A stretch of DNA of 64,000 nucleotides from Pseudomonadota bacterium. Its GTDB lineage: Bacteria; Pseudomonadota; Alphaproteobacteria; Acetobacterales; Acetobacteraceae. Each line of letters opens with the position of its first letter. Positions within the stretch are counted from its first letter, which is position 1. The notes beneath the pieces are model-generated. The model did not search any database and was not told the DNA's origin. It was given only the letters and a program-made list of their open reading frames with translations. Positions 1 to 64,000 of the stretch are shown here, piece after piece. The position numbers and the translations under genes are program-made. The stretch covers positions 111,432-175,431 of the forward strand of contig JAKADX010000001.1 in NCBI GenBank assembly GCA_021818505.1, written 5' to 3'.

Positions 1-784
1 TGACGTGGTCGGAGAACACCAGATACGGCTCGCCGGTCTCGATGCGCGCGGTCAGGATGCGAATCCACAAGGACCGGGCGGAGATTTTCCGCACCACGCT
101 GTCGTCCTTGGGCGAGATCAGCGCCCAGTCCTCGTCCGCCTCCACCGCGCGCATGAACGCATCGGGCACCAGCACGCCGTGGTGCAGGTTGAGCGCCTTG
201 CGGTTCGGATCGCCGCCAGTGGGGCGGCGGATTTCCACGAATTCCTCGATCTCCGGATGGCTGACCGGCAGATAGACCGCGGCCGAACCGCGCCGCAGGC
301 TGCCCTGGCTGATCGCGAGCGTCAGGCTGTCCATCACGCGGATGAACGGAATTACGCCGGAGGTCTTGCCGTTCTGCCCGACCTTCTCGCCGATCGAGCG
401 CAGGTTGCCCCAGTAGCTGCCGATGCCCCCGCCCTTGGAGGCGAGCCAGACATTCTCGTTCCACAGCCCGACGATCCCCTCCAGACTGTCGGACGCCTCG
501 TTCAGAAAGCAGGAGATCGGCAGGCCGCGCTGCGTGCCGCCGTTGGACAGCACTGGGGTCGCCGGCATGAACCAAAGCCGGCTGATGTAGTCATAGATGC
601 GCTGGGCGTGCGCGGCGTCGTCGCCGTAATAGCTCGCCACGCGCGCGAAAAGGTCCTGGAACGACTCGCCCGGCAGCAGGTAGCGATCGCCGAGCGTGGC
701 GCGGCCGAAATCGGTCAGCAGCGCGTCGCGCGACCGATCGACCCGGACCTGATGGCGACCCTGCAACTGAACGGCGTCGAGCAC
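1..784 (-). CDS. nrdA: Ribonucleoside-diphosphate reductase large (alpha) subunit, class I; only the N-terminal ~261 codons, gene continues past the window start
   Basis: Absent from the ORF track because it has no stop in the window. My reverse-strand translation from GTG (782-784) reads VLDAVQLQ...FMPATPVLSNGGTQRGLPISCFLNEASDSLEGIVGLWNENVWLASKGGGIGSYWGNLRSIGE...HPEIEEFVEIRRPTGGDPNRKALNLHHGVLVPDAFM. These are typical class I R1 motifs. The +strand ORF 5..790 is its shadow. Confidence 0.85.
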   Translation of the reverse strand, partial: MLDAVQLQGRHQVRVDRSRDALLTDFGRATLGDRYLLPGESFQDLFARVASYYGDDAAHAQRIYDYISRLWFMPATPVLSNGGTQRGLPISCFLNEASDSLEGIVGLWNENVWLASKGGGIGSYWGNLRSIGEKVGQNGKTSGVIPFIRVMDSLTLAISQGSLRRGSAAVYLPVSHPEIEEFVEIRRPTGGDPNRKALNLHHGVLVPDAFMRAVEADEDWALISPKDDSVVRKISARSLWIRILTARIETGEPYLVFSDHV

Positions 785-853
785 GGTTGAACTCCCAGGT
801 GATTCGGCCTTGCCCCATTCCGGCCCAAGGGCTTGGCGGCGTCAATTGAAAAG

Positions 854-901
854 TCACTAGATGTGGCGGTCACGCTGCACTGGAGACACAATATGAGGGT
901 T
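854..901 (-). promoter_or_regulatory. Candidate tandem NrdR boxes upstream of nrdA
   Basis: Two 16-mers, 854-869 (tcactagatgtggcgg) and 886-901 (acacaatatgagggtt), match the NrdR-box consensus acaCwAtATaTwGtgt at about 10/16 and 11/16 positions. They are offset by 32 bp (three helical turns), as known tandem NrdR boxes are. They lie 70-115 bp upstream of the nrdA GTG. A TTGACG -35-like hexamer follows on the minus strand. Confidence 0.4.
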
Positions 902-994
902 TCGCGCCTCCTCTCAATGCCGGAGTGACCTGAACAATACAGGAACATCGACAACGGCGCGACTCACGATTGCGCCGCGACGGCGCGCGCCGGT

Positions 995-1618
995 TCAGCC
1001 GCGCAGTGCCGCGACCAGCGCCGCCGCCTTCGCGCCCGCCTGCGCCGGCGTGTCGCCGGGGCGGTAGATCGACGAGCCGATGCCGAACCCGGCGGCGCCG
1101 GCCTCCAGCCACGGCCGCATCGTGCCGGCCTCGATCCCGCCCACCGGCAGCACCGCCGTCCCCGCCGGCAGCACCGCGCGCAGCGCCCGCAGCGCCGCCG
1201 GCCGCGAGGCTTCGGCCGGGAACAGCTTGAGCGCATCGGCGCCGGCATCGAGCATGGCGAACGCCTCGGTCGGCGTGAACATGCCCGGACAGGCGACCAT
1301 GCCGCGCCGCTTCGCCGCCCGCACCACTTCGGCCGCGGCGTGCGGCGTCACGATCAGCCGTCCGCCGGCCTCGGCGACCGCCGCGACCTCCGCCTCGCGC
1401 ATTACGGTTCCCGCGCCGATCAGCAGCCGTTCGCCGAATCGGGCGGACAGGCGCGCGATGCTGGCAAGCGGGTCGGGCGAGTTCAGCGGCACCTCGACGA
1501 TGGCGATGCCGTGCTCCGCCAGCGCCTCGGTCACTGCCTCCGCCTCCTCCGGGCGCACGCCGCGCAGGATGGCGATCAGCGGGCAGCGCGCGAGCCCGTC
1601 GCGGAGCGTCAATGCCAT
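995..1618 (-). CDS. dgoA: 2-dehydro-3-deoxy-6-phosphogalactonate (KDPGal) aldolase
   Basis: 207 aa. CPLIAILRGVRPEEA...IVEVPLNSP...LIGAGTV...IVTP...PGMFTPTEAF...GADALKLFPA...LPVGGI aligns along the whole length with my memory of E. coli DgoA. Confidence 0.85.
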   Translation of the reverse strand: MALTLRDGLARCPLIAILRGVRPEEAEAVTEALAEHGIAIVEVPLNSPDPLASIARLSARFGERLLIGAGTVMREAEVAAVAEAGGRLIVTPHAAAEVVRAAKRRGMVACPGMFTPTEAFAMLDAGADALKLFPAEASRPAALRALRAVLPAGTAVLPVGGIEAGTMRPWLEAGAAGFGIGSSIYRPGDTPAQAGAKAAALVAALRG

Positions 1619-2490
1619 GCCGCATCCCTCCCCAGCCGCGCCAGCCCGCGTGCCGCCGCGTCGTCGCCATGCACCACGGACCGCGCGCCACAGGCGGCGA
1701 CGGCACGAGTGTACAGGTCACACAGCGCGGCGGCGCCGATCAGATGCACGGTGGCGCCGCCGGCCGGCAGGGCGGCCCGCACCTCATGGCCAATCAGCAG
1801 TCCCGACAGGTACGACGCGCCCTGTGTCTCATCCAGTGCCCCGAACAGGCCGAGCGTGCGCACGCCGAACAGATGGTGCAGCAGATGCCCCGGCTCCGCG
1901 GCGCGCGCCACGCCACGATCGAAGGCGGCGAGGTCGATCGGCGCGTCGCGCATCAACCGTCCGAGGATGGTGTGGCCGCGCAGGGCCGCGAACGCCTCGC
2001 CGCTGAGATAGGTGGCGAAGCGCACGATGCGCGCATCCGCCACCTCCGCCCATTTGCTGTGGCTGCCCGGCAGGCAGGCGAGCGCCGGGCCGTCCATCTC
2101 CTCCAGCACGCCGATGATCTGCGTCTCCTCCCCGCGCATCACCTCCGGCGTGCCGCCGGCATCGGTGCAGGTCAGGCCCGGCACCACGCGCAGGTCCGCG
2201 CCCTCGCACGGCACAACCGCGAGTTGCGCCACGATCTCGGCGACGCCGGCCGGGCAGGCGACGTACGGCGCTTCCAGCCAGCCCTGACGGCTGCCGATCA
2301 TGCCGGACATCAGCACCTGGCGCTCGCCGTCGGCGATCCAGTCGCCGACCTGGCGCAGCAGTTCTTCCTCGAACCGCCCGCCCTCCACGGCCAGGATCCC
2401 GCGCGGCGCGGCGCGGCGGTCGCTGATGGCGCCGTCGGCGTCGAGGCGGAACGCCCGGAAACTGCTGGTCCCCCAGTCGATGCCGATCAT
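1609..2490 (-). CDS. dgoK: 2-dehydro-3-deoxygalactonokinase
   Basis: 293 aa with N-terminal MIGIDWGTSSFRAF (DgoK-type IDWG[ST]). Overlaps dgoA by 10 nt in classic dgoK-dgoA order. Confidence 0.8.
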   Translation of the reverse strand: MIGIDWGTSSFRAFRLDADGAISDRRAAPRGILAVEGGRFEEELLRQVGDWIADGERQVLMSGMIGSRQGWLEAPYVACPAGVAEIVAQLAVVPCEGADLRVVPGLTCTDAGGTPEVMRGEETQIIGVLEEMDGPALACLPGSHSKWAEVADARIVRFATYLSGEAFAALRGHTILGRLMRDAPIDLAAFDRGVARAAEPGHLLHHLFGVRTLGLFGALDETQGASYLSGLLIGHEVRAALPAGGATVHLIGAAALCDLYTRAVAACGARSVVHGDDAAARGLARLGRDAAWH

Positions 2491-2550
2491 CGCGCCGCCT
2501 CTCGCCGGTTGCGCGGGCCACGGTAGGCCGCCGCGACCGCAGCGTCATCC

Positions 2551-2578
2551 TGACATTGCTATATCGTTACGAAATTCC
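2551..2578 (-). promoter_or_regulatory. AT-rich patch in the dgoK upstream region (possible promoter/operator)
   Basis: tgacattgctatatcgttacgaaattcc is the only AT-rich stretch in the 129-bp gap between the transglutaminase-like gene and dgoK. No clear consensus hexamers. Confidence 0.25.
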
Positions 2579-2619
2579 AGCCCCGCCTGCCTGCCACGAA
2601 CGGGCTCGCCTCATCGGCG

Positions 2620-3477
2620 CTACAGCGCCTCCAACTCCACCTCTGCGGCAACATCGTGCGCACCGCCGCCCAGGATGACACCGCGCAGCGGCGACACATC
2701 GCCGAAGTCGCGGCCCCAGCCGAGCACCACGTGCTCCTCGGCCACCACCAGGTCGTTGGTGGGATCGAGATCGACCCAGCCCAGCCCCGGCCCGAGCCAC
2801 GCGCCGACCCAGGCATGCGACTGGTCGGCGCCGCGCCGCGCCGCCTCGCCGGGCGGCGGTCGGGTGCGCACGTAGCCCGAGACGTACCGCGCGGGCAGAC
2901 CGAGCGCGCGCAGCCCGGCGATCATCAGATGCGCGAAGTCCTGGCAGACGCCGGCACGCTGCGCCAGCACGCGCGCCACCGGCGTCGCGACCGTCGTGGC
3001 CCCGGGGCGGAACGCGAAGTCGCGCCGGATGCGCGCGGTCAGGTCGAGCAGCCCGGCCAGCACCGGCCGCCCGGCCGGAAAACTCGCCGCCGCATAGGCG
3101 CCGGCCGCCGGCTCGTCGGACACCAGCGGGCTGGCGAAGGCGAACTCGGCCGCCTCGCCCGTCATGCCGTCAGCGGCCACCTGCTCCCACCGCAGGGTCC
3201 GCGCGGCCAGCGGGGGCGCGGGGAAGGCGACCGCGACCTCGGCCGCCAGCGTCACCGCGAAGCGGTCGTGCGGCGCGTCGAGGAACAGCCAGCCGGCCGT
3301 GTTGCCGAAATGATCGGGTCGCGTGACCGTCCGCGCCGGCTCCGGCGTGGCGGTGAGCGTCGCGGCCAGCACCGCCTGCTGCGGCAGCACCCGCGGCGTC
3401 AGGTGCAGCAGGTGCGCGGCGAGATCGACCGGCTCTGCATAGCGGTAGCGCGTGACGTGGCGCAGGCGGTATCTCAC
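2620..3477 (-). CDS. Transglutaminase-like cysteine peptidase family protein (Bact_transglu_N + transglutaminase core)
   Basis: Real start is taken as GTG 3475-3477 (VRYRLRHVTRYRYAEPV..., the typical N-terminus of this family). Cys/His/Asp core: GVCQDFAHL, SHAWVGAW, WVDLDPTN. The start overlaps the upstream stop by 4 nt (GTGA). The 651-aa track ORF 2620..4575 is an artefactual 5' extension. Confidence 0.8.
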   Translation of the reverse strand: MRYRLRHVTRYRYAEPVDLAAHLLHLTPRVLPQQAVLAATLTATPEPARTVTRPDHFGNTAGWLFLDAPHDRFAVTLAAEVAVAFPAPPLAARTLRWEQVAADGMTGEAAEFAFASPLVSDEPAAGAYAAASFPAGRPVLAGLLDLTARIRRDFAFRPGATTVATPVARVLAQRAGVCQDFAHLMIAGLRALGLPARYVSGYVRTRPPPGEAARRGADQSHAWVGAWLGPGLGWVDLDPTNDLVVAEEHVVLGWGRDFGDVSPLRGVILGGGAHDVAAEVELEAL

Positions 3478-5873
3478 GCCTCCTCCCCGCCCCAGCCGAA
3501 CGATTGCGCCGCCGGCAGCAGTGCGAAGTAGCGCCGGGTGATCCGGTCCGACAGCCCGGCCAGCGCCGCGCCGATCGCGCGCAGCCGCGCCGGTACGGCG
3601 GCGGCGGCAACGGCCTGATCCGGTGCCGCGAGCACATCGGCCACCAGCGCCTCGGCCTCCGCCAACAGTCCGGCGGCAACCGAGGCCAGCCGCTCCCCGG
3701 AGTCGTCCGTGCCCGCCAGATCGTCGAGCAGCGCGTGCATCGCGGCGAGCTGGAACGCGAGGCCGCGCGGATTGCCCTGATCGGCCAGCACCAGGTCCAG
3801 CACCGTCGCCGGCTGTATCACCGAGAGGTAGCGGCTGCGGTAGGTGATGGCGGAATCGCACAGTTCCAGAATCAGCCGCAACCCGCTTTCGATGCGCGCC
3901 GGCGGTTGATCGAGGGCGGCGACGATCTCGGCGGCGACCGCCTGCGACCGCTCGATACGCCGGCCGAGTTCGAGGAACATCCAGCCGCCGCCGCGCACCA
4001 TGTTCTCCGTCGCCATGCCGGCGACCGCCGCGGCGTATCGCTGCACCGCCGCCAGCCCGTGCGCTAGCGCGTCCAGGCTGCGGCGCGAGTCCGCCGTTTC
4101 CTCGCGCGCCGCCCGCAGCGCGGCGGTGAAGGTGGCGTACATGTCGCCGGTCAGGCGGTCGCGCACGCTCTCGGTCAGGCGCGCCACCTGATCGAACAGG
4201 CGGGTGATGGCGCCGGCGTCGCGCCCCTCCCGCACCGTGCCGAGCAGCGCCTGCGCCAGCGCCGCCTGGCTGCCGCCGGCTGCGGCTTCGGCCGCGATCA
4301 GGCCGGCATCCGCGAGGCAGCGCAGCACGCAGCCGAGTTCGGCCACCTCCCGCGGCAGCAGTGCGCCGCCGCGCGCCGCCCGGCCGATCGCCGCCCGCAC
4401 CAGCCGCGCGCCGCGATCCAACCGCTCGACGCTGCGGCCGAGCCAGAACAGGTTGTCGGCAACCCGGCTGGGCAGTTCGCCGGCATCGCGACGCGGCGCC
4501 AGCGGCGCCACCGCGCGCTGCGGCGGGCCGACGATATCGGTGCGGTCCTCCGTCATCACCCACACGTCCTTGCACACGCCGCCCGCGGGGAGCCGTTCCT
4601 CCAGCGTCGCGGCGTCATCGAGCAGGCGCGCCAGCCCGCCGGGCATCGCGTGCCAGCGCGTCCCGTCATGCACCAGGAATAGGCGCAGCACCACCGGGCG
4701 CGGCACCATACCCTGCGGCCCGTGACTTGGCGCCAGCGACGGCGCGGCGATCTGCCGCGCCGCCAGTGCCCACGGCGGCGCCCCCGCATCGGCGGCCGCC
4801 GGCGCCAGCGCGGAGACGACCCGCCACTGCTCCGGCGCCGCCGCCAGCCGTGCCCGCGCCGCCGCCTCGCCGAGCCACAGCACGGGCACCTGTGGCAGCG
4901 CGAGCGGCGCGGCGAGCAGCCGTTCGGCCAGCGCCGGCATAAAGGCGGCTATGCCCGGCGCCTCGGCAAGCCCCGTGCCGGGATGGTTGACGATGCTCAC
5001 CACGCCGGCCCGCGCCGCGTCCAGCACTCCAGGGATGCCGGCAACGGCACTTCCATCCAGTTCCAGAGGGTCGAGCAGGCGCCCATCCATGCCGCGCAGC
5101 AGCACATCGACCGGCCGCAGCCCGCGCAGCGTCTTGACGAACAGCGCCCCGCCGCGCGCCGTCAGATCGCCCGGCTCGACCAGCGCGCAGCCGAGGTCGC
5201 GCGAGAGCAGCATGTGCTCGAACCAGTGCGGGTGCCCGACGCCGGGCGTCAGCAGCGCCACGGCTGCCGCGCCGCGCCCGCCGGGCGCCAGCCGTTGCAG
5301 GCTGTCCTGCCACAACTCGAAGAACGGCCGGAGCTGGCGCACCTGCACCGGTCGGAACGGCTCGGGCAGCACACGGGCGAGCAGGCGGCGCGTCGCGCGC
5401 GCGATGCCAAGGCCGGAGGGGGCGGCAGTACGGTCCGCCAGCACCATCCAGCCACCCGCCGGCCCGCGCACCAGATCGGCGGCATACAGCATCAGCCGCC
5501 CGGCCGGGGCGAGGTCGCGGCAGGGGCGCAGAAAGCCGGGGTTGGCATACACCAACGCCGGAGGCAGCGCCCGGTCGGCGAGCAGACGCTGCGGCCCGTA
5601 GAGGTCGGCCAGCACCGCCTCAATCAGCCCGGCGCGCTGGATCAGGCCGGACTCGAGGGCGGCGAACTCGGCCGCCGGCAACGGGAGCGGCAGCGGGTCG
5701 GGACGCCAGGCACGGTCGATGCCGTCGCTGCCCGGCAGCACCGAGGCGATGCCGTCCTCGGCCGCCGCCTGAGCAAGGCGGGCGGCGCGCGCCGGAAGGT
5801 CATCGGCCAGAGCAGCATAGGCGCCGAGCACGGCCCGCCAGTGCGGCCGCAGCCGCCCGCCGCCATCCACCAT
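3474..5873 (-). CDS. Fused circularly permuted type-2 ATP-grasp (DUF404/DUF407-like) and alpha-E (DUF403-like) protein
   Basis: 799 aa. The N-terminal ~470 aa (RPHWRAVL...DPLPLPLPAAEFAALESGLIQRAGLIEAVLADLYG...ANPGFLRPC...) looks like the CP-ATP-grasp family. The C-terminal ~310 aa (SRVADNLFWLGRSVERLDRGARLVRA...GGWMFLELGRRIERSQ...ITYRSRY) looks like the alpha-E domain family. Confidence 0.75.
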   Translation of the reverse strand: MVDGGGRLRPHWRAVLGAYAALADDLPARAARLAQAAAEDGIASVLPGSDGIDRAWRPDPLPLPLPAAEFAALESGLIQRAGLIEAVLADLYGPQRLLADRALPPALVYANPGFLRPCRDLAPAGRLMLYAADLVRGPAGGWMVLADRTAAPSGLGIARATRRLLARVLPEPFRPVQVRQLRPFFELWQDSLQRLAPGGRGAAAVALLTPGVGHPHWFEHMLLSRDLGCALVEPGDLTARGGALFVKTLRGLRPVDVLLRGMDGRLLDPLELDGSAVAGIPGVLDAARAGVVSIVNHPGTGLAEAPGIAAFMPALAERLLAAPLALPQVPVLWLGEAAARARLAAAPEQWRVVSALAPAAADAGAPPWALAARQIAAPSLAPSHGPQGMVPRPVVLRLFLVHDGTRWHAMPGGLARLLDDAATLEERLPAGGVCKDVWVMTEDRTDIVGPPQRAVAPLAPRRDAGELPSRVADNLFWLGRSVERLDRGARLVRAAIGRAARGGALLPREVAELGCVLRCLADAGLIAAEAAAGGSQAALAQALLGTVREGRDAGAITRLFDQVARLTESVRDRLTGDMYATFTAALRAAREETADSRRSLDALAHGLAAVQRYAAAVAGMATENMVRGGGWMFLELGRRIERSQAVAAEIVAALDQPPARIESGLRLILELCDSAITYRSRYLSVIQPATVLDLVLADQGNPRGLAFQLAAMHALLDDLAGTDDSGERLASVAAGLLAEAEALVADVLAAPDQAVAAAAVPARLRAIGAALAGLSDRITRRYFALLPAAQSFGWGGEEA

Positions 5874-5896
5874 CTCATCGACGCCGGTCAGGACGC

Positions 5897-7645
5897 TCAG
5901 GGCGGCCCGTCCGCATCGGCAGGGGCGGCCTGAACCGGCGCCGTTGCCCAGTAGCAGCCCATCGGCGCGATCTCGAACGCCACATGCCTGGCCGCCTCGG
6001 GCATTGCCAGCACACCCTCCCCGTCGCTCCAGCGCAGGCCCTGCTCGGCGCCGTGCCAGCCACGCAGGAAGCCGGGGCTGTCCAGTGCCGCTTCCCGCCA
6101 GTCCAGCCAGAGCCGCGTCAGCGCGATGCCGAGGCGGCGCGAATCGGTGGATTGCGGATGCATCTGCGTCGGCACCCAGCTTCGCGACCGCAGGCAGAGC
6201 GTGTCCGCGCCGGGCGGTACATCAACGATCCCGAACGCCCCGCTGCGCCGCAGCGAGATCGAGCGGCCCGCCGCCGTCACCTCCAGCGCGGGATCAGCCG
6301 TGACGCGGTGGCCGAGCGCGACGGCACGCCGCAGCAGCCGGGCGCGCGCCCGTGCCAGCTTCGGCCCGGCGAGCACCAGCGGCGCACAGGCACGCCGCGC
6401 CCAAATGCGCCTTGCCACCTCCGGCCGCGGCGGTGTCGCCTGCCCGCCCGCGAAGGCACGACGGTTGCCGGTGTCCAGATAGCTTTCCGCCGCCAGCCCC
6501 TCGACCAGCAACACGTCGTGGCGTTCCAGCTCGACATGGCAATAGGTGATGCGCGCCACGGCCTCCTGCACGATGGTGCGGCCGTTGACCAGGTAGCGCA
6601 CCGGAATCAGCACACCGTCCAGATAGAGCGCGTGGTCCGGCGACAACAGCAGATCGCGCGCCGGCTGTCCGGGCGCCACTGCATTGCGGCGGACGCGGAC
6701 CGGCATCACGTCCGCCGGCCGTCGGTGCCGCGCCGTCGCGACGTTGCGCTGCCCTACCCAGATGATCCGCCTTGCCGCACCGGACGCGGTGATCGCGCGA
6801 TCCTCGCCAGCACGCAGCGCCTCGACCGGCACGTCACCGCGCGAGGTGCGAATGCGCGTGCCGGCGGCGAAACAGGCGACATCGAAGCCGATCGCATCCA
6901 TCAGCGTCACGTCGGTCGGCGACAGCACGAGGTCGGTGCCGAGCGCGCCACTCAGGTCGAAAGCGTCGGCCGGCACACTGGACGTCCAGTCGGCCCAGTC
7001 CAGCGTGTCATCGAAGGTGCCCAGGCTGGTGTGCCCGCCGTCGATCGAGAAATACGCGGGCTGGTACGATGAGAGGTCGATCTGGCCGGGTGCGGCGTAC
7101 TGGAACAGGTCGAGCACGGTGAGGTTGCCCCAGTTCGGCTGCAACCCGGAGACCCGGCCCAGCGCGTGCGTCAGTTCGTGCAGCGCCACGCCGACGAAGT
7201 CCCACTCCCCCGGCACCGCCAGATTGGTGGTACTGAAGTCGTAGCCGGCGTAGTCGCTGAAGCCGACCTGTCCGTCGAGACCGCTGGCATTCGCCGGCAG
7301 CATCCCCCACGCTTTCTCCTGCGCCGAGCTGACGAAAAAGCCGGCGCCGCCCGACGGATCGTAGGTCGGCGCGTTGGCGATCGCCTCCTGCGCGGCAGCC
7401 AAATCGGCATGGGTGCGCAGATCGGCGAGCAGCGTCGTATAGGGCACGACCGTTCCGTTGGCGGGACCGCCTTCGGCGCCCGAGGAGATCGGCGTGCCGC
7501 CGATTTCGCCCCAGCCGACCGAAATATTCACGGTGATCGGGTCGGTGATCAGATGGTCGAGAATCTGCGCCGCGTAGGTCAGCGCCACCGTAAAGCCGGA
7601 CGGCGCGACGCTGACGCTCGGGTCATAGACGAGATTGATGTCCAT
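5897..7645 (-). CDS. Zincin-like (HExxH) domain / Hint (bacterial intein-like) domain protein with a C-terminal module of unknown function
   Basis: 582 aa with no signal peptide. HELTHALG sits at about aa 157. The Hint N-terminal nucleophile context is FDVACFAAGTRIRTSRGDVPVEAL, with later Hint blocks LLLSPDHALYLDG and DVLLVEGLAAESYLD. It lies 23 bp upstream of the ATP-grasp gene. Confidence 0.75.
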   Translation of the reverse strand: MDINLVYDPSVSVAPSGFTVALTYAAQILDHLITDPITVNISVGWGEIGGTPISSGAEGGPANGTVVPYTTLLADLRTHADLAAAQEAIANAPTYDPSGGAGFFVSSAQEKAWGMLPANASGLDGQVGFSDYAGYDFSTTNLAVPGEWDFVGVALHELTHALGRVSGLQPNWGNLTVLDLFQYAAPGQIDLSSYQPAYFSIDGGHTSLGTFDDTLDWADWTSSVPADAFDLSGALGTDLVLSPTDVTLMDAIGFDVACFAAGTRIRTSRGDVPVEALRAGEDRAITASGAARRIIWVGQRNVATARHRRPADVMPVRVRRNAVAPGQPARDLLLSPDHALYLDGVLIPVRYLVNGRTIVQEAVARITYCHVELERHDVLLVEGLAAESYLDTGNRRAFAGGQATPPRPEVARRIWARRACAPLVLAGPKLARARARLLRRAVALGHRVTADPALEVTAAGRSISLRRSGAFGIVDVPPGADTLCLRSRSWVPTQMHPQSTDSRRLGIALTRLWLDWREAALDSPGFLRGWHGAEQGLRWSDGEGVLAMPEAARHVAFEIAPMGCYWATAPVQAAPADADGPP

Positions 7646-7685
7646 GCTGTCCGGTCCTGCGGCGTCGGGTTCCCGGCCCGCGCGA

Positions 7686-8903
7686 TCACCCGCCGAGCAG
7701 GCCCCGCGTGGCCAGGTTGCGCATCAGCGCCGCGGCGCCGAAGGTCCAGCGTTCGCACTGGTCGGTGGGGCGGATGCGGTTGACCAGCCGACCGAGTTTC
7801 GGGGTGGCGATGGTGACGATATCCCCCGTCTTGTGCGTGAACCCCTTGCCCGGCGCATCGCGATCCTCGACCGGCGCGAACATCGTACCGAGGAACAGCA
7901 CCGCCCCGTCGGGATAGGCGTGATGCGCATTCAGCAACTGGCCAGCGAGGTCGGCCGGGTCGCGGGCGATGCGCGCCATCGAGGAGCTGCCCTCCAGCCG
8001 ATAATTATCCTCGCCTTCGACGGTCAGGGTGACCACCATGCGGCGGACATCATCGAGGGTGAAGCCGGCGTCGAAGAAGCGCAGGAACGGGCCGATCGCG
8101 GTCGATCCCTGGTTGTCCTTGGCCTTCGACAGCAGCAGCGCCGATCGCCCCTCGACATCGCGCAGATTGACATCATTGCCCAGCGTCGCGCCGACGATGC
8201 GCCCGGTCGAGGCGACGGCGAGCACCACTTCCGGCTCCGGATTGTTCCAGGTCGAGATGGGATGCACGCCCGCGTCCATGCCGGTGCCGACGGCGCTCAT
8301 CGGCTGCGCCTTGGTGAAGATTTCCGCATCCGGCCCGATGCCGACTTCGAGATACTGGCTCCACGCGCCCTGCTCGATCAGCACGCGCTTGAGTTCCATC
8401 GCCTGCGGCGAGCCCGGTTTGAGGCTGGCGAGGTCGCTGCCGACCAGGCGGTTGACCTGGGTGCGGATGGTCGCGGCGGCGGCCATGTCGCCACGCGCCC
8501 GCTCCTCGATCACGCGCTCCAGCATGGAAATCGGGAAAGTGACGCCGCACGCCTTGATCGCCTGCAGGTCGCAGGGTGCCAGCAGCCACGGCCGCCCCGG
8601 ATCGCGCGACTCGCGCGGCGTGTTGGCCAGGATCGCGTCAAGTTCGCCGAGCGGGTCGCCCGTCGCCGCGCGCAGCGAAGCGGCCGGGTCATCAGCCTCG
8701 CACAGATCACGCAGGGTGGGGAAAGTGGCGGTGACATCGACCACCGCGCCGTCGCGCACGGCGGCAACCGAGGGCCCGCCGACATCGGGCCGCCAGACGC
8801 GCGCCACGAGTGCGGCAGCAGTGGCATCCTCGGGAAGCGCCGGAGCGATGGCGTGACTGAGCGTGGACATGCTGCGGCCGTGACCCCCGGAAACTGGCGG
8901 CAC
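7686..8903 (-). CDS. Fumarylacetoacetate hydrolase (FAH) family protein, long form
   Basis: GATLGNDVNLRDVEGRSALLLSKAKDNQGSTAIGPF and the C-terminal FTHKTGDIVTIATPKLG are typical of the FAH fold. The likely true start is MSTLSH at 8870. Confidence 0.7.
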   Translation of the reverse strand: MPPVSGGHGRSMSTLSHAIAPALPEDATAAALVARVWRPDVGGPSVAAVRDGAVVDVTATFPTLRDLCEADDPAASLRAATGDPLGELDAILANTPRESRDPGRPWLLAPCDLQAIKACGVTFPISMLERVIEERARGDMAAAATIRTQVNRLVGSDLASLKPGSPQAMELKRVLIEQGAWSQYLEVGIGPDAEIFTKAQPMSAVGTGMDAGVHPISTWNNPEPEVVLAVASTGRIVGATLGNDVNLRDVEGRSALLLSKAKDNQGSTAIGPFLRFFDAGFTLDDVRRMVVTLTVEGEDNYRLEGSSSMARIARDPADLAGQLLNAHHAYPDGAVLFLGTMFAPVEDRDAPGKGFTHKTGDIVTIATPKLGRLVNRIRPTDQCERWTFGAAALMRNLATRGLLGG

Positions 8904-8955
8904 GAGCCTAGGGCCGCGCGCGCCGTCGCGGCAAGCGGGCGTGACGCGGCCGCCA

Positions 8956-9207
8956 CTATCCGCGTCTGAGCCAGGTCATCGAGGCGAAAGCGCCGAGCCA
9001 CGAACCGGCAGCGGCGAACAGAACATAGGCAGCGTTCTGCGTGTAGCTGATGACCGCGAACGCGGAGAGCAGGTACCACAGCGCGCTCCAGTTCGCCGCG
9101 TGCAGCCGGCGCCGTGACGCGACGGCGGCGCTGAACAGCACATAGACGGCATCGGTCAGTGCCGTGGCGGCCACGACGCCGCATGCGATCAGCGGATCGA
9201 TGCGCAT
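8956..9207 (-). CDS. Small integral membrane protein (about 83 aa, 3 predicted TM segments)
   Basis: Internal start MRIDPLIACGVVAATALTDAVYVLFSAAV...WYLLSAFAVISY...YVLFAAAGSWLGAFASMTWL. The upstream part of track ORF 8956..9363 is Arg-rich junk. Confidence 0.5.
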   Translation of the reverse strand: MRIDPLIACGVVAATALTDAVYVLFSAAVASRRRLHAANWSALWYLLSAFAVISYTQNAAYVLFAAAGSWLGAFASMTWLRRG

Positions 9208-9320
9208 GGCGCGCCGCCTCCCCGAACCACCACGCCGATGATGCGCCCAGCGGCCGGCACGGGTCGAGCATGTTCCGCCGCGGCGGCGTAGTCTGGCGGC
9301 GAGCAGAGGAGAATGCCGGC

Positions 9321-9761
9321 ATGAGCGCCGATCTGCCCCGCGTGACGCACGTGCTGGAGACATCGCTGTATGTCGCGGATCTCGACCGCGCGCGCGACTT
9401 CTATCAGTGTGTGTTCGGTTTTCCGCAGTTCATCCGTGATTCGCGCATGTGCGCGCTGGGCGTGCCCGGCGCGCAGGTTCTGCTGCTGTTCCGCCAAGGC
9501 GCCGCCGCCACCCCCGGCCACACGGCGGGCGGCACCATCCCGCCGCATGACGGACACGGCCGCCTGCACCTGTGCTTCGCCATCCCCGAGGACGATCTGC
9601 CCGGCTGGGAGCGGCGGCTGGCCAGTCTCGGCGTCGCGATCGAAAGCCGGGTCGATTGGCCGAGCGGCAGCGTCAGCCTGTATTTCCGCGACCCCGACGG
9701 CCACTCGGTAGAAGTCGCCACACCGCGGCTGTGGCCCAATTACGGGCGCGAGAGCGGCTGA
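9321..9761 (+). CDS. VOC (glyoxalase/bleomycin-resistance/dioxygenase) family protein
   Basis: ATG at 9321 preceded by gagcagaggaga. THVLETSLYVADLDRARDFYQCVFGF...HLCFAI...SLYFRDPDGHSVEV is a VOC beta-alpha-beta-beta-beta signature. Confidence 0.75.
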   Translation: MSADLPRVTHVLETSLYVADLDRARDFYQCVFGFPQFIRDSRMCALGVPGAQVLLLFRQGAAATPGHTAGGTIPPHDGHGRLHLCFAIPEDDLPGWERRLASLGVAIESRVDWPSGSVSLYFRDPDGHSVEVATPRLWPNYGRESG

Positions 9762-9776
9762 CGCTGACCCCGCGCG

Positions 9777-10964
9777 TCACGCCGCGCGCAGGTGCAGCGG
9801 CAGATGGGCGAGCGCACGCAGCGTGTTGTTATGCCGCCGCACCGGCGGCCCCGCCGGCTCAATCGCCGCCACGCGCCGCGCCAGCGCGGTCAGCAGCGCC
9901 TCGCCCTCCAGGCGCGAGAGCAACTGGCCGACGCACATGTGAACGCCGGAGCCGAAGGCGACATGGCCGGCGGTGCGGCGCGACAGGTCGTACTCGTCCG
10001 GCCGGTCCCAACGGCGCGGGTCGCGGTTGGCCGCGCAGAGGAACAACAGCACCTTGTCGCCCTCGCCCAGTGTCGTGCCGTCCACCTCGATCGGGCGCGT
10101 GGTGGTGCGGAAGAAGGTCTGCACCGGGCTTTCCAAACGCAGCGCCTCCTCGAACGCCGCGCGCGCGAGCGTGGGGTCGGCACGCAGCTGCGCGAAGGCG
10201 TGCGGAAAGGTCGCGAGGCAATGCAGCGCGGCGCCGATCGCCGAGACCGTGGTGTCCAGCCCCGCCGTGAGCAGCGAGCGCACCAGCAGCACTGCCTCCT
10301 CCGCCGTGATCTCGCCGCGATCGGCGGCGGCGTGGATGGCGGCGCCGATGCCGTCGGGGGCAAGGTTCTCGCGCCGGCACTGTGCGCCGACCCAGGCGAC
10401 GTGCGGCGCCGCCTCCGCCAGTGCTGCACGGCGGAGTTCGTTGTCGGGGCCGAAGGCATTGAAGGCGAGCGAGCCGTACGGCAGCAGGTGCTCCCTCCCC
10501 TCCCGGGTCAGTCCCATCGCATCGGGGAACACGGCGAGCGGAAACGCCTCGGCCAGTGCCGGGATGGCGTCGCATTCACCCGCCGCCAGCGCCGCCTCGA
10601 CACATTCCGCCGCCGCCTCGGCGAGCGCCGCGCGCAGCGGACGCAGCGCGGCCGGCGCCAGCGCGCGGTCGAGCACGGTGCGCGCGCGGGTATGCGCCGG
10701 GGGATCGGCCTCCAGCACCAGGCTGGGCGGACGCCACGGCTTCTCGCGCGCGAAGTCCGAGACACCGACGCCGCGCGAGGAGCAGAAGCCCTGCCAGTCG
10801 TTGAGCATGGCGTGGACCTCCTGCCAGCGCGCCGCAGCGTAAAAGCCGTGACGCGGCAGGAACACCACCGCCCCGGCATCGCGCAGCGCCGCGTGGGCGG
10901 GGAACGGATCGTCGAAGAACGACGCGGCGAACGGGTCGATGTCGAGTGCTGGCGCCTGATCCAC
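9777..10964 (-). CDS. Cytochrome P450
   Basis: 395 aa. Heme-thiolate loop FGSGVHMCVGQ, I-helix-like LLTAGLDTT, and an ExxR-type EEALRLESP motif. Confidence 0.9.
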   Translation of the reverse strand: MDQAPALDIDPFAASFFDDPFPAHAALRDAGAVVFLPRHGFYAAARWQEVHAMLNDWQGFCSSRGVGVSDFAREKPWRPPSLVLEADPPAHTRARTVLDRALAPAALRPLRAALAEAAAECVEAALAAGECDAIPALAEAFPLAVFPDAMGLTREGREHLLPYGSLAFNAFGPDNELRRAALAEAAPHVAWVGAQCRRENLAPDGIGAAIHAAADRGEITAEEAVLLVRSLLTAGLDTTVSAIGAALHCLATFPHAFAQLRADPTLARAAFEEALRLESPVQTFFRTTTRPIEVDGTTLGEGDKVLLFLCAANRDPRRWDRPDEYDLSRRTAGHVAFGSGVHMCVGQLLSRLEGEALLTALARRVAAIEPAGPPVRRHNNTLRALAHLPLHLRAA

Positions 10965-10994
10965 CGCGTTGCCTCCCGCTTTGCGCGGCAGGCT

Positions 10995-11017
10995 GCCACC
11001 GCCGCGACGGCGGTGGC
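10995..11017 (-). other. Perfect 9-bp GC hairpin between gloA and the P450 gene
   Basis: gccaccgcc-gcgac-ggcggtggc. No U-tract on either strand, so terminator function is uncertain. Confidence 0.25.
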
Positions 11018-11025
11018 AAGGCGCG

Positions 11026-11421
11026 TCAGTGCGTCTGCACGAGTTCGATCTTGTAGCCGTCGGGGTCTTCGACGAAGGCGATCACCGTGGTGCCGAATTT
11101 CACCGGCCCCGGCTCGCGCGTGATCTTCGTCCCCGCCGCGCGCATCTTCGCACAGGCGGCGTACACGTCCGGCACGCCGATCGCCAGATGGCCGAACGCG
11201 GTGCCGAGGTCGTACTTGTCCACGCCGTAGTTGTAGGTCAGTTCCAGCACGGTGTGGCTGTCCTCCGCGCCGTAGCCCATGAACACCAGCGTGTATTTCC
11301 CGTCCGGCACGTCGCGGCGGCGCAGTTCCTTCATGCCGAACATCTCGGAATAGAACTTCACGCTTCGCTCAAGGTTGCCGACGCGCAGCATGGTGTGCAG
11401 GTAGCGATAACCCTCACTCAT
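11026..11421 (-). CDS. gloA: Lactoylglutathione lyase (glyoxalase I)
   Basis: 131 aa. [17 protein letters not shown]...LELTYNYG...[14 protein letters not shown]...PDGYKIELV is very close to canonical GloA. Its ATG overlaps the lpxI stop (ATGA). Confidence 0.9.
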
Positions 11422-12284
11422 GGTTTGTCCTCCGGTTGCGAAAATTCCGCCGGGTCGATCCCCAGCACAAACAGCCCCGCCGCATCGGCCGCCGCGATCA
11501 GCCCGGCCCGGTCCGTCAGCAACGTGCCGCCGGCCTCCACCGCGATGCCACGCAGACCCGCGGCGGCGCCGGCACGCACGGTGGCAGGGCCGATGGTCGG
11601 CAGGTCGGCGCGCCGTTCCTGCCCCGGCTTGACCAGTTTGACCAGCACGCCTCCGGGACCGGGACGGCGCAGGCCGGCGGCGCGGGCCAGCATCGCGTCG
11701 GTGCCCTCGATCGCCTCGACGGCCAGCACGATGCCCTGCTGCACCACGCAGCCCTGCCCGACATCCACCCCACCCAGCGCCCGCGCCACTGCGACGCCGC
11801 GCGCGATGTCGGCCATCCCCTGCGCGTCCGCCAGCACCGCCCCAAGCGTGCCACCCGGCGCCACCGCCTCGGTCAGCACCTCATGCGCGCCGAGCACGCG
11901 GAACCCTTCTTCGGCCAGCACCCGCACGATCGCGGCGAGGAATCCGTCATCGCCGCCGAACGCGGCCCGCCCGATACGGGCGAGCAGCCGCGCCCCCTCG
12001 GCATCCGGTCGCAGGTCGAGCAGCGACGGGCGCCGGACCGGCCCGACCAGCACGACGTCGCGGCAGCCCTGGGCGCGCAGCAGCGCCAGGCTGCGCCCCG
12101 CCGCCCCCAGCCGCGCCCAGGCATGCGGAAACGGCGCCAGCACCGCGGGATCGGCATAGCCCTCCAGCCCGACCAGGAACACCGCCCGCCCCGCTGCTGC
12201 CGCCGCCGCCGCCACGCGTCCCGGCAGCGGCCCGCCGCCGGCCAGGATGCCGAGCGCCGGGCGTGGCTCAGTCGCTGCCGGCAC
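11418..12284 (-). CDS. lpxI: UDP-2,3-diacylglucosamine diphosphatase LpxI (DUF1009)
   Basis: 288 aa. [11 protein letters not shown]..., [49 protein letters not shown]. Located downstream of lpxA, as in alphaproteobacteria. Confidence 0.85.
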
Positions 12285-12388
12285 GACGGCAACGCGGCGA
12301 TTCCTGTTGCTCCCACCCGCGCCCTTGCGGCATAGGCAGGTCCCGGACGTTCACGCGCTCGTGAGCGATCCGGCCAGCAACCCGCCTG

Positions 12389-12619
12389 ATGGAAGAGCGA
12401 CAAGCAATGAGCAACTTGCCGGCGAACCAGCCCGACCCTGAGACGCCGAGCGCGGAGGGGCTGCTCCAATGCCTGCGAATGCTCGCCGACGAGGCGGCGA
12501 GCCTGCACCTCGCCGGCACTGCCGACGCGCTGCGCACCGCAATCGCCGTCTGCGCCGCCGAAAGCGATCCGATCAGCGCGGACACGCTGGGCGCCCCTGA
12601 CGGGGTGGTGCTGCACTAG
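12389..12619 (+). CDS. Small hypothetical protein (76 aa; possibly 70 aa from MSNL at 12407)
   Basis: It is the only ORF in the 332-bp lpxA-lpxI gap with host-like codon usage: about 64 of 76 codons end in G/C by my count. The minus-strand ORFs here are Arg/Ser-rich junk. No recognisable domain. Confidence 0.5.
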   Translation: MEERQAMSNLPANQPDPETPSAEGLLQCLRMLADEAASLHLAGTADALRTAIAVCAAESDPISADTLGAPDGVVLH

Positions 12620-13437
12620 CCGGCATCGTCGTCGCCGATATCGGCGTCGACCGCGACGCGGATCAAGCCGCGGCGACTTGGCGCCTCCACGAAGTCGAGC
12701 ACCTCGGCGACCAGCGCATCCGCGCCGAATTCCGCGCGCACCGCCGCCACCCGCGCGGCGAACACGCCGTCGCCCTTAAAGAGCATCCGGAACGCGGCGC
12801 GCAGGCGATGGATCTGCGCCCGCTGCATCCCCAGCCGCTTGAGCCGGATCAGATTGAGCCCCGCCAGCCGCGCGCGGTTGCCGACGACGCTGCCGAACGG
12901 GATCACGTCGGCCTCGACGCCGGAGACCCCGCCGACCATGGCACCGCGCCCGATGCGCACGAACTGGTGCAGCGCCGCCGCGCCGCCGATCACCGCGCCG
13001 TCGCCGATCGTGACATGGCCACCCATGACGACATTGTTGGCCACGATCACGCCGTCGCCGAGCACGCAGTCATGCGCGACATGCACCACCGCCATCAGCA
13101 GGCAGTCGGCGCCGACGCGCGTGATGCCGCTGCCGGTCACGGTGCCGCGATGGATGGTGACGTGCTCGCGCACCTGCGTGCGCGCGCCGACCTCGCAGAG
13201 CGTGTCCTCGCCGCGGTATTTCAGGTCCTGCGGTGCCAGGCCGACGGTGCAGAACGGGAACAGCCTCGCTCCCGCGCCGATGCGGGTGCGGCCGTCCACG
13301 ACGACATGGCTGACCAGTTCCGCGCCGTCCTCGATGACGACATGCGGGCCGATGCTGCACCACGGGCCGATGCGCACATCCGCGCCGATGCTCGCCTCCG
13401 GCGCCACGACCGAAGTCGCATGGATACCGCTCGCCAC
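12616..13437 (-). CDS. lpxA: Acyl-ACP--UDP-N-acetylglucosamine O-acyltransferase
   Basis: 273 aa of left-handed beta-helix hexapeptide repeats. IHATSVV...A.IG..V.IGP, and a C-terminal GLN..GLKRRG-like LAGLNLIRLKRLG. Confidence 0.9.
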   Translation of the reverse strand: MASGIHATSVVAPEASIGADVRIGPWCSIGPHVVIEDGAELVSHVVVDGRTRIGAGARLFPFCTVGLAPQDLKYRGEDTLCEVGARTQVREHVTIHRGTVTGSGITRVGADCLLMAVVHVAHDCVLGDGVIVANNVVMGGHVTIGDGAVIGGAAALHQFVRIGRGAMVGGVSGVEADVIPFGSVVGNRARLAGLNLIRLKRLGMQRAQIHRLRAAFRMLFKGDGVFAARVAAVRAEFGADALVAEVLDFVEAPSRRGLIRVAVDADIGDDDAG

Positions 13438-13455
13438 CCTGCCCGCTCCCGCGAT

Positions 13456-13950
13456 CTACCGTTCGGCTGCCCGGTCCATGATCATGGCGGCGTAGGTGGC
13501 CTCTGCCACCGACACGCCATCGACCCGCGCCTCGGCGCTGAACTTCCAGACATTGCCGCGATGGCGTTCCTTGGTGACGTGGATGCGCAACTGATCGCCC
13601 GGATGCACCGGACGGCGGAACTTGGCGTGCTCGATGGTCATGAAATACACGACCTTGCCGGCCGCCTCCGGCCCCAGTGTCTCGACCACCAGCACCGCCG
13701 CGGTCTGCGCCATGCTCTCCACGATCAGCACGCCGGGCATCACCGGATGGCCGGGGAAATGACCCTGGAAGAAGCTCTCGTTGGCTGAGACGTTCTTGAT
13801 GCCGATCGCGGAGCGGTCGGGCACGACATCGACCACGCGGTCGATCATCAGGAACGGGTAGCGGTGCGGGATCGCGTGCATGATGCGCGCGATGTCCGCC
13901 GTGATGCCGGATCCCTCAGTCTGCCCCTGCCCCGTTGCGGTACTGTCCAT
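13456..13950 (-). CDS. fabZ: 3-hydroxyacyl-ACP dehydratase
   Basis: [11 protein letters not shown]...[26 protein letters not shown] is the canonical FabZ motif. Confidence 0.92.
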
Positions 13951-13957
13951 CGCCGCT

Positions 13958-15013
13958 TCAGCCCGACTCCCCGGCCTTCTTCCCGCTCGCCATCCCCGCG
14001 CGGCCAGCCGCCAGCCGGCGCAACGTCGCCACCTGGCGGAAGAACTCCTTCACCGGCATGGCCGGGCTGCCCACCACCTCGGCTCCGTCCGGAACGTCCG
14101 CCATGACACCCGCCTGCGCACCGATGCGCGCCCGCCGGCCGATGCGCAAGTGGCCGGTCATGCCGGCCTGGCCTGCGACCATGACGAAGTCCTCCAGCAC
14201 GGTCGAGCCGGAAATCCCGGCCTGCGCGACGATCACGCAGCAGCGCCCGAGGCGCACGTTGTGCCCGATCTGCACCAGGTTGTCGAGGCGCGACCCGGCG
14301 CCGATCACCGTGTCCTGGGCCGAGCCGCGGTCGATGGTGCTGTTCGCCCCCACCTCGACGTCGTCCTCCAGGATCACCCGGCCGAGCTGCGGCACGGTCA
14401 GGAACCCCGTCTCGGTGGTGGCGAATCCGAACCCCTCCTGGCCGATCCGCGCGCCGGGATAGACATAGACGCGCGCGCCGACCAGCGCGTGGCTCAGGCT
14501 GGCATGGGCACCGATGCGGCAGTCCGGACCGAGCACCACCCCCTCGCCGATCACCGCCGCCGGCCCGATCCGGCAGCGCGGCCCGATCTCCGCCCGCGCC
14601 CTCACCACCGCGAGCGGCCCGATCTCCGCCGAGGCATCGACCACCGCCGCCGGATCGACCACGGCGGTCGGGTGCGCGCCGGGACGCGCCGGCGGCTCGG
14701 GGTGGAACAGAGCGGCGACGCGCGCCCAGCCGGCATAGGGATTGGCGGTCGGCAGGGCGGTGCACCCAGCGGGCACGCGCGCTGCAAGGTCCGGGTGCAG
14801 GATCACCGCGCCGGCCCGCGTCGCTGCCAGTTCGTCCAGGTAGCGGCGGTTGTCGAGGAAGCTCACCTCGTCCGGCCCGGCGCTTTGCAGCGGGGCCACC
14901 CCGGCGATCGGCTGGTCCGCCTGCGCCGGCTCCGGAGCGCCGCAGGCCGCGGCCACGGCCGCGAGCCTGTGCGGCCCGGTCCGGCGGAAGAACCGCGGAT
15001 CGCCGGCCACCAT
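13958..15013 (-). CDS. lpxD: UDP-3-O-acylglucosamine N-acyltransferase
   Basis: 351 aa. The N-terminal LpxD domain ([18 protein letters not shown]) is followed by hexapeptide repeats. Position is upstream of fabZ-lpxA. Confidence 0.9.
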
Positions 15014-15020
15014 CGCCGCG

Positions 15021-15875
15021 CTACTGCGCCGGCGCCGCCGCCGGCTTGGCGGCCTCCGCCGGCTTGGCCGGCGCCGGTGTCGGCTTCATTTTCTTCAGTT
15101 CGGCCACCATCGCCGAGGGGGAGACGCCTTCCGGCGGCACCACCACAGCCGGCAGCACCTTGTTGAGCTGCTCGGCGACCTGCGGGGTGATGTCGAACTG
15201 GTTGACGTTCAGTGCCACCTGCGAACGGTGCAGCACCAGATTCATGCCCCGCGACTCCGCCACCTGACGGATCACGGAGACCAGCGTGCGCTCGATCTGC
15301 GCCAGCGCGTACTGCGCCGCCTCCTGGATGATGCGGTTGCGCTCGCGGAAGGTGCGCTGCGCGTTGGTGATCCGCTCCTGCAGCGCACGTTCGCGCGAGC
15401 GGATCTGATCGGCCGTCAGCTTGCCGCGGTCATTGGCCAGCGCCTGCTGCATGTCACGCCAGGCCTGCTGCTCCTTCTGGGCGTCGTCGTTCAGCTTGCT
15501 GCGCCGCTCGCTGATGATCTTCTCGACCGCCTGCGCGGCGGTCGAGGCCCGCATGACCTCGGGGACGCCGAGCACGCCGATCACCGCCGCCGGCGGCGAC
15601 TCGCCCTTGGCGACCGGCGGCAGTTCCGGCGCTGGCGGCAGGTCGGACTCCGCCGGCATCGGAAGCGGTGCCTCGGCCTCGCCGGGCGCCACCGCCCCCG
15701 TCCCGCCGGGCACCGCATTGGGCCGCGTGGCGGGCCGCGCCGTTCGCGGCACGGGCGACGCCTTCGGCTGATTGGGGATGAAGTAGTCCTGGTTCTGCGC
15801 CGCCGCCGGCGGCGTCAGATGCATCAGGAAGGTAGCGGCGAGCGCCGCTATAGCCAGGGAACGCAGGGTGCGCAC
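15021..15875 (-). CDS. skp: OmpH/Skp family periplasmic chaperone with long Pro-rich N- and C-terminal extensions
   Basis: Signal peptide MRTLRSLAIAALAATFLMHL..AAAQ. Core region VIGVLGVPEVMRAS...coiled-coil...ESRGMNLVLHRSQV. Sits between bamA and lpxD. Confidence 0.8.
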   Translation of the reverse strand: MRTLRSLAIAALAATFLMHLTPPAAAQNQDYFIPNQPKASPVPRTARPATRPNAVPGGTGAVAPGEAEAPLPMPAESDLPPAPELPPVAKGESPPAAVIGVLGVPEVMRASTAAQAVEKIISERRSKLNDDAQKEQQAWRDMQQALANDRGKLTADQIRSRERALQERITNAQRTFRERNRIIQEAAQYALAQIERTLVSVIRQVAESRGMNLVLHRSQVALNVNQFDITPQVAEQLNKVLPAVVVPPEGVSPSAMVAELKKMKPTPAPAKPAEAAKPAAAPAQ

Positions 15876-18334
15876 TAGAACCTCGTGCCGAAACCAACGC
15901 GGAAAGCTTCAAGCTGGTCGTACTGGTACCTGATCAAGGGGAGACCGAGATCGAGGTTAATCAGGCCGAACGGCGACCGCCACGACACCCCCACGCCCAC
16001 CGCGACGCGCGGGCCGGGCACGTCGAGCAGCGGCGCCGGCTGACCATTGACATACACCTTCGGCACCCCCTGCAGTGCGCCAATATCGCAGAACACGCGC
16101 CCCGACAGGCCGAGATCGGGGGACAGGGGCAACGGGAAGCGCAGTTCGGTCGATTGTGTCCAGATGAATTCGCCGCCCAGGCTGTCGGCATAGTACTGGG
16201 CCCCGACCGGCGGCGCGGCGTGCGGACCGACGCCTCCGTCGAGGAAGCCGCGCAGGTTGTCGCCGCCGAGGAAGAAGCGGTCAACGATGCTCTGCTTTCC
16301 GGCCAGCGTGTACAGATAGCCGATACCGCCGTTCACCGCGATGCCCCAGTCCCGGTTGCCCATGAGACCCTCGAGCGGGACGTAGTAGGCGGCATCCAGC
16401 TTGGCGCGCACGAAGGTTTCGTTGCCGCCGAGCCCGGCGAAGTCGGTGCCCAGTCGCGTCACCCAGCCGGAGCGCGGATCGACCACACTGTCGCGATAGT
16501 CCACCGTGATCGTCTGCCCGACCTGCGAGATGACCGTATTGCCGTGCATGTCCGCGACATAGGGGCTGGCGGTGGACAGGATGCCGTACACATCGCGGCT
16601 GACGAGCGAGTAGGTCAGCCCCTGCCGCAGATGCTCGCTGTAGGCATAGCCGCTGTTGAGCGTGAAACCGTAGCGGCGCTCGTTGTACTCCGAAACGTAT
16701 TGCAGGTTGTTGTCAATGTAGAACAGGTCCGCGCCGCCGACGATGTTGCGCCCGAAGAGGTACGGATTGTTCACCGACAGGTCGATCTGGTTCTCAAGCT
16801 GCGCGACGATGGCGTTGATGCCGGCATCGATACCGGTCCCGAGGAAGTTCTTCTCCTGCAGGCCGGCGTTCACCAACGGTCCGATATCGGTCGAGTAGCC
16901 GCCGCCGATCGTCAGTTCGCCTGTCGCCTTCTCCGAGATGTTCGTCGTCACCAACGTGCGGTCCGGCGCGGAGCCCGGCGTGTGGGAGATATCGACACTG
17001 GTGAAGTAGCCAAGATCGTCCAGCACCTGCTTAGACCGCCGCAACTGCGCCTCGTTGAAAGCGTCGCCGTCAGCCAGCCGCATCTCCCGCCGGATCACGG
17101 AATCCTCGGTGCGTTGGTTGCCGACGATATCGACGCGCTCGACATAGATGCGCGGCGCGTCGGCCACGTCGAACACCAGATCCAGCGTGTGCTTCTTCGG
17201 ATCGCGCGAAATTCTCGGCTTGACCGCAACAAAGGCGATGCCGCGGCGCCGCACCGCGTCGGTGAGCGACTGCACGTTGCGCTCCACCGCATCGCCATCG
17301 TACCAGTCGCCCGCACGGATATCGACAACCGGCTGCAGCGACTTGCCATCGACGTGTCGCAGCGTCGATTCCACGCTGACCTTGGCGACCCGATAGCGCG
17401 CGCCTTCCTTCAACGTGAATGTGACGAAGAAGGAGGAACGGTCCGGCGCCAGTTCCGCGGAGGTGTCGGTGACGGCAAAGTCCACGTAACCGTTGCGCAG
17501 GTAGAAGCGGCGCAGCAGTTCGCGGTCGAAGTTCACGCGCTCCGCGTTGTACTCATCGCTGCTCGACAGGAAGCGGTACCAGGCCTGCTCGCGGCTGTCC
17601 ACCACCTCGCGCAGCCGGCTCTCGCTGAAGGCGTGATTGCCGACGAAGATGATGCGGCTGACCAGCGTGATCGGGCCCTCGGTGATCTGGAACACGACAT
17701 CGACGCGGTTGTCCCGCAGCTTGATGATTTTCGGCTCGACCCGCGCACCGTAACGGCCGTGCGCGGCATACATGTCCAGGATGCGCTGCCGGTCGGCCTG
17801 CGCCAGCGCCGTCGTGAACACGCCGCGCTGCTTGAGTTGCAGCACGCCGCGCAGCGTTTCGTCATTGAGCTTGCGGTTGCCCTCGAAGGCGATGCGGTTG
17901 ATCGTCGGATTTTCCGCGACATGCACGACCAGCGAGGACCCGACACGGTCGATCCGCACGTCGGAGAATAATCCCGTCGCATACAGCGTCTTCAGGCTGC
18001 GGTCGATCCGGTCGGCGTCGAATGGGTCGCCCGGCTGCACCAGCATGTAGGAACGGATGGTGGCTGCCTCGATGCGCTGATTGCCCTCGATTCGCACGTC
18101 GGCAATGGTGCCACCGGCCAGCAGCCGCTGCGCCGCCTGCGTGGCCGGAGTCGTCTGCGCCAGCACCGGCGTCGCCGACGGCCCCAGAAGGGCGGACATG
18201 CCGATCAGCGACGCAAGCACGCCTACGCGAATGCGAACCAAGAGCCAAAATCCCCTGCGGCGGCGCCGCCCACCACAAGACGGCATCCTGGACGAACGCG
18301 AGTCGGGCGGGCTGCCGCGCGACGCGGCGGACAA
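15875..18334 (-). CDS. bamA: Outer membrane protein assembly factor BamA
   Basis: 819-aa ORF with POTRA repeats (IADVRIEGNQRIEAATIRSY...) and a C-terminal Omp85 barrel ending ...FRVGFGTRF. The true start may be the internal Met at 18286. Confidence 0.92.
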   Translation of the reverse strand: MSAASRGSPPDSRSSRMPSCGGRRRRRGFWLLVRIRVGVLASLIGMSALLGPSATPVLAQTTPATQAAQRLLAGGTIADVRIEGNQRIEAATIRSYMLVQPGDPFDADRIDRSLKTLYATGLFSDVRIDRVGSSLVVHVAENPTINRIAFEGNRKLNDETLRGVLQLKQRGVFTTALAQADRQRILDMYAAHGRYGARVEPKIIKLRDNRVDVVFQITEGPITLVSRIIFVGNHAFSESRLREVVDSREQAWYRFLSSSDEYNAERVNFDRELLRRFYLRNGYVDFAVTDTSAELAPDRSSFFVTFTLKEGARYRVAKVSVESTLRHVDGKSLQPVVDIRAGDWYDGDAVERNVQSLTDAVRRRGIAFVAVKPRISRDPKKHTLDLVFDVADAPRIYVERVDIVGNQRTEDSVIRREMRLADGDAFNEAQLRRSKQVLDDLGYFTSVDISHTPGSAPDRTLVTTNISEKATGELTIGGGYSTDIGPLVNAGLQEKNFLGTGIDAGINAIVAQLENQIDLSVNNPYLFGRNIVGGADLFYIDNNLQYVSEYNERRYGFTLNSGYAYSEHLRQGLTYSLVSRDVYGILSTASPYVADMHGNTVISQVGQTITVDYRDSVVDPRSGWVTRLGTDFAGLGGNETFVRAKLDAAYYVPLEGLMGNRDWGIAVNGGIGYLYTLAGKQSIVDRFFLGGDNLRGFLDGGVGPHAAPPVGAQYYADSLGGEFIWTQSTELRFPLPLSPDLGLSGRVFCDIGALQGVPKVYVNGQPAPLLDVPGPRVAVGVGVSWRSPFGLINLDLGLPLIRYQYDQLEAFRVGFGTRF

Positions 18335-18433
18335 TAGCCATGCTCCGGAAGTTCCGCTACCCGTGAACGACGGTTTAAAGCGTGTTCAGCCGAATCGAAA
18401 CGATCAGCTCGCCCGGCGGACGCGGCGGCACGC

Positions 18434-18467
18434 GCGCGCAACGCCGGCCGCGCTGCGCGTTGCGCGC
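18434..18467 (-). other. 11-bp perfect GC inverted repeat in the rseP-bamA spacer
   Basis: gcgcgcaacgc (18434-18444) and gcgttgcgcgc (18457-18467) with a 12-nt loop. No U-tract on the minus strand. Confidence 0.3.
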
Positions 18468-18489
18468 TTTCACGCCGCGGCCGAGCGGA

Positions 18490-19626
18490 CTAGCCGATCA
18501 GGTGCGCCACCCAGCGCACCAGCCCCATATGCGAAAGGTCATTCCACGTCGCGAACACGAACAGCCCGACCAGCAACGCGAATCCGGCGCGGAAGCCGTA
18601 TTCCACCGCACGCGGCGGCAGCGGCCGGCCCCGCAGCGCCTCCGCCAGGAAAAACACCAGATGCCCACCGTCCAGGATCGGAATCGGGAACAGGTTGATC
18701 AGGCCGAGATTGATCGACAGCACGGCGATGAAGTCGATCAGGCTGCCGACGCCGAGCTGCGCCACCTCTCCGGAAAGCTGCGCGATGCGCAGCGGGCCGC
18801 CGAGATCTTCGGTGCCACGTCCGGCCGAAATCATCTGCCACAGCCCCGCCACGGTCTGCTGCGCGACGTACCAGCTGTGACCGACGCCTTCGACGAGGGC
18901 GTGGCCGAGGGGCAGGCGGTGAAACTCGGTGGCGTGGGCGGTCACGCCGAGGCTGCCGATGCGCCGGCCGCCCTGCTCGCGCACGCCGGTGGTCAGCGTC
19001 ACCGTCTGCTCATGGCCGCCACGGACTAAATCAAGTGTCAGTTTCTGATCCGGCCGCGCCGCGACGAGGCGCTGGATGTCCTCGAACTGCGCGACCTTCT
19101 GCCCGTCGATGGCGAGGATCCGGTCGCCGGTCTGCAACCCCGCCTGGGCCGCCGCGCTGCCCGGCAGCACCGTGCCCACGTCCGGCAGGATCACCGGCTG
19201 GCCCACGGTCGCAAACAGCAGCGCGAACAGCAGCGCCGCTAGCACGAAATTGGCGATCGGCCCGGCGGCAACGATGATGGCGCGCGAGCCGACACTCTTC
19301 TCGTGGAAGGTGCGGCCGGGAATCCAGCGCGCCCGCGCCTCCGGCGTCGCGTCCTCCGGACGCTCCTGCCCGTTCATCTTGACGTAGCCGCCGAGCGGGA
19401 TCCAGCCGATCTTCCAGGTGGTCTGCTGGCGGTCCTGCCAGGTGGCCAGCGCCCGGCCGAAGCCGATCGAGAACGCCTCGACATAGACACCGCGCCAGCG
19501 CGCCGCGAGGTAGTGGCCGAGTTCGTGGAAGAACACCAGCACGCCAAGCACGATCACGAACGGCACGGCGAAATTGAGCGGCGTCGGCAACGCGTTGAAC
19601 ACGGACACGATCCCCTGCGCAGGCAT
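18490..19626 (-). CDS. rseP: RIP site-2 zinc metalloprotease RseP
   Basis: 378 aa with HELGHY in the first TM, PDZ region and C-terminal NLFPIPILDGGH. Confidence 0.92.
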   Translation of the reverse strand: MPAQGIVSVFNALPTPLNFAVPFVIVLGVLVFFHELGHYLAARWRGVYVEAFSIGFGRALATWQDRQQTTWKIGWIPLGGYVKMNGQERPEDATPEARARWIPGRTFHEKSVGSRAIIVAAGPIANFVLAALLFALLFATVGQPVILPDVGTVLPGSAAAQAGLQTGDRILAIDGQKVAQFEDIQRLVAARPDQKLTLDLVRGGHEQTVTLTTGVREQGGRRIGSLGVTAHATEFHRLPLGHALVEGVGHSWYVAQQTVAGLWQMISAGRGTEDLGGPLRIAQLSGEVAQLGVGSLIDFIAVLSINLGLINLFPIPILDGGHLVFFLAEALRGRPLPPRAVEYGFRAGFALLVGLFVFATWNDLSHMGLVRWVAHLIG

Positions 19627-19643
19627 CAGCGGTTTAGACCCGG

Positions 19644-20810
19644 CTAGGCGGCCGCGCGCGCGGCACAGATACGCTCGGCGGCGGCGCGGGCCTCGGTGTC
19701 CAGCGCCAGCACGGCCCCGATGCTCTCTACCGGCGGCGCCCCCAGTTCCTGCAGAACATGGTCAACCGCCGAGGCAATGTCGAGGAAACCGATCCGACGA
19801 TCCAGGAATGCGGCCACCGCCACCTCATTGGCGGCATTGAGCACGCAGGGCGCCCCGCCCCCCGCCTCCAGCGCCGCGCGCGCCAGGCGCAGCGCGGGGA
19901 ACCGCTCCGCATCCGGCGGCTCGAAGCTCAGCTGGCCGAGCCGGGCGAGGTCGAGTCGCGGTGCCGGAGTGGCAATGCGCTCGGGCCAGGCCAGCGTATG
20001 GGCGATCGGCGTGCGCATGTCCGGGCTGCCGAGCTGCGCCAGCACGCTGCCGTCGCGGTAGTGGACCATGCCGTGGATCACCGATTGCGGGTGCACCAGC
20101 ACCGCGATCGCGCCGGCCGGCAGTCCGAACAGCCGCGCCGCCTCGATCACCTCCAGTCCCTTGTTCATCATCGTGGCACTGTCGATGGAGATTTTCGGCC
20201 CCATCGACCAGATCGGGTGGCGCACCGCCGTCTCCGGCCGCACGCGCGCCATTTCCTCCAGGCTTGCGGTGCGGAACGGGCCGCCGGAGGCGGTCAGCGT
20301 GATCCCCTCGATCGCCTCGCGATTGCCGTCGGCCATCGCCTGGAAGATGGCGTTGTGCTCCGAATCGACCGGCAGGAGCGTGGCGCCGTGCGAGCGCACC
20401 GCGGCCAGCATGGCGTCGCCGGCGCACACCAGCGCCTCCTTGTTGGCCAGCGCCACCGCGCCGCCCTGGCGGATCGCGGCCAGCGTTGCCGGCAAGCCGG
20501 CCGCGCCGGTGATCGCCGCCATCGTCCAATCCGCACCCAGCGCCGCCGCCGCGAGCACCGCCGCCGGCCCCGCCTCGGCAGCGATGCCGCTGCCGGCCAG
20601 CGCATCGCGCAGCGCCGGCCAGGCCGCCTCGTCGGCCACGACCGCCACTTCGGCCCGGAGTGCGCGCGCCTGTTCGGCCAGCAGCGCGGCGTTGCGTCCC
20701 CCGACCAGCGCACGCACGGCGTAGCGGCCGGGAGATGCGGCCAGAAGTTCCACCGTCTGGGTGCCGACGCTGCCGGTGCTGCCGAGAACGCTGACGGTCT
20801 TCATTGCCAC
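19644..20810 (-). CDS. dxr: 1-deoxy-D-xylulose-5-phosphate reductoisomerase
   Basis: VSVLGSTGSVGTQT..., LANKEALV, PVDSEHNAIFQ. Confidence 0.95.
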   Translation of the reverse strand: MAMKTVSVLGSTGSVGTQTVELLAASPGRYAVRALVGGRNAALLAEQARALRAEVAVVADEAAWPALRDALAGSGIAAEAGPAAVLAAAALGADWTMAAITGAAGLPATLAAIRQGGAVALANKEALVCAGDAMLAAVRSHGATLLPVDSEHNAIFQAMADGNREAIEGITLTASGGPFRTASLEEMARVRPETAVRHPIWSMGPKISIDSATMMNKGLEVIEAARLFGLPAGAIAVLVHPQSVIHGMVHYRDGSVLAQLGSPDMRTPIAHTLAWPERIATPAPRLDLARLGQLSFEPPDAERFPALRLARAALEAGGGAPCVLNAANEVAVAAFLDRRIGFLDIASAVDHVLQELGAPPVESIGAVLALDTEARAAAERICAARAAA

Positions 20811-21475
20811 AAGGCTACTCCCGGTCCGAATACCAGCGCCAGCAGGGCGGCCGCGGGCCCCGCGGCCAGCATTCCGTCCAGGCGGTCGAGCAGCCCGCCA
20901 TGGCCGGGGATCAGCGACCCCGAATCCTTCACGCCCGCCCGCCGCTTGGCGGCACTCTCGGCGAGATCGCCGACTTGCGCCAGCACCGACAGCCCGGCCG
21001 CGACCGCCGCCCCCGTCGCCCGGCCGGCGCCGAAGCCCAGCAGCGCCGCGGCCAACAGCCCGCCAGCCGCCCCCGACCAGGTCTTGCCCGGCGAAATGCG
21101 CGGCGCCAGCCTGCGTCCGCCGATCAGGCGGCCGGCCAGATAGGCGCCGATATCGGTCAGCCAGACCAGCATGACCAGGAACAGCACGTTGCCGCGCCCC
21201 ACGGCCACGTCAGAGCGCAGCCAGACAAAGGCTACGCCGGCCAGCACCGACCATGCCGCCCCCGCCAGTCCGAGCCCGAGGGGCAGCCGCATCCGCCACC
21301 ATTCGTGCAGCATCCCAAGCACCACCAGCAGCACCAGGACGTCCCACGCCCAGCCGCCAACCCACAGGCAAGCCAGCGCCAGCGGTGCCAGCACCGCGGC
21401 CGAGACGACGCGCCGACGCAGATCGCCCCAGCGGCTTCCCGCGGCCGGTGCGGCGCCCTCAACCTGGGCGGGCAC
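20801..21475 (-). CDS. cdsA: Phosphatidate cytidylyltransferase
   Basis: CdsA signature SAAKRRAGVKDSGSLIPGHGGLLDRLD. I place the start at GTG 21475, 17 nt inside the uppS 3' end. The N-terminal 48 codons of track ORF 20801..21619 are junk overlapping uppS. Confidence 0.8.
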   Translation of the reverse strand: MPAQVEGAAPAAGSRWGDLRRRVVSAAVLAPLALACLWVGGWAWDVLVLLVVLGMLHEWWRMRLPLGLGLAGAAWSVLAGVAFVWLRSDVAVGRGNVLFLVMLVWLTDIGAYLAGRLIGGRRLAPRISPGKTWSGAAGGLLAAALLGFGAGRATGAAVAAGLSVLAQVGDLAESAAKRRAGVKDSGSLIPGHGGLLDRLDGMLAAGPAAALLALVFGPGVALWQ

Positions 21476-22229
21476 CGAACCGCCGCTCCCGCCGCGCGAA
21501 CGCGGCCAGCGCGGCGGCAAATTCCGCCTCGCCGAAATCTGGCCACAGCGTGTCGAGGAACACGAACTCGGCATAGGCGGCCTGCCACAGCAGGAAATTC
21601 GACAGCCGCTGCTCGCCACTGGTGCGCACGATCAGGTCGGGATCGGGAAAGCCCGCGGTTTCCAGCAGCGCGCCGAACCCCTCCTCGGTCAGTGCGGCCA
21701 GGTCCAGCCGGCCGTCACGCACCGCCTCCGCCACCCGCCGCGCGGCCGCGACGATCTCACCCCGCGCGCCGTAGGACAGCGCGATCACCAGATTGAGCCG
21801 CGTATTGCCGGCGGTCGCGACCTCGGCGCGGGCGAGTTCGGTCTGGATGTCGGTGGGGAAACGTTCCAGTTCGCCGATGAAGCGCAGGCGCACGCCCTCG
21901 GCGGTCAATTCCGCAATCTCGCTTCGCAAATAGTGGCGCAGCAGGCCGGTCAGGTCGAGCACCTCGGCGGCGGGGCGGCGCCAGTTCTCGCTGGAGAAGG
22001 CATAGAGCGTCAGCCATTGCACGCCGTGGCGGATCGCCGACTCGATGGTGCGGCGCACCGCCTGGGCGCCCGCACGATGGCCGGCCACACGCGGCAGGCC
22101 ACGCGCGGCGGCCCAGCGGCCGTTGCCGTCCATGATAACGGCGACGTGGACCGGCACTGCCTCCGGCGCGGCGGCGGAACACTCGGGCGCCGCCTCGCGC
22201 GGCAGAGATACTGTGTTGCCGATCGACAC
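21459..22229 (-). CDS. uppS: Isoprenyl transferase (undecaprenyl diphosphate synthase)
   Basis: HVAVIMDGNGRWA...LTLYAFSSENWRRP...RTSGEQRLSNFLLWQAAYAE. Confidence 0.95.
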   Translation of the reverse strand: MSIGNTVSLPREAAPECSAAAPEAVPVHVAVIMDGNGRWAAARGLPRVAGHRAGAQAVRRTIESAIRHGVQWLTLYAFSSENWRRPAAEVLDLTGLLRHYLRSEIAELTAEGVRLRFIGELERFPTDIQTELARAEVATAGNTRLNLVIALSYGARGEIVAAARRVAEAVRDGRLDLAALTEEGFGALLETAGFPDPDLIVRTSGEQRLSNFLLWQAAYAEFVFLDTLWPDFGEAEFAAALAAFARRERRFGARPG

Positions 22230-22234
22230 TCGCG

Positions 22235-22801
22235 TCAGACCTGCTTGATTTCCTTGTCTTTTTCCGCGAGCGCGTCATCGACGCGCTTGACGTACGCATC
22301 GGTCAGCTTCTGGATCTCGTCCTGCCAGCGGGTCTGGTCGTCCTGGCTGATCGAGCCCTTTTTCTCCATCGTCTTGATCTGCTCCATGCCGTCGCGCCGC
22401 ACGCCGCGCACCGCCACTTTCGCACTTTCGGCGTATTTATGCGCGGCTTTCGACAATTCCGCGCGCCGTTCGCCGGTCAATTGTGGGATCGGCACCCGCA
22501 CAAGTTGCCCATCCGCACCCGGATTCAGACCGAGGCCGGCATCGCGGATTGCGGTGACCACGTGATTGACGAGACTGCGGTCCCAGACCTGCACCGTAAT
22601 CATCCGCGCCTCCGGCACCGCGATGGTGCCGACCTGGCTCAGCGGCATCTCGCTGCCATAGGCGGACACCCGCACGGGTTCCAGCAGCGCCGGGCTCGCG
22701 CGGCCGGAGCGCAGGCCGCTGAATTCGCGCCGCAGCGTCTCCAGCGCGCCGTCCATCCGTCGGCTCAGGTCCTGCTTGAGGCTGTTCAGGTCGTTGGCCA
22801 T
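22235..22801 (-). CDS. frr: Ribosome recycling factor
   Basis: Start [12 protein letters not shown] at 22801. [16 protein letters not shown]...[14 protein letters not shown]. Confidence 0.93.
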
Positions 22802-22873
22802 GTGAACCCCCCTACCCTGCATTCCGGGCGCGAATATGACGCGCTGCCGGCGCGCGGTCGAACCCGGCGGCGG

Positions 22874-23611
22874 CTATTGCGGCTCGAAAATCGTCGTGAA
22901 CCGCCCTTCGCCGCGCATCACCTGAGCGAAGGCGCCGGGGGCGTGGATGTTGAAGACCACAATCGGCAGCCCGTTCTCGCGCGCCAGGCTGATCGCGGCG
23001 GCGTCCATCACGCCCAGATCGCGCGACAGCACCTCCAGATAGGTCAGACGCTCGAATCGGGTCGCGTCCGGCACCCGGCGCGGGTCGGCGGAATAGACGC
23101 CGTCCACCTGCGTGCCCTTGAGCAGGGTGTCGCAATTCATCTCCGCGGCGCGCAGGGCGGCGGCAGTGTCGGTGGTGAAGAATGGGTTGCCGGTGCCGGC
23201 GGCGAAGATCACTACCCGCCCCTTCTCCATGTGCCGCTCGGCGCGACGGCGGATATAGGGCTCGCAGATGCTGGCCATCGGGATCGCCGACTGCACCCGT
23301 GTCGCCACCCCGCGCTTCTCCAAGGCACTCTGCATCGCCAGCGCGTTCATCACGGTGGCGAGCATTCCCATGTAGTCGGCCTGGGCGCGGTCCATGCCGC
23401 CGGCGGCGCCCCGCACACCGCGGAAGATGTTGCCGCCGCCGATCACCACGCAGACCTGCACGCCCATGGCCACCACATCGGCGATGTCGGCGGCGATGCG
23501 GGCGGCGGTGTCGGTGTCCAGCCCGTAGTCCCGCCGCCCCATCAGCGCCTCGCCGGAGAGCTTCAGCAGCACCCGGCGCGGCGTGGCGGAAACGGCGGCG
23601 GGTTGGCTCAT
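22874..23611 (-). CDS. pyrH: UMP kinase
   Basis: [13 protein letters not shown]...[10 protein letters not shown]...[17 protein letters not shown]. Its ATG overlaps the tsf stop (TGATG). Confidence 0.95.
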
Positions 23612-24528
23612 CAGGGGGTCAATCCGGCGGCAGCAGCCACCTCGGCCGCGAAATCGGCGCCGGCTGGGCGGTCGATGCCCTCGCCGAGGGCAAAACGAGC
23701 GAACCCGGCCAGCTCGGCGCCGGATTTCTTCACCACCGCCCGCACCCGGTTCTCGCCGTCATGCACCCAGACCTGCTCCAGCAAGACCACTTCCTCGTAG
23801 TACTTCCGGATACGGCCTTCCACCATTTTCGCGATGATCGCCTCCGGCTTGCCGGATGCGCGTGCCTGCTCGGCCAGCACCGACTTCTCACGCTCCAGCG
23901 CGGCCGGGTCCACATCGGCGATGTCCAGCACGTCCGGCCGCGCCGCCGCGACATGCATGCCGACCTGCCGCCCCAGCGTCTCCAGCGCGTCAAGTTCCGA
24001 GGCACCGGCAACCGCCACCAGCACGCCGATCTTGCCCAGGCCCGGCTTGACCGCGTTGTGGACGTAGGTGGCAACCACGCCCTGCGCGACCTCGAAGCGT
24101 TTGGCCCGGCGGATGTTCATGTTCTCGCCGATGGTGGCGACGAGGTGCGTCAGTTCCTCCGCCACCGTCCGCCCGCTGCCGGGATAGGGCGCGCCCCCGA
24201 TCGCACCGAGGTCGTCGCCGACCTCCAGCGCGATTTGTGCAACCGACCTGACAAATTGCTGAAAGGTCTCGTTACGGGCAACGAAGTCGGTTTCGGCATT
24301 GACCTCGACCATGGCGGCTCGGCCGGGCGCGGAAGCAACGCCGACCAGACCCTCGGCCGCGATCCGGCCCGATTTCTTGGCTGCCGCCGACAGGCCCTTC
24401 TTGCGCAGCCAGTCGATCGCGGCCTCCATGTCGCCGCCCGATTCGGTCAGCGCGCGCTTGCAGTCCATCATGCCCGCGCCGGTGCGCTCGCGCAGGTCCT
24501 TCACCAGGGCGGCCGTGATCTCGGCCAT
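23611..24528 (-). CDS. tsf: Translation elongation factor Ts
   Basis: [45 protein letters not shown]. Confidence 0.95.
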
Positions 24529-24564
24529 GGCGGAATCTCCTTCGACTGGTCCTGGGGCGGCTGC

Positions 24565-25338
24565 TCAGGCGGCCGGGTGTTCGGCGGGCTCGGCCGCCGG
24601 CTCGGGCGGCAGTTCCTCGGCCTCGCCGATGTCGCGGCCGCTCGCCATCATCTCTGCGCTGATACCGTCCAGCACGGCGGCCGCGACGAGGTCACAATAG
24701 AGCGTGATGGCCCGGATGGCGTCGTCGTTGCCGGGAATCGGGAAGGTGACGCCGTGCGGGTCGGAGTTGCTGTCCAGCACCGCGACCACCGGGATGCCGA
24801 GCTTGGTGGCCTCCTCGACCGCGAGCTTCTCCTTGTTCGTGTCGATGATGAACAGGATGTCCGGCAGTCCGCCCATTTCCTTGATGCCGCCCAGCGCGCG
24901 CTCCAGCTTCTCGCGGTCGCGGGTGATATCCAGGATTTCCTTCTTGGTCAGGCCCTGGGTGTCGCCGGAAAGCATGTCCTCGATCTGGCGCAGGCGCTTG
25001 ATGCTGCCGGTAATGGTCTTCCAGTTGGTCAGCATCCCGCCGAGCCAGCGGTGGTTGACGTAGTACTGGCCGCATCGCTTGGCGCTGTCGGCGACATAGT
25101 CAGCGGCGGCGCGCTTGGTGCCGACGAACAGCACGCGCCCGCCGGCGGCGACCACGTCGCGGACGGCGCGCAGCGCGCGGTCGAGCAGGGGGACGGTCTG
25201 CTGGAGGTCGATGATGTGGACCTGGTTACGCACGCCGTAGAGATACGGCTTCATGCTGGGGTTCCAGCGCCGCGTGTGGTGGCCGAAATGCACGCCGGCT
25301 TCCAGAAGCTGGCGCAGGGTGAAGTCGGGCATGGCCAT
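24565..25338 (-). CDS. rpsB: 30S ribosomal protein S2
   Basis: [25 protein letters not shown]...IIDLQQT...VLFVGTK. Confidence 0.95.
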
Positions 25339-25541
25339 CGGGGATGGTCCTCTCGTGTCCGGTTGAGCCTCCGCGGGGCAGCGCCGACGAGCGGCACCGG
25401 ATCTCGACCGCTCCGGCCAGGAGCGGGCGGGAGGCGCCCCGCGTGTGAATTACCGGCGGCCTGGCAGGCCGACCAGCGGGCGGGGTATGGCGGGAAAGTC
25501 GGGCGGATGCAAGCGCGCCACGGCGGACCTGCGCTGGCGGC

Positions 25542-25937
25542 CTAGACGTCCCCGGGCCGCCGCCCCTCCGCATAACCGTGCCGCTCGAAATGCTCCAGCG
25601 CGGAGGTGACCGACCCCGTCTGGACGCTCTCGCGCACGTCGGGGTAGGTGTGCAGGTACCAGCCCTCATCCACTTCCATCGCGAACGGCCGCCTTCCCTC
25701 GAAATAGCCATGCTCGATGAAATGATGCCGGCCGCTGCGATAGGTGCCGGCACGGATCGCCTCGTCCACGTCGGGATAGGTGCGGCGATACCACGCCTCC
25801 TCGAACGGCAGGCTGCGCAGGAACAGTTTCACCAGATCAAGCAGTTCGTCATAGGTCATGTCGACCTTGAGCTGCCCCTTCAGTGACAGCAGCCGCACCG
25901 AGCCTTTCAGCACGGCAAACGGAGGCAGGTAGGTCAC
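25542..25937 (-). CDS. Small hypothetical protein with two copies of a WY..TYPDV...HF..HGY.EGRRP motif
   Basis: 131 aa. The GTG start overlaps the stop of the 1536-aa gene (GTGA). Repeat 1 is EEAWYRRTYPDVDEAIRAGTYRSGRHHFIEHGYFEGRRPF. Repeat 2 is DEGWYLHTYPDVRESVQTGSVTSALEHFERHGYAEGRRPG. Confidence 0.65.
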   Translation of the reverse strand: MTYLPPFAVLKGSVRLLSLKGQLKVDMTYDELLDLVKLFLRSLPFEEAWYRRTYPDVDEAIRAGTYRSGRHHFIEHGYFEGRRPFAMEVDEGWYLHTYPDVRESVQTGSVTSALEHFERHGYAEGRRPGDV

Positions 25938-28900
25938 GCGCGTCGCTCCTTCCGTCGGCGGCTCGCAGGGCGATGTTTAGTGATACTGACCGCCTCGCTC
26001 AGACGAGGCCCGCTCAAGCAAGGTTCGACCCGCGGCGGCGCGCGCAGCGCCAGCAGGCGGCGCGCCGTGCGCCAGACGTCGCCCACGCGGATGCCGCGCA
26101 GGCAGGCCAGCCCGCGATGGCAGTCGCGCGCAAAGGCCAGGTAACACGGGCTGCACGACATCTCCCGCCGCAACGCCATTGCGGCGGGGCCGAGCGGACC
26201 CCATTCGGTTGCATCGACGCTGCCGGAATGGATGGCCACCGTCGGCACACCGAGGGCGGCGGCGATGTGTTTGGGTCCGCTGTCGTTGCCGACATAGAGC
26301 GCGCAGGCGCGCAGCAGAACCGGCAGTTCGCCGAGCGCCAGGCTGCCGGCCAGCACCTTCACGCGCTCCGGCCGGCGCACCGCGTCGCGCACCGCCTCCG
26401 CGACCGGCGCTTCGTCCGGCCCGCCGATGATGACCGAATCGACGTCCGCTTCGGCCGTCATCAGGTCGATCAGGGCGGCGAAGTTTTCGGCCGGCCATTG
26501 CTTGTTCTCCGCGCCGGCGCCGGCATGGATCGCGACCAGCGGGCGCGCGAAGTCAAGCGCGGCGAGCGCGGGAAGCGCGGCGGCGGCCATGCGTGCATCA
26601 TCCGCGACCTGCCCATGTACGACGCGCCGGTCGGTGGCGCAGGCGCCGGCGACGGCATCGACAAAGGCCACCAGCGCCTCGCTGATATGCGCGCGCTTAT
26701 GCGTGCGCGCGAGATCGCCCTCCCACGCCACCGCGATATCGAGGAACGCGGTACGGTTGTCCTGATCGAAGCCGGCGAGCCAGCGTGCGCCGGTGTGCGG
26801 CAGCAGCATCCGCGTGTCCGGCTGGCGGCGCAGGTCGAGGGCAAGGTCGAAGCGGAATGGCGCGAGTTCCTCGCTGAGCGCATCAAGTTCGCGCTCGCCG
26901 ATGCTGCGCCGGCCATGTTCGGAAACCGCGTGGTAGAAGTCGAAACGGATGACGCGGTCGATCGCCGGCTCCAGATGCGCGAGCGCCTGCGAGGCGCCGG
27001 CGGCCAACACGCTCAGCTCGGCGTTCGGAAACGCCTGTTTGAGGCGGCGGAAGGCCGGGAAGGCAGCGATGAAGTCGCCGATATGATCGACCTTGACGGC
27101 GAGAATGCGTCGCACCTGATCTGCCGCGATCAGCGGATGGCCGATCGTCGACGCGCGCAGCGGCTCCTGGTCAGGCACGTAATCGTCGGTGTCCCGCGCC
27201 AGATGTGGGCTGAAATACGGATCGCCGGCGGCGAACAGGTCGCCCCAGCGGGCGCGGAAGCGGACGGTGTCGAAATCGTCGCCGAGTTCCGAGCGACTGG
27301 CCATCTCGTGATGAATGAGGCGCGCATAGGGCGTATAGATCACCGCCATCCCCGCCTCCCGCACGCGCAGGCAGTAGTCGAGGTCGTTGTTGATGACTGC
27401 GTGCTGCGCATCGAAGCCGCCGAGGCGCGCGAACACGTCGCGGCGCGTCAGCAGGCAGGCGCCGGTGACCGCGATGACGTTGCGCTGCGTCAGCGCCAGC
27501 CCGAACGGCCCCGGCTCGGTGGCGGGCGAAAAGCGGAAGGCATGGCGGCCAATGCTGCCGGCGAGGAACTGGCCGGCGTGCTGCACCTTGCCGTCGGGAT
27601 AGAGCAGCAACGGGCCGACCGCGCCGACCTCCGGCCGTCCCGCGTGTTCCAGCAGCGCGTCCAGCCAGCCATCCGCCGTCACTTCGATGTCGTCGTTGAG
27701 GAACAACAGGAAGTCGCCGCGCGCCCGCTCAGCCCCTTCGTTGTTGAAGCGTGACCAGTTGAACGGCCCGTCAATCGCGACGACGGTATCGGCATTGCCG
27801 CGCAGCCAGTCCTTCCAGCGCCCGGCGTCGGGCGCATCGGGAGGGATGTTGTCCAGTACGACGATTTCGATGCGCTCCGCCGGCGTGTGAGCGCGGATCG
27901 AGCGGATCGCGCCCTCCACCAGCCCCCGCGCGGCAGCGGTGGGAATGATGACCGAGACCCGTCCGGGTGCCGCCTGACGCCGCACCCGCCAGGTTCCGAG
28001 GATGCAGCCGACCTCGATCTCGGCCGTCACGCCGCGGCGGGCGAGCGCGCGCGATAGCGCGCGGCGCTCCGTGGCCGGCGGATCGAGCGCGCGGGCGCCG
28101 CGCGCGGCGAGCACCTTGGGGACGTGGCGGATCGTCGTCGCGGCCTCGGTCAGCCGCAGCACCAGATCGTACTCCCCATGTGCCGCCAGATCGCCCATCG
28201 TCGCGCCGACGCGCGCGAGCAACGCGGCCGTCGTGACCCACGGCCGCCCGATATAGTTGGTGGCGAGCAGCAGGTCGGGCGCGAAATCGGGCTTGAAGAA
28301 GGCCCGCGTCTCGCCGTCGGCCGGATCGACGCGCCGCTCATCGGCGTAGAGGAAGTCCGCACTCCGGTCGAGCGCGCTTTCCACCGCCAGTTCCAGCAGC
28401 GCGTCCTCGCCGAGTTCGTCGCCCGGCGCAAGCAGGCCGAACAGCCCTGGTCGATCCGGAGCCAACAGCCCGTCCAGCGGCGCCGCCGCGGCGTCCGCCA
28501 GCAGCCGCACGCGATCGGCGATCGGCAGCAATTCGTCCGGCAGGCTCGCCGCCGGGACCACCAGCGACCAGTCCCGCCAGGCCTGGCCGCGCAGGCTCTC
28601 CATCGTCGCCCGCAGGCGTCGGCGCTGTGCCGCGCTGTCGAGCGCGCCGACGAGCAGCAGCGTGAAGCCGGGACGCCAGTCGCAGGCGGCGAGCACCGCG
28701 TCGTGCAGGTCGATCTCCGCCTGCGGCATCTTGCGCCGCAGCGCCCATGGGCCGGCGCCGGGCAGGTCCGGTTCGCACTCGACGGCGAAGCCGATCTCCT
28801 GCACCAGCCCGGCGGCGTCGCGGATCACCACACGCACGACGTGCCGCCCGCGCGGCAGATTTTGCGGTGGGATCAGCATGGCGAAGCCGGCGTTCAGCGC

Positions 28901-30544
28901 CTGCTGCACCCCCAGCGCCTTGTGCAGGTCCTCGCGCCGGATGCCGCGATGCGCCTGGCCCAGCGAACGGCCATCGACGAACACCTCGATGCCCGCCAGC
29001 CCGGCAGCGGAGAACGCCCAGCCGGCCAGCGAGAGGAAGCCGCGCACGGTTTCGACCGCGCGGCCGTCGCGGATCGCCGGCTGGTCGAGGAAATAGCGGA
29101 TGCCCGCCTGCGATTCGCCGCTGGCGTCGAGTTCGGCGCCGCTGCCTTCGGCCCGCACCGGCACCTCCGCCTCGTGCTGCTCGCCGTCCCGTCCGCTGAC
29201 GACCAGGCGGACCAGGTGTTCGCCCTCGCACGCGCGGCCGAGCCGGGCGGTAAAGCGAAATCCACTGGTTCTGGCGGCAGCGTCGTCCGGGAACGCGAGT
29301 GCCACGTCGGGACGATCCTCGCCGAGTGTGGCCTCGCCCAGATCGGTCGCATCGAGATGCACGCGCAGGGACGCGGTGCCGGCGCGGCACAGCGCCCAGC
29401 CCTTCACGCGCAGCACGCCATCCTCGGTGAGCGCGGCGGAGTCACAGAAGAACCGCACCGACGCAGGTGCGGGCGGGGGCGGCGACGGCGATGCCGCGAC
29501 GACGAGCGGGGTCGTCGCGTCGCGCACCACGCCGCCGGCGGCGCTGACCACCGCGCGCGCGACCTGACCGGCGCGCGGGCGCTGCGGCAATTGCATGTGC
29601 AGGACGAAACCGCCCTGCGCCGAACCAGGATAGTCGGGATAGGCGAGGCCGACATCGGCGCGCGGCACCAGCAGTTCGGCCGCGCCCAGTTCGCGCTCGC
29701 CGAGATGGATGCGCACCTGCTCCAGCGGCGTCATGCTGACTGCCCAGCCACGCACGCGCAGCAGGCCGTCGGCATCGAGCTGCGCCTCCTCCAATGTCGC
29801 CAGCAGCGGCGGCGCGGCGGTCGCCTCGGCGCTGACGGCGATCCGATCGGTACAGGTGAGGCCAGCGCCGTCAGTCGCGATCGCGGTCAGATCACCGCAG
29901 GCCTGCCCGGGCGCCACGGCGCGACGCAGCGCGAAGCCGGCGAGCCGCGCATTTGGATACTGCGCCAGCGCCTCCGCCACGTCGCCGCGCGGCAGGCCGA
30001 TCTCCGCACGGCCGAGGGACTGTTCGCCGAGCCGGATCTCGATGCTGCGCAGCGGCCGCAACGCGACGCACCAGCCGCGCACGTGCAACTGGCCGGAGGA
30101 CGAAAGCCGCGCCTCCTCCAGCGTGATGCGCAGCGGCTCCGTCGCGCCGTCCTGCGGCGCCGGCACGGCCTCCGTCTCCTGCACCAGTTCGACCGCGACC
30201 GCGTGCTCGAACGCGCCCGCCCCAGTGCGCACCAGCAGGCGCAGCCGCGCCGGACCGGGGCGCGGGTCGCGCAATTCACAGTCGAACCGGAAACCGGGGA
30301 GAGCACGGCGCGCGGCGGCCGCGGTATCCGTCAGATCGGCGCGCAAAAGTCCCGTTTCGGCTTGCCCCAGTTCCGCGTCATCGAGGAACACGCCGATGGC
30401 GTCGATGGGTGCCGGCGCGAGGACCCAGCCGAAGCCGGCGAGCCGCCCGCGCAGCGGGATGCGCGCACCCTGCGCCGGTGCCTCCAGGACGAGCCGGAAC
30501 GTCCCGGCAGCGCCATCCGCGCCCTGCTGGCGCGGCCGTCTCAC
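25934..30544 (-). CDS. 1536-aa multidomain glycosyltransferase: five N-terminal repeats, degenerate GT2-like domain, GT2 domain and GT9 (heptosyltransferase-like) domain
   Basis: GT2: RVSVIIPTAAARG...IVVLDN...FLLFLNDDIEV...(aa ~860-1085). GT9: RRILAVKVDHIGDFIAAFPAFRRLKQAFPNAELSVL...YVGNDSGPKHIAAALGVPTVAIHS...CSPCY...C...C (aa ~1140-1500). GT2-like: FLYADERRVDP...FFKPDFAPDLLLATNYIGRPW (aa ~620-800). Confidence 0.8.
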   Translation of the reverse strand: MRRPRQQGADGAAGTFRLVLEAPAQGARIPLRGRLAGFGWVLAPAPIDAIGVFLDDAELGQAETGLLRADLTDTAAAARRALPGFRFDCELRDPRPGPARLRLLVRTGAGAFEHAVAVELVQETEAVPAPQDGATEPLRITLEEARLSSSGQLHVRGWCVALRPLRSIEIRLGEQSLGRAEIGLPRGDVAEALAQYPNARLAGFALRRAVAPGQACGDLTAIATDGAGLTCTDRIAVSAEATAAPPLLATLEEAQLDADGLLRVRGWAVSMTPLEQVRIHLGERELGAAELLVPRADVGLAYPDYPGSAQGGFVLHMQLPQRPRAGQVARAVVSAAGGVVRDATTPLVVAASPSPPPPAPASVRFFCDSAALTEDGVLRVKGWALCRAGTASLRVHLDATDLGEATLGEDRPDVALAFPDDAAARTSGFRFTARLGRACEGEHLVRLVVSGRDGEQHEAEVPVRAEGSGAELDASGESQAGIRYFLDQPAIRDGRAVETVRGFLSLAGWAFSAAGLAGIEVFVDGRSLGQAHRGIRREDLHKALGVQQALNAGFAMLIPPQNLPRGRHVVRVVIRDAAGLVQEIGFAVECEPDLPGAGPWALRRKMPQAEIDLHDAVLAACDWRPGFTLLLVGALDSAAQRRRLRATMESLRGQAWRDWSLVVPAASLPDELLPIADRVRLLADAAAAPLDGLLAPDRPGLFGLLAPGDELGEDALLELAVESALDRSADFLYADERRVDPADGETRAFFKPDFAPDLLLATNYIGRPWVTTAALLARVGATMGDLAAHGEYDLVLRLTEAATTIRHVPKVLAARGARALDPPATERRALSRALARRGVTAEIEVGCILGTWRVRRQAAPGRVSVIIPTAAARGLVEGAIRSIRAHTPAERIEIVVLDNIPPDAPDAGRWKDWLRGNADTVVAIDGPFNWSRFNNEGAERARGDFLLFLNDDIEVTADGWLDALLEHAGRPEVGAVGPLLLYPDGKVQHAGQFLAGSIGRHAFRFSPATEPGPFGLALTQRNVIAVTGACLLTRRDVFARLGGFDAQHAVINNDLDYCLRVREAGMAVIYTPYARLIHHEMASRSELGDDFDTVRFRARWGDLFAAGDPYFSPHLARDTDDYVPDQEPLRASTIGHPLIAADQVRRILAVKVDHIGDFIAAFPAFRRLKQAFPNAELSVLAAGASQALAHLEPAIDRVIRFDFYHAVSEHGRRSIGERELDALSEELAPFRFDLALDLRRQPDTRMLLPHTGARWLAGFDQDNRTAFLDIAVAWEGDLARTHKRAHISEALVAFVDAVAGACATDRRVVHGQVADDARMAAAALPALAALDFARPLVAIHAGAGAENKQWPAENFAALIDLMTAEADVDSVIIGGPDEAPVAEAVRDAVRRPERVKVLAGSLALGELPVLLRACALYVGNDSGPKHIAAALGVPTVAIHSGSVDATEWGPLGPAAMALRREMSCSPCYLAFARDCHRGLACLRGIRVGDVWRTARRLLALRAPPRVEPCLSGPRLSEAVSITKHRPASRRRKERRA
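28775..30502 (-). repeat. Five tandem, divergent protein-level repeats of ~105-118 aa in the N-terminus of the giant glycosyltransferase
   Basis: Shared pattern L.EA.L...G.L.V.GW.......L..V.I.L....LG.A..G..R.DV...(Y)P.....GF. Examples: LRITLEEARLSSSGQLHVRGWCVALRPLRSIEIRLGEQSLGRAEIGLPRGDVAEALAQYPNARLAGF, LLATLEEAQLDADGLLRVRGWAVSMTPLEQVRIHLGERELGAAELLVPRADVGLAYPDYPGSAQGGF, and VRFFCDSAALTEDGVLRVKGWALCRAGTASLRVHLDATDLGEATLGEDRPDVALAFPDDAAARTSGF. Two weaker flanking copies complete the set. Confidence 0.75.
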
Positions 30545-30783
30545 GGTCGGATCTTGCCCGCCAAAACCCGCGCAAGGTCGCCGACATTGTGCAGCGAATC
30601 GAGTTCCCGGGTGTGGAACTTGATGTTGTACTTTTCTTCCAGCGCAACAATGATCTCGATCTGCTTGAAGGAATCCCAGCCCGGCACGTCCTTCGCCGTC
30701 AGCGCGGGGCGCAGGTCCACGTCGCGCATGAACACATCGCGGAAGATCTCAGCCAAAACAGGATAGAATGCGGCTTCGCTCAT
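30541..30783 (-). CDS. Acyl carrier protein (stand-alone, non-FAS context)
   Basis: 80 aa. The phosphopantetheine-site context VPGWDSFKQIEIIVALEEKY is DS(L/F)-type. It starts 4 nt after the FkbH-like gene, and its stop overlaps the GTG of the giant GT (GTGA). Confidence 0.8.
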   Translation of the reverse strand: MSEAAFYPVLAEIFRDVFMRDVDLRPALTAKDVPGWDSFKQIEIIVALEEKYNIKFHTRELDSLHNVGDLARVLAGKIRP

Positions 30784-30787
30784 CGGA

Positions 30788-32686
30788 TCAGCCTTCTTTC
30801 ACGTCAATGAAGGTCTCGGCGCCGGTGAACGCGCGCAGATCAAGCGCGTAGCGCCGCGTCCCGTCGGCCTCCTCAACGGTGAGGCGAAACCCGAGACGGT
30901 CGTAATGGTCCTTCACCATGCCGTTCTTCTTCGTCGGAATGTATTCGCCGAGCAGCGTCGTGGCGCCGAGCGCAACCGCCTGATCGGCGATCAGGTTGAG
31001 GCTGGTCGGCTCGACCTGGCGGCCGAGCACGCGGCAGCTCATCAGCCAGGTGTCGATCAGCAGGTCGGCATCGTTCAGCATCCGGCCGATCAGGATGGCG
31101 ATGATGCCGTTGTCGCCGAAGCGATCGAGCAGCCGCAGTTGCAGGCCGAAGGCGCGCGGATCGGCGATGATCGCCAGCACGTCGTCCTCGGTGTGGCGGC
31201 GCGTTGTCAGATTGAACTGGTTGGTCTTGTTGATCAGTTGCACGGTGCGTTGCAGGCCGACGCGATCGAACCGCCGCCACAGCAACTGCATCTGAAGCCC
31301 GCGCAGATACGACGGCAGGTCGGTGGCGGCAGCGCGTAGCGCCTCGCGCGCGCGGTTACCCTGATACTGCGCGGCGCGGGCGCGGTCGTCGTCGGTGATC
31401 GCCACCGCCTCGAAATATCCGGCATCGGCCAGCGTCCGCGCGAACAGCGCCGGGTCGTCGCCGACCTCCGGCACAGCCACCATCGGCAGTTCCTGGCGCA
31501 CCAGGTTGCGCTCGAAGGGGTTGTCATCGACGAACACCAGCGCGTCCAGACCGATGTTCAGTTCCTGCGCGATGGCGCGGATGTTGGTCGCCTTATCGCC
31601 CCAGTTGGCGACGAAGCTGGCGATGTCGCCGCGCCGCAGCAGCATCTCGGGGTGCTTCGCGAACGGCTCCATGGCATCGGCCTCGTCGTTCTTCGAGCAG
31701 ACGGCGAGGATCACGCCGCGCCGCGACAGCTCGCGCGCGTAGTCCTGAAAGGCGATGTAAGCTTCGCCCAGCGCGCTGCCCTGGCCAAGCACCAGCCCTT
31801 CCAGCCCGTCATCGCCGACCACGCCGCCCCAGAGCGTGTTGTCGAGATCGAGCACGAGGCACTTGTACGATCGCCCCTGCCGGGCCGCGATCAGGCGCAT
31901 CAGCAACTCGCCATACATCGGCGCGGCCGCCGGCGACACTTCCTGCTTGGCACGGTGCCACAGCGCAGGATCGTGCCAGGCGTTGAGTCCGTCGAGCGCC
32001 GCGCGCGCATCCAGCGCCAGCAGGTCCACGCCCTCCGCCTCCGCCATCCGGCGCAGCTCCCCCGACAGCGCGGCGATGAAGGCGGCGCGCGAACCGGGTA
32101 GCCGCTGCTCATTGCTGCCGAGCAGCGCGGGATGCAGCGGCAGCGGCATCTGCTGGATGACCTGACAGGCGAAGGAATCGCGGATCGTGCGCCAGCAGTC
32201 GCGGATGCGCGCGGCGGTTTCCTGCAACGCCGCCGCCGCGTCCTCGTTCGTCATCGCCGATGAGACCCCGGCGGCGAGGTGATGCGCGTCCAGCGCCAGC
32301 AGCACCGCATTCGGTGCGAACGCGTGCAACGCCGAGCCGCGCTCGGCAAGTTCCTGCTGGTACTGGCCGAACTCGTTTTCGTAGATCGTCGCGTGCAGAC
32401 CGCGCCGTAGCGCCGCGACGCGGATGGCGGCGTGCAGGTGGGCGAAGGTGCAGGAACCGAGGATCGCCAGCCGCACCGGCTTGCCGATGGCGCCCGCCGG
32501 CACCGCGTCGCCGATCGCGCGGCGCAGCGTTTCGTCGAGCGCGTTGGTCCTGATGAAGTCGATCCGGGTGTTGGCCAGCGGGACCGCCGCATCCCATGCC
32601 GCCGCGGCATCGTCCGGCAGGCCCCGCAGCCGGCTGCGCCAGTCCGGCAGGTCCGGCAGCCAATACAATGCAGTCACGCCGCTCAT
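30788..32686 (-). CDS. FkbH-like HAD-IIIC family protein with a C-terminal GNAT-like region
   Basis: I take the start as MSGVTALYWLP at 32686 (632 aa). HAD motif I is KCLVLDLDNTLWGGVVGDDG. Other family motifs are AVCSKNDE, and VFVDDNPFER. The C-terminal ~170 aa (QLINKTNQFNLTTRR...GDNGIIA...MSCRVLGR) is typical of the FkbH/BF1531-like family. The upstream 86 codons of the track ORF look non-coding. Confidence 0.8.
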   Translation of the reverse strand: MSGVTALYWLPDLPDWRSRLRGLPDDAAAAWDAAVPLANTRIDFIRTNALDETLRRAIGDAVPAGAIGKPVRLAILGSCTFAHLHAAIRVAALRRGLHATIYENEFGQYQQELAERGSALHAFAPNAVLLALDAHHLAAGVSSAMTNEDAAAALQETAARIRDCWRTIRDSFACQVIQQMPLPLHPALLGSNEQRLPGSRAAFIAALSGELRRMAEAEGVDLLALDARAALDGLNAWHDPALWHRAKQEVSPAAAPMYGELLMRLIAARQGRSYKCLVLDLDNTLWGGVVGDDGLEGLVLGQGSALGEAYIAFQDYARELSRRGVILAVCSKNDEADAMEPFAKHPEMLLRRGDIASFVANWGDKATNIRAIAQELNIGLDALVFVDDNPFERNLVRQELPMVAVPEVGDDPALFARTLADAGYFEAVAITDDDRARAAQYQGNRAREALRAAATDLPSYLRGLQMQLLWRRFDRVGLQRTVQLINKTNQFNLTTRRHTEDDVLAIIADPRAFGLQLRLLDRFGDNGIIAILIGRMLNDADLLIDTWLMSCRVLGRQVEPTSLNLIADQAVALGATTLLGEYIPTKKNGMVKDHYDRLGFRLTVEEADGTRRYALDLRAFTGAETFIDVKEG

Positions 32687-32861
32687 GCCTCTGCGCCAAC
32701 AGCATCCTTGAAGCATCGCAGGCCGGCAAAAGCAACCGCGAAGGCCGCGGCGGCGATGGAAACGCAGTCCTGGACAGCAGCGCGACCAGTCAGTAACCTG
32801 TTCTCGACGGTAATCGGATCGAGTGGTTTTCGGACTGATCTGGCGTAGCGTACGCCGGACG

Positions 32862-34103
32862 ATGACCCGGGGGAGCATATTGATTCTGGCCAACGCTTCC
32901 CGCGTCGATGCGGACGGAGATAGGGATTCCGACTCCATCGGCAATGTTTACAAAGAGCTGCGCATCGACTTTTCCGCACGGGGCAACGGCGCGCCGTTCC
33001 GGCGGAGTGGCTGGTCCACCGCCGAGCCCGACGGCACCTGGTCGCTCGGCGGCGAAAGTCACATTGTGCTGCCGCCGCCGACGCACGTTGCGACGCATGT
33101 GCTGGTGCTGCAGATGCGCCCGATGGTCGCGGGCGCTGCAGTACCCGCGCAGCGGCTTCAGGTCCGCGTCAACGACGTGACGCTGGCGGACTTCCACATA
33201 GACCGCCGCACCACCCGCGCCTGCCGGATTCCGGTGCCGCTGCTGCGCCCGGGAGCGGAGCTGCGCATCGCCTTCGCGACACCCGACGCCGCCCGGCCCG
33301 CCGATCACGGCCAGGGCGATGACGATCGTGTGCTCGGCATCAACCTCGCGTCGCTGCATCTCTATCCCGACATCCATGAAAATGCGTGCGACGACGCGCT
33401 GCTCGACCGCGACGAGCCGGTGGCGGTGGACGCCGCCGCGGTAATGTCTGTCGAACAGATGAATCTACCCGACCTGATGCTGACGTTCGAGAGCCTGGGC
33501 CAGAACTGCGAGTTCGGCCTGGTGCAGCGCAAGTGCGGCGCGGAGCCGCTCGGCCTCCTTCGCTTCTCGTCCACGCCGCTGATGCCGCTGCTCGAGGCGC
33601 TGGACGCGCGCTTCGCCGGCATGGGCGCGCCGGAGAGCATCAGCGTCGATCTCTCGCCGAATGGCCGGGAATACATGGTCACCGACCGCCGCTTCGGTTT
33701 CACCTACCACGCCTGGGTCAACGCCGGGGAAATGCATCCCGAGGACATCATGCGGCGCGAGGCGCGGCGCGTGCCGTTCTTGGTGCGCAAGCTGATCGAG
33801 GACCTGGAGAGCGGCCAGAAGACCTTCGTGTTCAAGGGTATGGGACCGATCACGGAGGAAGAAGCGTTCCCCCTCGCCATGGCGATCCGCCGCTACGGAC
33901 CCAACCGGCTGCTGCTGGTCAACCCGGCCGAAGCCGGGCAACGCGTTGGAGCGGTGGCGGCGCGTGCGCCCGGATTCATGGTCGGCTATGTCGATCGCTT
34001 CGCCCCCGGCGACAATGCGCACGATCTGTCGCTCGGAAGCTGGGTGAAGGTCTGCCGGGAAGCACACCGATTGCGGGTCATGGCGCAGTCGGCCCGGCGA
34101 TAG
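32862..34103 (+). CDS. Hypothetical two-domain protein, divergent from the FkbH operon
   Basis: 413 aa from ATG 32862. The N-terminal part has a GW..AEPDGTWSLG motif. The C-terminal part begins FESLGQNCEFGLVQRKCGAEPLGLLRF, which is reminiscent of DUF1796-type (papain-fold-like) proteins. That is a recollection, not a verified match. Confidence 0.6.
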   Translation: MTRGSILILANASRVDADGDRDSDSIGNVYKELRIDFSARGNGAPFRRSGWSTAEPDGTWSLGGESHIVLPPPTHVATHVLVLQMRPMVAGAAVPAQRLQVRVNDVTLADFHIDRRTTRACRIPVPLLRPGAELRIAFATPDAARPADHGQGDDDRVLGINLASLHLYPDIHENACDDALLDRDEPVAVDAAAVMSVEQMNLPDLMLTFESLGQNCEFGLVQRKCGAEPLGLLRFSSTPLMPLLEALDARFAGMGAPESISVDLSPNGREYMVTDRRFGFTYHAWVNAGEMHPEDIMRREARRVPFLVRKLIEDLESGQKTFVFKGMGPITEEEAFPLAMAIRRYGPNRLLLVNPAEAGQRVGAVAARAPGFMVGYVDRFAPGDNAHDLSLGSWVKVCREAHRLRVMAQSARR

Positions 34104-34129
34104 ACGCCAGCCCCTCAGCGCGGCACGCG

Positions 34130-34597
34130 TCAGCCCAGCGCCTGCGCCGCCGCCATGACCTCCTGCGCGTGGCCCTCGACCTTCACCTTTGGCCATATGC
34201 GCGCGATCCGGCCGTCCTTATCGATCAGGAACGTGCTGCGTTCCATGCCCATGTATTTGCGGCCGTACATCGACTTCTCGACCCAGACGCCGTACGCCTC
34301 CGCCACCTGCGTGTCGGCGTCCGAGGCGAGCGGGAATTTCAGCGCGTATTTCTCAGCGAACTTCTCGATCGGTTTGATCTTGTCCTTGGACACGCCGATC
34401 ACCTCGATGCCGATGCGACCAAGTTGCGGCAGCGACTCCTGGAACGCGCAGGCCTCCCTGGTGCAGCCGGGTGTGTCCGCCTTGGGATAGAAATACAGCA
34501 CGAACGGCCGCCCGCGTAGCGCGGCGAGGCTGACGCTGCGCCCGCCGCTGGCCGGCATGGCGAAATCCGGAGCGGTATCGCCCTCCTTCAGGCTCAT
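34130..34597 (-). CDS. bcp: Thioredoxin-dependent thiol peroxidase (peroxiredoxin Bcp)
   Basis: GDTAPDF...LYFYPKADTPGCTREAC. 4-nt overlap with the glnE stop. Confidence 0.9.
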   Translation of the reverse strand: MSLKEGDTAPDFAMPASGGRSVSLAALRGRPFVLYFYPKADTPGCTREACAFQESLPQLGRIGIEVIGVSKDKIKPIEKFAEKYALKFPLASDADTQVAEAYGVWVEKSMYGRKYMGMERSTFLIDKDGRIARIWPKVKVEGHAQEVMAAAQALG

Positions 34598-37506
34598 GAC
34601 TCGATCTCCCCCACATGACGCACGAAGGCCGCGCGGACGTCCCGCGCCAGCGCGTCCAAGGTGGTCCGCAACCCGACGAGGTCAACCGCCGGCAACCCCG
34701 CCTCCGCCGCCGCGCGCAGCAGCGCATCGGCCGAGGCGGCGGCAAGCTGCTCGCCCGGCGCCCGCCCCTCGGTCAGCCGCAGCATCCCCTGCACCGTCCG
34801 CCAGGCGCGATCGGCGCGCACCAGCAGCGCCGCGTCCTCCGGTGCCAGCAGAGCGGCCTCGCCGAGCCGGGCAAGGGCCACGCGCGTGGTCGGGTGCGGG
34901 ACGCCGGGATGGGCGCGGGCATGGACAAGCTGCAATGTCTGGGCGAGAAGTTCCACCTCCATGCCGCCGCCCGCGCGATGCTTCACGTCCCACACGCCGC
35001 GCGCCGGCAGTTCCCGGGCCAGCCGCGCGCGCATCGCCGCGGCATCGGCGCGGATCGTCGCGGGATCGCCGCCAGCGGCGATGGCAGCACGAATTGCCGT
35101 GCCCACACGCTCGCGGAGCTTCGCCGGCCCTGCAACCACCCGCGCGCGGGTCAGCGCCATGCGCTCCCAGGTCCAGGCGGCGCCGCCCTCGGCCGCATGA
35201 TATCGCTCAAACGACGCCAGCGAGACCGCGACCGGGCCCTTGTTGCCCGACGGGCGCAGCCGCATGTCCACGGCGTACATCGGCCCGCTGGCGTCCGGCG
35301 CGGTCAGCGCGGCGATGAACGCGTGCACCGCACGCAGGAACCACTGGCTCGCCGGCAGCGCCCGCGCGCCGCTGCTCTCGGTCGCCTGTGCAGGGTGGTC
35401 ATAGACCAGCATCAGGTCGAGGTCCGAGCCGGTCATCATCTCCCGCCCACCCGCCTTGCCGAGCAGCACCACCGCCAGCCCGCCACCGCGCACGCGGCCG
35501 AAGCGTTGCGTGAAGTCATCGAGCACACGGGCCAGCAGGGCCGTGATCGCGGCGTCGGCGAGGGCCGAGCGCAATTCGCCGGCCGCGTCGGCGTCCTGCC
35601 GTCCCTCCAGCGTCGCGACGCTGATCGAGAAATCCTCCTCCCGCACGGTGCGGCGGATGATCGCGATCGCGTCCTCCAGCGCCCGCGCGTCGGCCAGCCG
35701 CGTGCGCAGCAAGCGCGGGTAGTCGGCTGCGGCCTCCGGCGCCAGCAGCCCCTCCAGCGCCGCCGGCGTGCGCGCCAGGTGCTCCGAGAGCATCGGCGCC
35801 GCACCCAGCACCGCCGCCACCCGCTCCAGCAGGCCGGGATTGCGCTGGAACAGCGAGAGCAACTGCACGCCGGTCGGCAGGCGCGAGAGGAAGTCGTCGA
35901 GCCGCGCAAAAGCGGCATCCGGCTCGCGTTGGCGGGCGAAGGCGGCGAGCAGGGCGGGCAGCATCTGCGCGATCAGCTCGCGTGCGCGCTCCGAGCGCAG
36001 TGCCCGCAGCCGGCCCGCGCCCCAGCCACGCACCGCGGCCACGATCGCGTCGGGATCGGCATACCCCATCGCCGCCAGCGCGGCGCGCGTCGTCGGCGGC
36101 GCCTCACCGACGCCGGAGAAGTCAAGGCCGGCCACGGTCGGCACCCCTGCCTGCGGCACCGTCTCAAACACCTCGCTGTAGGCGCGCCGCACCCGGCCGA
36201 GATGCGCGAGCAGCGCATCCGCAAACGACTCCGGCGCGGCATAGCCGAGAAACTGCGCGATGCGCGCCACCCCTTCGCGCGAATCGGGCAGGCTGTGGGT
36301 CTGCCGGTCGGCGACCATCTGCAGCCGGTGCTCGACACGGCGCAGGAAGCGGTAGGCCGAAGCCAACTCGCCCGCCGTGCGGCGCGGCAGGTGCCCCGCG
36401 CGCACCAGCAGGCGCAGCGCATCAAGTGTCGCCGGTGCGCGCAGCGTCGGATCGCGCCCGCCCCAGACCAGTTGCAGCGTCTGCGCCAGGAACTCGATCT
36501 CGCGGATGCCGCCGGCGCCGAGCTTGACGTTATGGCCGGCGATCCGCGCGATCCGGTCGGCGGCGGTCCCGGGCGCGCCACCCCGTTCGGCGTCGATGCG
36601 CCGTTTCATGGCGTGGATATCGGCGACCGCGGCGAAATCCAGATGCCGCCGCCAGACGAACGGGCGGATCGCGTCGAGGAACGCGGCACCGGCCACGCGG
36701 TCGCCGGCCACCGGGCGCGCCTTCAGCATCGCCGCGCGCTCCCAGTTCTGGCCCATGCTCTCGTAATAGGAAATGGCGGCCGGCAGGGCGATGCACGGCG
36801 CGGTGGCGGCCGGATCGGGACGCAGGCGCAGATCGACGCGGAACACGTAGCCGTCAGCGTCCCGCGCCTCCATCAGCGTCACCAGCCCGCGCGCGAGCCG
36901 TGTAAAGAAGGCGCCGGAGTCTTCGGCCGGCAACAGTCCGGCATCGGGATCGTGCAGAAGGATCAGATCGACATCACTGGAATAGTTCAGTTCGCGCCCG
37001 CCGAGCTTGCCCATGCCCAGCACCACGAGCCCGCTGCCGCGTGCCGGATCGTCGGGATAGGGCAGCGCGATCTCGCCCGTGTCATGTCCCGCCCGCAGCA
37101 AATGCGCTGCGGCGAGGGTGAGCGCCGCCTCGGCGAGGTCGGAGAGCGTGGCCGTGATGCGCTCCAGCCGCCACAGTCCGCCGATATCAGCCACCGCGAC
37201 CGCGAGGGCGATGCCCCGCTTGGCCTCGCGCAGCGCCGCGGCAACGCGCGCGCGCGGCGCCGACGGCGGCACGGCGGCGAGGGCAGCGAGCGCGCGCGCC
37301 ACCGCCGGCTCCGCGCCCTCGGCCGCGACCACGCGCAGCGCCTGCGGCTCGCGCAGAGCGAGTTCCGCCAGATACGGCGCGTTCCCGCCCAGCGCGCCCA
37401 ACAGGGCGGTGGGCACCGTGCCGTCGGGGTCGAGGGGAACAAATCGCTCCACCAGCCGCGCCGCGGCGGCGGCGTCGGCGGGCGGCGGCCAGGGGGCGGG
37501 CTGCAT
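34594..37506 (-). CDS. glnE: Bifunctional glutamine synthetase adenylyltransferase/adenylyl-removing enzyme
   Basis: About 970 aa with two nucleotidyltransferase halves (GMGKLGGRELNYSSDVDLILL and LGKAGGREMMTGSDLDLMLV). I prefer the start MQPAPW at 37506 over the track start at 37638. Confidence 0.9.
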   Translation of the reverse strand: MQPAPWPPPADAAAAARLVERFVPLDPDGTVPTALLGALGGNAPYLAELALREPQALRVVAAEGAEPAVARALAALAAVPPSAPRARVAAALREAKRGIALAVAVADIGGLWRLERITATLSDLAEAALTLAAAHLLRAGHDTGEIALPYPDDPARGSGLVVLGMGKLGGRELNYSSDVDLILLHDPDAGLLPAEDSGAFFTRLARGLVTLMEARDADGYVFRVDLRLRPDPAATAPCIALPAAISYYESMGQNWERAAMLKARPVAGDRVAGAAFLDAIRPFVWRRHLDFAAVADIHAMKRRIDAERGGAPGTAADRIARIAGHNVKLGAGGIREIEFLAQTLQLVWGGRDPTLRAPATLDALRLLVRAGHLPRRTAGELASAYRFLRRVEHRLQMVADRQTHSLPDSREGVARIAQFLGYAAPESFADALLAHLGRVRRAYSEVFETVPQAGVPTVAGLDFSGVGEAPPTTRAALAAMGYADPDAIVAAVRGWGAGRLRALRSERARELIAQMLPALLAAFARQREPDAAFARLDDFLSRLPTGVQLLSLFQRNPGLLERVAAVLGAAPMLSEHLARTPAALEGLLAPEAAADYPRLLRTRLADARALEDAIAIIRRTVREEDFSISVATLEGRQDADAAGELRSALADAAITALLARVLDDFTQRFGRVRGGGLAVVLLGKAGGREMMTGSDLDLMLVYDHPAQATESSGARALPASQWFLRAVHAFIAALTAPDASGPMYAVDMRLRPSGNKGPVAVSLASFERYHAAEGGAAWTWERMALTRARVVAGPAKLRERVGTAIRAAIAAGGDPATIRADAAAMRARLARELPARGVWDVKHRAGGGMEVELLAQTLQLVHARAHPGVPHPTTRVALARLGEAALLAPEDAALLVRADRAWRTVQGMLRLTEGRAPGEQLAAASADALLRAAAEAGLPAVDLVGLRTTLDALARDVRAAFVRHVGEIES

Positions 37507-37523
37507 GCGCGTCCAGGCTGCCG

Positions 37524-40500
37524 GTGAGACGGCTGGCTGGTCAAGCCGCGCGACATGGCGGGCGACTCGCCCACGCGCTGGCGCAGTTCGCCCTGGCGCT
37601 GCTGGTGGCGCTCTGCGTGGCGCTGGCGGCGATCGCATGGCGGCTGTCGCGCGGGCCGCTGGAACTGGCCTGGCTTGCCCCGATGGTGCAGACCCAGATC
37701 AACGACGACGCTCCGGCGCGCCTGACACTGGGCGGGGCCGCCATCGCCTGGGAGGGGTTCTTCGCCGGGCTGGACCAGCCGCTCGATATCCGGCTGACCG
37801 ATCTGGCGCTGACCGATCCGGCGGGACGGCACGTGCTGCGCGTGCCACGCGCCACGCTGGCGCTGTCGCCCGGCTGGCTGCTGCTCGGCCGGCTGGTGCC
37901 GCGCGCGGTGGAACTGGACGGCGTGCGGCTGCACCTGGTGCGCGCGACCGACGGCACGCTCGGCCTCGATCTGGCTGAGCAGCCTGCGACGGGCGGCGGG
38001 CCTGTCGATTTGCAGGGACTGCTGGCCGAGCTGTCGGCCCGGCCGATGACCGACGTCTCCGCCGGCGGTTGGTCGTCGCGCTGGAGCCAGTTGCGGCGGG
38101 TGCGCATCGCGGATTCCGCGCTTGACGTGACCGATCGCAGCCTCGCGGTGGATTGGCAGGCACGCGCGGTCGAAATCAACCTGCGACGACAGGCCGGCGG
38201 CGGGGTCAGCGGCAGCGTCTCGGCGGCGCTGGCGGTCGGCCATATCGATGCTCGGCTGACGGCCGGTGCGATGCTTGCCCCGGGCGGGCAACAGACCCTC
38301 GTGACCTTTCACCTCAGCCAAATCGACCCGGCGGCGCTGGCGCGGGTGGTGCGGCCAGCCGCGCCGCTGGCAGCGCTGGCGGCGCCGGTGGCGCTGTCGG
38401 GCGATGTGCGGCTCGGACCCGATCTGGCGCCGGCGGAGTTCACGCTCGCCGCCGAGGTCGGTGCCGGGACTCTGCGTCTTGGGAAGGGCACGGCGCCCAT
38501 CGTCGCGGCGCAGGCAACAGTGCGCGGCACGCCGACGCACCTCGTCGCCGACCTCGCCCGGCTGGTAACCGCGCCGCGGCCGGACGGCGCGCGCACGACG
38601 CTGACCGGCCACGCCGAGGCGACGCGCGACGGAGCGGGGGTGACGGCGACGGCCACGGTCGCCCTCGACCGCGTCGCCTTCGCCGACCTGCCGGCGCTCT
38701 GGCCCGAGGGTCTCGGCGGCCCGGGAACGCGACCCTGGATCGTCGCCAATGTCACCGACGGCATCGCGCAGGATTTTCACGTCGCGCTTGCCCTGACCGC
38801 CCCGCCAGATCTGTCCGACGTGACGCTGACACGGATCGCCGGCGGCGGCGTGGGCCACGACCTGACCGTCCACTGGCTGCGCCCGGTGCCGCCGATCGTG
38901 CATGGGGAAGCCCAGGTCAGCTTTCGCGACGCCGATTCGCTCGAAGTAGTTGCAACCGCCGGGCGCGAGCTGCTCGGGCGCGACGCGATCGCGCTGCGCA
39001 GCGGACGCGTGCTGTTCACCGGGCTGAGCGCGAAGGATCAGTTCGCCGACATCACCGCCGATCTTGCCGGATCGGTGCCGGCAGCCCTGGCGCTGCTGGG
39101 CCAGAAGCGGATCGGCCTGCTGCAGAAAAGTCCGGTGCAGGTGCAGGGCGCGGCTGGGCAGTTCGCGGGCCGCATCACGCTCGCGCATCTGCCGCTGCGC
39201 GACGACGTACGGCTGGATGACCTGCAGACCCGCGCGGCACTGAAGCTGACCGACGCGCGCGTGACAGGCATCGTCGCCGGGCGCGACCTGGACCATGGGA
39301 TGCTTGACTTGACTGCCGACCCGGACGGGATGCGCGTCTCCGGGCAGGCGTCACTGGCTGGGCTGCCGGCCACGCTCGACGCCAGACTCGACTTCCGTGC
39401 GGGCCCACCCGCGCAGGTGCTACAGGACATCACCCTCGCCGCCGCAATTGATGATGCGCGGCTTGCCGCATTCGGCATCGACACGGCCGGCGTGGCCAGC
39501 GGCACGGCGCAGGTGAACGCGCGGCTCGCGCTGCGGCGCGATCGCAGCGGCCAGGCCAATGTCACGGCCGATCTTGCCGGGATGGCGCTGACGTTGGAGG
39601 CGCTGGACTGGCGCAAGCCCCGCGGCCAGCCGGCACAGGCGCAGGCGCAACTGGTGCTGAAGGGGAACACCCTTATCTCGCTGGATTCATTGCTGGCACA
39701 GGGCCAGGAACTCGAGCTGCGGGGCGCGGCGAGTTTCACCGGCGGGCGGCCCGACCTGCTGCGCATCGACCGCCTGGTGCTCGGCCGGGACACCGACCTG
39801 CACGGCACGCTGCGCCCACCGCAGCAGCCGGGCGAGCCGTGGCGCGCCGATCTGGCCGGACGCAGCATCGACCTGGCCGGTGCGCTGAAGCGACGGCCAC
39901 AGACGCCGCCGAAGGGTCCGCAGAAGCCGGGGCCGCCGTATCGCGTGGACGCGCGCTTCGACCGGGTCGCCTTCGGCCCCGGCCGCGAGGCCGCCGCGGT
40001 CACCGCCCATGCCGAGAGCGACGGCAGCATCCTGCAACGCCTGACAATCGGCGGTCAGACGACGGGAGCACGTGCCTTCCGCCTGGAGATCGAGCCGCAG
40101 GGCAGCAGGCGGCGGCTGGCCGGCAGCGCGGCGGATGCCGGCGCGTTGCTGCGCGTTCTCGACATCTATCCCGACATGACCGGAGGGCGGCTGTCGCTGT
40201 CCGGGACTTATGACGATGCAGCCGCGGGCCACCCCCTCGATGGTCGTGTCGAGATTGTCGATTTCCGCGTCCGCCGGGCACCGGTGCTGGCCAAGCTGCT
40301 GGAGGCAATGACGCTGTACGGCGTACTCGATCTCGTGCGCGGACCGGGCCTCGGCTTCTCGCAACTGGTGCTGCCATTCACGCTCGCCGCGGACCGGCTG
40401 GACCTGCGCGACGCGCGGGCGTTCAGCCCGAGTCTGGGCATGACCGCCAAGGGGCGCATCGACCTGGCCCGCCAGACAGTGGATCTGCAGGGCACCATCG

Positions 40501-40712
40501 TGCCGGCGTATTTCTTCAATTCGCTGCTCGGGAATCTGCCGATCGTCGGGCGGCTGTTCAGCCCCGAGCGCGGCGGCGGCCTGTTCGCGGCGACCTACAC
40601 GCTGCGCGGCCCACTGATGGACCCGGACGTATCCGTGAACCCGCTGGCGGCGCTGACACCGGGCTTCCTGCGCGGCTTGTTCGGCCTGTTCGACCACGAG
40701 ACGACACCGTGA
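37524..40712 (+). CDS. AsmA-like / YhdP-type (DUF3971-like) giant envelope protein
   Basis: 1062 aa. N-terminal TM anchor FALALLVALCVALAAIAW, then a long beta-rich Ala/Gly/Leu/Thr/Asp-rich body. The C-terminal block GTIVPAYFFNSLLGNLPIVGRLFS...GGGLFAATYTLRGPLMDPDVSVNPLAALTPGFLRGLF is typical of AsmA-like C-termini. Confidence 0.7.
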   Translation: MRRLAGQAARHGGRLAHALAQFALALLVALCVALAAIAWRLSRGPLELAWLAPMVQTQINDDAPARLTLGGAAIAWEGFFAGLDQPLDIRLTDLALTDPAGRHVLRVPRATLALSPGWLLLGRLVPRAVELDGVRLHLVRATDGTLGLDLAEQPATGGGPVDLQGLLAELSARPMTDVSAGGWSSRWSQLRRVRIADSALDVTDRSLAVDWQARAVEINLRRQAGGGVSGSVSAALAVGHIDARLTAGAMLAPGGQQTLVTFHLSQIDPAALARVVRPAAPLAALAAPVALSGDVRLGPDLAPAEFTLAAEVGAGTLRLGKGTAPIVAAQATVRGTPTHLVADLARLVTAPRPDGARTTLTGHAEATRDGAGVTATATVALDRVAFADLPALWPEGLGGPGTRPWIVANVTDGIAQDFHVALALTAPPDLSDVTLTRIAGGGVGHDLTVHWLRPVPPIVHGEAQVSFRDADSLEVVATAGRELLGRDAIALRSGRVLFTGLSAKDQFADITADLAGSVPAALALLGQKRIGLLQKSPVQVQGAAGQFAGRITLAHLPLRDDVRLDDLQTRAALKLTDARVTGIVAGRDLDHGMLDLTADPDGMRVSGQASLAGLPATLDARLDFRAGPPAQVLQDITLAAAIDDARLAAFGIDTAGVASGTAQVNARLALRRDRSGQANVTADLAGMALTLEALDWRKPRGQPAQAQAQLVLKGNTLISLDSLLAQGQELELRGAASFTGGRPDLLRIDRLVLGRDTDLHGTLRPPQQPGEPWRADLAGRSIDLAGALKRRPQTPPKGPQKPGPPYRVDARFDRVAFGPGREAAAVTAHAESDGSILQRLTIGGQTTGARAFRLEIEPQGSRRRLAGSAADAGALLRVLDIYPDMTGGRLSLSGTYDDAAAGHPLDGRVEIVDFRVRRAPVLAKLLEAMTLYGVLDLVRGPGLGFSQLVLPFTLAADRLDLRDARAFSPSLGMTAKGRIDLARQTVDLQGTIVPAYFFNSLLGNLPIVGRLFSPERGGGLFAATYTLRGPLMDPDVSVNPLAALTPGFLRGLFGLFDHETTP

Positions 40713-41917
40713 TGCGCTGGGACCTGAATCACGTGATCGCCTATGGCCAGTCGCTCTCGACCGGCTGGGATGGACTGCCGCTGCTCGACAGCGCGCCCGT
40801 CGCCGACTGCCTGATGCTCGGCGGCAGCGTACGCCCGGCCGAGGAGGCGGCACCGCGCTTCCTGCCGGTCGGTCCCGCCGTGTTCCGCCCGCTGACGGCG
40901 ACCGCGCAGGGATCGCTCGGCACCACCGTGGTCGAATCGGCGCTGGGATACTGGCGGCGGCGCATGGGGGCGACGGCGCGCGGCGCCGGCTGGCTGCTCG
41001 GCAGCGCCTGCGGTGTCGGGGGGCGCACGATGGAGGCACTGTCGCGTGGCGCCGTGCCGGAACTTTTCAACCGCCTGCGCGAGTGCGCCGGCCGCGCAGG
41101 CGCGGCCGCGGCCGAGGCCGGCCTGACCCACGGCGTCGCCGCGCTGCTGCTGCTGCAAGGGGAGAGCAACGTTGCGGGTGAAGGCACGCGCGACCGCACC
41201 GACTACAAGGCGCTGCTGCTTCGGCTGCTGGACGACATCGCGGCGGAATGGGGCGGGCTGCCGCCGGTGCTGATCGGCCAGACCAGCGGCGCCTATGCCC
41301 ATGATGACATGGGCGTGCCCCAGGCGCAGCTCGACGCCGCGCTGGAACGCCCCGGCGTGTTCCTGGCAACCCCGACCTATCCCTACCCGGAGCGGAACGG
41401 CCATCCCGACGCCAACGGCCAGCGCTGGCTTGGCGCGCAATTCGGCAAGGTGCTGCACCGGGCGCTGACACTCGGCGACGCATGGCGCCCCTTGCATCCG
41501 CTCGGCGTGGAGCGGCGGGGCGACGTATTGCATGTGCGATTTCACGTCCCCTGCCCACCGCTCGTCCTGGGGCGGCCGTTCGTCGGCCAGGCGCGGGCCG
41601 CTATCGCCGATGCCGGATTCACCGTGGCCGACGCGCAAGGGCCAGTGCCGCTCGCTGCCGTCGCACTCGACGGCGGCGTCGAAGTACGGCTGATGCTGGC
41701 CCGCCCGCCGCGGCCCGGACCACTGACTTTGCGCTACGCCGACCTCGGCCATCGCGGTCGCGGGGCGCTGCACGACAGCGATCCGGCCTGCGCAGACGAA
41801 TGTTTCGATACCCGTTTCCGCGGCGCGCTTTACCCTGAGTCCGACGCTGCCGCGCTGCACGGCGTCGCTTACCCGCTGCGCAACTGGTGCGTAGCATTCG
41901 TCATGCCAGTGCTATGA
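40709..41917 (+). CDS. SGNH-type carbohydrate esterase, sialate O-acetylesterase-like (DUF303/SASA-like)
   Basis: 402 aa. N-terminal AYGQSLSTG (GQSN-type nucleophile block), LLLQGESN (QGESD-type block) and GHPDANGQRWLGAQFG (His block). Its ATG overlaps the AsmA-like stop (ATGA). Confidence 0.55.
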   Translation: MMRWDLNHVIAYGQSLSTGWDGLPLLDSAPVADCLMLGGSVRPAEEAAPRFLPVGPAVFRPLTATAQGSLGTTVVESALGYWRRRMGATARGAGWLLGSACGVGGRTMEALSRGAVPELFNRLRECAGRAGAAAAEAGLTHGVAALLLLQGESNVAGEGTRDRTDYKALLLRLLDDIAAEWGGLPPVLIGQTSGAYAHDDMGVPQAQLDAALERPGVFLATPTYPYPERNGHPDANGQRWLGAQFGKVLHRALTLGDAWRPLHPLGVERRGDVLHVRFHVPCPPLVLGRPFVGQARAAIADAGFTVADAQGPVPLAAVALDGGVEVRLMLARPPRPGPLTLRYADLGHRGRGALHDSDPACADECFDTRFRGALYPESDAAALHGVAYPLRNWCVAFVMPVL

Positions 41918-42128
41918 GCGGGCGCCGAAGGATTTGGTCTGACCGCGGTCGTATCCGTCTGCCGCGAACGTTCTGACTTTGCAGTTTTCTTCGACCCTAT
42001 GTTAGGCGATCGGTGCCCGGCCGTTACTTGGGTCAACCGACAGGGCACCGGCACGGGAAGGGGATTGGGGACCAAGGCCACAGGCGCGACAGCGCCGCTG
42101 ATCGCCCCACGTCACACTGCCGCAACAG

Positions 42129-42160
42129 CGGCCGGCCCTTTGGGCGGCCGTTCTGGTTTC
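42129..42160 (+). terminator. Candidate Rho-independent terminator in the convergent spacer
   Basis: cggcc(g)gccc-ttt-gggcggccg forms a 9-bp GC stem with one bulge, followed by ttctggtttc. It lies ~210 nt downstream of the esterase stop. Confidence 0.35.
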
Positions 42161-42209
42161 CGGGTCAGGCAGCATCGCGCAGGTGCGCGCATCGCGGCCC
42201 GGCCGCCGC

Positions 42210-43421
42210 TCACGGGTGCGGGGCACCGCCGTCCGCTGTCGGTTTGAGCTTCGCGCCCGCCAGAACGGCAAGCCCCCCTGCCGCCGACAGCAGCGAGGCG
42301 CCGAACACGGCTAGCTTGAGCTCTGTTTCACGCGCGGCATCGGTGAAAGCGAGGTGGCCGATGAACAGGCTCATGGTGAATCCGATGCCGCACAACAGCG
42401 CCGCGCCATACAGCAGGCGCCAGGTGAGCTGCGCCGGGAGGCTGACCAGCCGCAGCCGCCAGCCCAGCCATGTGACGCCGAACACGCCGATCTGCTTGCC
42501 CAGGAACAGGCCGACGACGATGCCCGGCACGATCGGGTCGGCCAGAGCGTCCCAGGACACGGTGTCGAAGCGCAGGCCGGCATTGGCCAGTCCGAACAGC
42601 GGCAGCACCAGATAGGCGACCCAGCCGGTCAGCGCGTGTTCGAGCCGCCGCGCCGGGTCACGTTCGTCCTCGCCCGCGTGCATTGGCACGACGAAGGCAA
42701 CAGCTACGCCGGCCAGCGTGGGATGCACGCCGGAATGCTCCAACAGCAGCCAGAGCAACACGAACCCCAGCATGAAAGGCCCGAGCACGCGTACCCCTGT
42801 GCGCCGAAGCAGCCACAGTCCGGCGACCACCAGCACGCCTGCGGCCAACGGCGCCAAGTGCAGCGATTCGGTGTAGAACACCGCGATCACCACGATCGCG
42901 CCGAGATCGTCAATGATCGCGAGAGCCGTGAGGAATACGATCAGCCCCGCCGGCACGCGCCTGCCGAGCACGCGGATTACCGCGAGCGAGAAGGCGATGT
43001 CGGTCGCGACAGGGATCGCCCAGCCGCGCAGCGCCGTCGGGTCGTGCCAGGCGAAGGCGATATAGATCGCCGCCGGCACCACCATGCCGCCGAGCGCCGC
43101 CAGCGCCGGTCCGGCGGCACGCGGCAGGGACGCGAGTTGGCCCTCGGTCAGTTCGCGCCGGATTTCCAGGCCGACCAGCAGAAAGAACAGCGCCATCAGC
43201 CCGTCGTTGACCCATGCGGCGAGCGGCCGCACGACCTCGCCGGGCCCGGCCACGATGCCGAACGGCAGACGCAGCAGCGCGAAATAACCGCCGGCGCCGG
43301 GGGAGTTTGCCCACACGAGCGCCACCACCGCGGACAGGATCAGCGCGAAGCCGCCGGCGCCACCACCGCCGAACAAGGCAAGCAGGGCGGCGAGACGCCG
43401 CGGCAAGGCCCGCTCGGACAT
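42210..43421 (-). CDS. nhaA: Na+/H+ antiporter NhaA
   Basis: 403 aa. WVNDGLMALFFLLVGLEIRRE, ATDIAFSL, and AIIDDLGAIVVIA. Confidence 0.92.
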   Translation of the reverse strand: MSERALPRRLAALLALFGGGGAGGFALILSAVVALVWANSPGAGGYFALLRLPFGIVAGPGEVVRPLAAWVNDGLMALFFLLVGLEIRRELTEGQLASLPRAAGPALAALGGMVVPAAIYIAFAWHDPTALRGWAIPVATDIAFSLAVIRVLGRRVPAGLIVFLTALAIIDDLGAIVVIAVFYTESLHLAPLAAGVLVVAGLWLLRRTGVRVLGPFMLGFVLLWLLLEHSGVHPTLAGVAVAFVVPMHAGEDERDPARRLEHALTGWVAYLVLPLFGLANAGLRFDTVSWDALADPIVPGIVVGLFLGKQIGVFGVTWLGWRLRLVSLPAQLTWRLLYGAALLCGIGFTMSLFIGHLAFTDAARETELKLAVFGASLLSAAGGLAVLAGAKLKPTADGGAPHP

Positions 43422-43467
43422 CGCAGCCCGGCCCTCTCTGGTCAGCAGACGGTGACTTGGGCGACGC

Positions 43468-44922
43468 TCAAGCGCGCCCGCGCGTCAACAGCCGCCCGGC
43501 CGGGGCGCCGGTGGCGCCTTCGCCCCAGACATAGGCCGGTTCACCATTGATCCAGGTCCGCTCGATCCCCGGCGCCGCGCGCGTCGGGTGGTCGAAGTCG
43601 GCGGCATCGCGCACCGTCACCGGATCAAACAGCACCAGGTCGGCATAGGCCCCCTCGCGGATTACGCCACGATCGACCAGCCCGAACACCGATGCCGTCC
43701 GTCCGGTCATCTTGTTGACGGCAGTCTCGAGGCTCATCAGCGCCAGGTCGCGCGCATAGTGGCCAAGCACACGCGGGAACGTGCCCCACAGGCGCGGATG
43801 CGGAAACGCGTCGTGCGGCAGCCCGTCCGAGCCGATCATGCTGAGCGGGTGAGCCAGGATGCGGCGCACGTCGGCCTCGTCCATCTGAAAGAAGATGCCA
43901 CCCGCGGGCAGCAGCCGCTCGGCCGCCGCGCGCAGATCGAGGCCCCATTCGCGAGCGATGTCGGCGAGCCAGCGGCCCTGCATCTCGGGATGCGGCACCG
44001 ACCAGGTGATGCGCGTTGGCACATCGTCACGAACTTTCGCCGGCATCAGCACGGTCGAGCCGGCGGCGTAGGGATAGACGTCGAAGGCGACGGGCTGCCT
44101 CGCCGCGCTGGCATCGATGGCCGCCAGCGTCTCAACCGAGCGGCCGAAATTCTCCGGTTGCGCGCATTTATGGTGGCTGATGACAACCGGCACGCCGACA
44201 TCGTGGCCGATGCGCAGCGTCTCGGTAATCGAATCGAGCACGCCGTCGCTCTCATCGCGCATGTGCGTCACGTACAGACCGCTTGCCGCGCGCAGGGCCG
44301 CGGCGACAGCGATCACCTCGTCGGTCGGCGCCATGGCGTTCGGCGGATAATAGAGGCCGGTCGAGAAGCCGGACGCGCCGGCAGCCAGCGACTCGGCCAG
44401 CCGCGCACGCATCCGTTCGGCCTCGCGATCGGTGGCGGCGCGCTGCGTGTCGCCGGCCATCGCCTCGATGCGCAGCGACATGTGGCCAATCAGAGCCACC
44501 GTGTTCACTGGCGCCGGCGTGCGCGCCAGTTGCTCGGCGTATTCGGCGAAGCTGCCGAAGCGAAACCAGCTCTCATCGCCCAGCAGGTCGAGCGGCGGAA
44601 TCGGCCGGCGCGCCATGCGGGTGGGCGACAGGCTGATGCCGCAATTGCCAACGACGACCGTGGTAACGCCCTGCGACATTTTGCACAGCATGCACTCGGC
44701 CCCGCATAGAACCGCGCGATCGTCATGCGTGTGGGCGTCGATGAATCCCGGCGCCAGCACCTTGCCCGCCGCCGTGACCTCGGTCTGCGCGGACCAGCCG
44801 CCGAGGTCGCCGAGACCGGCGATGCGGTCGCCGCGCACAGCGACATCGGCGCGCCGGCGCGGCGCCCCGGTGCCGTCGATGACGGTCGCATCGCGGATGA
44901 TCAGGTCGCAGCGCAACGTCAT
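43468..44922 (-). CDS. N-acyl-D-amino-acid deacylase (D-aminoacylase), amidohydrolase superfamily
   Basis: 484 aa. DLIIRDATVIDGTG...VAVRGDRIAGLG...VLAPGFIDAHTHDD...VVISHHK... and C-terminal ADLVLFDP. Confidence 0.8.
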   Translation of the reverse strand: MTLRCDLIIRDATVIDGTGAPRRRADVAVRGDRIAGLGDLGGWSAQTEVTAAGKVLAPGFIDAHTHDDRAVLCGAECMLCKMSQGVTTVVVGNCGISLSPTRMARRPIPPLDLLGDESWFRFGSFAEYAEQLARTPAPVNTVALIGHMSLRIEAMAGDTQRAATDREAERMRARLAESLAAGASGFSTGLYYPPNAMAPTDEVIAVAAALRAASGLYVTHMRDESDGVLDSITETLRIGHDVGVPVVISHHKCAQPENFGRSVETLAAIDASAARQPVAFDVYPYAAGSTVLMPAKVRDDVPTRITWSVPHPEMQGRWLADIAREWGLDLRAAAERLLPAGGIFFQMDEADVRRILAHPLSMIGSDGLPHDAFPHPRLWGTFPRVLGHYARDLALMSLETAVNKMTGRTASVFGLVDRGVIREGAYADLVLFDPVTVRDAADFDHPTRAAPGIERTWINGEPAYVWGEGATGAPAGRLLTRGRA

Positions 44923-44994
44923 GGCAGGCCCCCCGGCGGTTCGTTCGCGGCACAGCGTTGCGACGCCGCAAGCCCGCGCGCAAGCCCCCGGCGG

Positions 44995-46080
44995 CTACAA
45001 CCGCACCGGATAGCCCACCCCGCGTTCGCGCCGTTGGGTGACCATGCCATAGGCGCGCAGCGCCGGGCGCTCCACCAGCAGCCAGGCCAGCGTGGCCACA
45101 GCCAGCGTCAACGCGGTGGTGCTGAACAGATAGAGAGCCTTGTGATCCTCGGGCAGAACATCGAGCCGGCGCCACAGCGTCGCCTGCAGGGTCTCCACCA
45201 GCGCGAAGGACATATAGTACGAATAGGAAACCTCGCCGAGCCAGTGCAGGCCCGGAATGCGGGCGAGCAACCCGCCCCGCCCCTGCTGTCCGGCCAGCAT
45301 CAGGCCGGTCAGCATGAGCCAGAGCGCCACGATCGTCACCACCTCCGCGCTCGCCGCGGCGGCGACGGCGAAGCCAACAGCACCGGCGAGCGCGAGCAGG
45401 CGGCCGTCGAACCAGCGCGCAAGGCGCGGCAGCAACGGCAGGATCGCCATGCCGGCAATGAACTCGGGAAAGATACGGATCAGCCCGCCATCATAGGTCA
45501 GTGTCAGTCCCTCCTGGTGCGCAATCAGGCGCGCGGCGACGACGCCGAGCAATGTGAGTGGCAGCACCAGCACAAGCCCAATACCATTCTGGCGGCGCAG
45601 CAGCGCCCACAGGAATGGAAATGCGAGATAGGCCGCCCACTCCGCGCTGATCGACCATGACGGATAGTTCCACGCCCACCGGTCGCTGAAGCCCCAGGCG
45701 TGAACCAGCAACAGATTGTTCAGCAGCTCACCCAAGCCGAACCGGTCGGGATCCCGCGGATGCATGTGCAGTACCCAGGCGGTGCCGACCATCAGCGCCA
45801 TGGCGACGATCATGGCGATGTGCACCGGATAGATGCGCACCAGCCGCTTGCCCCAGAACCGACGTGCCTCGGCGAAGTTTATCGGCAGGTCGGGATGCGC
45901 ATAGGCGAGGATCATGCCGGAAAGGATGAAGAAGCCGTCCACCCCGATCGCACCGCGCTGCACGAATCCACCGGCAGCGCCGAGCGCGGGGGCGTATTTC
46001 GCCTCCAGGTTCAGGTGATAGGCGAACACCCATGCCGCGAAGATCGCGCGGCAACACGTGAGGTCCGTGAGATGCTTCAT
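44995..46080 (-). CDS. Acyltransferase family 3 (O-acyl/acetyltransferase) membrane protein
   Basis: Start MKHLTDLTCCRAIFAAWVFAYH at 46080 (361 aa). GVDGFFILSGMIL...RLVRIYPVH. The track ORF up to 46617 is a non-coding extension. Confidence 0.8.
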   Translation of the reverse strand: MKHLTDLTCCRAIFAAWVFAYHLNLEAKYAPALGAAGGFVQRGAIGVDGFFILSGMILAYAHPDLPINFAEARRFWGKRLVRIYPVHIAMIVAMALMVGTAWVLHMHPRDPDRFGLGELLNNLLLVHAWGFSDRWAWNYPSWSISAEWAAYLAFPFLWALLRRQNGIGLVLVLPLTLLGVVAARLIAHQEGLTLTYDGGLIRIFPEFIAGMAILPLLPRLARWFDGRLLALAGAVGFAVAAAASAEVVTIVALWLMLTGLMLAGQQGRGGLLARIPGLHWLGEVSYSYYMSFALVETLQATLWRRLDVLPEDHKALYLFSTTALTLAVATLAWLLVERPALRAYGMVTQRRERGVGYPVRL

Positions 46081-46092
46081 CGTACGACAGGA

Positions 46093-46512
46093 ATGTTCCC
46101 TCGTTCCGGCCGCAATGCTCCGCCGGGGCGCGCCGGTCGTCAGCCGTCCTTCAAGGCTAGCGCGAATGTAAGCCGCTTCGTCGTTGGCGCCGCGATCACT
46201 CTTGTGGTTTTGATCCCCGCCGTCGCGCCGGCGCAGGATTATCGCGCACCGGTACCGGGCGGCGATCTGCCGGCAGGATCGTCGGTGCCGCTGCCCGACG
46301 GGACACGACAGCGTTATGTTGGACCGCATTTCGATGCACAGGGGAGATACGTGCCGCCGCACTACGAAGGTCCCAAGAAATTGCCGTTCCGCGGCTACTT
46401 TCAGGCCGACGAGGTGGCGCGCGCGGCGCAGAAGCAACGCGGCTACGCCGAGACGCCGCCCGACTACACGACGCCGGACAATACCCCGGACAAGAAAGTG
46501 GAGGGCCGCTGA
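46093..46512 (+). CDS. Small hypothetical secreted protein
   Basis: 139 aa from ATG 46093. Hydrophobic segment RFVVGAAITLVVLIPAVAPAQD, then a Pro/Tyr/Asp-rich region. Start and reality are uncertain. Confidence 0.4.
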   Translation: MFPRSGRNAPPGRAGRQPSFKASANVSRFVVGAAITLVVLIPAVAPAQDYRAPVPGGDLPAGSSVPLPDGTRQRYVGPHFDAQGRYVPPHYEGPKKLPFRGYFQADEVARAAQKQRGYAETPPDYTTPDNTPDKKVEGR

Positions 46513-46516
46513 TCGC

Positions 46517-47521
46517 ATGGACGGCGTGCAGACCGCGATGGCGGCAAACGCGGCGCTCACGGCGCCGCCGCCGACGCTGGTCGCGACGCCGGCGCTGTTG
46601 ACTGTCGTGGTCTGCACCCATGCCCGCCCGCATTATCTTGCCACCTGCCTCGCCGCCCTGGCCGCCAATTCCCGCGCCGACAAGTCCGCCGGCGAGTGGA
46701 GCGTGATCGTCGTGGACAGTGCCTCTCCGGCCGCGGCGGCGGCGGAGAACGCCGTGCTGGCGGCAGCACACGGGGCACAGCTGCTGCGCATGGACGAACC
46801 AGGGCTGTCGATTGCACGCAATGCAGGGCTGGACGCGGCGCGTACGCCCTGGATCGCCTATATCGACGACGACGCGGCTGTTGCCCCCGACTGGGTCAGC
46901 GCCATCGCGGCCACGGTTGCGCGCCTTCCGCCGCGCGCCGCGGCCCTCGGCGGGCCGATCGTACCGGCGTGGGAGGCGCCCTGCCCCCCCTGGTGGCCCG
47001 ACGAACTCATCCCGGCACTGACCGTGTTGAACTGGGGCAGCGCGGGTCGCGTCGGTGACGGGCACATGCCGGCGCATGTCGAGCCGTATGGCGCCAACAT
47101 GGTCTTCCGGACCGCCGCGCTGCGCGCCGTCGGCGGCTTCCCGCCCGAACTCGGCCGCATCGGGGCGAAGTTGCTGTCGGGCGAGGAGGCCTGGGTCATG
47201 CGCGCGCTGCGCAGCGCGGGGCACGACATTCATTACGATCCGACGATCAGCGTCACGCACAGCATCCAGGCGGCACGCCTGACGCCCGCGTGGCTGCTGC
47301 AGCGGCAGTTCTGGAGCGGCGTGTCGGAAGCAATCGTGGCCGTCCGTCTGGATGGGCGCCGGCGCGCGTCCGCCAAGGCGCTGCGCATGGCGCTGCACGC
47401 CGTGGCGCGCGCGCCGCTGGCGGCCTGGCCGGTCAACAGCCCGGCGATGATCCGCCAACGCTGCGCCTACGCTTTCGCCTCAGGTTACGTACGCGGGTTG
47501 GTCGGCGCGGTGCGCCGCTGA
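46517..47521 (+). CDS. Glycosyltransferase family 2
   Basis: 334 aa from ATG 46517. LLTVVVCTHARPHYL...VIVVDSAS...GLSIARNAGL...WIAYIDDDA. Confidence 0.8.
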   Translation: MDGVQTAMAANAALTAPPPTLVATPALLTVVVCTHARPHYLATCLAALAANSRADKSAGEWSVIVVDSASPAAAAAENAVLAAAHGAQLLRMDEPGLSIARNAGLDAARTPWIAYIDDDAAVAPDWVSAIAATVARLPPRAAALGGPIVPAWEAPCPPWWPDELIPALTVLNWGSAGRVGDGHMPAHVEPYGANMVFRTAALRAVGGFPPELGRIGAKLLSGEEAWVMRALRSAGHDIHYDPTISVTHSIQAARLTPAWLLQRQFWSGVSEAIVAVRLDGRRRASAKALRMALHAVARAPLAAWPVNSPAMIRQRCAYAFASGYVRGLVGAVRR

Positions 47522-48925
47522 CGCTGCGGCCACGGCGGCCTCACGTTCCAGTTCCGCGCGAGCGAACACGGCGGACACCCAGGCGAACATCACGCTCGCG
47601 GTCGCCGCGATCAGCGTGTTGTCTGTGGCAGAATGGATGGCGAAGGCAATGAACACGGCGCGCATGATGAACCGATCGGTGCGCGGGGCGTGACGCGTCC
47701 AGGTGATCGCCCACACCGCCATCAGCAGGATCAGCAGTCCGAGCCCGACATAGCCGCCGTCCACACCCATGCGCAGATACTCGTTGTGCGCGGCCACAGT
47801 GCCGAGCAGGTGGGCAAGCAGTGAGTCCGGATCGACCACGTTCTTGCCGGCGCCGATCCCCCAGCCGAACATCGGCGATGCATCCCAGGCCCGCCTGAAC
47901 AGCGGCCAGATCAGGTCGCGGCCGCTCAGGCTCTCGGCGTGGTTGGAGAGCACGTTGAGCAGGCGGATGCCGCTTGATCCGGTGGCCAGAGCCGCCAGGA
48001 CCGGCAGTGCCAGCATCCCGAACAGCACCATCGGCAGCCGCCGGCGCATCGGGAACGGCTGGGAGCGGAGGAAGAAAAACACGACCGCCGTCACCCCAAG
48101 CGCGCCAGCGAGCGGCGCGCGCGCGCCCGACAGCCCGAGGATGACGTAGTTGATCACGATCGCAACGAGATGGCGCGGTCGCCCGTCGCGATATAACTCG
48201 ACCAGGGCGGCGTATATCGCTATCGCGGCAAATCCGCCAAGGAAGGCCGGATGCGTTGAACCCGCGAGCCGGAACGCGCCGGCCTCGCTGGTGAACAGCG
48301 GGCGATAATGCACCAGCGCCAGCACCGCGCCGAAGCCGACGATGAACGACGGAACCCAGATGGTCGTATTGATGATCGCGTTGCACCAGCGCCGCGACAG
48401 GCGCGAGAAGGAGAACGCGAACGGCGCGGCCGAGCCGATCAGCGAACGCACGCTGTCGATCACCGTCAGCGTCGGCCAAAGGCCGTGCGCGAGCCCGGTC
48501 ACAAACATGAACAGGAACGCGAATGATGGATTGAACCGGTCCAGGCGCGCGCCGTACCTGACCATGCAGACGACCAGAAGCGCCAGCCCGAGAACCTTGA
48601 CGACCGCGGTGATGACCCCGCCCTGGCCGGTCACGTCGCCGATCCACATTTCCGGACTGCTCCCCGCGAGCAGCAGCCACGCGACCGAGGTCACGACCGG
48701 CGCGCTGATCACCGGAACCGCCACGCAGAGCAGTGTTCCGGCGGCAAGGAACAGCGGCAAGAAGCGAATATTGTAGAGTGAGCCGGCCAACATCGCGAGA
48801 AGGAAGCCACCGCCGGCGACCAGCAGGAACCCATAGAGTTCGCCGCCAGGATCAACCAGCGCCGGCGGCGCGGCTCCACGACGGCGTGACTGCCCCTTTG
48901 CCAACTGCGATGCCGACATCCTCAC
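47480..48925 (-). CDS. O-antigen ligase/polymerase family (Wzy_C-like) membrane protein, probable EPS polymerase
   Basis: 481 aa, more than 10 TM segments, family motif AHNEYLRMGVDGGYVGLGLLIL. Confidence 0.7.
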   Translation of the reverse strand: MRMSASQLAKGQSRRRGAAPPALVDPGGELYGFLLVAGGGFLLAMLAGSLYNIRFLPLFLAAGTLLCVAVPVISAPVVTSVAWLLLAGSSPEMWIGDVTGQGGVITAVVKVLGLALLVVCMVRYGARLDRFNPSFAFLFMFVTGLAHGLWPTLTVIDSVRSLIGSAAPFAFSFSRLSRRWCNAIINTTIWVPSFIVGFGAVLALVHYRPLFTSEAGAFRLAGSTHPAFLGGFAAIAIYAALVELYRDGRPRHLVAIVINYVILGLSGARAPLAGALGVTAVVFFFLRSQPFPMRRRLPMVLFGMLALPVLAALATGSSGIRLLNVLSNHAESLSGRDLIWPLFRRAWDASPMFGWGIGAGKNVVDPDSLLAHLLGTVAAHNEYLRMGVDGGYVGLGLLILLMAVWAITWTRHAPRTDRFIMRAVFIAFAIHSATDNTLIAATASVMFAWVSAVFARAELEREAAVAAASAAHRADQPAYVT

Positions 48926-48955
48926 CTGCCCCCGCGCAGCCGCGCGGGCCGGCGG

Positions 48956-49150
48956 TCAGGCGAGCCAGCGCACCAGCACCACGATCGCCGCGATGCCCAG
49001 GATCGCCAACAGCCCCAGTCCCGCGCCGAACACGATGCCGCGGGCCGGCGCGAATTCGTCGTCATCTGCCTCGGGAAGCGCGGGACCGGCCTCCGACCGC
49101 ACCGGAAGCGTCGGCTCGGCGACATCGCGGCGCATATCGGTTGCGAGCAT
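48956..49150 (-). CDS. Small single-pass membrane protein (64 aa)
   Basis: High GC3 codon usage, acidic N-terminus and C-terminal TM GIVFGAGLGLLAILGIAAIVVLV. Located between the Wzc-like and Wzy-like genes. Confidence 0.5.
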   Translation of the reverse strand: MLATDMRRDVAEPTLPVRSEAGPALPEADDDEFAPARGIVFGAGLGLLAILGIAAIVVLVRWLA

Positions 49151-49268
49151 CGGGCGTTCAATTCACTGCTGGTTGATGACCGGCAATGACAATACCGCAT
49201 CTCGCGATCACGACACAAGGAGGTCGGCGGATTCCGCCCCGACCGTTGCCGCGCGACCATGCTGCCGC

Positions 49269-51635
49269 TCACTCTCGGTAATAGCCGCCGTAGCGCGGGT
49301 GATACACCTCGGCGTCGGAGTGGCCGGAGCGCACATGCGCCCGCGGATCGACCCGGGTCAGCGACACGCCGATCACGCGCGCGTCAGCCTCATCGAGCAG
49401 GTCGAGCGACCGGGACACCACGCTGCGCGGTGTTTCTCGCCAACGAACGCACAGCAGCGTCGCGTCTGCAATGCGCGAGATGATGCGCGCGTCGGTCATC
49501 GCGAACACCGGCGGCGCGTCCAGCAGCACCAGGTCGTAGTCTCGCCGCAACCGATCCAGGCACTGCGTCATCGCATCGGACATGAACAGCCCGAGCGAAT
49601 TCGCCTTCGATGTGCCGGCCGGAATGTAGTCCATCGCGGTCAGCCGGTCGCGGCGGATAATCTCATCCAGGCTGGCCTGGCCGAGCAGGTAATCGACGAT
49701 GCCGCGGCTATGTTCGGCGCGCATCAGCCGCCCGAAGCTCGGCTGGCGCACGTCGCAGTCCAGGACCAGCACGCGTTCGCCGTTCATGGCACTCGACCGG
49801 CCCAGCGCGACCGCCGTGGTGGTCTTGGCCTCGGCGGGACGCGCGGCGGTGATCGCGACGATCTTCGGATGCACGCTGTCCAGCCACAGGCCGGCACGCA
49901 GCGCACGGATCTGCTCGGAGAACGGCGAGAGGGGCTTGCGCACCACATAGTCTTCCATGCGGATGCGCCCGAGCAGGCGCGGTCGCACCGCCGGGATCAG
50001 CGAGAAGCACGGCAGGCCAAGCACCGCGCGCACGTCGTCGCCGCTGCGGAAAGTGCTATCGGCGACCTCAAGCAGATACACCACGAGCAGCCCGAATATC
50101 AGCCCGAATGCGACCGCGGCCGGCAGGAGGATCTTGGTCTTGGGGAAGGACGGCTCGGCCGGCGGAAGCGCCTGGGAGATCACTCGTGCATCCGGCTTCT
50201 CGATGGCGCTCTGCTGCGCGGTCTGCTGCACCCGTGTCAGCACCGCCTGCAGCAGCGTGCGCGCCGCGTCGGCGTTGCGCTGCATCGCATTGAGCGGGAT
50301 CATCGCCTGATTGTTCTTGTCCACCTGCGCTTGTGCGGCTTTCAGGTTGGCTTCCAGCGTCGCGACGCGCGCACGGTCTGCGCGCACCTCGGCATCGGCG
50401 GCGGCAACGTTGCGACCGACCTCGGCGCCGAGCGCCCGTTGCAACTCACGCGACTGATTGCGCAGGCTGATGACGTCGGGATGATTCGGGCCTAGCCGGG
50501 TCAGCAGCGACTGCAGCTGGGCATTGAGCGTGTCCATCTGGATGCGCATCTGCACGACGTTGGGCGACACCGACGCCTGTGCGGCCGCGCCGGCGCGACC
50601 GCGCGCCGCATCGAGCTTTGATTCCGCCTGCGCGAGATCGTTCTGCGCCGTCACCAGGTCGGTGGTCATGCGGCTGATCTGCTCGGTGTCCAGACCCGCC
50701 TGCACACCCTGGAACAGTCCGGTCTTTGCCTTGTAGGTCGCGATCTGATCCTCGGTGGTCTGCACTTCCTTACGCAGTTCCTGGGCGCGTGACTCAAGCC
50801 ACTGGCTCGCGGATTTCACGAGCTGGAATTTCTCGGCGAGCTGGTCGGTGATGTAGAAATCCATGATCGCGTTCACCGCGTCGGCTGAGAGCTGCCGGTT
50901 CTCGGTGGTGAACTTCACGGACAGCACGTGCGACTGGCGCAACGCCTCGACATCGATGGCGTCCTGCACCGCCTGCACGACAGAGTGCCGGATCTCCTCC
51001 GGCGATGGCGGCGGCTTCGCCACCGGGGCTGCGAACACTGCGGCGAGCGACGGCGACACTGGGTCAAACACCGAATAGAGCGCACGCTGCACGGCGTGCG
51101 CGGCGCGCGAGAACAGCGAAGGGGGGCGCAACGTATAGTTGAATTCGGGGTCATCCATGAGCCGGTAGCGATCCACCAGCCGGGAGGCGACGGTCAGACC
51201 GCGCACGATCTCGACCTGGCTTGCCATCACCGCATCGGTCATCGGGTCCTCGTGCAGGATGCTCTGCAGTTCCTGCGCGGCGTATTGCGTCGGCTCGTAA
51301 ACCAGCGAACCCTCGGCGGTGTAGCGTGGCGTCACCTGTTTGAGCGCCACGAAGGCGATCAACGGGATGGCGATGGCGCAGACTATCAGCGGCAGCTTTC
51401 TCCGCCGTACCGCGGAAACCGCCATAGCCAGCTGTGCCGCCGCGACGGCGCGCGGATCGAAGCCAGAAGCGCTCCGGCCGTGATGGCGCTGCCGGCGCTC
51501 GCGCCCGGCGTCACCGTCGGCGGCAATCTCAGTCGGGACGTGCAGCATCTCGGCCCCCATCTCGGCCCCCCGGGCAACTGTCTTGGTCGGTATCGTCAGG
51601 TGTGCGTCCAGGGACGCCGCGTGTTCAGTAGGCAT
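49269..51635 (-). CDS. Polysaccharide co-polymerase/tyrosine autokinase family protein (Wzc/ExoP/GumC-like)
   Basis: Two TMs flank a long coiled-coil periplasmic region. The C-terminal P-loop ATPase domain has VLVLDCDVRQP (Walker A') and LVLLDAPPV (Walker B), plus a Tyr-rich tail VYHPRYGGYYRE. The Walker A reads ARPAEAKTT, which is degenerate. Start uncertain; internal Mets at 51560 and 51548. Confidence 0.8.
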   Translation of the reverse strand: MPTEHAASLDAHLTIPTKTVARGAEMGAEMLHVPTEIAADGDAGRERRQRHHGRSASGFDPRAVAAAQLAMAVSAVRRRKLPLIVCAIAIPLIAFVALKQVTPRYTAEGSLVYEPTQYAAQELQSILHEDPMTDAVMASQVEIVRGLTVASRLVDRYRLMDDPEFNYTLRPPSLFSRAAHAVQRALYSVFDPVSPSLAAVFAAPVAKPPPSPEEIRHSVVQAVQDAIDVEALRQSHVLSVKFTTENRQLSADAVNAIMDFYITDQLAEKFQLVKSASQWLESRAQELRKEVQTTEDQIATYKAKTGLFQGVQAGLDTEQISRMTTDLVTAQNDLAQAESKLDAARGRAGAAAQASVSPNVVQMRIQMDTLNAQLQSLLTRLGPNHPDVISLRNQSRELQRALGAEVGRNVAAADAEVRADRARVATLEANLKAAQAQVDKNNQAMIPLNAMQRNADAARTLLQAVLTRVQQTAQQSAIEKPDARVISQALPPAEPSFPKTKILLPAAVAFGLIFGLLVVYLLEVADSTFRSGDDVRAVLGLPCFSLIPAVRPRLLGRIRMEDYVVRKPLSPFSEQIRALRAGLWLDSVHPKIVAITAARPAEAKTTTAVALGRSSAMNGERVLVLDCDVRQPSFGRLMRAEHSRGIVDYLLGQASLDEIIRRDRLTAMDYIPAGTSKANSLGLFMSDAMTQCLDRLRRDYDLVLLDAPPVFAMTDARIISRIADATLLCVRWRETPRSVVSRSLDLLDEADARVIGVSLTRVDPRAHVRSGHSDAEVYHPRYGGYYRE

Positions 51636-53121
51636 TCTGCATCCGCAGCACGATCACGAACGTGCGCAGCATGATCACGAGATCGAGCCAAAGCGACCAG
51701 GTATCAATGTACTCAAGGTCGCTCTCGACGCGTCGGACCAGCTTGTCCTCGGTGCGGGTCTCGCCACGCAAACCGCGCACCTGGGCTAGCCCGGTCAGCC
51801 CCGGCTTGACGCGATGCCGCGCCGCATAACGATCCACCACCTGCTCGAAGGGACGCGAGCCAGCGCGTGTGCCAGGCGCGTGCGGGCGTGGGCCGACGAT
51901 CGACATCTCCCCGCGCAGAACATTAAATATCTGCGGAAGTTCGTCGAGCGACGTTCGGCGCAGAAAAGCGCCGACTCGCGTCACGCGCGGGTCGTTGCGG
52001 GTGGTCTGACTGCAGATGCTGTATTCCGCCATGTGATGGTGCATGGTGCGGAACTTCAACATCTCGAACTCGTGATTGTTGAAGCCCGTCCGCCTTTGCC
52101 GAAACAGTACCGGCCCGGGCGTGTCGAGCCGGATCGCGACCGCAATCAGCAGCATCGGGATCGCGCACAGGACAAGCGCGAGCGAGCCGACCAGGAGGTC
52201 CTCGGCGCGCTTGACCACGCTGCACACGCCCGAGATCGGCCGATCGGCCACCTGCAGCATTGGATGGCCTTGCAGATCCAGGCGCACGCGCCGCGGGAAA
52301 TGATAGCTGATCAGGTCGGGTGCCAGGCGAACCTCCACCGGGTAGTCCGACAGCAGGTCGATCAACTCCAGGATGCGCCGCTCCTCCGACCAGGGCAGGG
52401 CGAGCACGACCTCATCGACCGCGCCGCGGCGCACGAGGGTCAGCAGATGCACGACGGGTCCGAGCAGCGGCACGCCTTCCACCAACCCGTCAGCGAGATC
52501 GGCGTGGTCATCCACGATGCCGACGATACGCACCGATCGCTCGTCCAGTTTCTGCAGCAGTCGCACCAACCGGCCGCCGGACAGGCCGCTGCCGACGATC
52601 GCGGTGCGCTGCGCGAAGCGCCGACCGGGCCGGCCGGCCATCACGCGCGCCAGCACGATCCGTCCGGCCGCCAAGGCGCCCAGGGCGAGCAAGCCCGCCC
52701 CCGTTGCGGACAAGGGCGGCAGATCCCGGGGATCGGCGAGCAGCAGGACGGCGAGAAGGCTCACCGTGACCGCGGCGCCGCCGGCGCGCAATACCGCCGC
52801 CACCTGCTCGCGGCGGCGAAACAGCAACGGGTGGCGATACGCACCTGATGCAGCCCCTGCCGCCAGGGTCAGCACAGCCAGCAGCAAGGCAAATCGGGCG
52901 GTCATCGTGGGTGCCGCCGCCGTGGGCGCCGCCGCCGCCGCCAGGAACGGAATCGTCAGGCAAATCACCGCATCCAGCAGTATCGCTGCCAGACTCGCCG
53001 CCGCCGGCTGAAGCGGCGGAGTGGCCAACCAGGCGTCAAGCGGGCTCGCCGCGGACGCCTGGGACGACCGGAGCACTCCCGGGCGCAGCGTGGGACCGAT
53101 CCGGCTCATGGCATCGTCCAT
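51625..53121 (-). CDS. Polyprenyl-phosphate glycosylphosphotransferase (WbaP/large PGT type), priming enzyme
   Basis: C-terminal bacterial sugar transferase domain LKFRTM...[40 protein letters not shown]-terminal TMs plus a Rossmann-like region. Start at 53121 or 53109. Confidence 0.85.
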
Positions 53122-53540
53122 GAAGTTTAACCGCGTCGTGTTTGACGAAATTTTGACAGCACCCAGTCTACACCGCAAAATGAGCAGTCATCACGCACAA
53201 GAATTATCATCTTGCGACGCAGCGAAACAAAATAACTTTGTCGTCAACGATTTTCCATTGAGTTCCTGCGTTCGGCGCGTTTATCAACCTGCAGTCGATA
53301 TCGAGACCGCTCAACGGCCCAGGTGTCCGTTGCGCTCAAGAACAATACTGGAAACAATCGGCGTCCTCGAAGCCCTGCGACCAAGATCTCCATCAGACTC
53401 TTGCCCTACCTGCCAGAGGACCGATCGACAGAGTGATATCCGTGCGCAGACCGGCGCGGCGTCTTGTGCAGTTAACGGTGCAGTTTGTGTCATTTCATCG
53501 TCCGGCTCGGTTGGTGACTGTTTTCAACAACGCGCGACGC
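53122..53540. other. Low-GC (~50%) non-coding island upstream of the priming-GT/Wzc operon
   Basis: My hand count of 53161-53400 gives 121/240 G+C (50%), against clearly higher flanking coding DNA. It contains A/T runs (aaattttgac, aaacaaaataactttg). No convincing ORF. Confidence 0.6.
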
Positions 53541-53660
53541 CGTCCCGCCGGCGGGCTGGTCGGACCGGGACCCCTCCGACAACGCCGCAGTCGAACGCAG
53601 GCTCCGCCCGGCGCGGCGGGCCGTCCCGTTTCGTCCGGTGCTGTGTCTGGGACGCCGCGG

Positions 53661-55100
53661 TCATGCCGGCTGGCGCCGCAGGCCGACGGTGCGGAGTGCG
53701 GCCGCGACGCTGGCACGCAGCAGCAGCGCCGCCCCCGACAGATACACCGCCGCACCGACCGCAAGCCGCTCGGCCATCAGCGGGAGCGGCCGACCCGGTT
53801 GGCCGAGCGCCATCGGCACCAGCAGCGCCGCTGCCACCGCGGCGATGGCCAGCGCCAGCGCCGGCAGCCCGGTGCGAATCTGGCGCCAGACTCGGTCGCC
53901 GAGAAGCCGCGCAGTGCCGTACTGCATCGCCGGATAGACAAGCGCCTGCGCCCCGGCCCAGACCCAGACCGCACCTTGCGGCGTGGTCGGCCGCGCAAGT
54001 GCCACGCCAGCAAGGGTCAGCACGGTCAGCATGGACATCGACAACAGCGCGAATTGCGGTAGGCCTCGCGCGACCAGCGCGGTACCGGAAGGCGCATAAA
54101 GGAATCCGTACATGGTGATCACGATCAGAACCACTGACGCTTCCGCCGAAGGTGCCCAGACGGGCCCGAGCAGAAGCTGTACCAGTGGGTGAATGACCAC
54201 CAGCATCGCGCCGAACGCCGGGAACAGCACCAGGCTGGTCAGCGCCAGCAGACGAGAGATGGTCGCCTGCAACGCCGGCAAGTCGTCCTGGCGCTCCGAC
54301 ATGGTCGGCAGGGTCAGGCGCCAGAACGCGGTGTTGACCAACTCGCGCACCGTATCGACAAGCCGGAATGCCATGTGAACCTGGCCGAGCGCGGTTGCCC
54401 CGGCGATGCCGCCGATCATCAGCGCGAACAGCCGATAGCGACTGGTCTGTACCAGCGTCGTCAGCACCAGCGGAAACCCGACGCGCAGCAACTCGCGCAC
54501 CGGTTGCCAGCGGAGCACGAGGCGCGGCCGCCAGCGCGTGCGCAGCAGCAGCGAGAGCGCACCGAACAGCGAGTTGACGAGTTGCTGCGTCACCACTGCC
54601 CAGGCTCCGGCGCCGAGCATAGCGAGCGCGATCCCGGCCGCCGTGCCACTGCCCTGGCCGATCACCGCCCGCCCAGCAAGGACGCGGTATTCGCGGTTGC
54701 GAGTGAGCAACCCCTGCATCACGCCAGCAGCGCCGACCAGCGGCAGCGGCAGCGCCAACACGATGCCCATCACGAGGATGCGATGGTCGCCCATGACCCC
54801 GGCAATGCCGACCGCCGCTCCGCACTGCACGCAGGCCGCGGCTACCCCGACGAGCGTGGAGGCCCACAGCGCGCTGGACGCCTCCTCGTCGCCGACCTCA
54901 AGCCGCTGTACCAGCGGATCGGCAAACAGCGCGTTCACCACCACCCACAGCAGCACATGGATCGCCACGACGGCCGCGCCGATCCCGACTTCGGCCGGAC
55001 CCACCAGACGCGCCACGACGAAGGCGGAAACGAACGAAAGCACGGCGGACGATCCGGCCTCGAGGCCCGACCAGAACACGTTGCTCTGCAACAGTCGCAT
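53661..55100 (-). CDS. Polysaccharide flippase, Wzx/PST (MOP superfamily)
   Basis: Start MRLLQSNVFWSGLEAGSSAVLSFVSAFVVARLVGPAEVG at 55100 (479 aa). About 12-14 TM segments. Confidence 0.75.
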   Translation of the reverse strand: MRLLQSNVFWSGLEAGSSAVLSFVSAFVVARLVGPAEVGIGAAVVAIHVLLWVVVNALFADPLVQRLEVGDEEASSALWASTLVGVAAACVQCGAAVGIAGVMGDHRILVMGIVLALPLPLVGAAGVMQGLLTRNREYRVLAGRAVIGQGSGTAAGIALAMLGAGAWAVVTQQLVNSLFGALSLLLRTRWRPRLVLRWQPVRELLRVGFPLVLTTLVQTSRYRLFALMIGGIAGATALGQVHMAFRLVDTVRELVNTAFWRLTLPTMSERQDDLPALQATISRLLALTSLVLFPAFGAMLVVIHPLVQLLLGPVWAPSAEASVVLIVITMYGFLYAPSGTALVARGLPQFALLSMSMLTVLTLAGVALARPTTPQGAVWVWAGAQALVYPAMQYGTARLLGDRVWRQIRTGLPALALAIAAVAAALLVPMALGQPGRPLPLMAERLAVGAAVYLSGAALLLRASVAAALRTVGLRRQPA

Positions 55101-55288
55101 CACGCTTCCCGTAATATTCTGACACTCTCGCGAATGCGAACGCGCAGGCCGGCCTTCGCGATGCAGAATAACTGCACCGCCGGGTCGCATGGATAAACAA
55201 AGCGCCAGTGCGCGCGCCGCCGGCGCCACCGCCAACGCCATCGGCGGCGCAAAGTTGGGAGCAGATCACCCCCGTGTCCTCCGCCTCG

Positions 55289-56347
55289 ATGTCATCCACC
55301 TCCGACGTGCTGTTGCCGCCACGTACCGCAACGCGCCTCGGCGATCTCGACCGCGTCAAGGGATTCGCCATCATCCTCGTGGTGTTCGGCCACCTGATCG
55401 CGCGCGACACGCCGCCGGGAGCACACTGGTACGATCCCCTGCGGATCACCGTCTATCTCTTCCACATGCCGCTGTTCATGTACCTGAGCGGCTACGTGAC
55501 ATTTCTTTCGGGGGCAGCGCGCCGCCCGCTGACGGATTGGCCACGCCTGGCACGCCGGCGCGCGACACGGCTGCTGTTGCCCTTCGTGCTGTTCGGCCTT
55601 GCCATCCTGATCGGCAAGCTGGTGATCATCCGCTTCGCGCCGGTGGACAATGTGCCGCCCGACATCTGGTCCGGTCTGCGCGCGCTGGTCTGGGACACAC
55701 GGCACAGCCCGGCGACCTCGGTCTGGTATATCTTCGTCCTGTTCGCCTTCTGCCTCGCCACGCCGCCGCTGCTGGCGCTCGACCGGAGCCGCGCGGTGCT
55801 GATCACCGCCGCCACCCTGCTCTATCTCCTCCCGTTGCCGCCGGTGCTGTATCTCGACCGCATCGGCACTTACTTCCTCTTTTTCGTCGCAGGCGGACTC
55901 GCCGCAGATGCGGGCGCGCGGTGGCACGCGATCATCGATCGCGTCTGGCCGTATGCGCTGGCGGCGCTGGGCGCCGTGGCGCTCCCGGTGGCGCTTGGCT
56001 GGATTCCGTTCGACTGGAGCGAGGGAAACGACGTCTTCCCCTACAAATGGGCGCTGCTGATCGGCGGCCTGCTGTCGATGCCGGCGATCCACGGGCTGAT
56101 GCGGCACGGCATCGCGGCGCAATCGCCCACGCTCGCGATGCTCGGCCGTTACGTGTTCATCATCTACCTGCTCAACACGGTGTTCATCGGCCTCACCAAG
56201 GCCGTGCTGCTGAGCTTCGTGTCATGGGACGGAGCCCATTTCCCGGCGGTCGCCGCGGCGCTGATGGCAGCGGGCCTCGGCGGGCCACTGCTCATAAAGC
56301 GCTGGGTGCTGCCGCATCTGCCGGCACTGGACCGCGCGACTGACTGA
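55289..56347 (+). CDS. Acyltransferase family 3 membrane protein
   Basis: 352 aa from ATG 55289. LDRVKGFAIILVVFGHL...YLFHMPLFMYLSGY. Multiple TM segments. Confidence 0.75.
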   Translation: MSSTSDVLLPPRTATRLGDLDRVKGFAIILVVFGHLIARDTPPGAHWYDPLRITVYLFHMPLFMYLSGYVTFLSGAARRPLTDWPRLARRRATRLLLPFVLFGLAILIGKLVIIRFAPVDNVPPDIWSGLRALVWDTRHSPATSVWYIFVLFAFCLATPPLLALDRSRAVLITAATLLYLLPLPPVLYLDRIGTYFLFFVAGGLAADAGARWHAIIDRVWPYALAALGAVALPVALGWIPFDWSEGNDVFPYKWALLIGGLLSMPAIHGLMRHGIAAQSPTLAMLGRYVFIIYLLNTVFIGLTKAVLLSFVSWDGAHFPAVAAALMAAGLGGPLLIKRWVLPHLPALDRATD

Positions 56348-57752
56348 GCCGCAACGGACGGTCGCCGCGACCGAGCGCCAGTCCAGCGGTGAGCGGCGCG
56401 AATCCGGCGAGCCAGGCGATGCGACTCTGGTAGCGGTTGTGCGGACCTGACAGCGCGCCGGTGATCGCGGCGTTGCCGAGCAGGCAGATCAGCGTCGCCA
56501 CGCACAGCGCCGCCACCGGGTTGCGCCGGTGCACGGCCGCAGCGATCGCTGCCAGCGTGGCCAGCACGCCCAGCGCCAGTGCTACCCGATGCATCGCCTG
56601 CAGCCAGTCCGCCACGCGCAGGTGCCCCAGGGTCTGCCGCGCCGCGTCGTAGCGGCGCGCCTCGGCCGGCGGGAAGTCGCGATGGATCACCGGCGTCACA
56701 GGGCCGGGCCAGGCCTCCAGCCCATCGCCGGTATCCGCCATGCCAAGCTGGCGGACGAGATCGCGCAGGGCGTGGCCCAGCACCGCCAGCGGTTCGTCGC
56801 GCAGGGCGGCGTGCAGGATTGCGCCGGCTTCCGCCGATACCAGCTTGGGGCCGCCGACCGCATAGAGCGGGCTGGACGGTTGCCAGAGGAATTCGTCGGA
56901 GCTGGCCGGCAACCCCTCGTGCAGCAGCACGCACAGGCGCCAGGGTTGCTGCGCGCAGTGCCGGCGCAGCGCATCCATCGCCGGCCCGTCATAGAGGCTG
57001 CGCGTCAGCACGAACACGTTGCCATATGGCGAGGGCGAGAAGCGGCCGTGGCCGAGCAGGTTCACCGTGGCCAGTGCCAGAGCGGCCGCCGCCACCGGTC
57101 CGGCGGCGCGCAGAAGACCCCAGGCCCCGAGCGGCGCTCGGGCGCCCAGGCGCCGGCGCAGCGGCACCAGCACACAGAGCAGCAGTGGTGCCAGCAGCAG
57201 GTTGGACAGATGCACCACAATCAGCGCCCCTGCCAGCAGCGCCAGCACCCAGACCTCGCGCCGGCCCAACCGGTCCGGCACAACAACCAGCAGCGCGAGC
57301 ACGATCGTCAACAATGCAGTGGCAAAATCGGGGATGAGGTCAGAGGTGACCCAGGGCAGCCCGGTCAGCACCGCCAGCATCGCCACCATCGGCCCCAGAT
57401 AGCGCGTGCTGCCGGCAAAGGCGCGAAGCGCCACGCGCAACACCAGAACCGTCAGCACCGCCTGCGCGATGATCACCGGCCAGGTGGTCAGCGTCAGATG
57501 CAGCGGAAGAATGAAAAGGGCGTAGAACACCGGCCGGTCCCACCCCAGGTGCCGCTCGACAACCTGAGACAGGTACGTTCCGGTGTCCGCGAACACCAGC
57601 GGATAGCCGTTCAGCAAGGCCGGCCACAGCAACAGCATCGCAGCAGCGAGCACCACAAGCAGATCGGTTCGCGGCCCGGAGCCGGCGGGTTCACAATCTG
57701 ACGAGACAGGAACAATGGGCATGGGGGTCTGATGACGTTGCGGTATAATCAA
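56292..57752 (-). CDS. Polytopic integral membrane protein of unknown function (possible GT-C-like glycosyltransferase)
   Basis: 486 aa. The N-terminal half has about 8 TM segments (LLVVLAAAMLLLWPALLNGYPLVFADTGTYL...). A soluble loop region and three C-terminal TMs follow. Functional assignment is speculative. Confidence 0.55.
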   Translation of the reverse strand: MIIPQRHQTPMPIVPVSSDCEPAGSGPRTDLLVVLAAAMLLLWPALLNGYPLVFADTGTYLSQVVERHLGWDRPVFYALFILPLHLTLTTWPVIIAQAVLTVLVLRVALRAFAGSTRYLGPMVAMLAVLTGLPWVTSDLIPDFATALLTIVLALLVVVPDRLGRREVWVLALLAGALIVVHLSNLLLAPLLLCVLVPLRRRLGARAPLGAWGLLRAAGPVAAAALALATVNLLGHGRFSPSPYGNVFVLTRSLYDGPAMDALRRHCAQQPWRLCVLLHEGLPASSDEFLWQPSSPLYAVGGPKLVSAEAGAILHAALRDEPLAVLGHALRDLVRQLGMADTGDGLEAWPGPVTPVIHRDFPPAEARRYDAARQTLGHLRVADWLQAMHRVALALGVLATLAAIAAAVHRRNPVAALCVATLICLLGNAAITGALSGPHNRYQSRIAWLAGFAPLTAGLALGRGDRPLRLSQSRGPVPADAAAPSAL

Positions 57753-57787
57753 AGCCGGTCATTGGGCGATAGGGGAGTAAATCATCC

Positions 57788-58360
57788 GTGCGCTCTTACA
57801 TGCGTGGCGTCCTCGCAATTTCGTTACTTTTCGTGATTCTGACCGTTGCGGGCTGTTCCGGGTTGAGCAGCCTGCCGCCGATCCCGCCGACCAGTGAAGC
57901 TGATTACGTGCTCGGGCCCGGCGACCAGGTGCGCGTCATCACCTTCGGCGACGAGCAATTGACCGGCGAATTCCGTGTCAAGGACGACGGCGACATTTCG
58001 CTGCCGCTGCTCGGCCCGATCAAGGCCGCCGGAAGGAACCCGACACAGTTGCAAAACGAGATCTCCAGCGCGCTGGTCAGCCGAAACCTCTACAAGAACC
58101 CGAGCGTGTCGGTCGAAGTCACGGCCTACAGGCCGGTGTTCGTACTCGGCGAAGTGACGCGGCCGGGGCAGTATCCCTACCAGCCCGGCATGACCGTGGA
58201 GACGGCCGTCGCGGTCGCGGGCGGCTTCACCTATCGCGCGGTGGAGGACGCGTTCGCAATCACACGTAACGTCCAGGGCAAGGTCATCAAGGGCCGCGGC
58301 GAACCGCAGACCAAGGTGCGGCCGGGCGACGTCATCAACGTCTACGAGCGATCGTTCTGA
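57788..58360 (+). CDS. Short outer-membrane polysaccharide export (OPX; Wza/GumB/ExoF-like) lipoprotein
   Basis: 190 aa. Lipobox LTVAGC, a Poly_export motif YVLGPGDQVRVITFGDEQLTGEFRVKDDGDISLPLLGPIKAAG and one SLBB-like module VFVLGEVTRPGQYPY. No C-terminal amphipathic helix. Confidence 0.85.
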   Translation: MRSYMRGVLAISLLFVILTVAGCSGLSSLPPIPPTSEADYVLGPGDQVRVITFGDEQLTGEFRVKDDGDISLPLLGPIKAAGRNPTQLQNEISSALVSRNLYKNPSVSVEVTAYRPVFVLGEVTRPGQYPYQPGMTVETAVAVAGGFTYRAVEDAFAITRNVQGKVIKGRGEPQTKVRPGDVINVYERSF

Positions 58361-58384
58361 CCGAGCCACGCGCCAGGCCCGGGA

Positions 58385-58412
58385 CGCGCGCTCACGGGAA
58401 CGCGAGCGCGCG
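58385..58412 (+). other. 9-bp perfect GC hairpin just downstream of the OPX gene
   Basis: cgcgcgctc-acgggaacgc-gagcgcgcg. No U-tract. Confidence 0.25.
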
Positions 58413-58538
58413 CCGACTAGCGGCGCGACGGCGAATTACATTATGGTGCCGGTGCGCAAAGCCGCATCGATTCTGGGTGTTTCAGCCGAGTACCGTGAGG
58501 AGATCAAGGAATTGCAGATAGAAGCAGGCTATTCGACG

Positions 58539-59903
58539 ATGTCCCGGGCACGAAACGTGATCCTGGCGGGGACGGGGATGCTGCTTCTGCCGCTAGCGGC
58601 GCGTGCCCAGGTGCCCAACAGCTATATGCTCGATCAGTATTTCGCCCAGGGCATACCCGGCTACGCCGCGCAGGAGGGGACGACGGTGCTCTCCCGCGCG
58701 CGGCCGGAGTACGATCCGCTCGGCATCCGCGTGGGCGATTTCATCGTCCGGCCCGAGCTGGATGAAAGCGTGGGCTACAACAGCAACGTTCTAGGAAGTG
58801 TGCCGGCGCAGGGCAGTGCGCTGGTCGAAACCAGCGCCACGCTCGCCGTCGGCTCCGACTGGGCGCGCAACAGTCTCGGCGGCAGCTTCAACGTCACCAA
58901 CACTCAGACGCCGAGCGTCCCCAACCAGAATAACACTGCCTGGAACGTGGCGATCGGCGGCAGCTATGACATCGGACGCGACACCCTGACGCTGGCTGCC
59001 ACGCATATGTACAATTTCATTCTGCCGTACCAGATCGACACGGTAGCGTTCAACATCCCCGGCGTAATGTATTTTACGCCCATCGCGTATTCCTTGAACG
59101 ATGTCCGTGTCGGCTATACTACCAATTTTGGGCGATTCAGCCTGACGCCTGCATTCGACTTCACCAACGTCACCTACGGTACGACCAGTTATTTCGGCGT
59201 CAATGGGTTCGTGCCACCGGAGCCGGTGAACGGCTTCGTGCTCGGCTCACCCGAAGACACGAGCTACCTCAACCACAACGTCTACATGGGCAGTCTGACG
59301 GCGCGGTATGAGTATGCACCGCTGCGCGACTTCCTTGCCGTGGTTCGCGGGGGCAGCATCCAGTACACCAGCCCCGGAAATCCCGTGCTGTATGGCCCGA
59401 GCCGCAACGGCACCGAATTCGACGGACTGCTGGGGCTCGACTACACCGCCAGCGGCGTGTGGCGCTATCGCCTGCTGGTCGGCTACGAGACGAGGCAGTA
59501 CCAGAACTTCAAGACCCACTCCGCGCCAGTGTTCGAGGCCGACGTGATCTGGCAGCCCGAGGCCGTCACCACGGTGACGCTGAAGGGCGAGCGCTCCATC
59601 GAGGATGCGGTGGACCTCGACGTCGCCGGTTATGTGCAGACGCAGGGGCGGCTGCAGGTCGACCACGAGGTGCGCCGCAATGTCATCCTCAGTGGCTACG
59701 GATCCATTGTGAATGCGCAGTATCTCGACACCGGCGGCGGGGCGGAGACGTTCTTTGGCGCCGGCGCCGGAGTGACGTGGCTGATCAACCGGAATGTCCA
59801 CCTCGCGCTGACCTATGACTGGCTCGATCACAACGGCGTGAACGGGTTTGGTCCGAACTACCTGCAGAACATCGCGATGCTGAAACTGAAGCTTGGCATC
59901 TGA
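58539..59903 (+). CDS. Outer membrane beta-barrel protein associated with polysaccharide export
   Basis: 454 aa from ATG 58539. Signal peptide MSRARNVILAGTGMLLLPLAARAQ. The body has alternating-hydrophobicity beta-strand character with many G/Y/N/T/S residues (GDFIVRPELDESVGYNSNV...). Confidence 0.65.
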   Translation: MSRARNVILAGTGMLLLPLAARAQVPNSYMLDQYFAQGIPGYAAQEGTTVLSRARPEYDPLGIRVGDFIVRPELDESVGYNSNVLGSVPAQGSALVETSATLAVGSDWARNSLGGSFNVTNTQTPSVPNQNNTAWNVAIGGSYDIGRDTLTLAATHMYNFILPYQIDTVAFNIPGVMYFTPIAYSLNDVRVGYTTNFGRFSLTPAFDFTNVTYGTTSYFGVNGFVPPEPVNGFVLGSPEDTSYLNHNVYMGSLTARYEYAPLRDFLAVVRGGSIQYTSPGNPVLYGPSRNGTEFDGLLGLDYTASGVWRYRLLVGYETRQYQNFKTHSAPVFEADVIWQPEAVTTVTLKGERSIEDAVDLDVAGYVQTQGRLQVDHEVRRNVILSGYGSIVNAQYLDTGGGAETFFGAGAGVTWLINRNVHLALTYDWLDHNGVNGFGPNYLQNIAMLKLKLGI

Positions 59904-59992
59904 ACGGATCGTCCGCCAATCGCGTGTCCGTGCAGGGGGCGGTGACCGACGATGGTTGCTCCTCAGAGAGCGCGCCCGTAAACAGGCTGGTC

Positions 59993-60355
59993 ATGGACCG
60001 CCCCAAAGTGTTGATCGTGGAGGACGAGTTCCTTATTCGCCTGACGTTGTCCGAGGCGTTATCGGACGATGGTTTCGAGGTGATCGAGGCCGGTAGCGGC
60101 GTGGAGGCGTTGCACGCCCTCCCCGAGCATGAGGACCTGGCGCTGCTGCTGACCGACGTGCAACTTCCGGGCGGAATGAACGGCTTGGAAGTGGCGCGGC
60201 GCGCGCGCGACATAAGGGCGGACCTTCCGGTCATTTACGTGACCGGCCGACCGGACGGTGCTGCCGCAGCGGCATCGGCGAACGAGGTTTTCATTGCCAA
60301 ACCCTACCTTCCATCGCAGGTCTGCACTGCCGCGCGGCGGCTGACCGGACGCTGA
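59993..60355 (+). CDS. Single-domain response regulator (REC only, CheY-like)
   Basis: 120 aa from ATG 59993. KVLIVEDEFLIR, phospho-acceptor context LLLTDVQLPGGMNG, VIYVTG and AKPY. Confidence 0.85.
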   Translation: MDRPKVLIVEDEFLIRLTLSEALSDDGFEVIEAGSGVEALHALPEHEDLALLLTDVQLPGGMNGLEVARRARDIRADLPVIYVTGRPDGAAAAASANEVFIAKPYLPSQVCTAARRLTGR

Positions 60356-60435
60356 GCAGCCCTGCCGTCCCGGGGCATCGACTCGCGTCATTTTGTGACC
60401 ATCTCCACCGGCGGGACGAGGTGACGGAGGGAAAC

Positions 60436-60795
60436 ATGTCCTCCTGGGGTATATGGCGCCGCGGTCGCGTCATCGCGACCTTCGCCGCCTTGCTCGCGTT
60501 CTCAGCCTGCGCCGCCTATGCGCCGAGTCCTTATTACGCTTACGGCTATGGGGCCTATCCCTACTACCCGGCCTATGCGGGCTATCCGGCCTATGCTGCG
60601 TATCCCTACGGGTATGACCTATGGGGCGGCTGGGGATGGCCGTTCTGGGGCTGGGGATGGGGCGGTGGCTTCTGGGGCGGCGGGTGTTGCTGGGGCGGAT
60701 ATCGCGGGTATGGCGGCTATGGCGCCTGGAACCGCGGTACCGGCATGGGCGGCGGGTTCCATGGCGGCGGGTTCGGAGGCGGCTTCCGCCACTGA
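60436..60795 (+). CDS. Gly/Tyr/Trp-rich low-complexity putative lipoprotein
   Basis: 119 aa. GGAGG-type SD lies 5 nt upstream of ATG 60436. The signal is RRGRVIATFAALLAFSAC, then YAPSPYYAYGYGAYPYYPAYAGYPAYAAYPYGY, WGGWGWPFWGWGWGGGFWGGGCCWGGYRGYGGYG and GGGFHGGGFGGGFRH. Confidence 0.55.
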   Translation: MSSWGIWRRGRVIATFAALLAFSACAAYAPSPYYAYGYGAYPYYPAYAGYPAYAAYPYGYDLWGGWGWPFWGWGWGGGFWGGGCCWGGYRGYGGYGAWNRGTGMGGGFHGGGFGGGFRH

Positions 60796-60796
60796 A

Positions 60797-61648
60797 CTAC
60801 TTCACCGCGCCCAGCGTCAGCCCTTGCACCAGATAGCGCTGCAGGAGGGCGAAGATGACGGCGACGGGCAACGTGGCCAGCAGGGTGGCCAGCATCACCT
60901 GGTTCCACTGCACGCTGTAGCGCCCGGCGACGAGGTTCACCACCCGCAGCGTCAGCGTAAGCTTGCTCGGGTCGCGCAGCATGGTCAGCGCAACGGTGAA
61001 CTCATTCCACGCCGCGACGAAAGTAACGATGGCGGTTACCGAGATCGCCGGCAGGGCGAGCGGCATGAAGATGCGCAACACCGCGCCGGCGCGCGTGCAG
61101 CCGTCCAGCCACGCGGCTTCCTCCAGGTCGCGCGGGATGGTCGCGAAATACGACGCCAGCATCCACACCGCGAAGGCAATGTTGAAGGCGCCGTAGATGA
61201 TGACGACACCGGTGCGCGTATCGACCAGCGTGCCGTCGCCGAACGGGATCGCCGCGGCCATGCGGAACAGCCCGAGCACCAGCAGGATCGGCGAGAGCAT
61301 CTGCGTGACCAGCAGGAAGTTGCGGTACAGGCCGCGTCCGCGCAGTTCAAGCCGCGCCATCGCGTAGGCAGCCGGGACCGCGACCGCAATCGCCAACGCG
61401 GTCGCGAGCACACTGATCAGAAGGCTGTTCGCTGCGGCGGTGCCGAAATCCGCCGCCACCCACATGTCGGTGAAATTGCGCCACGCGATATGGCTTGGCA
61501 GCCAGCGCGGTGGCCAAGCCAGCACCTCGTCGATCGGCTTGAGGCCGGTGGATAGCATCACCGCAAAGGGGAAGATTACCAGCACCAGCAACGGCGACAG
61601 CGCCAGCCAGCACAGCAGGCTTCGGCGCAGCATGCGGCCCGCGGTCAC
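60797..61648 (-). CDS. Carbohydrate ABC transporter permease (MalG-like)
   Basis: 283 aa, 6 TMs, and an EAA-loop-like EEAAWLDGCTRAGAVLRIFMPLALP. Confidence 0.85.
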   Translation of the reverse strand: MTAGRMLRRSLLCWLALSPLLVLVIFPFAVMLSTGLKPIDEVLAWPPRWLPSHIAWRNFTDMWVAADFGTAAANSLLISVLATALAIAVAVPAAYAMARLELRGRGLYRNFLLVTQMLSPILLVLGLFRMAAAIPFGDGTLVDTRTGVVIIYGAFNIAFAVWMLASYFATIPRDLEEAAWLDGCTRAGAVLRIFMPLALPAISVTAIVTFVAAWNEFTVALTMLRDPSKLTLTLRVVNLVAGRYSVQWNQVMLATLLATLPVAVIFALLQRYLVQGLTLGAVK

Positions 61649-62544
61649 GCCGACCGCTCCCGCTGCATCCGGACGTAGAGCACGGTGAAGCCGAACACGA
61701 TCGCCAGCATCACCAGCGACACCGCCGCAGCCGGTCCCGGCCGGCCGAGATAGAACGCCAACTCATACAGATACGTCACGAGGATATGCGTCGAGTTGTC
61801 CGGCCCACCCTTTGTCATTACCCAGATGATCGGGAACGAATTGAACACGTAGATGACGTTAAGCACGACCGCGATGTTGATGAAGCTGCGCAGCAGCGGC
61901 AAAGTCAGATGGCGAAACGCCTGCGCGCGCGTCGCCCCGTCGATGCTCGCTGCCTCGTAGATGTCGCCGGGAATCGAGGTCAGCCCGCCGAGCAGGATCG
62001 TGGTGGTGAACGGGATGGAAACCAGGATGCCGACACCGATCTCGATCGGAAAGGCGGTGTCGGCCCGCGCCATCCATTGCACATTGCGACCCAGCAGGCC
62101 GAGCTGACTCAGCGTGGCATTGACCATGCCGTGATCACCGTCGAATGCCCACAGCCACACGATCGCCGCCATCGACAGCGAGATCGACCAGGGCAGCAGC
62201 ACGAGCGTGCGCGCGATGCCGCGTCCCCAGAAATCCTGCACCAGCACCAGCGCCACGCCGGTCGAGATCAGCACCGTGCCGCCAACCACCGCCGCGGTCC
62301 ATTCCAGTGTGCGCAGCAGCGCGGCGAGGAAAATCGGATCGGCCAGCACGCGCGCGAAATTGCCGACCCCGGCGAAGCCGCGCACCTGGCCGAAGCGCGA
62401 CACGTCGGAGGCCGAGAGCCGCACGATCTCCCAGAACGGGTAGAGGATCACGGCCAGCGCCAGGGTCAGACTTGGCAGCACCAGCAGCCACGGGAGCAAG
62501 GCGCGCCGCATGCCGCGCCCTGCTCCCCGCTCCGCCCCCGTCAC
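61645..62544 (-). CDS. Sugar ABC transporter permease (MalF-like)
   Basis: 299 aa with EAA loop YEAASIDGATRAQAFRHLTLPLL. 4-nt overlap with the downstream permease gene. Confidence 0.85.
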   Translation of the reverse strand: MTGAERGAGRGMRRALLPWLLVLPSLTLALAVILYPFWEIVRLSASDVSRFGQVRGFAGVGNFARVLADPIFLAALLRTLEWTAAVVGGTVLISTGVALVLVQDFWGRGIARTLVLLPWSISLSMAAIVWLWAFDGDHGMVNATLSQLGLLGRNVQWMARADTAFPIEIGVGILVSIPFTTTILLGGLTSIPGDIYEAASIDGATRAQAFRHLTLPLLRSFINIAVVLNVIYVFNSFPIIWVMTKGGPDNSTHILVTYLYELAFYLGRPGPAAAVSLVMLAIVFGFTVLYVRMQRERSA

Positions 62545-62557
62545 GCGATCAGCGCGC

Positions 62558-63775
62558 CTACTTGCCGAGCGCCTGATCTGCCAGTTCGGCCGCGTGCTTG
62601 AGCGCCGGCGCCGGCTGGTCCTTGCCGAGATAGACCGACTGCACCGCGTCGCTCACCGCCTTGGCGGTATCTTCCCACCCCGTCACGGTCGGCGCGAAAT
62701 GCGCGTTGGGCAGCAGGTTGACGAAGGTTTGCAGCCGCGCGTTCTGGGCGAAATACGGGTCCGCCGCCTCCGCCTTGGTGGTCGGCAGGAAGCCCTCGCC
62801 CTTGGTGAACGCCACGCGCGGGTCCTTGGTGAACAGGAAGTCGAGGAACTTCCAGGCCGCTTTCTTGACCTTGCTGTTCTTGAACAGAACGACCGAGTCA
62901 GTCACCGCGTAGGTGGCGTTGCGCGTCTCCTTCGGCACCGGGGCGATGCCGTAGTTCAACTTCGGGGCCTCCTTCTCGATCTGATTGATCAGGAACGGCG
63001 CGGTGATCATCATCGCCACGCGGCCCTGCTTGAAAAGGTTCTGCAGGTCCTCGCGTGTGTAGTTGGTCGGGCCGTCCTCGGTATAGCCCTTGTCGATCAG
63101 CGATTTGTACATCGTCAGCGCCTTGACGCCGGCGTCGGAGGCGAACGCCGCCTTGCCGTCTTTCACCACGTCACCGCCATAGGTCCAGAGCGCGTAATAC
63201 CAGTACACGTCCGTCTCGATCGCCTTGCCCTGCAGGCCGAACGCGGCGATGCCCTGCGCCTTCAGCTTGGCAGCGTCGGCCGCCAACTCCTCCCAGGTTG
63301 CCGGCGGCGCGCTGATGCCGGCCTTCGCCAGCAGGTCCTTGTTGTAGTACATCGCGCGCGCCGAAGCCGCGATCGGCAGGCCGTAGGTCTTGCCGCCGAT
63401 CTGCCCGGGGGCCAGAAACGCGCCGATGAAGCGGCCCTTGAAGGCGCTGTCCATATACCCGTCAAGCGGCTCCGCCTGGCCGTCCTTGACGAAATCGAGC
63501 AGCCAGCGCGTGCCGATGATCGAAATGTCGGAGTTGGTGCCGCCGGAGATATCGGTCTGCAACTTCTGCAGCAGGTTGTCCCAGTTGACGACTTCGATCT
63601 TGATGTCGATCCCGGGATTGGCCGCGTGGAATTCCTTTGCCATCTGCTCGAAATACGGGCCGGTCTTGTCGCTGTAATAGGCCGCCGTCACCCGGACCGT
63701 CTCGGCCCGCGCCGCACCGGCGAGGCCGAGCGCCAGCGCCGCCGCCGCCAGTATCGTTCCGCTCCGTCGTGACAT
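62558..63775 (-). CDS. ABC transporter extracellular solute-binding protein (family 1, sugar type)
   Basis: Start MSRRSGTILAAAALALGLAGAARA at 63775 (405 aa). Typical SBP_bac_1 composition and operon position. Confidence 0.8.
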   Translation of the reverse strand: MSRRSGTILAAAALALGLAGAARAETVRVTAAYYSDKTGPYFEQMAKEFHAANPGIDIKIEVVNWDNLLQKLQTDISGGTNSDISIIGTRWLLDFVKDGQAEPLDGYMDSAFKGRFIGAFLAPGQIGGKTYGLPIAASARAMYYNKDLLAKAGISAPPATWEELAADAAKLKAQGIAAFGLQGKAIETDVYWYYALWTYGGDVVKDGKAAFASDAGVKALTMYKSLIDKGYTEDGPTNYTREDLQNLFKQGRVAMMITAPFLINQIEKEAPKLNYGIAPVPKETRNATYAVTDSVVLFKNSKVKKAAWKFLDFLFTKDPRVAFTKGEGFLPTTKAEAADPYFAQNARLQTFVNLLPNAHFAPTVTGWEDTAKAVSDAVQSVYLGKDQPAPALKHAAELADQALGK

Positions 63776-63905
63776 TCTCACTCTCTCCCCGATTGTTGGC
63801 ATCCGGCCGCGAAACTGGCCGCAGCCGGACCATCGCACACCTGGAAATCCGCGCCTACCCGCCTATGATGCGGGCGTGGAACGCCGCAGAAACGGAGGAA
63901 ACCCG

Positions 63906-64000
63906 ATGCGCGCCCTGGTCTGCTCCCTGCTGATGCTCGGCATCGCCGCCGCCCCCGCGGCGGCGGCCGAGCACTTCAAGCTCACCAGCCCGGACATCAA
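63906..64000 (+). CDS. Secreted protein, 5' fragment; possibly YbhB/YbcL (PEBP) family
   Basis: My translation is MRALVCSLLMLGIAAAPAAAAEHFKLTSPDI.... That is a signal peptide followed by an FKLTSP start, as seen in periplasmic PEBP-like proteins. Only 31 codons are in the window. Confidence 0.4.
   Translation, partial: MRALVCSLLMLGIAAAPAAAAEHFKLTSPDI

Follow-up and report, generated by a model that had tools for sequence, protein, structure and literature searches.

A giant glycosyltransferase and its 131-aa partner form a recurrent alphaproteobacterial module, accompanied in one sub-clade by an FkbH-like enzyme and an acyl carrier protein

Described systems and the layout of the operon

Transferases of the lipopolysaccharide (LPS) core are normally single-domain proteins of ∼ 350 aa; among them WaaC and WaaF, which belong with WaaQ to CAZy family GT9, use ADP-heptose made by the products of hldE and hldD. 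TibC and Aah, autotransporter heptosyltransferases of the BAHT family, share the GT9 fold; soluble and without an exporter of their own, they act in the cytoplasm, with ADP-heptose as donor and repeat-containing proteins as substrates. To our knowledge, the LPS inner core and autotransporter heptosylation are the two established sinks of ADP-heptose. The molecule is also an innate-immune agonist. The E. coli K4 enzyme K4CP and the O-antigen enzymes WbdA and WbbB each carry more than one glycosyltransferase (GT) domain per polypeptide; they are soluble or peripheral cytoplasmic proteins and are accompanied by genes for Wzm/Wzt or Kps ABC transporters. In the methoxymalonyl-ACP and tetronate pathways, FkbH/OzmB-type enzymes load a glyceryl unit onto an acyl carrier protein (ACP). 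NodF, RkpF and AcpXL are specialized alphaproteobacterial ACPs encoded beside glycoconjugate genes, and they carry fatty or polyketide acyl chains from ketosynthases.

We analysed a 64,000-nucleotide stretch of DNA from a member of the Acetobacteraceae (the window), which contains the following genes:

32686-30788, minus strand: FkbH-like gene, 632 aa, with three domains (FkbH_N, HAD-IIIC phosphatase and FkbH C-terminal domain)
30783-30541, minus strand: ACP gene, 80 aa, a dedicated acyl carrier protein
30544-25934, minus strand: giant GT gene, 1536 aa
25937-25542, minus strand: small-protein gene, 131 aa, a helical partner
32862..34103, plus strand: div413 gene, a 413-aa conserved hypothetical protein, divergent from the FkbH-like gene

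The tight packing of the four minus-strand genes was described in an earlier note on this DNA, and its reading frames and junctions proved accurate. The FkbH-like frame stops at TGA and is followed by four nucleotides (tccg) and the ATG of the ACP gene; the ACP stop and the GT start overlap in GTGA, as do the GT stop and the small-gene start, with AGGAG 8 nt ahead of the latter. NCBI gene calls on DAIEMG010000097.1 (MAG GCA_027349795.1) give the same four products of 632, 80, 1536 and 131 aa. The genes flanking FkbH and ACP in the window are div413, bcp, glnE, GT, the small gene and rpsB, whose ATG at 25338 lies 203 nt downstream of the end of the small gene (25542). The operon does not interrupt a conserved neighbourhood, as had been supposed, but sits at the boundary of the rpsB block. 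Its GC content (0.68-0.74) is the same as that of the flanks, and recent horizontal transfer was rejected on this compositional evidence. A search for a sigma-70-like promoter at the locus found none, terminator-like sites were no more frequent than expected by chance and were absent between the small gene and rpsB, and an Rfam scan of the whole window gave zero matches, hence no rpsB leader was detected. All five proteins (the four operon products and div413) have zero predicted transmembrane segments and look soluble.

The layout was considered to be outside the textbook types, and we agree: no characterized counterpart was found in NCBIfam, the PDB or the literature, none of these sources assigns the four-gene unit to a known pathway, and a full-text literature search returned no paper describing this FkbH/ACP/GT/small-protein gene set. 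Unlike Wzx/Wzy- or ABC-dependent loci, the operon has no initiating phosphoglycosyltransferase, flippase/polymerase or Wzm/Wzt. The reported lack of an exporter holds for the operon itself but not for its surroundings, as a complete Wzx/Wzy-type polysaccharide locus is present at 46.3-59.9 kb of the same window, 14 kb away. The related loci inspected do not share that linkage.

Domains and motifs of the encoded proteins

The giant GT is built from the following parts:

28763..30466, minus strand: five tandem beta-sandwich modules of ∼ 110 aa each (GT residues 27-594)
27971..28732, minus strand: degenerate GT-A-like domain (residues ∼ 605-858)
27215..27970, minus strand: GT2 (GT-A) catalytic domain (residues 859-1110)
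26051..27109, minus strand: GT9 domain of heptosyltransferase (GT-B) fold with a C-terminal Cys cluster (residues 1146-1498)

This architecture had been proposed from the translation, and it is borne out by module HMMs, Pfam and an AlphaFold model searched with Foldseek. Three module HMMs each detected five copies in the N-terminus (residues 27-132, 137-243, 245-358, 361-466 and 485-594; i-E-values ≤ 1e-12). The modelled modules are all-beta, with chains of macroglobulin-type domains as Foldseek matches, and also show a weak Big_7 match. The region that follows has no Pfam match, and its hhalign comparison with the GT2 domain reached no better than E = 0.033; its assignment as a degenerate GT-A-like domain therefore rests on the structure model, in which residues ∼ 605-858 have alpha/beta secondary structure at a pLDDT of ∼ 90. 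Foldseek aligned 554 columns of the GT model to the chondroitin polymerase K4CP (2z86), which has two GT-A domains in tandem. The giant GT resembles K4CP, WbdA and WbbB in combining several GT domains in one chain, predicted to be soluble. Unlike K4CP, however, its first GT-A domain appears to lack a metal-binding DxD motif and, according to the weak hhalign alignment, carries PGDE (invariant G708 and D709) at the position of the NDD of GT2. It also departs from all three in that its second active site is a GT9 (GT-B) domain and that the accompanying ABC transporter genes are missing.

Both catalytic domains are confirmed by HMM assignment, and by score and motifs the protein belongs to CAZy GT2 as well as GT9. 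The GT2 domain matches PF00535 (40.8 bits, cut-off 23.3, residues 864-1040) and PF13641 (34.9 bits); LFLNDD (D951, D952) is invariant across 40 homologues, as is N1053-D1054-x-D1056, and its Foldseek matches are GT-A enzymes. The GT9 domain matches PF01075 (94.3 bits, cut-off 22, residues 1223-1467), with K1151..G1156-D1157, GNDSGPKH and C1464/C1467/C1475/C1481 as invariant features. It thus shares the GT-B fold, the KxxxxGD near the N-terminus and the GNDSGPxH motif with WaaC, WaaF and WaaQ, and its best sequence matches in the PDB (3TOV, 1PSW, 2GT1) and NCBIfam are of this type; the PDB search was led by 3TOV (5.8e-17, 312 residues aligned), followed by WaaF and WaaC. At the sequence level it is closest to LPS-type heptosyltransferases and not to TibC. 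However, it scores below the NCBIfam equivalog cut-offs (TIGR02195, 102.1 vs 134.6; TIGR02201, 86.4 vs 170.2; TIGR02193, 72.9 vs 185.3) and so is not assigned as a WaaC, WaaF or WaaQ equivalog. Unlike these enzymes, it makes up the last quarter of a 1536-aa chain shared with GT2, a degenerate GT-A domain and five modules, and is accompanied by, if not dependent on, a 131-aa partner.

The partner consists of a unique N-terminal stretch of 45 aa and two copies of a ∼ 43-aa repeat (WY..YPDV..A...G...S...HF...GY.EGR.P), and members of its family are nearly always 131 aa long. Its AF2 model (pLDDT 91.1, pTM 0.82) is all-helical, with eight helices. No match was found in Pfam or NCBIfam even at E ≤ 5, nor below E = 0.06 in sequence and profile searches of the PDB, and Foldseek of the model returned no fold match in the PDB (best E 6.4). 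Its profile nevertheless matched 13,880 cluster representatives (∼ 13,900 clusters). The repeat occurs in thousands of large, typically secreted proteins with Calx-beta, cadherin-like, RTX, lectin and FG-GAP domains, and is also fused to cytoplasmic GT2-GT4 enzymes. The 131-aa protein offers a way into this very large family of helical repeats, which is unannotated, lacks a Pfam model or PDB structural relative and is common to cytoplasmic glycosyltransferases and secreted adhesin-like proteins.

The score of the FkbH-like protein above the curated cut-off (TIGR01686, 297 bits, cut-off 146.65), its HAD motif I (DxDxT, DLDNTLW in the translation) and the adjoining carrier protein with a Ser site place it in the FkbH family. 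TIGR01681 (54.3 bits, cut-off 35.75) and PF21211 FkbH_N (36.7 bits, cut-off 27, E = 5.5e-9) are also matched; the best PDB match is 3SLR (6e-66), the uncharacterized BF1531 of Bacteroides fragilis. The ACP matches PF00550 (PP-binding, 25.5 bits, cut-off 20.8). In 10 orthologues GWDSFKQIEI, with the predicted phosphopantetheinyl Ser38, is invariant, and mean column identity is 76%; the ACP, including its DS motif, is better conserved than the giant GT. The arrangement resembles FkbH/OzmB-type loading in that a small ACP is encoded immediately downstream of the FkbH gene. Unlike in the methoxymalonyl-ACP and tetronate pathways, no PKS, FkbG/I/J/K-type tailoring enzyme or FabH-like condensing enzyme flanks FkbH/ACP in the window or in related loci, and the partners are instead a glycosyltransferase and ADP-heptose genes. 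The ACP is like NodF, RkpF and AcpXL in its putative glycoconjugate context. It differs from them in that its sole loader is FkbH-like, or is missing in some relatives.

Conservation of the module across relatives

The 93 fetched loci represent 68 distinct full-length GT loci. Within the fetched flanks, the small gene is found on either side of GT in 48 of the 68. At four loci without it (L020, L021, L033 and L074), the next gene encodes a GT2-GT4 protein with two to four detected repeat copies. hldE lies beside GT at 36 of the 68 loci and hldD at five. The hldE assignment is supported by NF008454 (482 bits) and TIGR02199 (above its cut-off), and the gene takes at least five arrangements, among them divergent (Rhodopila-type), same-strand upstream (L006/L008), downstream (L031, L087) and within the operon (L091). 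In L006, hldD (TIGR02197, 384 bits vs 274.6) separates GT from the small gene. Relatives of the giant GT are thus linked in the genome to the genes for synthesis of ADP-heptose, the donor of WaaC and WaaF. In the 64-kb window itself hldE, hldD and gmhA/B are all missing, and the evidence for a heptose link comes from the relatives. Among neighbouring genes clustered across the 93 fetched loci, the recurrent ones are limited to hldE, cysQ and the small-protein gene; exporters, flippases, polymerases and initiating phosphoglycosyltransferases/primer transferases are not among them.

All four genes of the operon are real, but the functional unit envisaged in the earlier note narrows across the 68 loci to a conserved pair. 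The conserved core is the giant GT and the 131-aa protein, commonly with hldE or hldD, and constitutes an uncharacterized sugar-adding module of many soil alphaproteobacteria. FkbH and ACP are confined to one sub-clade and missing from 59 of the 68 loci, and so are not needed for the core reaction; they are an accessory, a loading cassette added in this lineage. Where present, they are co-operonic with GT, small-protein and heptose genes in four orders (window/L004/L093; L006/L008; L031; L091), and one relative has an FkbH-ACP-hldD-small-hldE operon on a plasmid-like contig. Two relatives keep ACP and lack FkbH, so the ACP-borne unit need not be glyceryl.

Relatives preserve the order glnE-bcp-div-FkbH-ACP-GT-small and then differ downstream; adjacency to rpsB is a trait of this genome alone. 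Stoichiometric co-expression, which had been read from the gene overlaps, is plausible here, but the overlaps are not conserved, with gaps of 6-104 nt at some junctions in relatives. GT and the small gene overlap by four nucleotides in Bradyrhizobium sp. USDA 3650 and a JGI contig as well as in the window. div413 has no Pfam or NCBIfam match even at E ≤ 5, and PDB sequence and profile searches gave nothing below E = 0.06. Its family, with at least 945 members of ∼ 385 aa, shares contigs with the small protein and GT. The gene is divergently upstream of FkbH or ACP in L004/L088, L046, L071, L092, L093 and a JGI contig, and is usually a fifth member travelling with the unit in the FkbH/ACP sub-clade.

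Proposed function and alternative readings

We tentatively favour, as quite possible though short of probable, a cytoplasmic ADP-heptose-dependent glycan synthase whose product is decorated from glyceryl-ACP and built on an acceptor that needs no exporter of its own. Gene structure, domain identities, conservation and the linkage to hldE/hldD are observed, whereas what follows is inferred, from the donors and the sequence of reactions to the part played by the small protein, the chemistry of the glyceryl unit and the nature of the acceptor. The five beta-sandwich modules of the giant GT would serve as a scaffold and the GT-A-like domain would be non-catalytic, with GT2 and GT9 as active domains. 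The GT9 domain would first transfer heptose from ADP-heptose, and the GT2 domain would then add a second sugar from a nucleotide sugar, together giving a heptose-containing oligo- or polysaccharide. The small protein may dock on the giant GT and present or retain the acceptor; its place seems to be taken in some relatives by a GT2-GT4 protein that bears the repeat. In this lineage, FkbH would convert 1,3-bisphosphoglycerate to glyceryl-S-ACP on the dedicated ACP, and the C3 hydroxyacyl unit would pass to the glycan, possibly through the terminal domains of FkbH or div413. The module is not accompanied by a primer transferase, flippase or ABC exporter in any relative, and the acceptor is therefore most likely one that needs no dedicated exporter. 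An inner-leaflet glycolipid such as lipid A-core is our first candidate, and cytoplasmic-face reactions of the WaaC/WaaF/WaaQ kind likewise need none.

Several observations argue against parts of this proposal. The GT9 domain falls below every curated LPS-heptosyltransferase cut-off, and the size and multidomain structure of the giant GT are at odds with a core transferase. The module is accessory and mobile, with varying contexts and one plasmid-like contig, and so fits poorly with an essential inner-core step. lpxA, lpxD or bamA lie within 10 kb of GT in only two fetched loci besides the window's own arrangement; we dropped a general link to lipid A genes as an argument, and the scarcity of lpx genes near GT counts against the reading. 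No transferase for the ACP-bound unit was recognized. The recurrent FkbH/ACP linkage suggests carrier-protein-dependent decoration or priming of a glycan; a search for a characterized FkbH example of this kind found none. If the favoured reading is true, the module would be a third, widespread consumer of ADP-heptose (Acetobacteraceae, Rhodospirillales, Bradyrhizobium) and would open a new branch of heptose glycobiology.

An unlikely but serious alternative is cytoplasmic protein glycosylation, in which the giant GT would heptosylate proteins and extend the sugar before export, as in TibC/Aah systems, with the small protein as a substrate adaptor or a mimic of the acceptor repeat. The solubility of all parts, the lack of a lipid-carrier primer or exporter with the module and the thousands of secreted-type proteins that contain the repeat are consistent with this. 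So is the genomic context of some relatives: the Bradyrhizobium module lies 3 kb from genes for a C39-peptidase ABC transporter, an HlyD-type protein and a Sel1-repeat protein, and GT61 genes adjoin the module in two loci. Protein binding is conceivable for the beta-sandwich modules and the inactive GT-A domain, and polypeptide GalNAc-transferases are the best GT-A fold matches of the model, although this is generic GT-A similarity. However, TibC chains are missing among the PDB matches of the GT9 domain even at E ≤ 10, on which basis we rejected a TibC-type identity at the sequence level, and the giant GT, unlike TibC and Aah, has an additional GT2 domain. No autotransporter substrate gene is present in the window's operon, and neither such a gene nor any other candidate substrate gene recurs beside the module. 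The fusion of the repeat to cytoplasmic GT2-GT4 enzymes is more in keeping with a role in docking or glycan binding than with an acceptor site, and the repeat family is far more widespread than the giant GT.

It is improbable that FkbH, ACP and div413 form a separate pathway (e.g. to a glycerate-derived lipid or metabolite) that adjoins the GT by chance, with the overlaps reflecting compact packing. The 59 loci where GT and its partner occur without FkbH or ACP would be explained, as would the much larger size of the div413 family than of the GT family in the same kind of search and the loss of the exact overlaps in the closest relatives. Yet a linkage to GT, small-protein or heptose genes that is shuffled through four gene orders and still retained is hard to explain without shared function, and the two div413 relatives sampled (P0373 and P0292) again adjoin ACP and GT.

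Doubtful, too, is a carrier- or adaptor-guided glycosylation machine in the cytoplasm, with the repeat as a docking or acceptor tag read by the beta-sandwich modules and a heptose glycan built on repeat proteins or on glyceryl-S-ACP; if true, it would add a use of ADP-heptose to those in the LPS core and autotransporters. The least favoured reading, and a very improbable one, has glyceryl-S-ACP as the primer for GT2/GT9, the glycan being released as glycosyl-glycerate or passed to a final acceptor: the ACP gene is directly upstream of GT in eight of the 11 ACP-containing loci (GTGA-coupled in the window), the ACP is unusually conserved, all parts are cytoplasmic and no other primer- or acceptor-making enzyme is present, but most GT loci have no nearby ACP/FkbH, ruling it out as a family-wide mechanism, the ACP gene does not adjoin GT in L006/L008 and L091, and we know of no precedent for GT2/GT9 transfer onto a carrier-protein-bound acceptor. 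A glycocin-like peptide, considered because of the small helical protein, GT2 and C39 transporter, was rejected, as C39 is near the module only in the Bradyrhizobium locus and the small-protein alignment shows no double-glycine leader.

Cultured carriers of the module include Rhodopila globiformis DSM 161, Gemmobacter lutimaris YJ-T1-11 and Bradyrhizobium sp. USDA 3650, which makes the system experimentally tractable.

Organization of the operon

The four minus-strand reading frames that an earlier note had placed in front of rpsB were confirmed, with their junctions, by direct reading of the window (G+C ∼ 70%). Public annotation agrees, the same four products being called on contig DAIEMG010000097.1 (MAG GCA_027349795.1).

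Reading frames of the operon
32686–30788, minus, FkbH-like protein, 632 aa
30783–30541, minus, ACP, 80 aa
30544–25934, minus, giant glycosyltransferase (GT), 1536 aa
25937–25542, minus, small protein, 131 aa

The TGA stop of the FkbH-like gene is followed by tccg and then by the ATG of the ACP gene. GTGA is common to the ACP stop and the GT start, and again to the GT stop and the start of the small gene, which has AGGAG 8 nt upstream. The stop/start overlaps that the note had emphasized are present in the window, but the exact overlaps vary among relatives. The small gene ends 203 nt from the rpsB start; no terminator-like hairpin was found in this gap and no sigma-70-like promoter in the operon region. 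Terminator-like sites in the region occur at chance level (three found vs 3.5 expected). One terminator-like hairpin with a T-rich tail behind it (32735–32751, minus) is in the FkbH 5′ leader, ∼ 50 nt before the ATG.

The FkbH-like protein scores 297 bits against the FkbH domain model (curated cut-off 146.65) and also carries an FkbH_N domain and the HAD motif DLDNTLW; its sole solved relative is 3SLR, an uncharacterized Bacteroides protein. The ACP passes the PP-binding threshold, and its GWDSFKQIEI motif is invariant in 10 orthologues. No transmembrane segments were predicted in any of the proteins.

The giant glycosyltransferase and its small partner

Domain searches found the GT2 and GT9 domains that had been claimed for the large protein.

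Domains of the GT (residues)
∼ 605–858, probable degenerate GT2-like stretch (AlphaFold model and Foldseek)
864–1100, GT2 domain
1146–1498, GT9 domain

The GT9 domain is nearest to WaaF and WaaC, yet misses all equivalog cut-offs. The N-terminal part holds five modules; HMMs were made from three of these, and every one of the three detects the full set. Residues ∼ 605–858 have no Pfam match and align only weakly with the GT2 domain (E = 0.033). An AlphaFold model of residues 1–1145 (pLDDT 83.5) consists of five β-sandwiches followed by two α/β domains; Foldseek matched it to macroglobulin-type domain chains and GT-A enzymes, and its alignment with 2z86, a chondroitin polymerase that has two GT-A domains, spans 554 columns. 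Because of this predicted fold, and because PGDE stands where the GT2 domain has its NDD motif, we accept the stretch as a probable degenerate GT2-like domain, on structural grounds only.

Members of the small-protein family are almost always 131 aa long, and an alignment of 29 sequences has 20 invariant columns. The AlphaFold model is confident (pLDDT 91, pTM 0.82) and all-helical, with an N-terminal part that is unique, followed by two repeats of three helices each; PDB searches by structure and by sequence gave no relative. The small-protein profile retrieved 13,880 cluster representatives (E ≤ 1e-3), and repeat-bearing proteins reach 3401 aa and up to 31 matched stretches each. The ∼ 43-aa helical repeat (25542–25937; proteins P0126–P0275) marks out a very large family for which Pfam has no model, the only Pfam signal being sub-threshold partial matches to DUF5338. 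Sampled repeat partners were either cytoplasmic multi-domain glycosyltransferases (GT2 + GT4) or large, adhesin-like proteins in which Calx-beta, cadherin-like, RTX, lectin, NHL or FG-GAP domains occur. At four loci where the small gene does not stand alone, a repeat-bearing GT2–GT4 protein is encoded next after the GT. We infer that the repeat is a docking or glycan-binding module.

Genomic linkage and proposed activity

Hundreds of relatives came to light in a scan limited to a single genome for each species; from these, 68 distinct loci with a full-length GT2 + GT9 protein were analysed. Carriers include Rhodopila globiformis DSM 161 and Acidisphaera (Acetobacteraceae), further Rhodospirillales, Stellaceae, Defluviicoccus, Gemmobacter lutimaris and Bradyrhizobium sp. 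USDA 3650. NCBIfam models served to identify the genes hldE and hldD.

Neighbours of the GT gene at the 68 loci, and within 3 kb at those 46 loci whose two flanks each extend for 3 kb or more
131-aa protein: 48/68; 32/46
hldE: 36/68; 27/46
cysQ-type gene: 28/68; 17/46
FkbH: 9/68 (seven close relatives); 6/46
ACP: 7/68; 4/46
hldD: 5/68; 2/46

Linkage to hldE takes several independent arrangements: hldE is divergent in Rhodopila-type loci, upstream on the same strand at two loci (L006, L008), and downstream at L031 and in Bradyrhizobium, where the order is GT–small–hldE with a 4-nt GT/small overlap. Neither hldE nor hldD lies in the window. On a plasmid-like contig of one relative (L091, 1–21363), parB/parA, the GT, RepA_C, PemK/MazE and a resolvase come after an FkbH–ACP–hldD–small–hldE operon; since the whole system is found there, the module appears mobile.

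The best-supported reading is that the GT and the small protein form a soluble glycan synthase that depends on ADP-heptose, in which heptose would be attached by the GT9 domain and another sugar by the GT2 domain. In the window's lineage, the product may be decorated with a glycerate-derived unit that FkbH would place on the dedicated ACP. When all neighbouring ORFs were clustered, no exporter, flippase, polymerase or initiating phosphoglycosyltransferase proved to be recurrent. The acceptor that we favour is an inner-leaflet glycolipid, e.g. lipid A-core, because no exporter or primer enzyme accompanies the module and its GT9 domain is similar to enzymes of the LPS type. Against a canonical inner-core role stand the unusual size and the accessory, mobile distribution. 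We regard glycosylation of protein in the manner of TibC/Aah as possible, if unlikely; TibC gave no match to the GT9 domain even at E ≤ 10. FkbH and ACP accompany the GT in the window's sub-clade only, as might be expected of two independent pathways that are merely adjacent, but they do so there in four gene orders, and we think this reading improbable. That the carrier protein primes glycan assembly is very doubtful, an ACP gene being present at so few of the loci.

No paper describing the FkbH–ACP–GT–small gene set was found, and public names of the GT are generic ('ADP-heptose:LPS heptosyltransferase/GT2 family glycosyltransferase'). The parts are from known families; what appears to be uncharacterized is how the large enzyme is built, the small protein that partners it, the linkage to heptose genes outside the LPS core and the FkbH/ACP association.

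The CysQ-type 3′(2′),5′-bisphosphate nucleotidase gene (TIGR01331, 254 bits vs 228.8) lies directly 3′ of the GT on the same strand in 28 loci (among L010–L072, e.g. L068:14627–15400 and L028:14548–15258); at L084 a sulfotransferase is encoded 3.4 kb downstream as well. This neighbour could reflect Acetobacteraceae synteny or hint at sulfation. One locus (L086:1799–14662) has two divergent paralogous giant GT2 + GT9 genes (1479 and 1553 aa), and the interval between the two contains a GT61 gene, three small ORFs without annotation and a 129-aa homologue of the small protein. Near GT–small–hldE in Bradyrhizobium sp. USDA 3650 (L087:13187–18784) are a 681-aa Sel1-repeat protein (14 repeats) and an HlyD/AprE-type adaptor with a C39-peptidase ABC transporter. 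The small-protein repeat is also present, as a single copy, in a pyruvyl transferase gene at this locus.

The FkbH/ACP sub-clade and the surrounding window

The usual companion of the block in this sub-clade is a divergent hypothetical gene of ∼ 390–413 aa (window 32862–34103, plus), from a family of at least 945 members with no domain annotation. Two relatives without FkbH retain such a gene with ACP, GT and a small gene. A distant relative (L092:1500–9155) has a 496-aa protein with a Phage_tail_beta Pfam match in the FkbH position and retains the ACP, the divergent gene and a GT of lesser length (1333 aa); the small-protein profile finds no match in the 133-aa ORF next to them.

The order glnE–bcp–(divergent gene)–FkbH–ACP–GT–small is retained at L004/L088 and L093 with other genes downstream, and at L071 rpsB is 6 kb away. 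The unit is therefore anchored on the glnE side, and contact with rpsB is specific to the window's genome. The operon had been described as interrupting a conserved neighbourhood; it does adjoin rpsB, but at the edge of the block rpsB–tsf–pyrH–frr–uppS–cdsA–dxr–rseP–bamA–lpxD–fabZ–lpxA, not inside it. Divergent from glnE (37524–41917) are genes for a YhdP-like 1062-aa protein and a SASA-like 402-aa protein (sialate O-acetylesterase family, weak match); the glnE–bcp–YhdP–SASA order recurs at L093 (12578–17061).

The note had also stressed the lack of a flippase, polymerase or exporter. None recurs beside the module, but a complete Wzx/Wzy-type polysaccharide locus (46316–59903) lies ∼ 14 kb upstream of the operon.

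Genes of the Wzx/Wzy-type locus
46316–47521, GT2
47480–48925, Wzy_C/O-antigen-ligase-like protein
49269–51635, Wzc-like kinase (GNVR + AAA_31)
51625–53178, Bac_transf initiating transferase (primer enzyme)
53661–55241, Wzx-like flippase
55208–56347, Acyl_transf_3
57788–58360, Poly_export/SLBB protein
58443–59903, BBP2_2 β-barrel porin

Its G+C (0.63–0.67) is below that of the remaining sequence of the window. Between this locus and the operon lie housekeeping genes, and the linkage is not common to relatives; a functional tie in this organism is possible. Elsewhere in the window, a 582-aa Hint_2-domain protein (5897–7645) adjoins a 799-aa circularly permuted ATP-grasp/Alpha-E protein (3474–5873).
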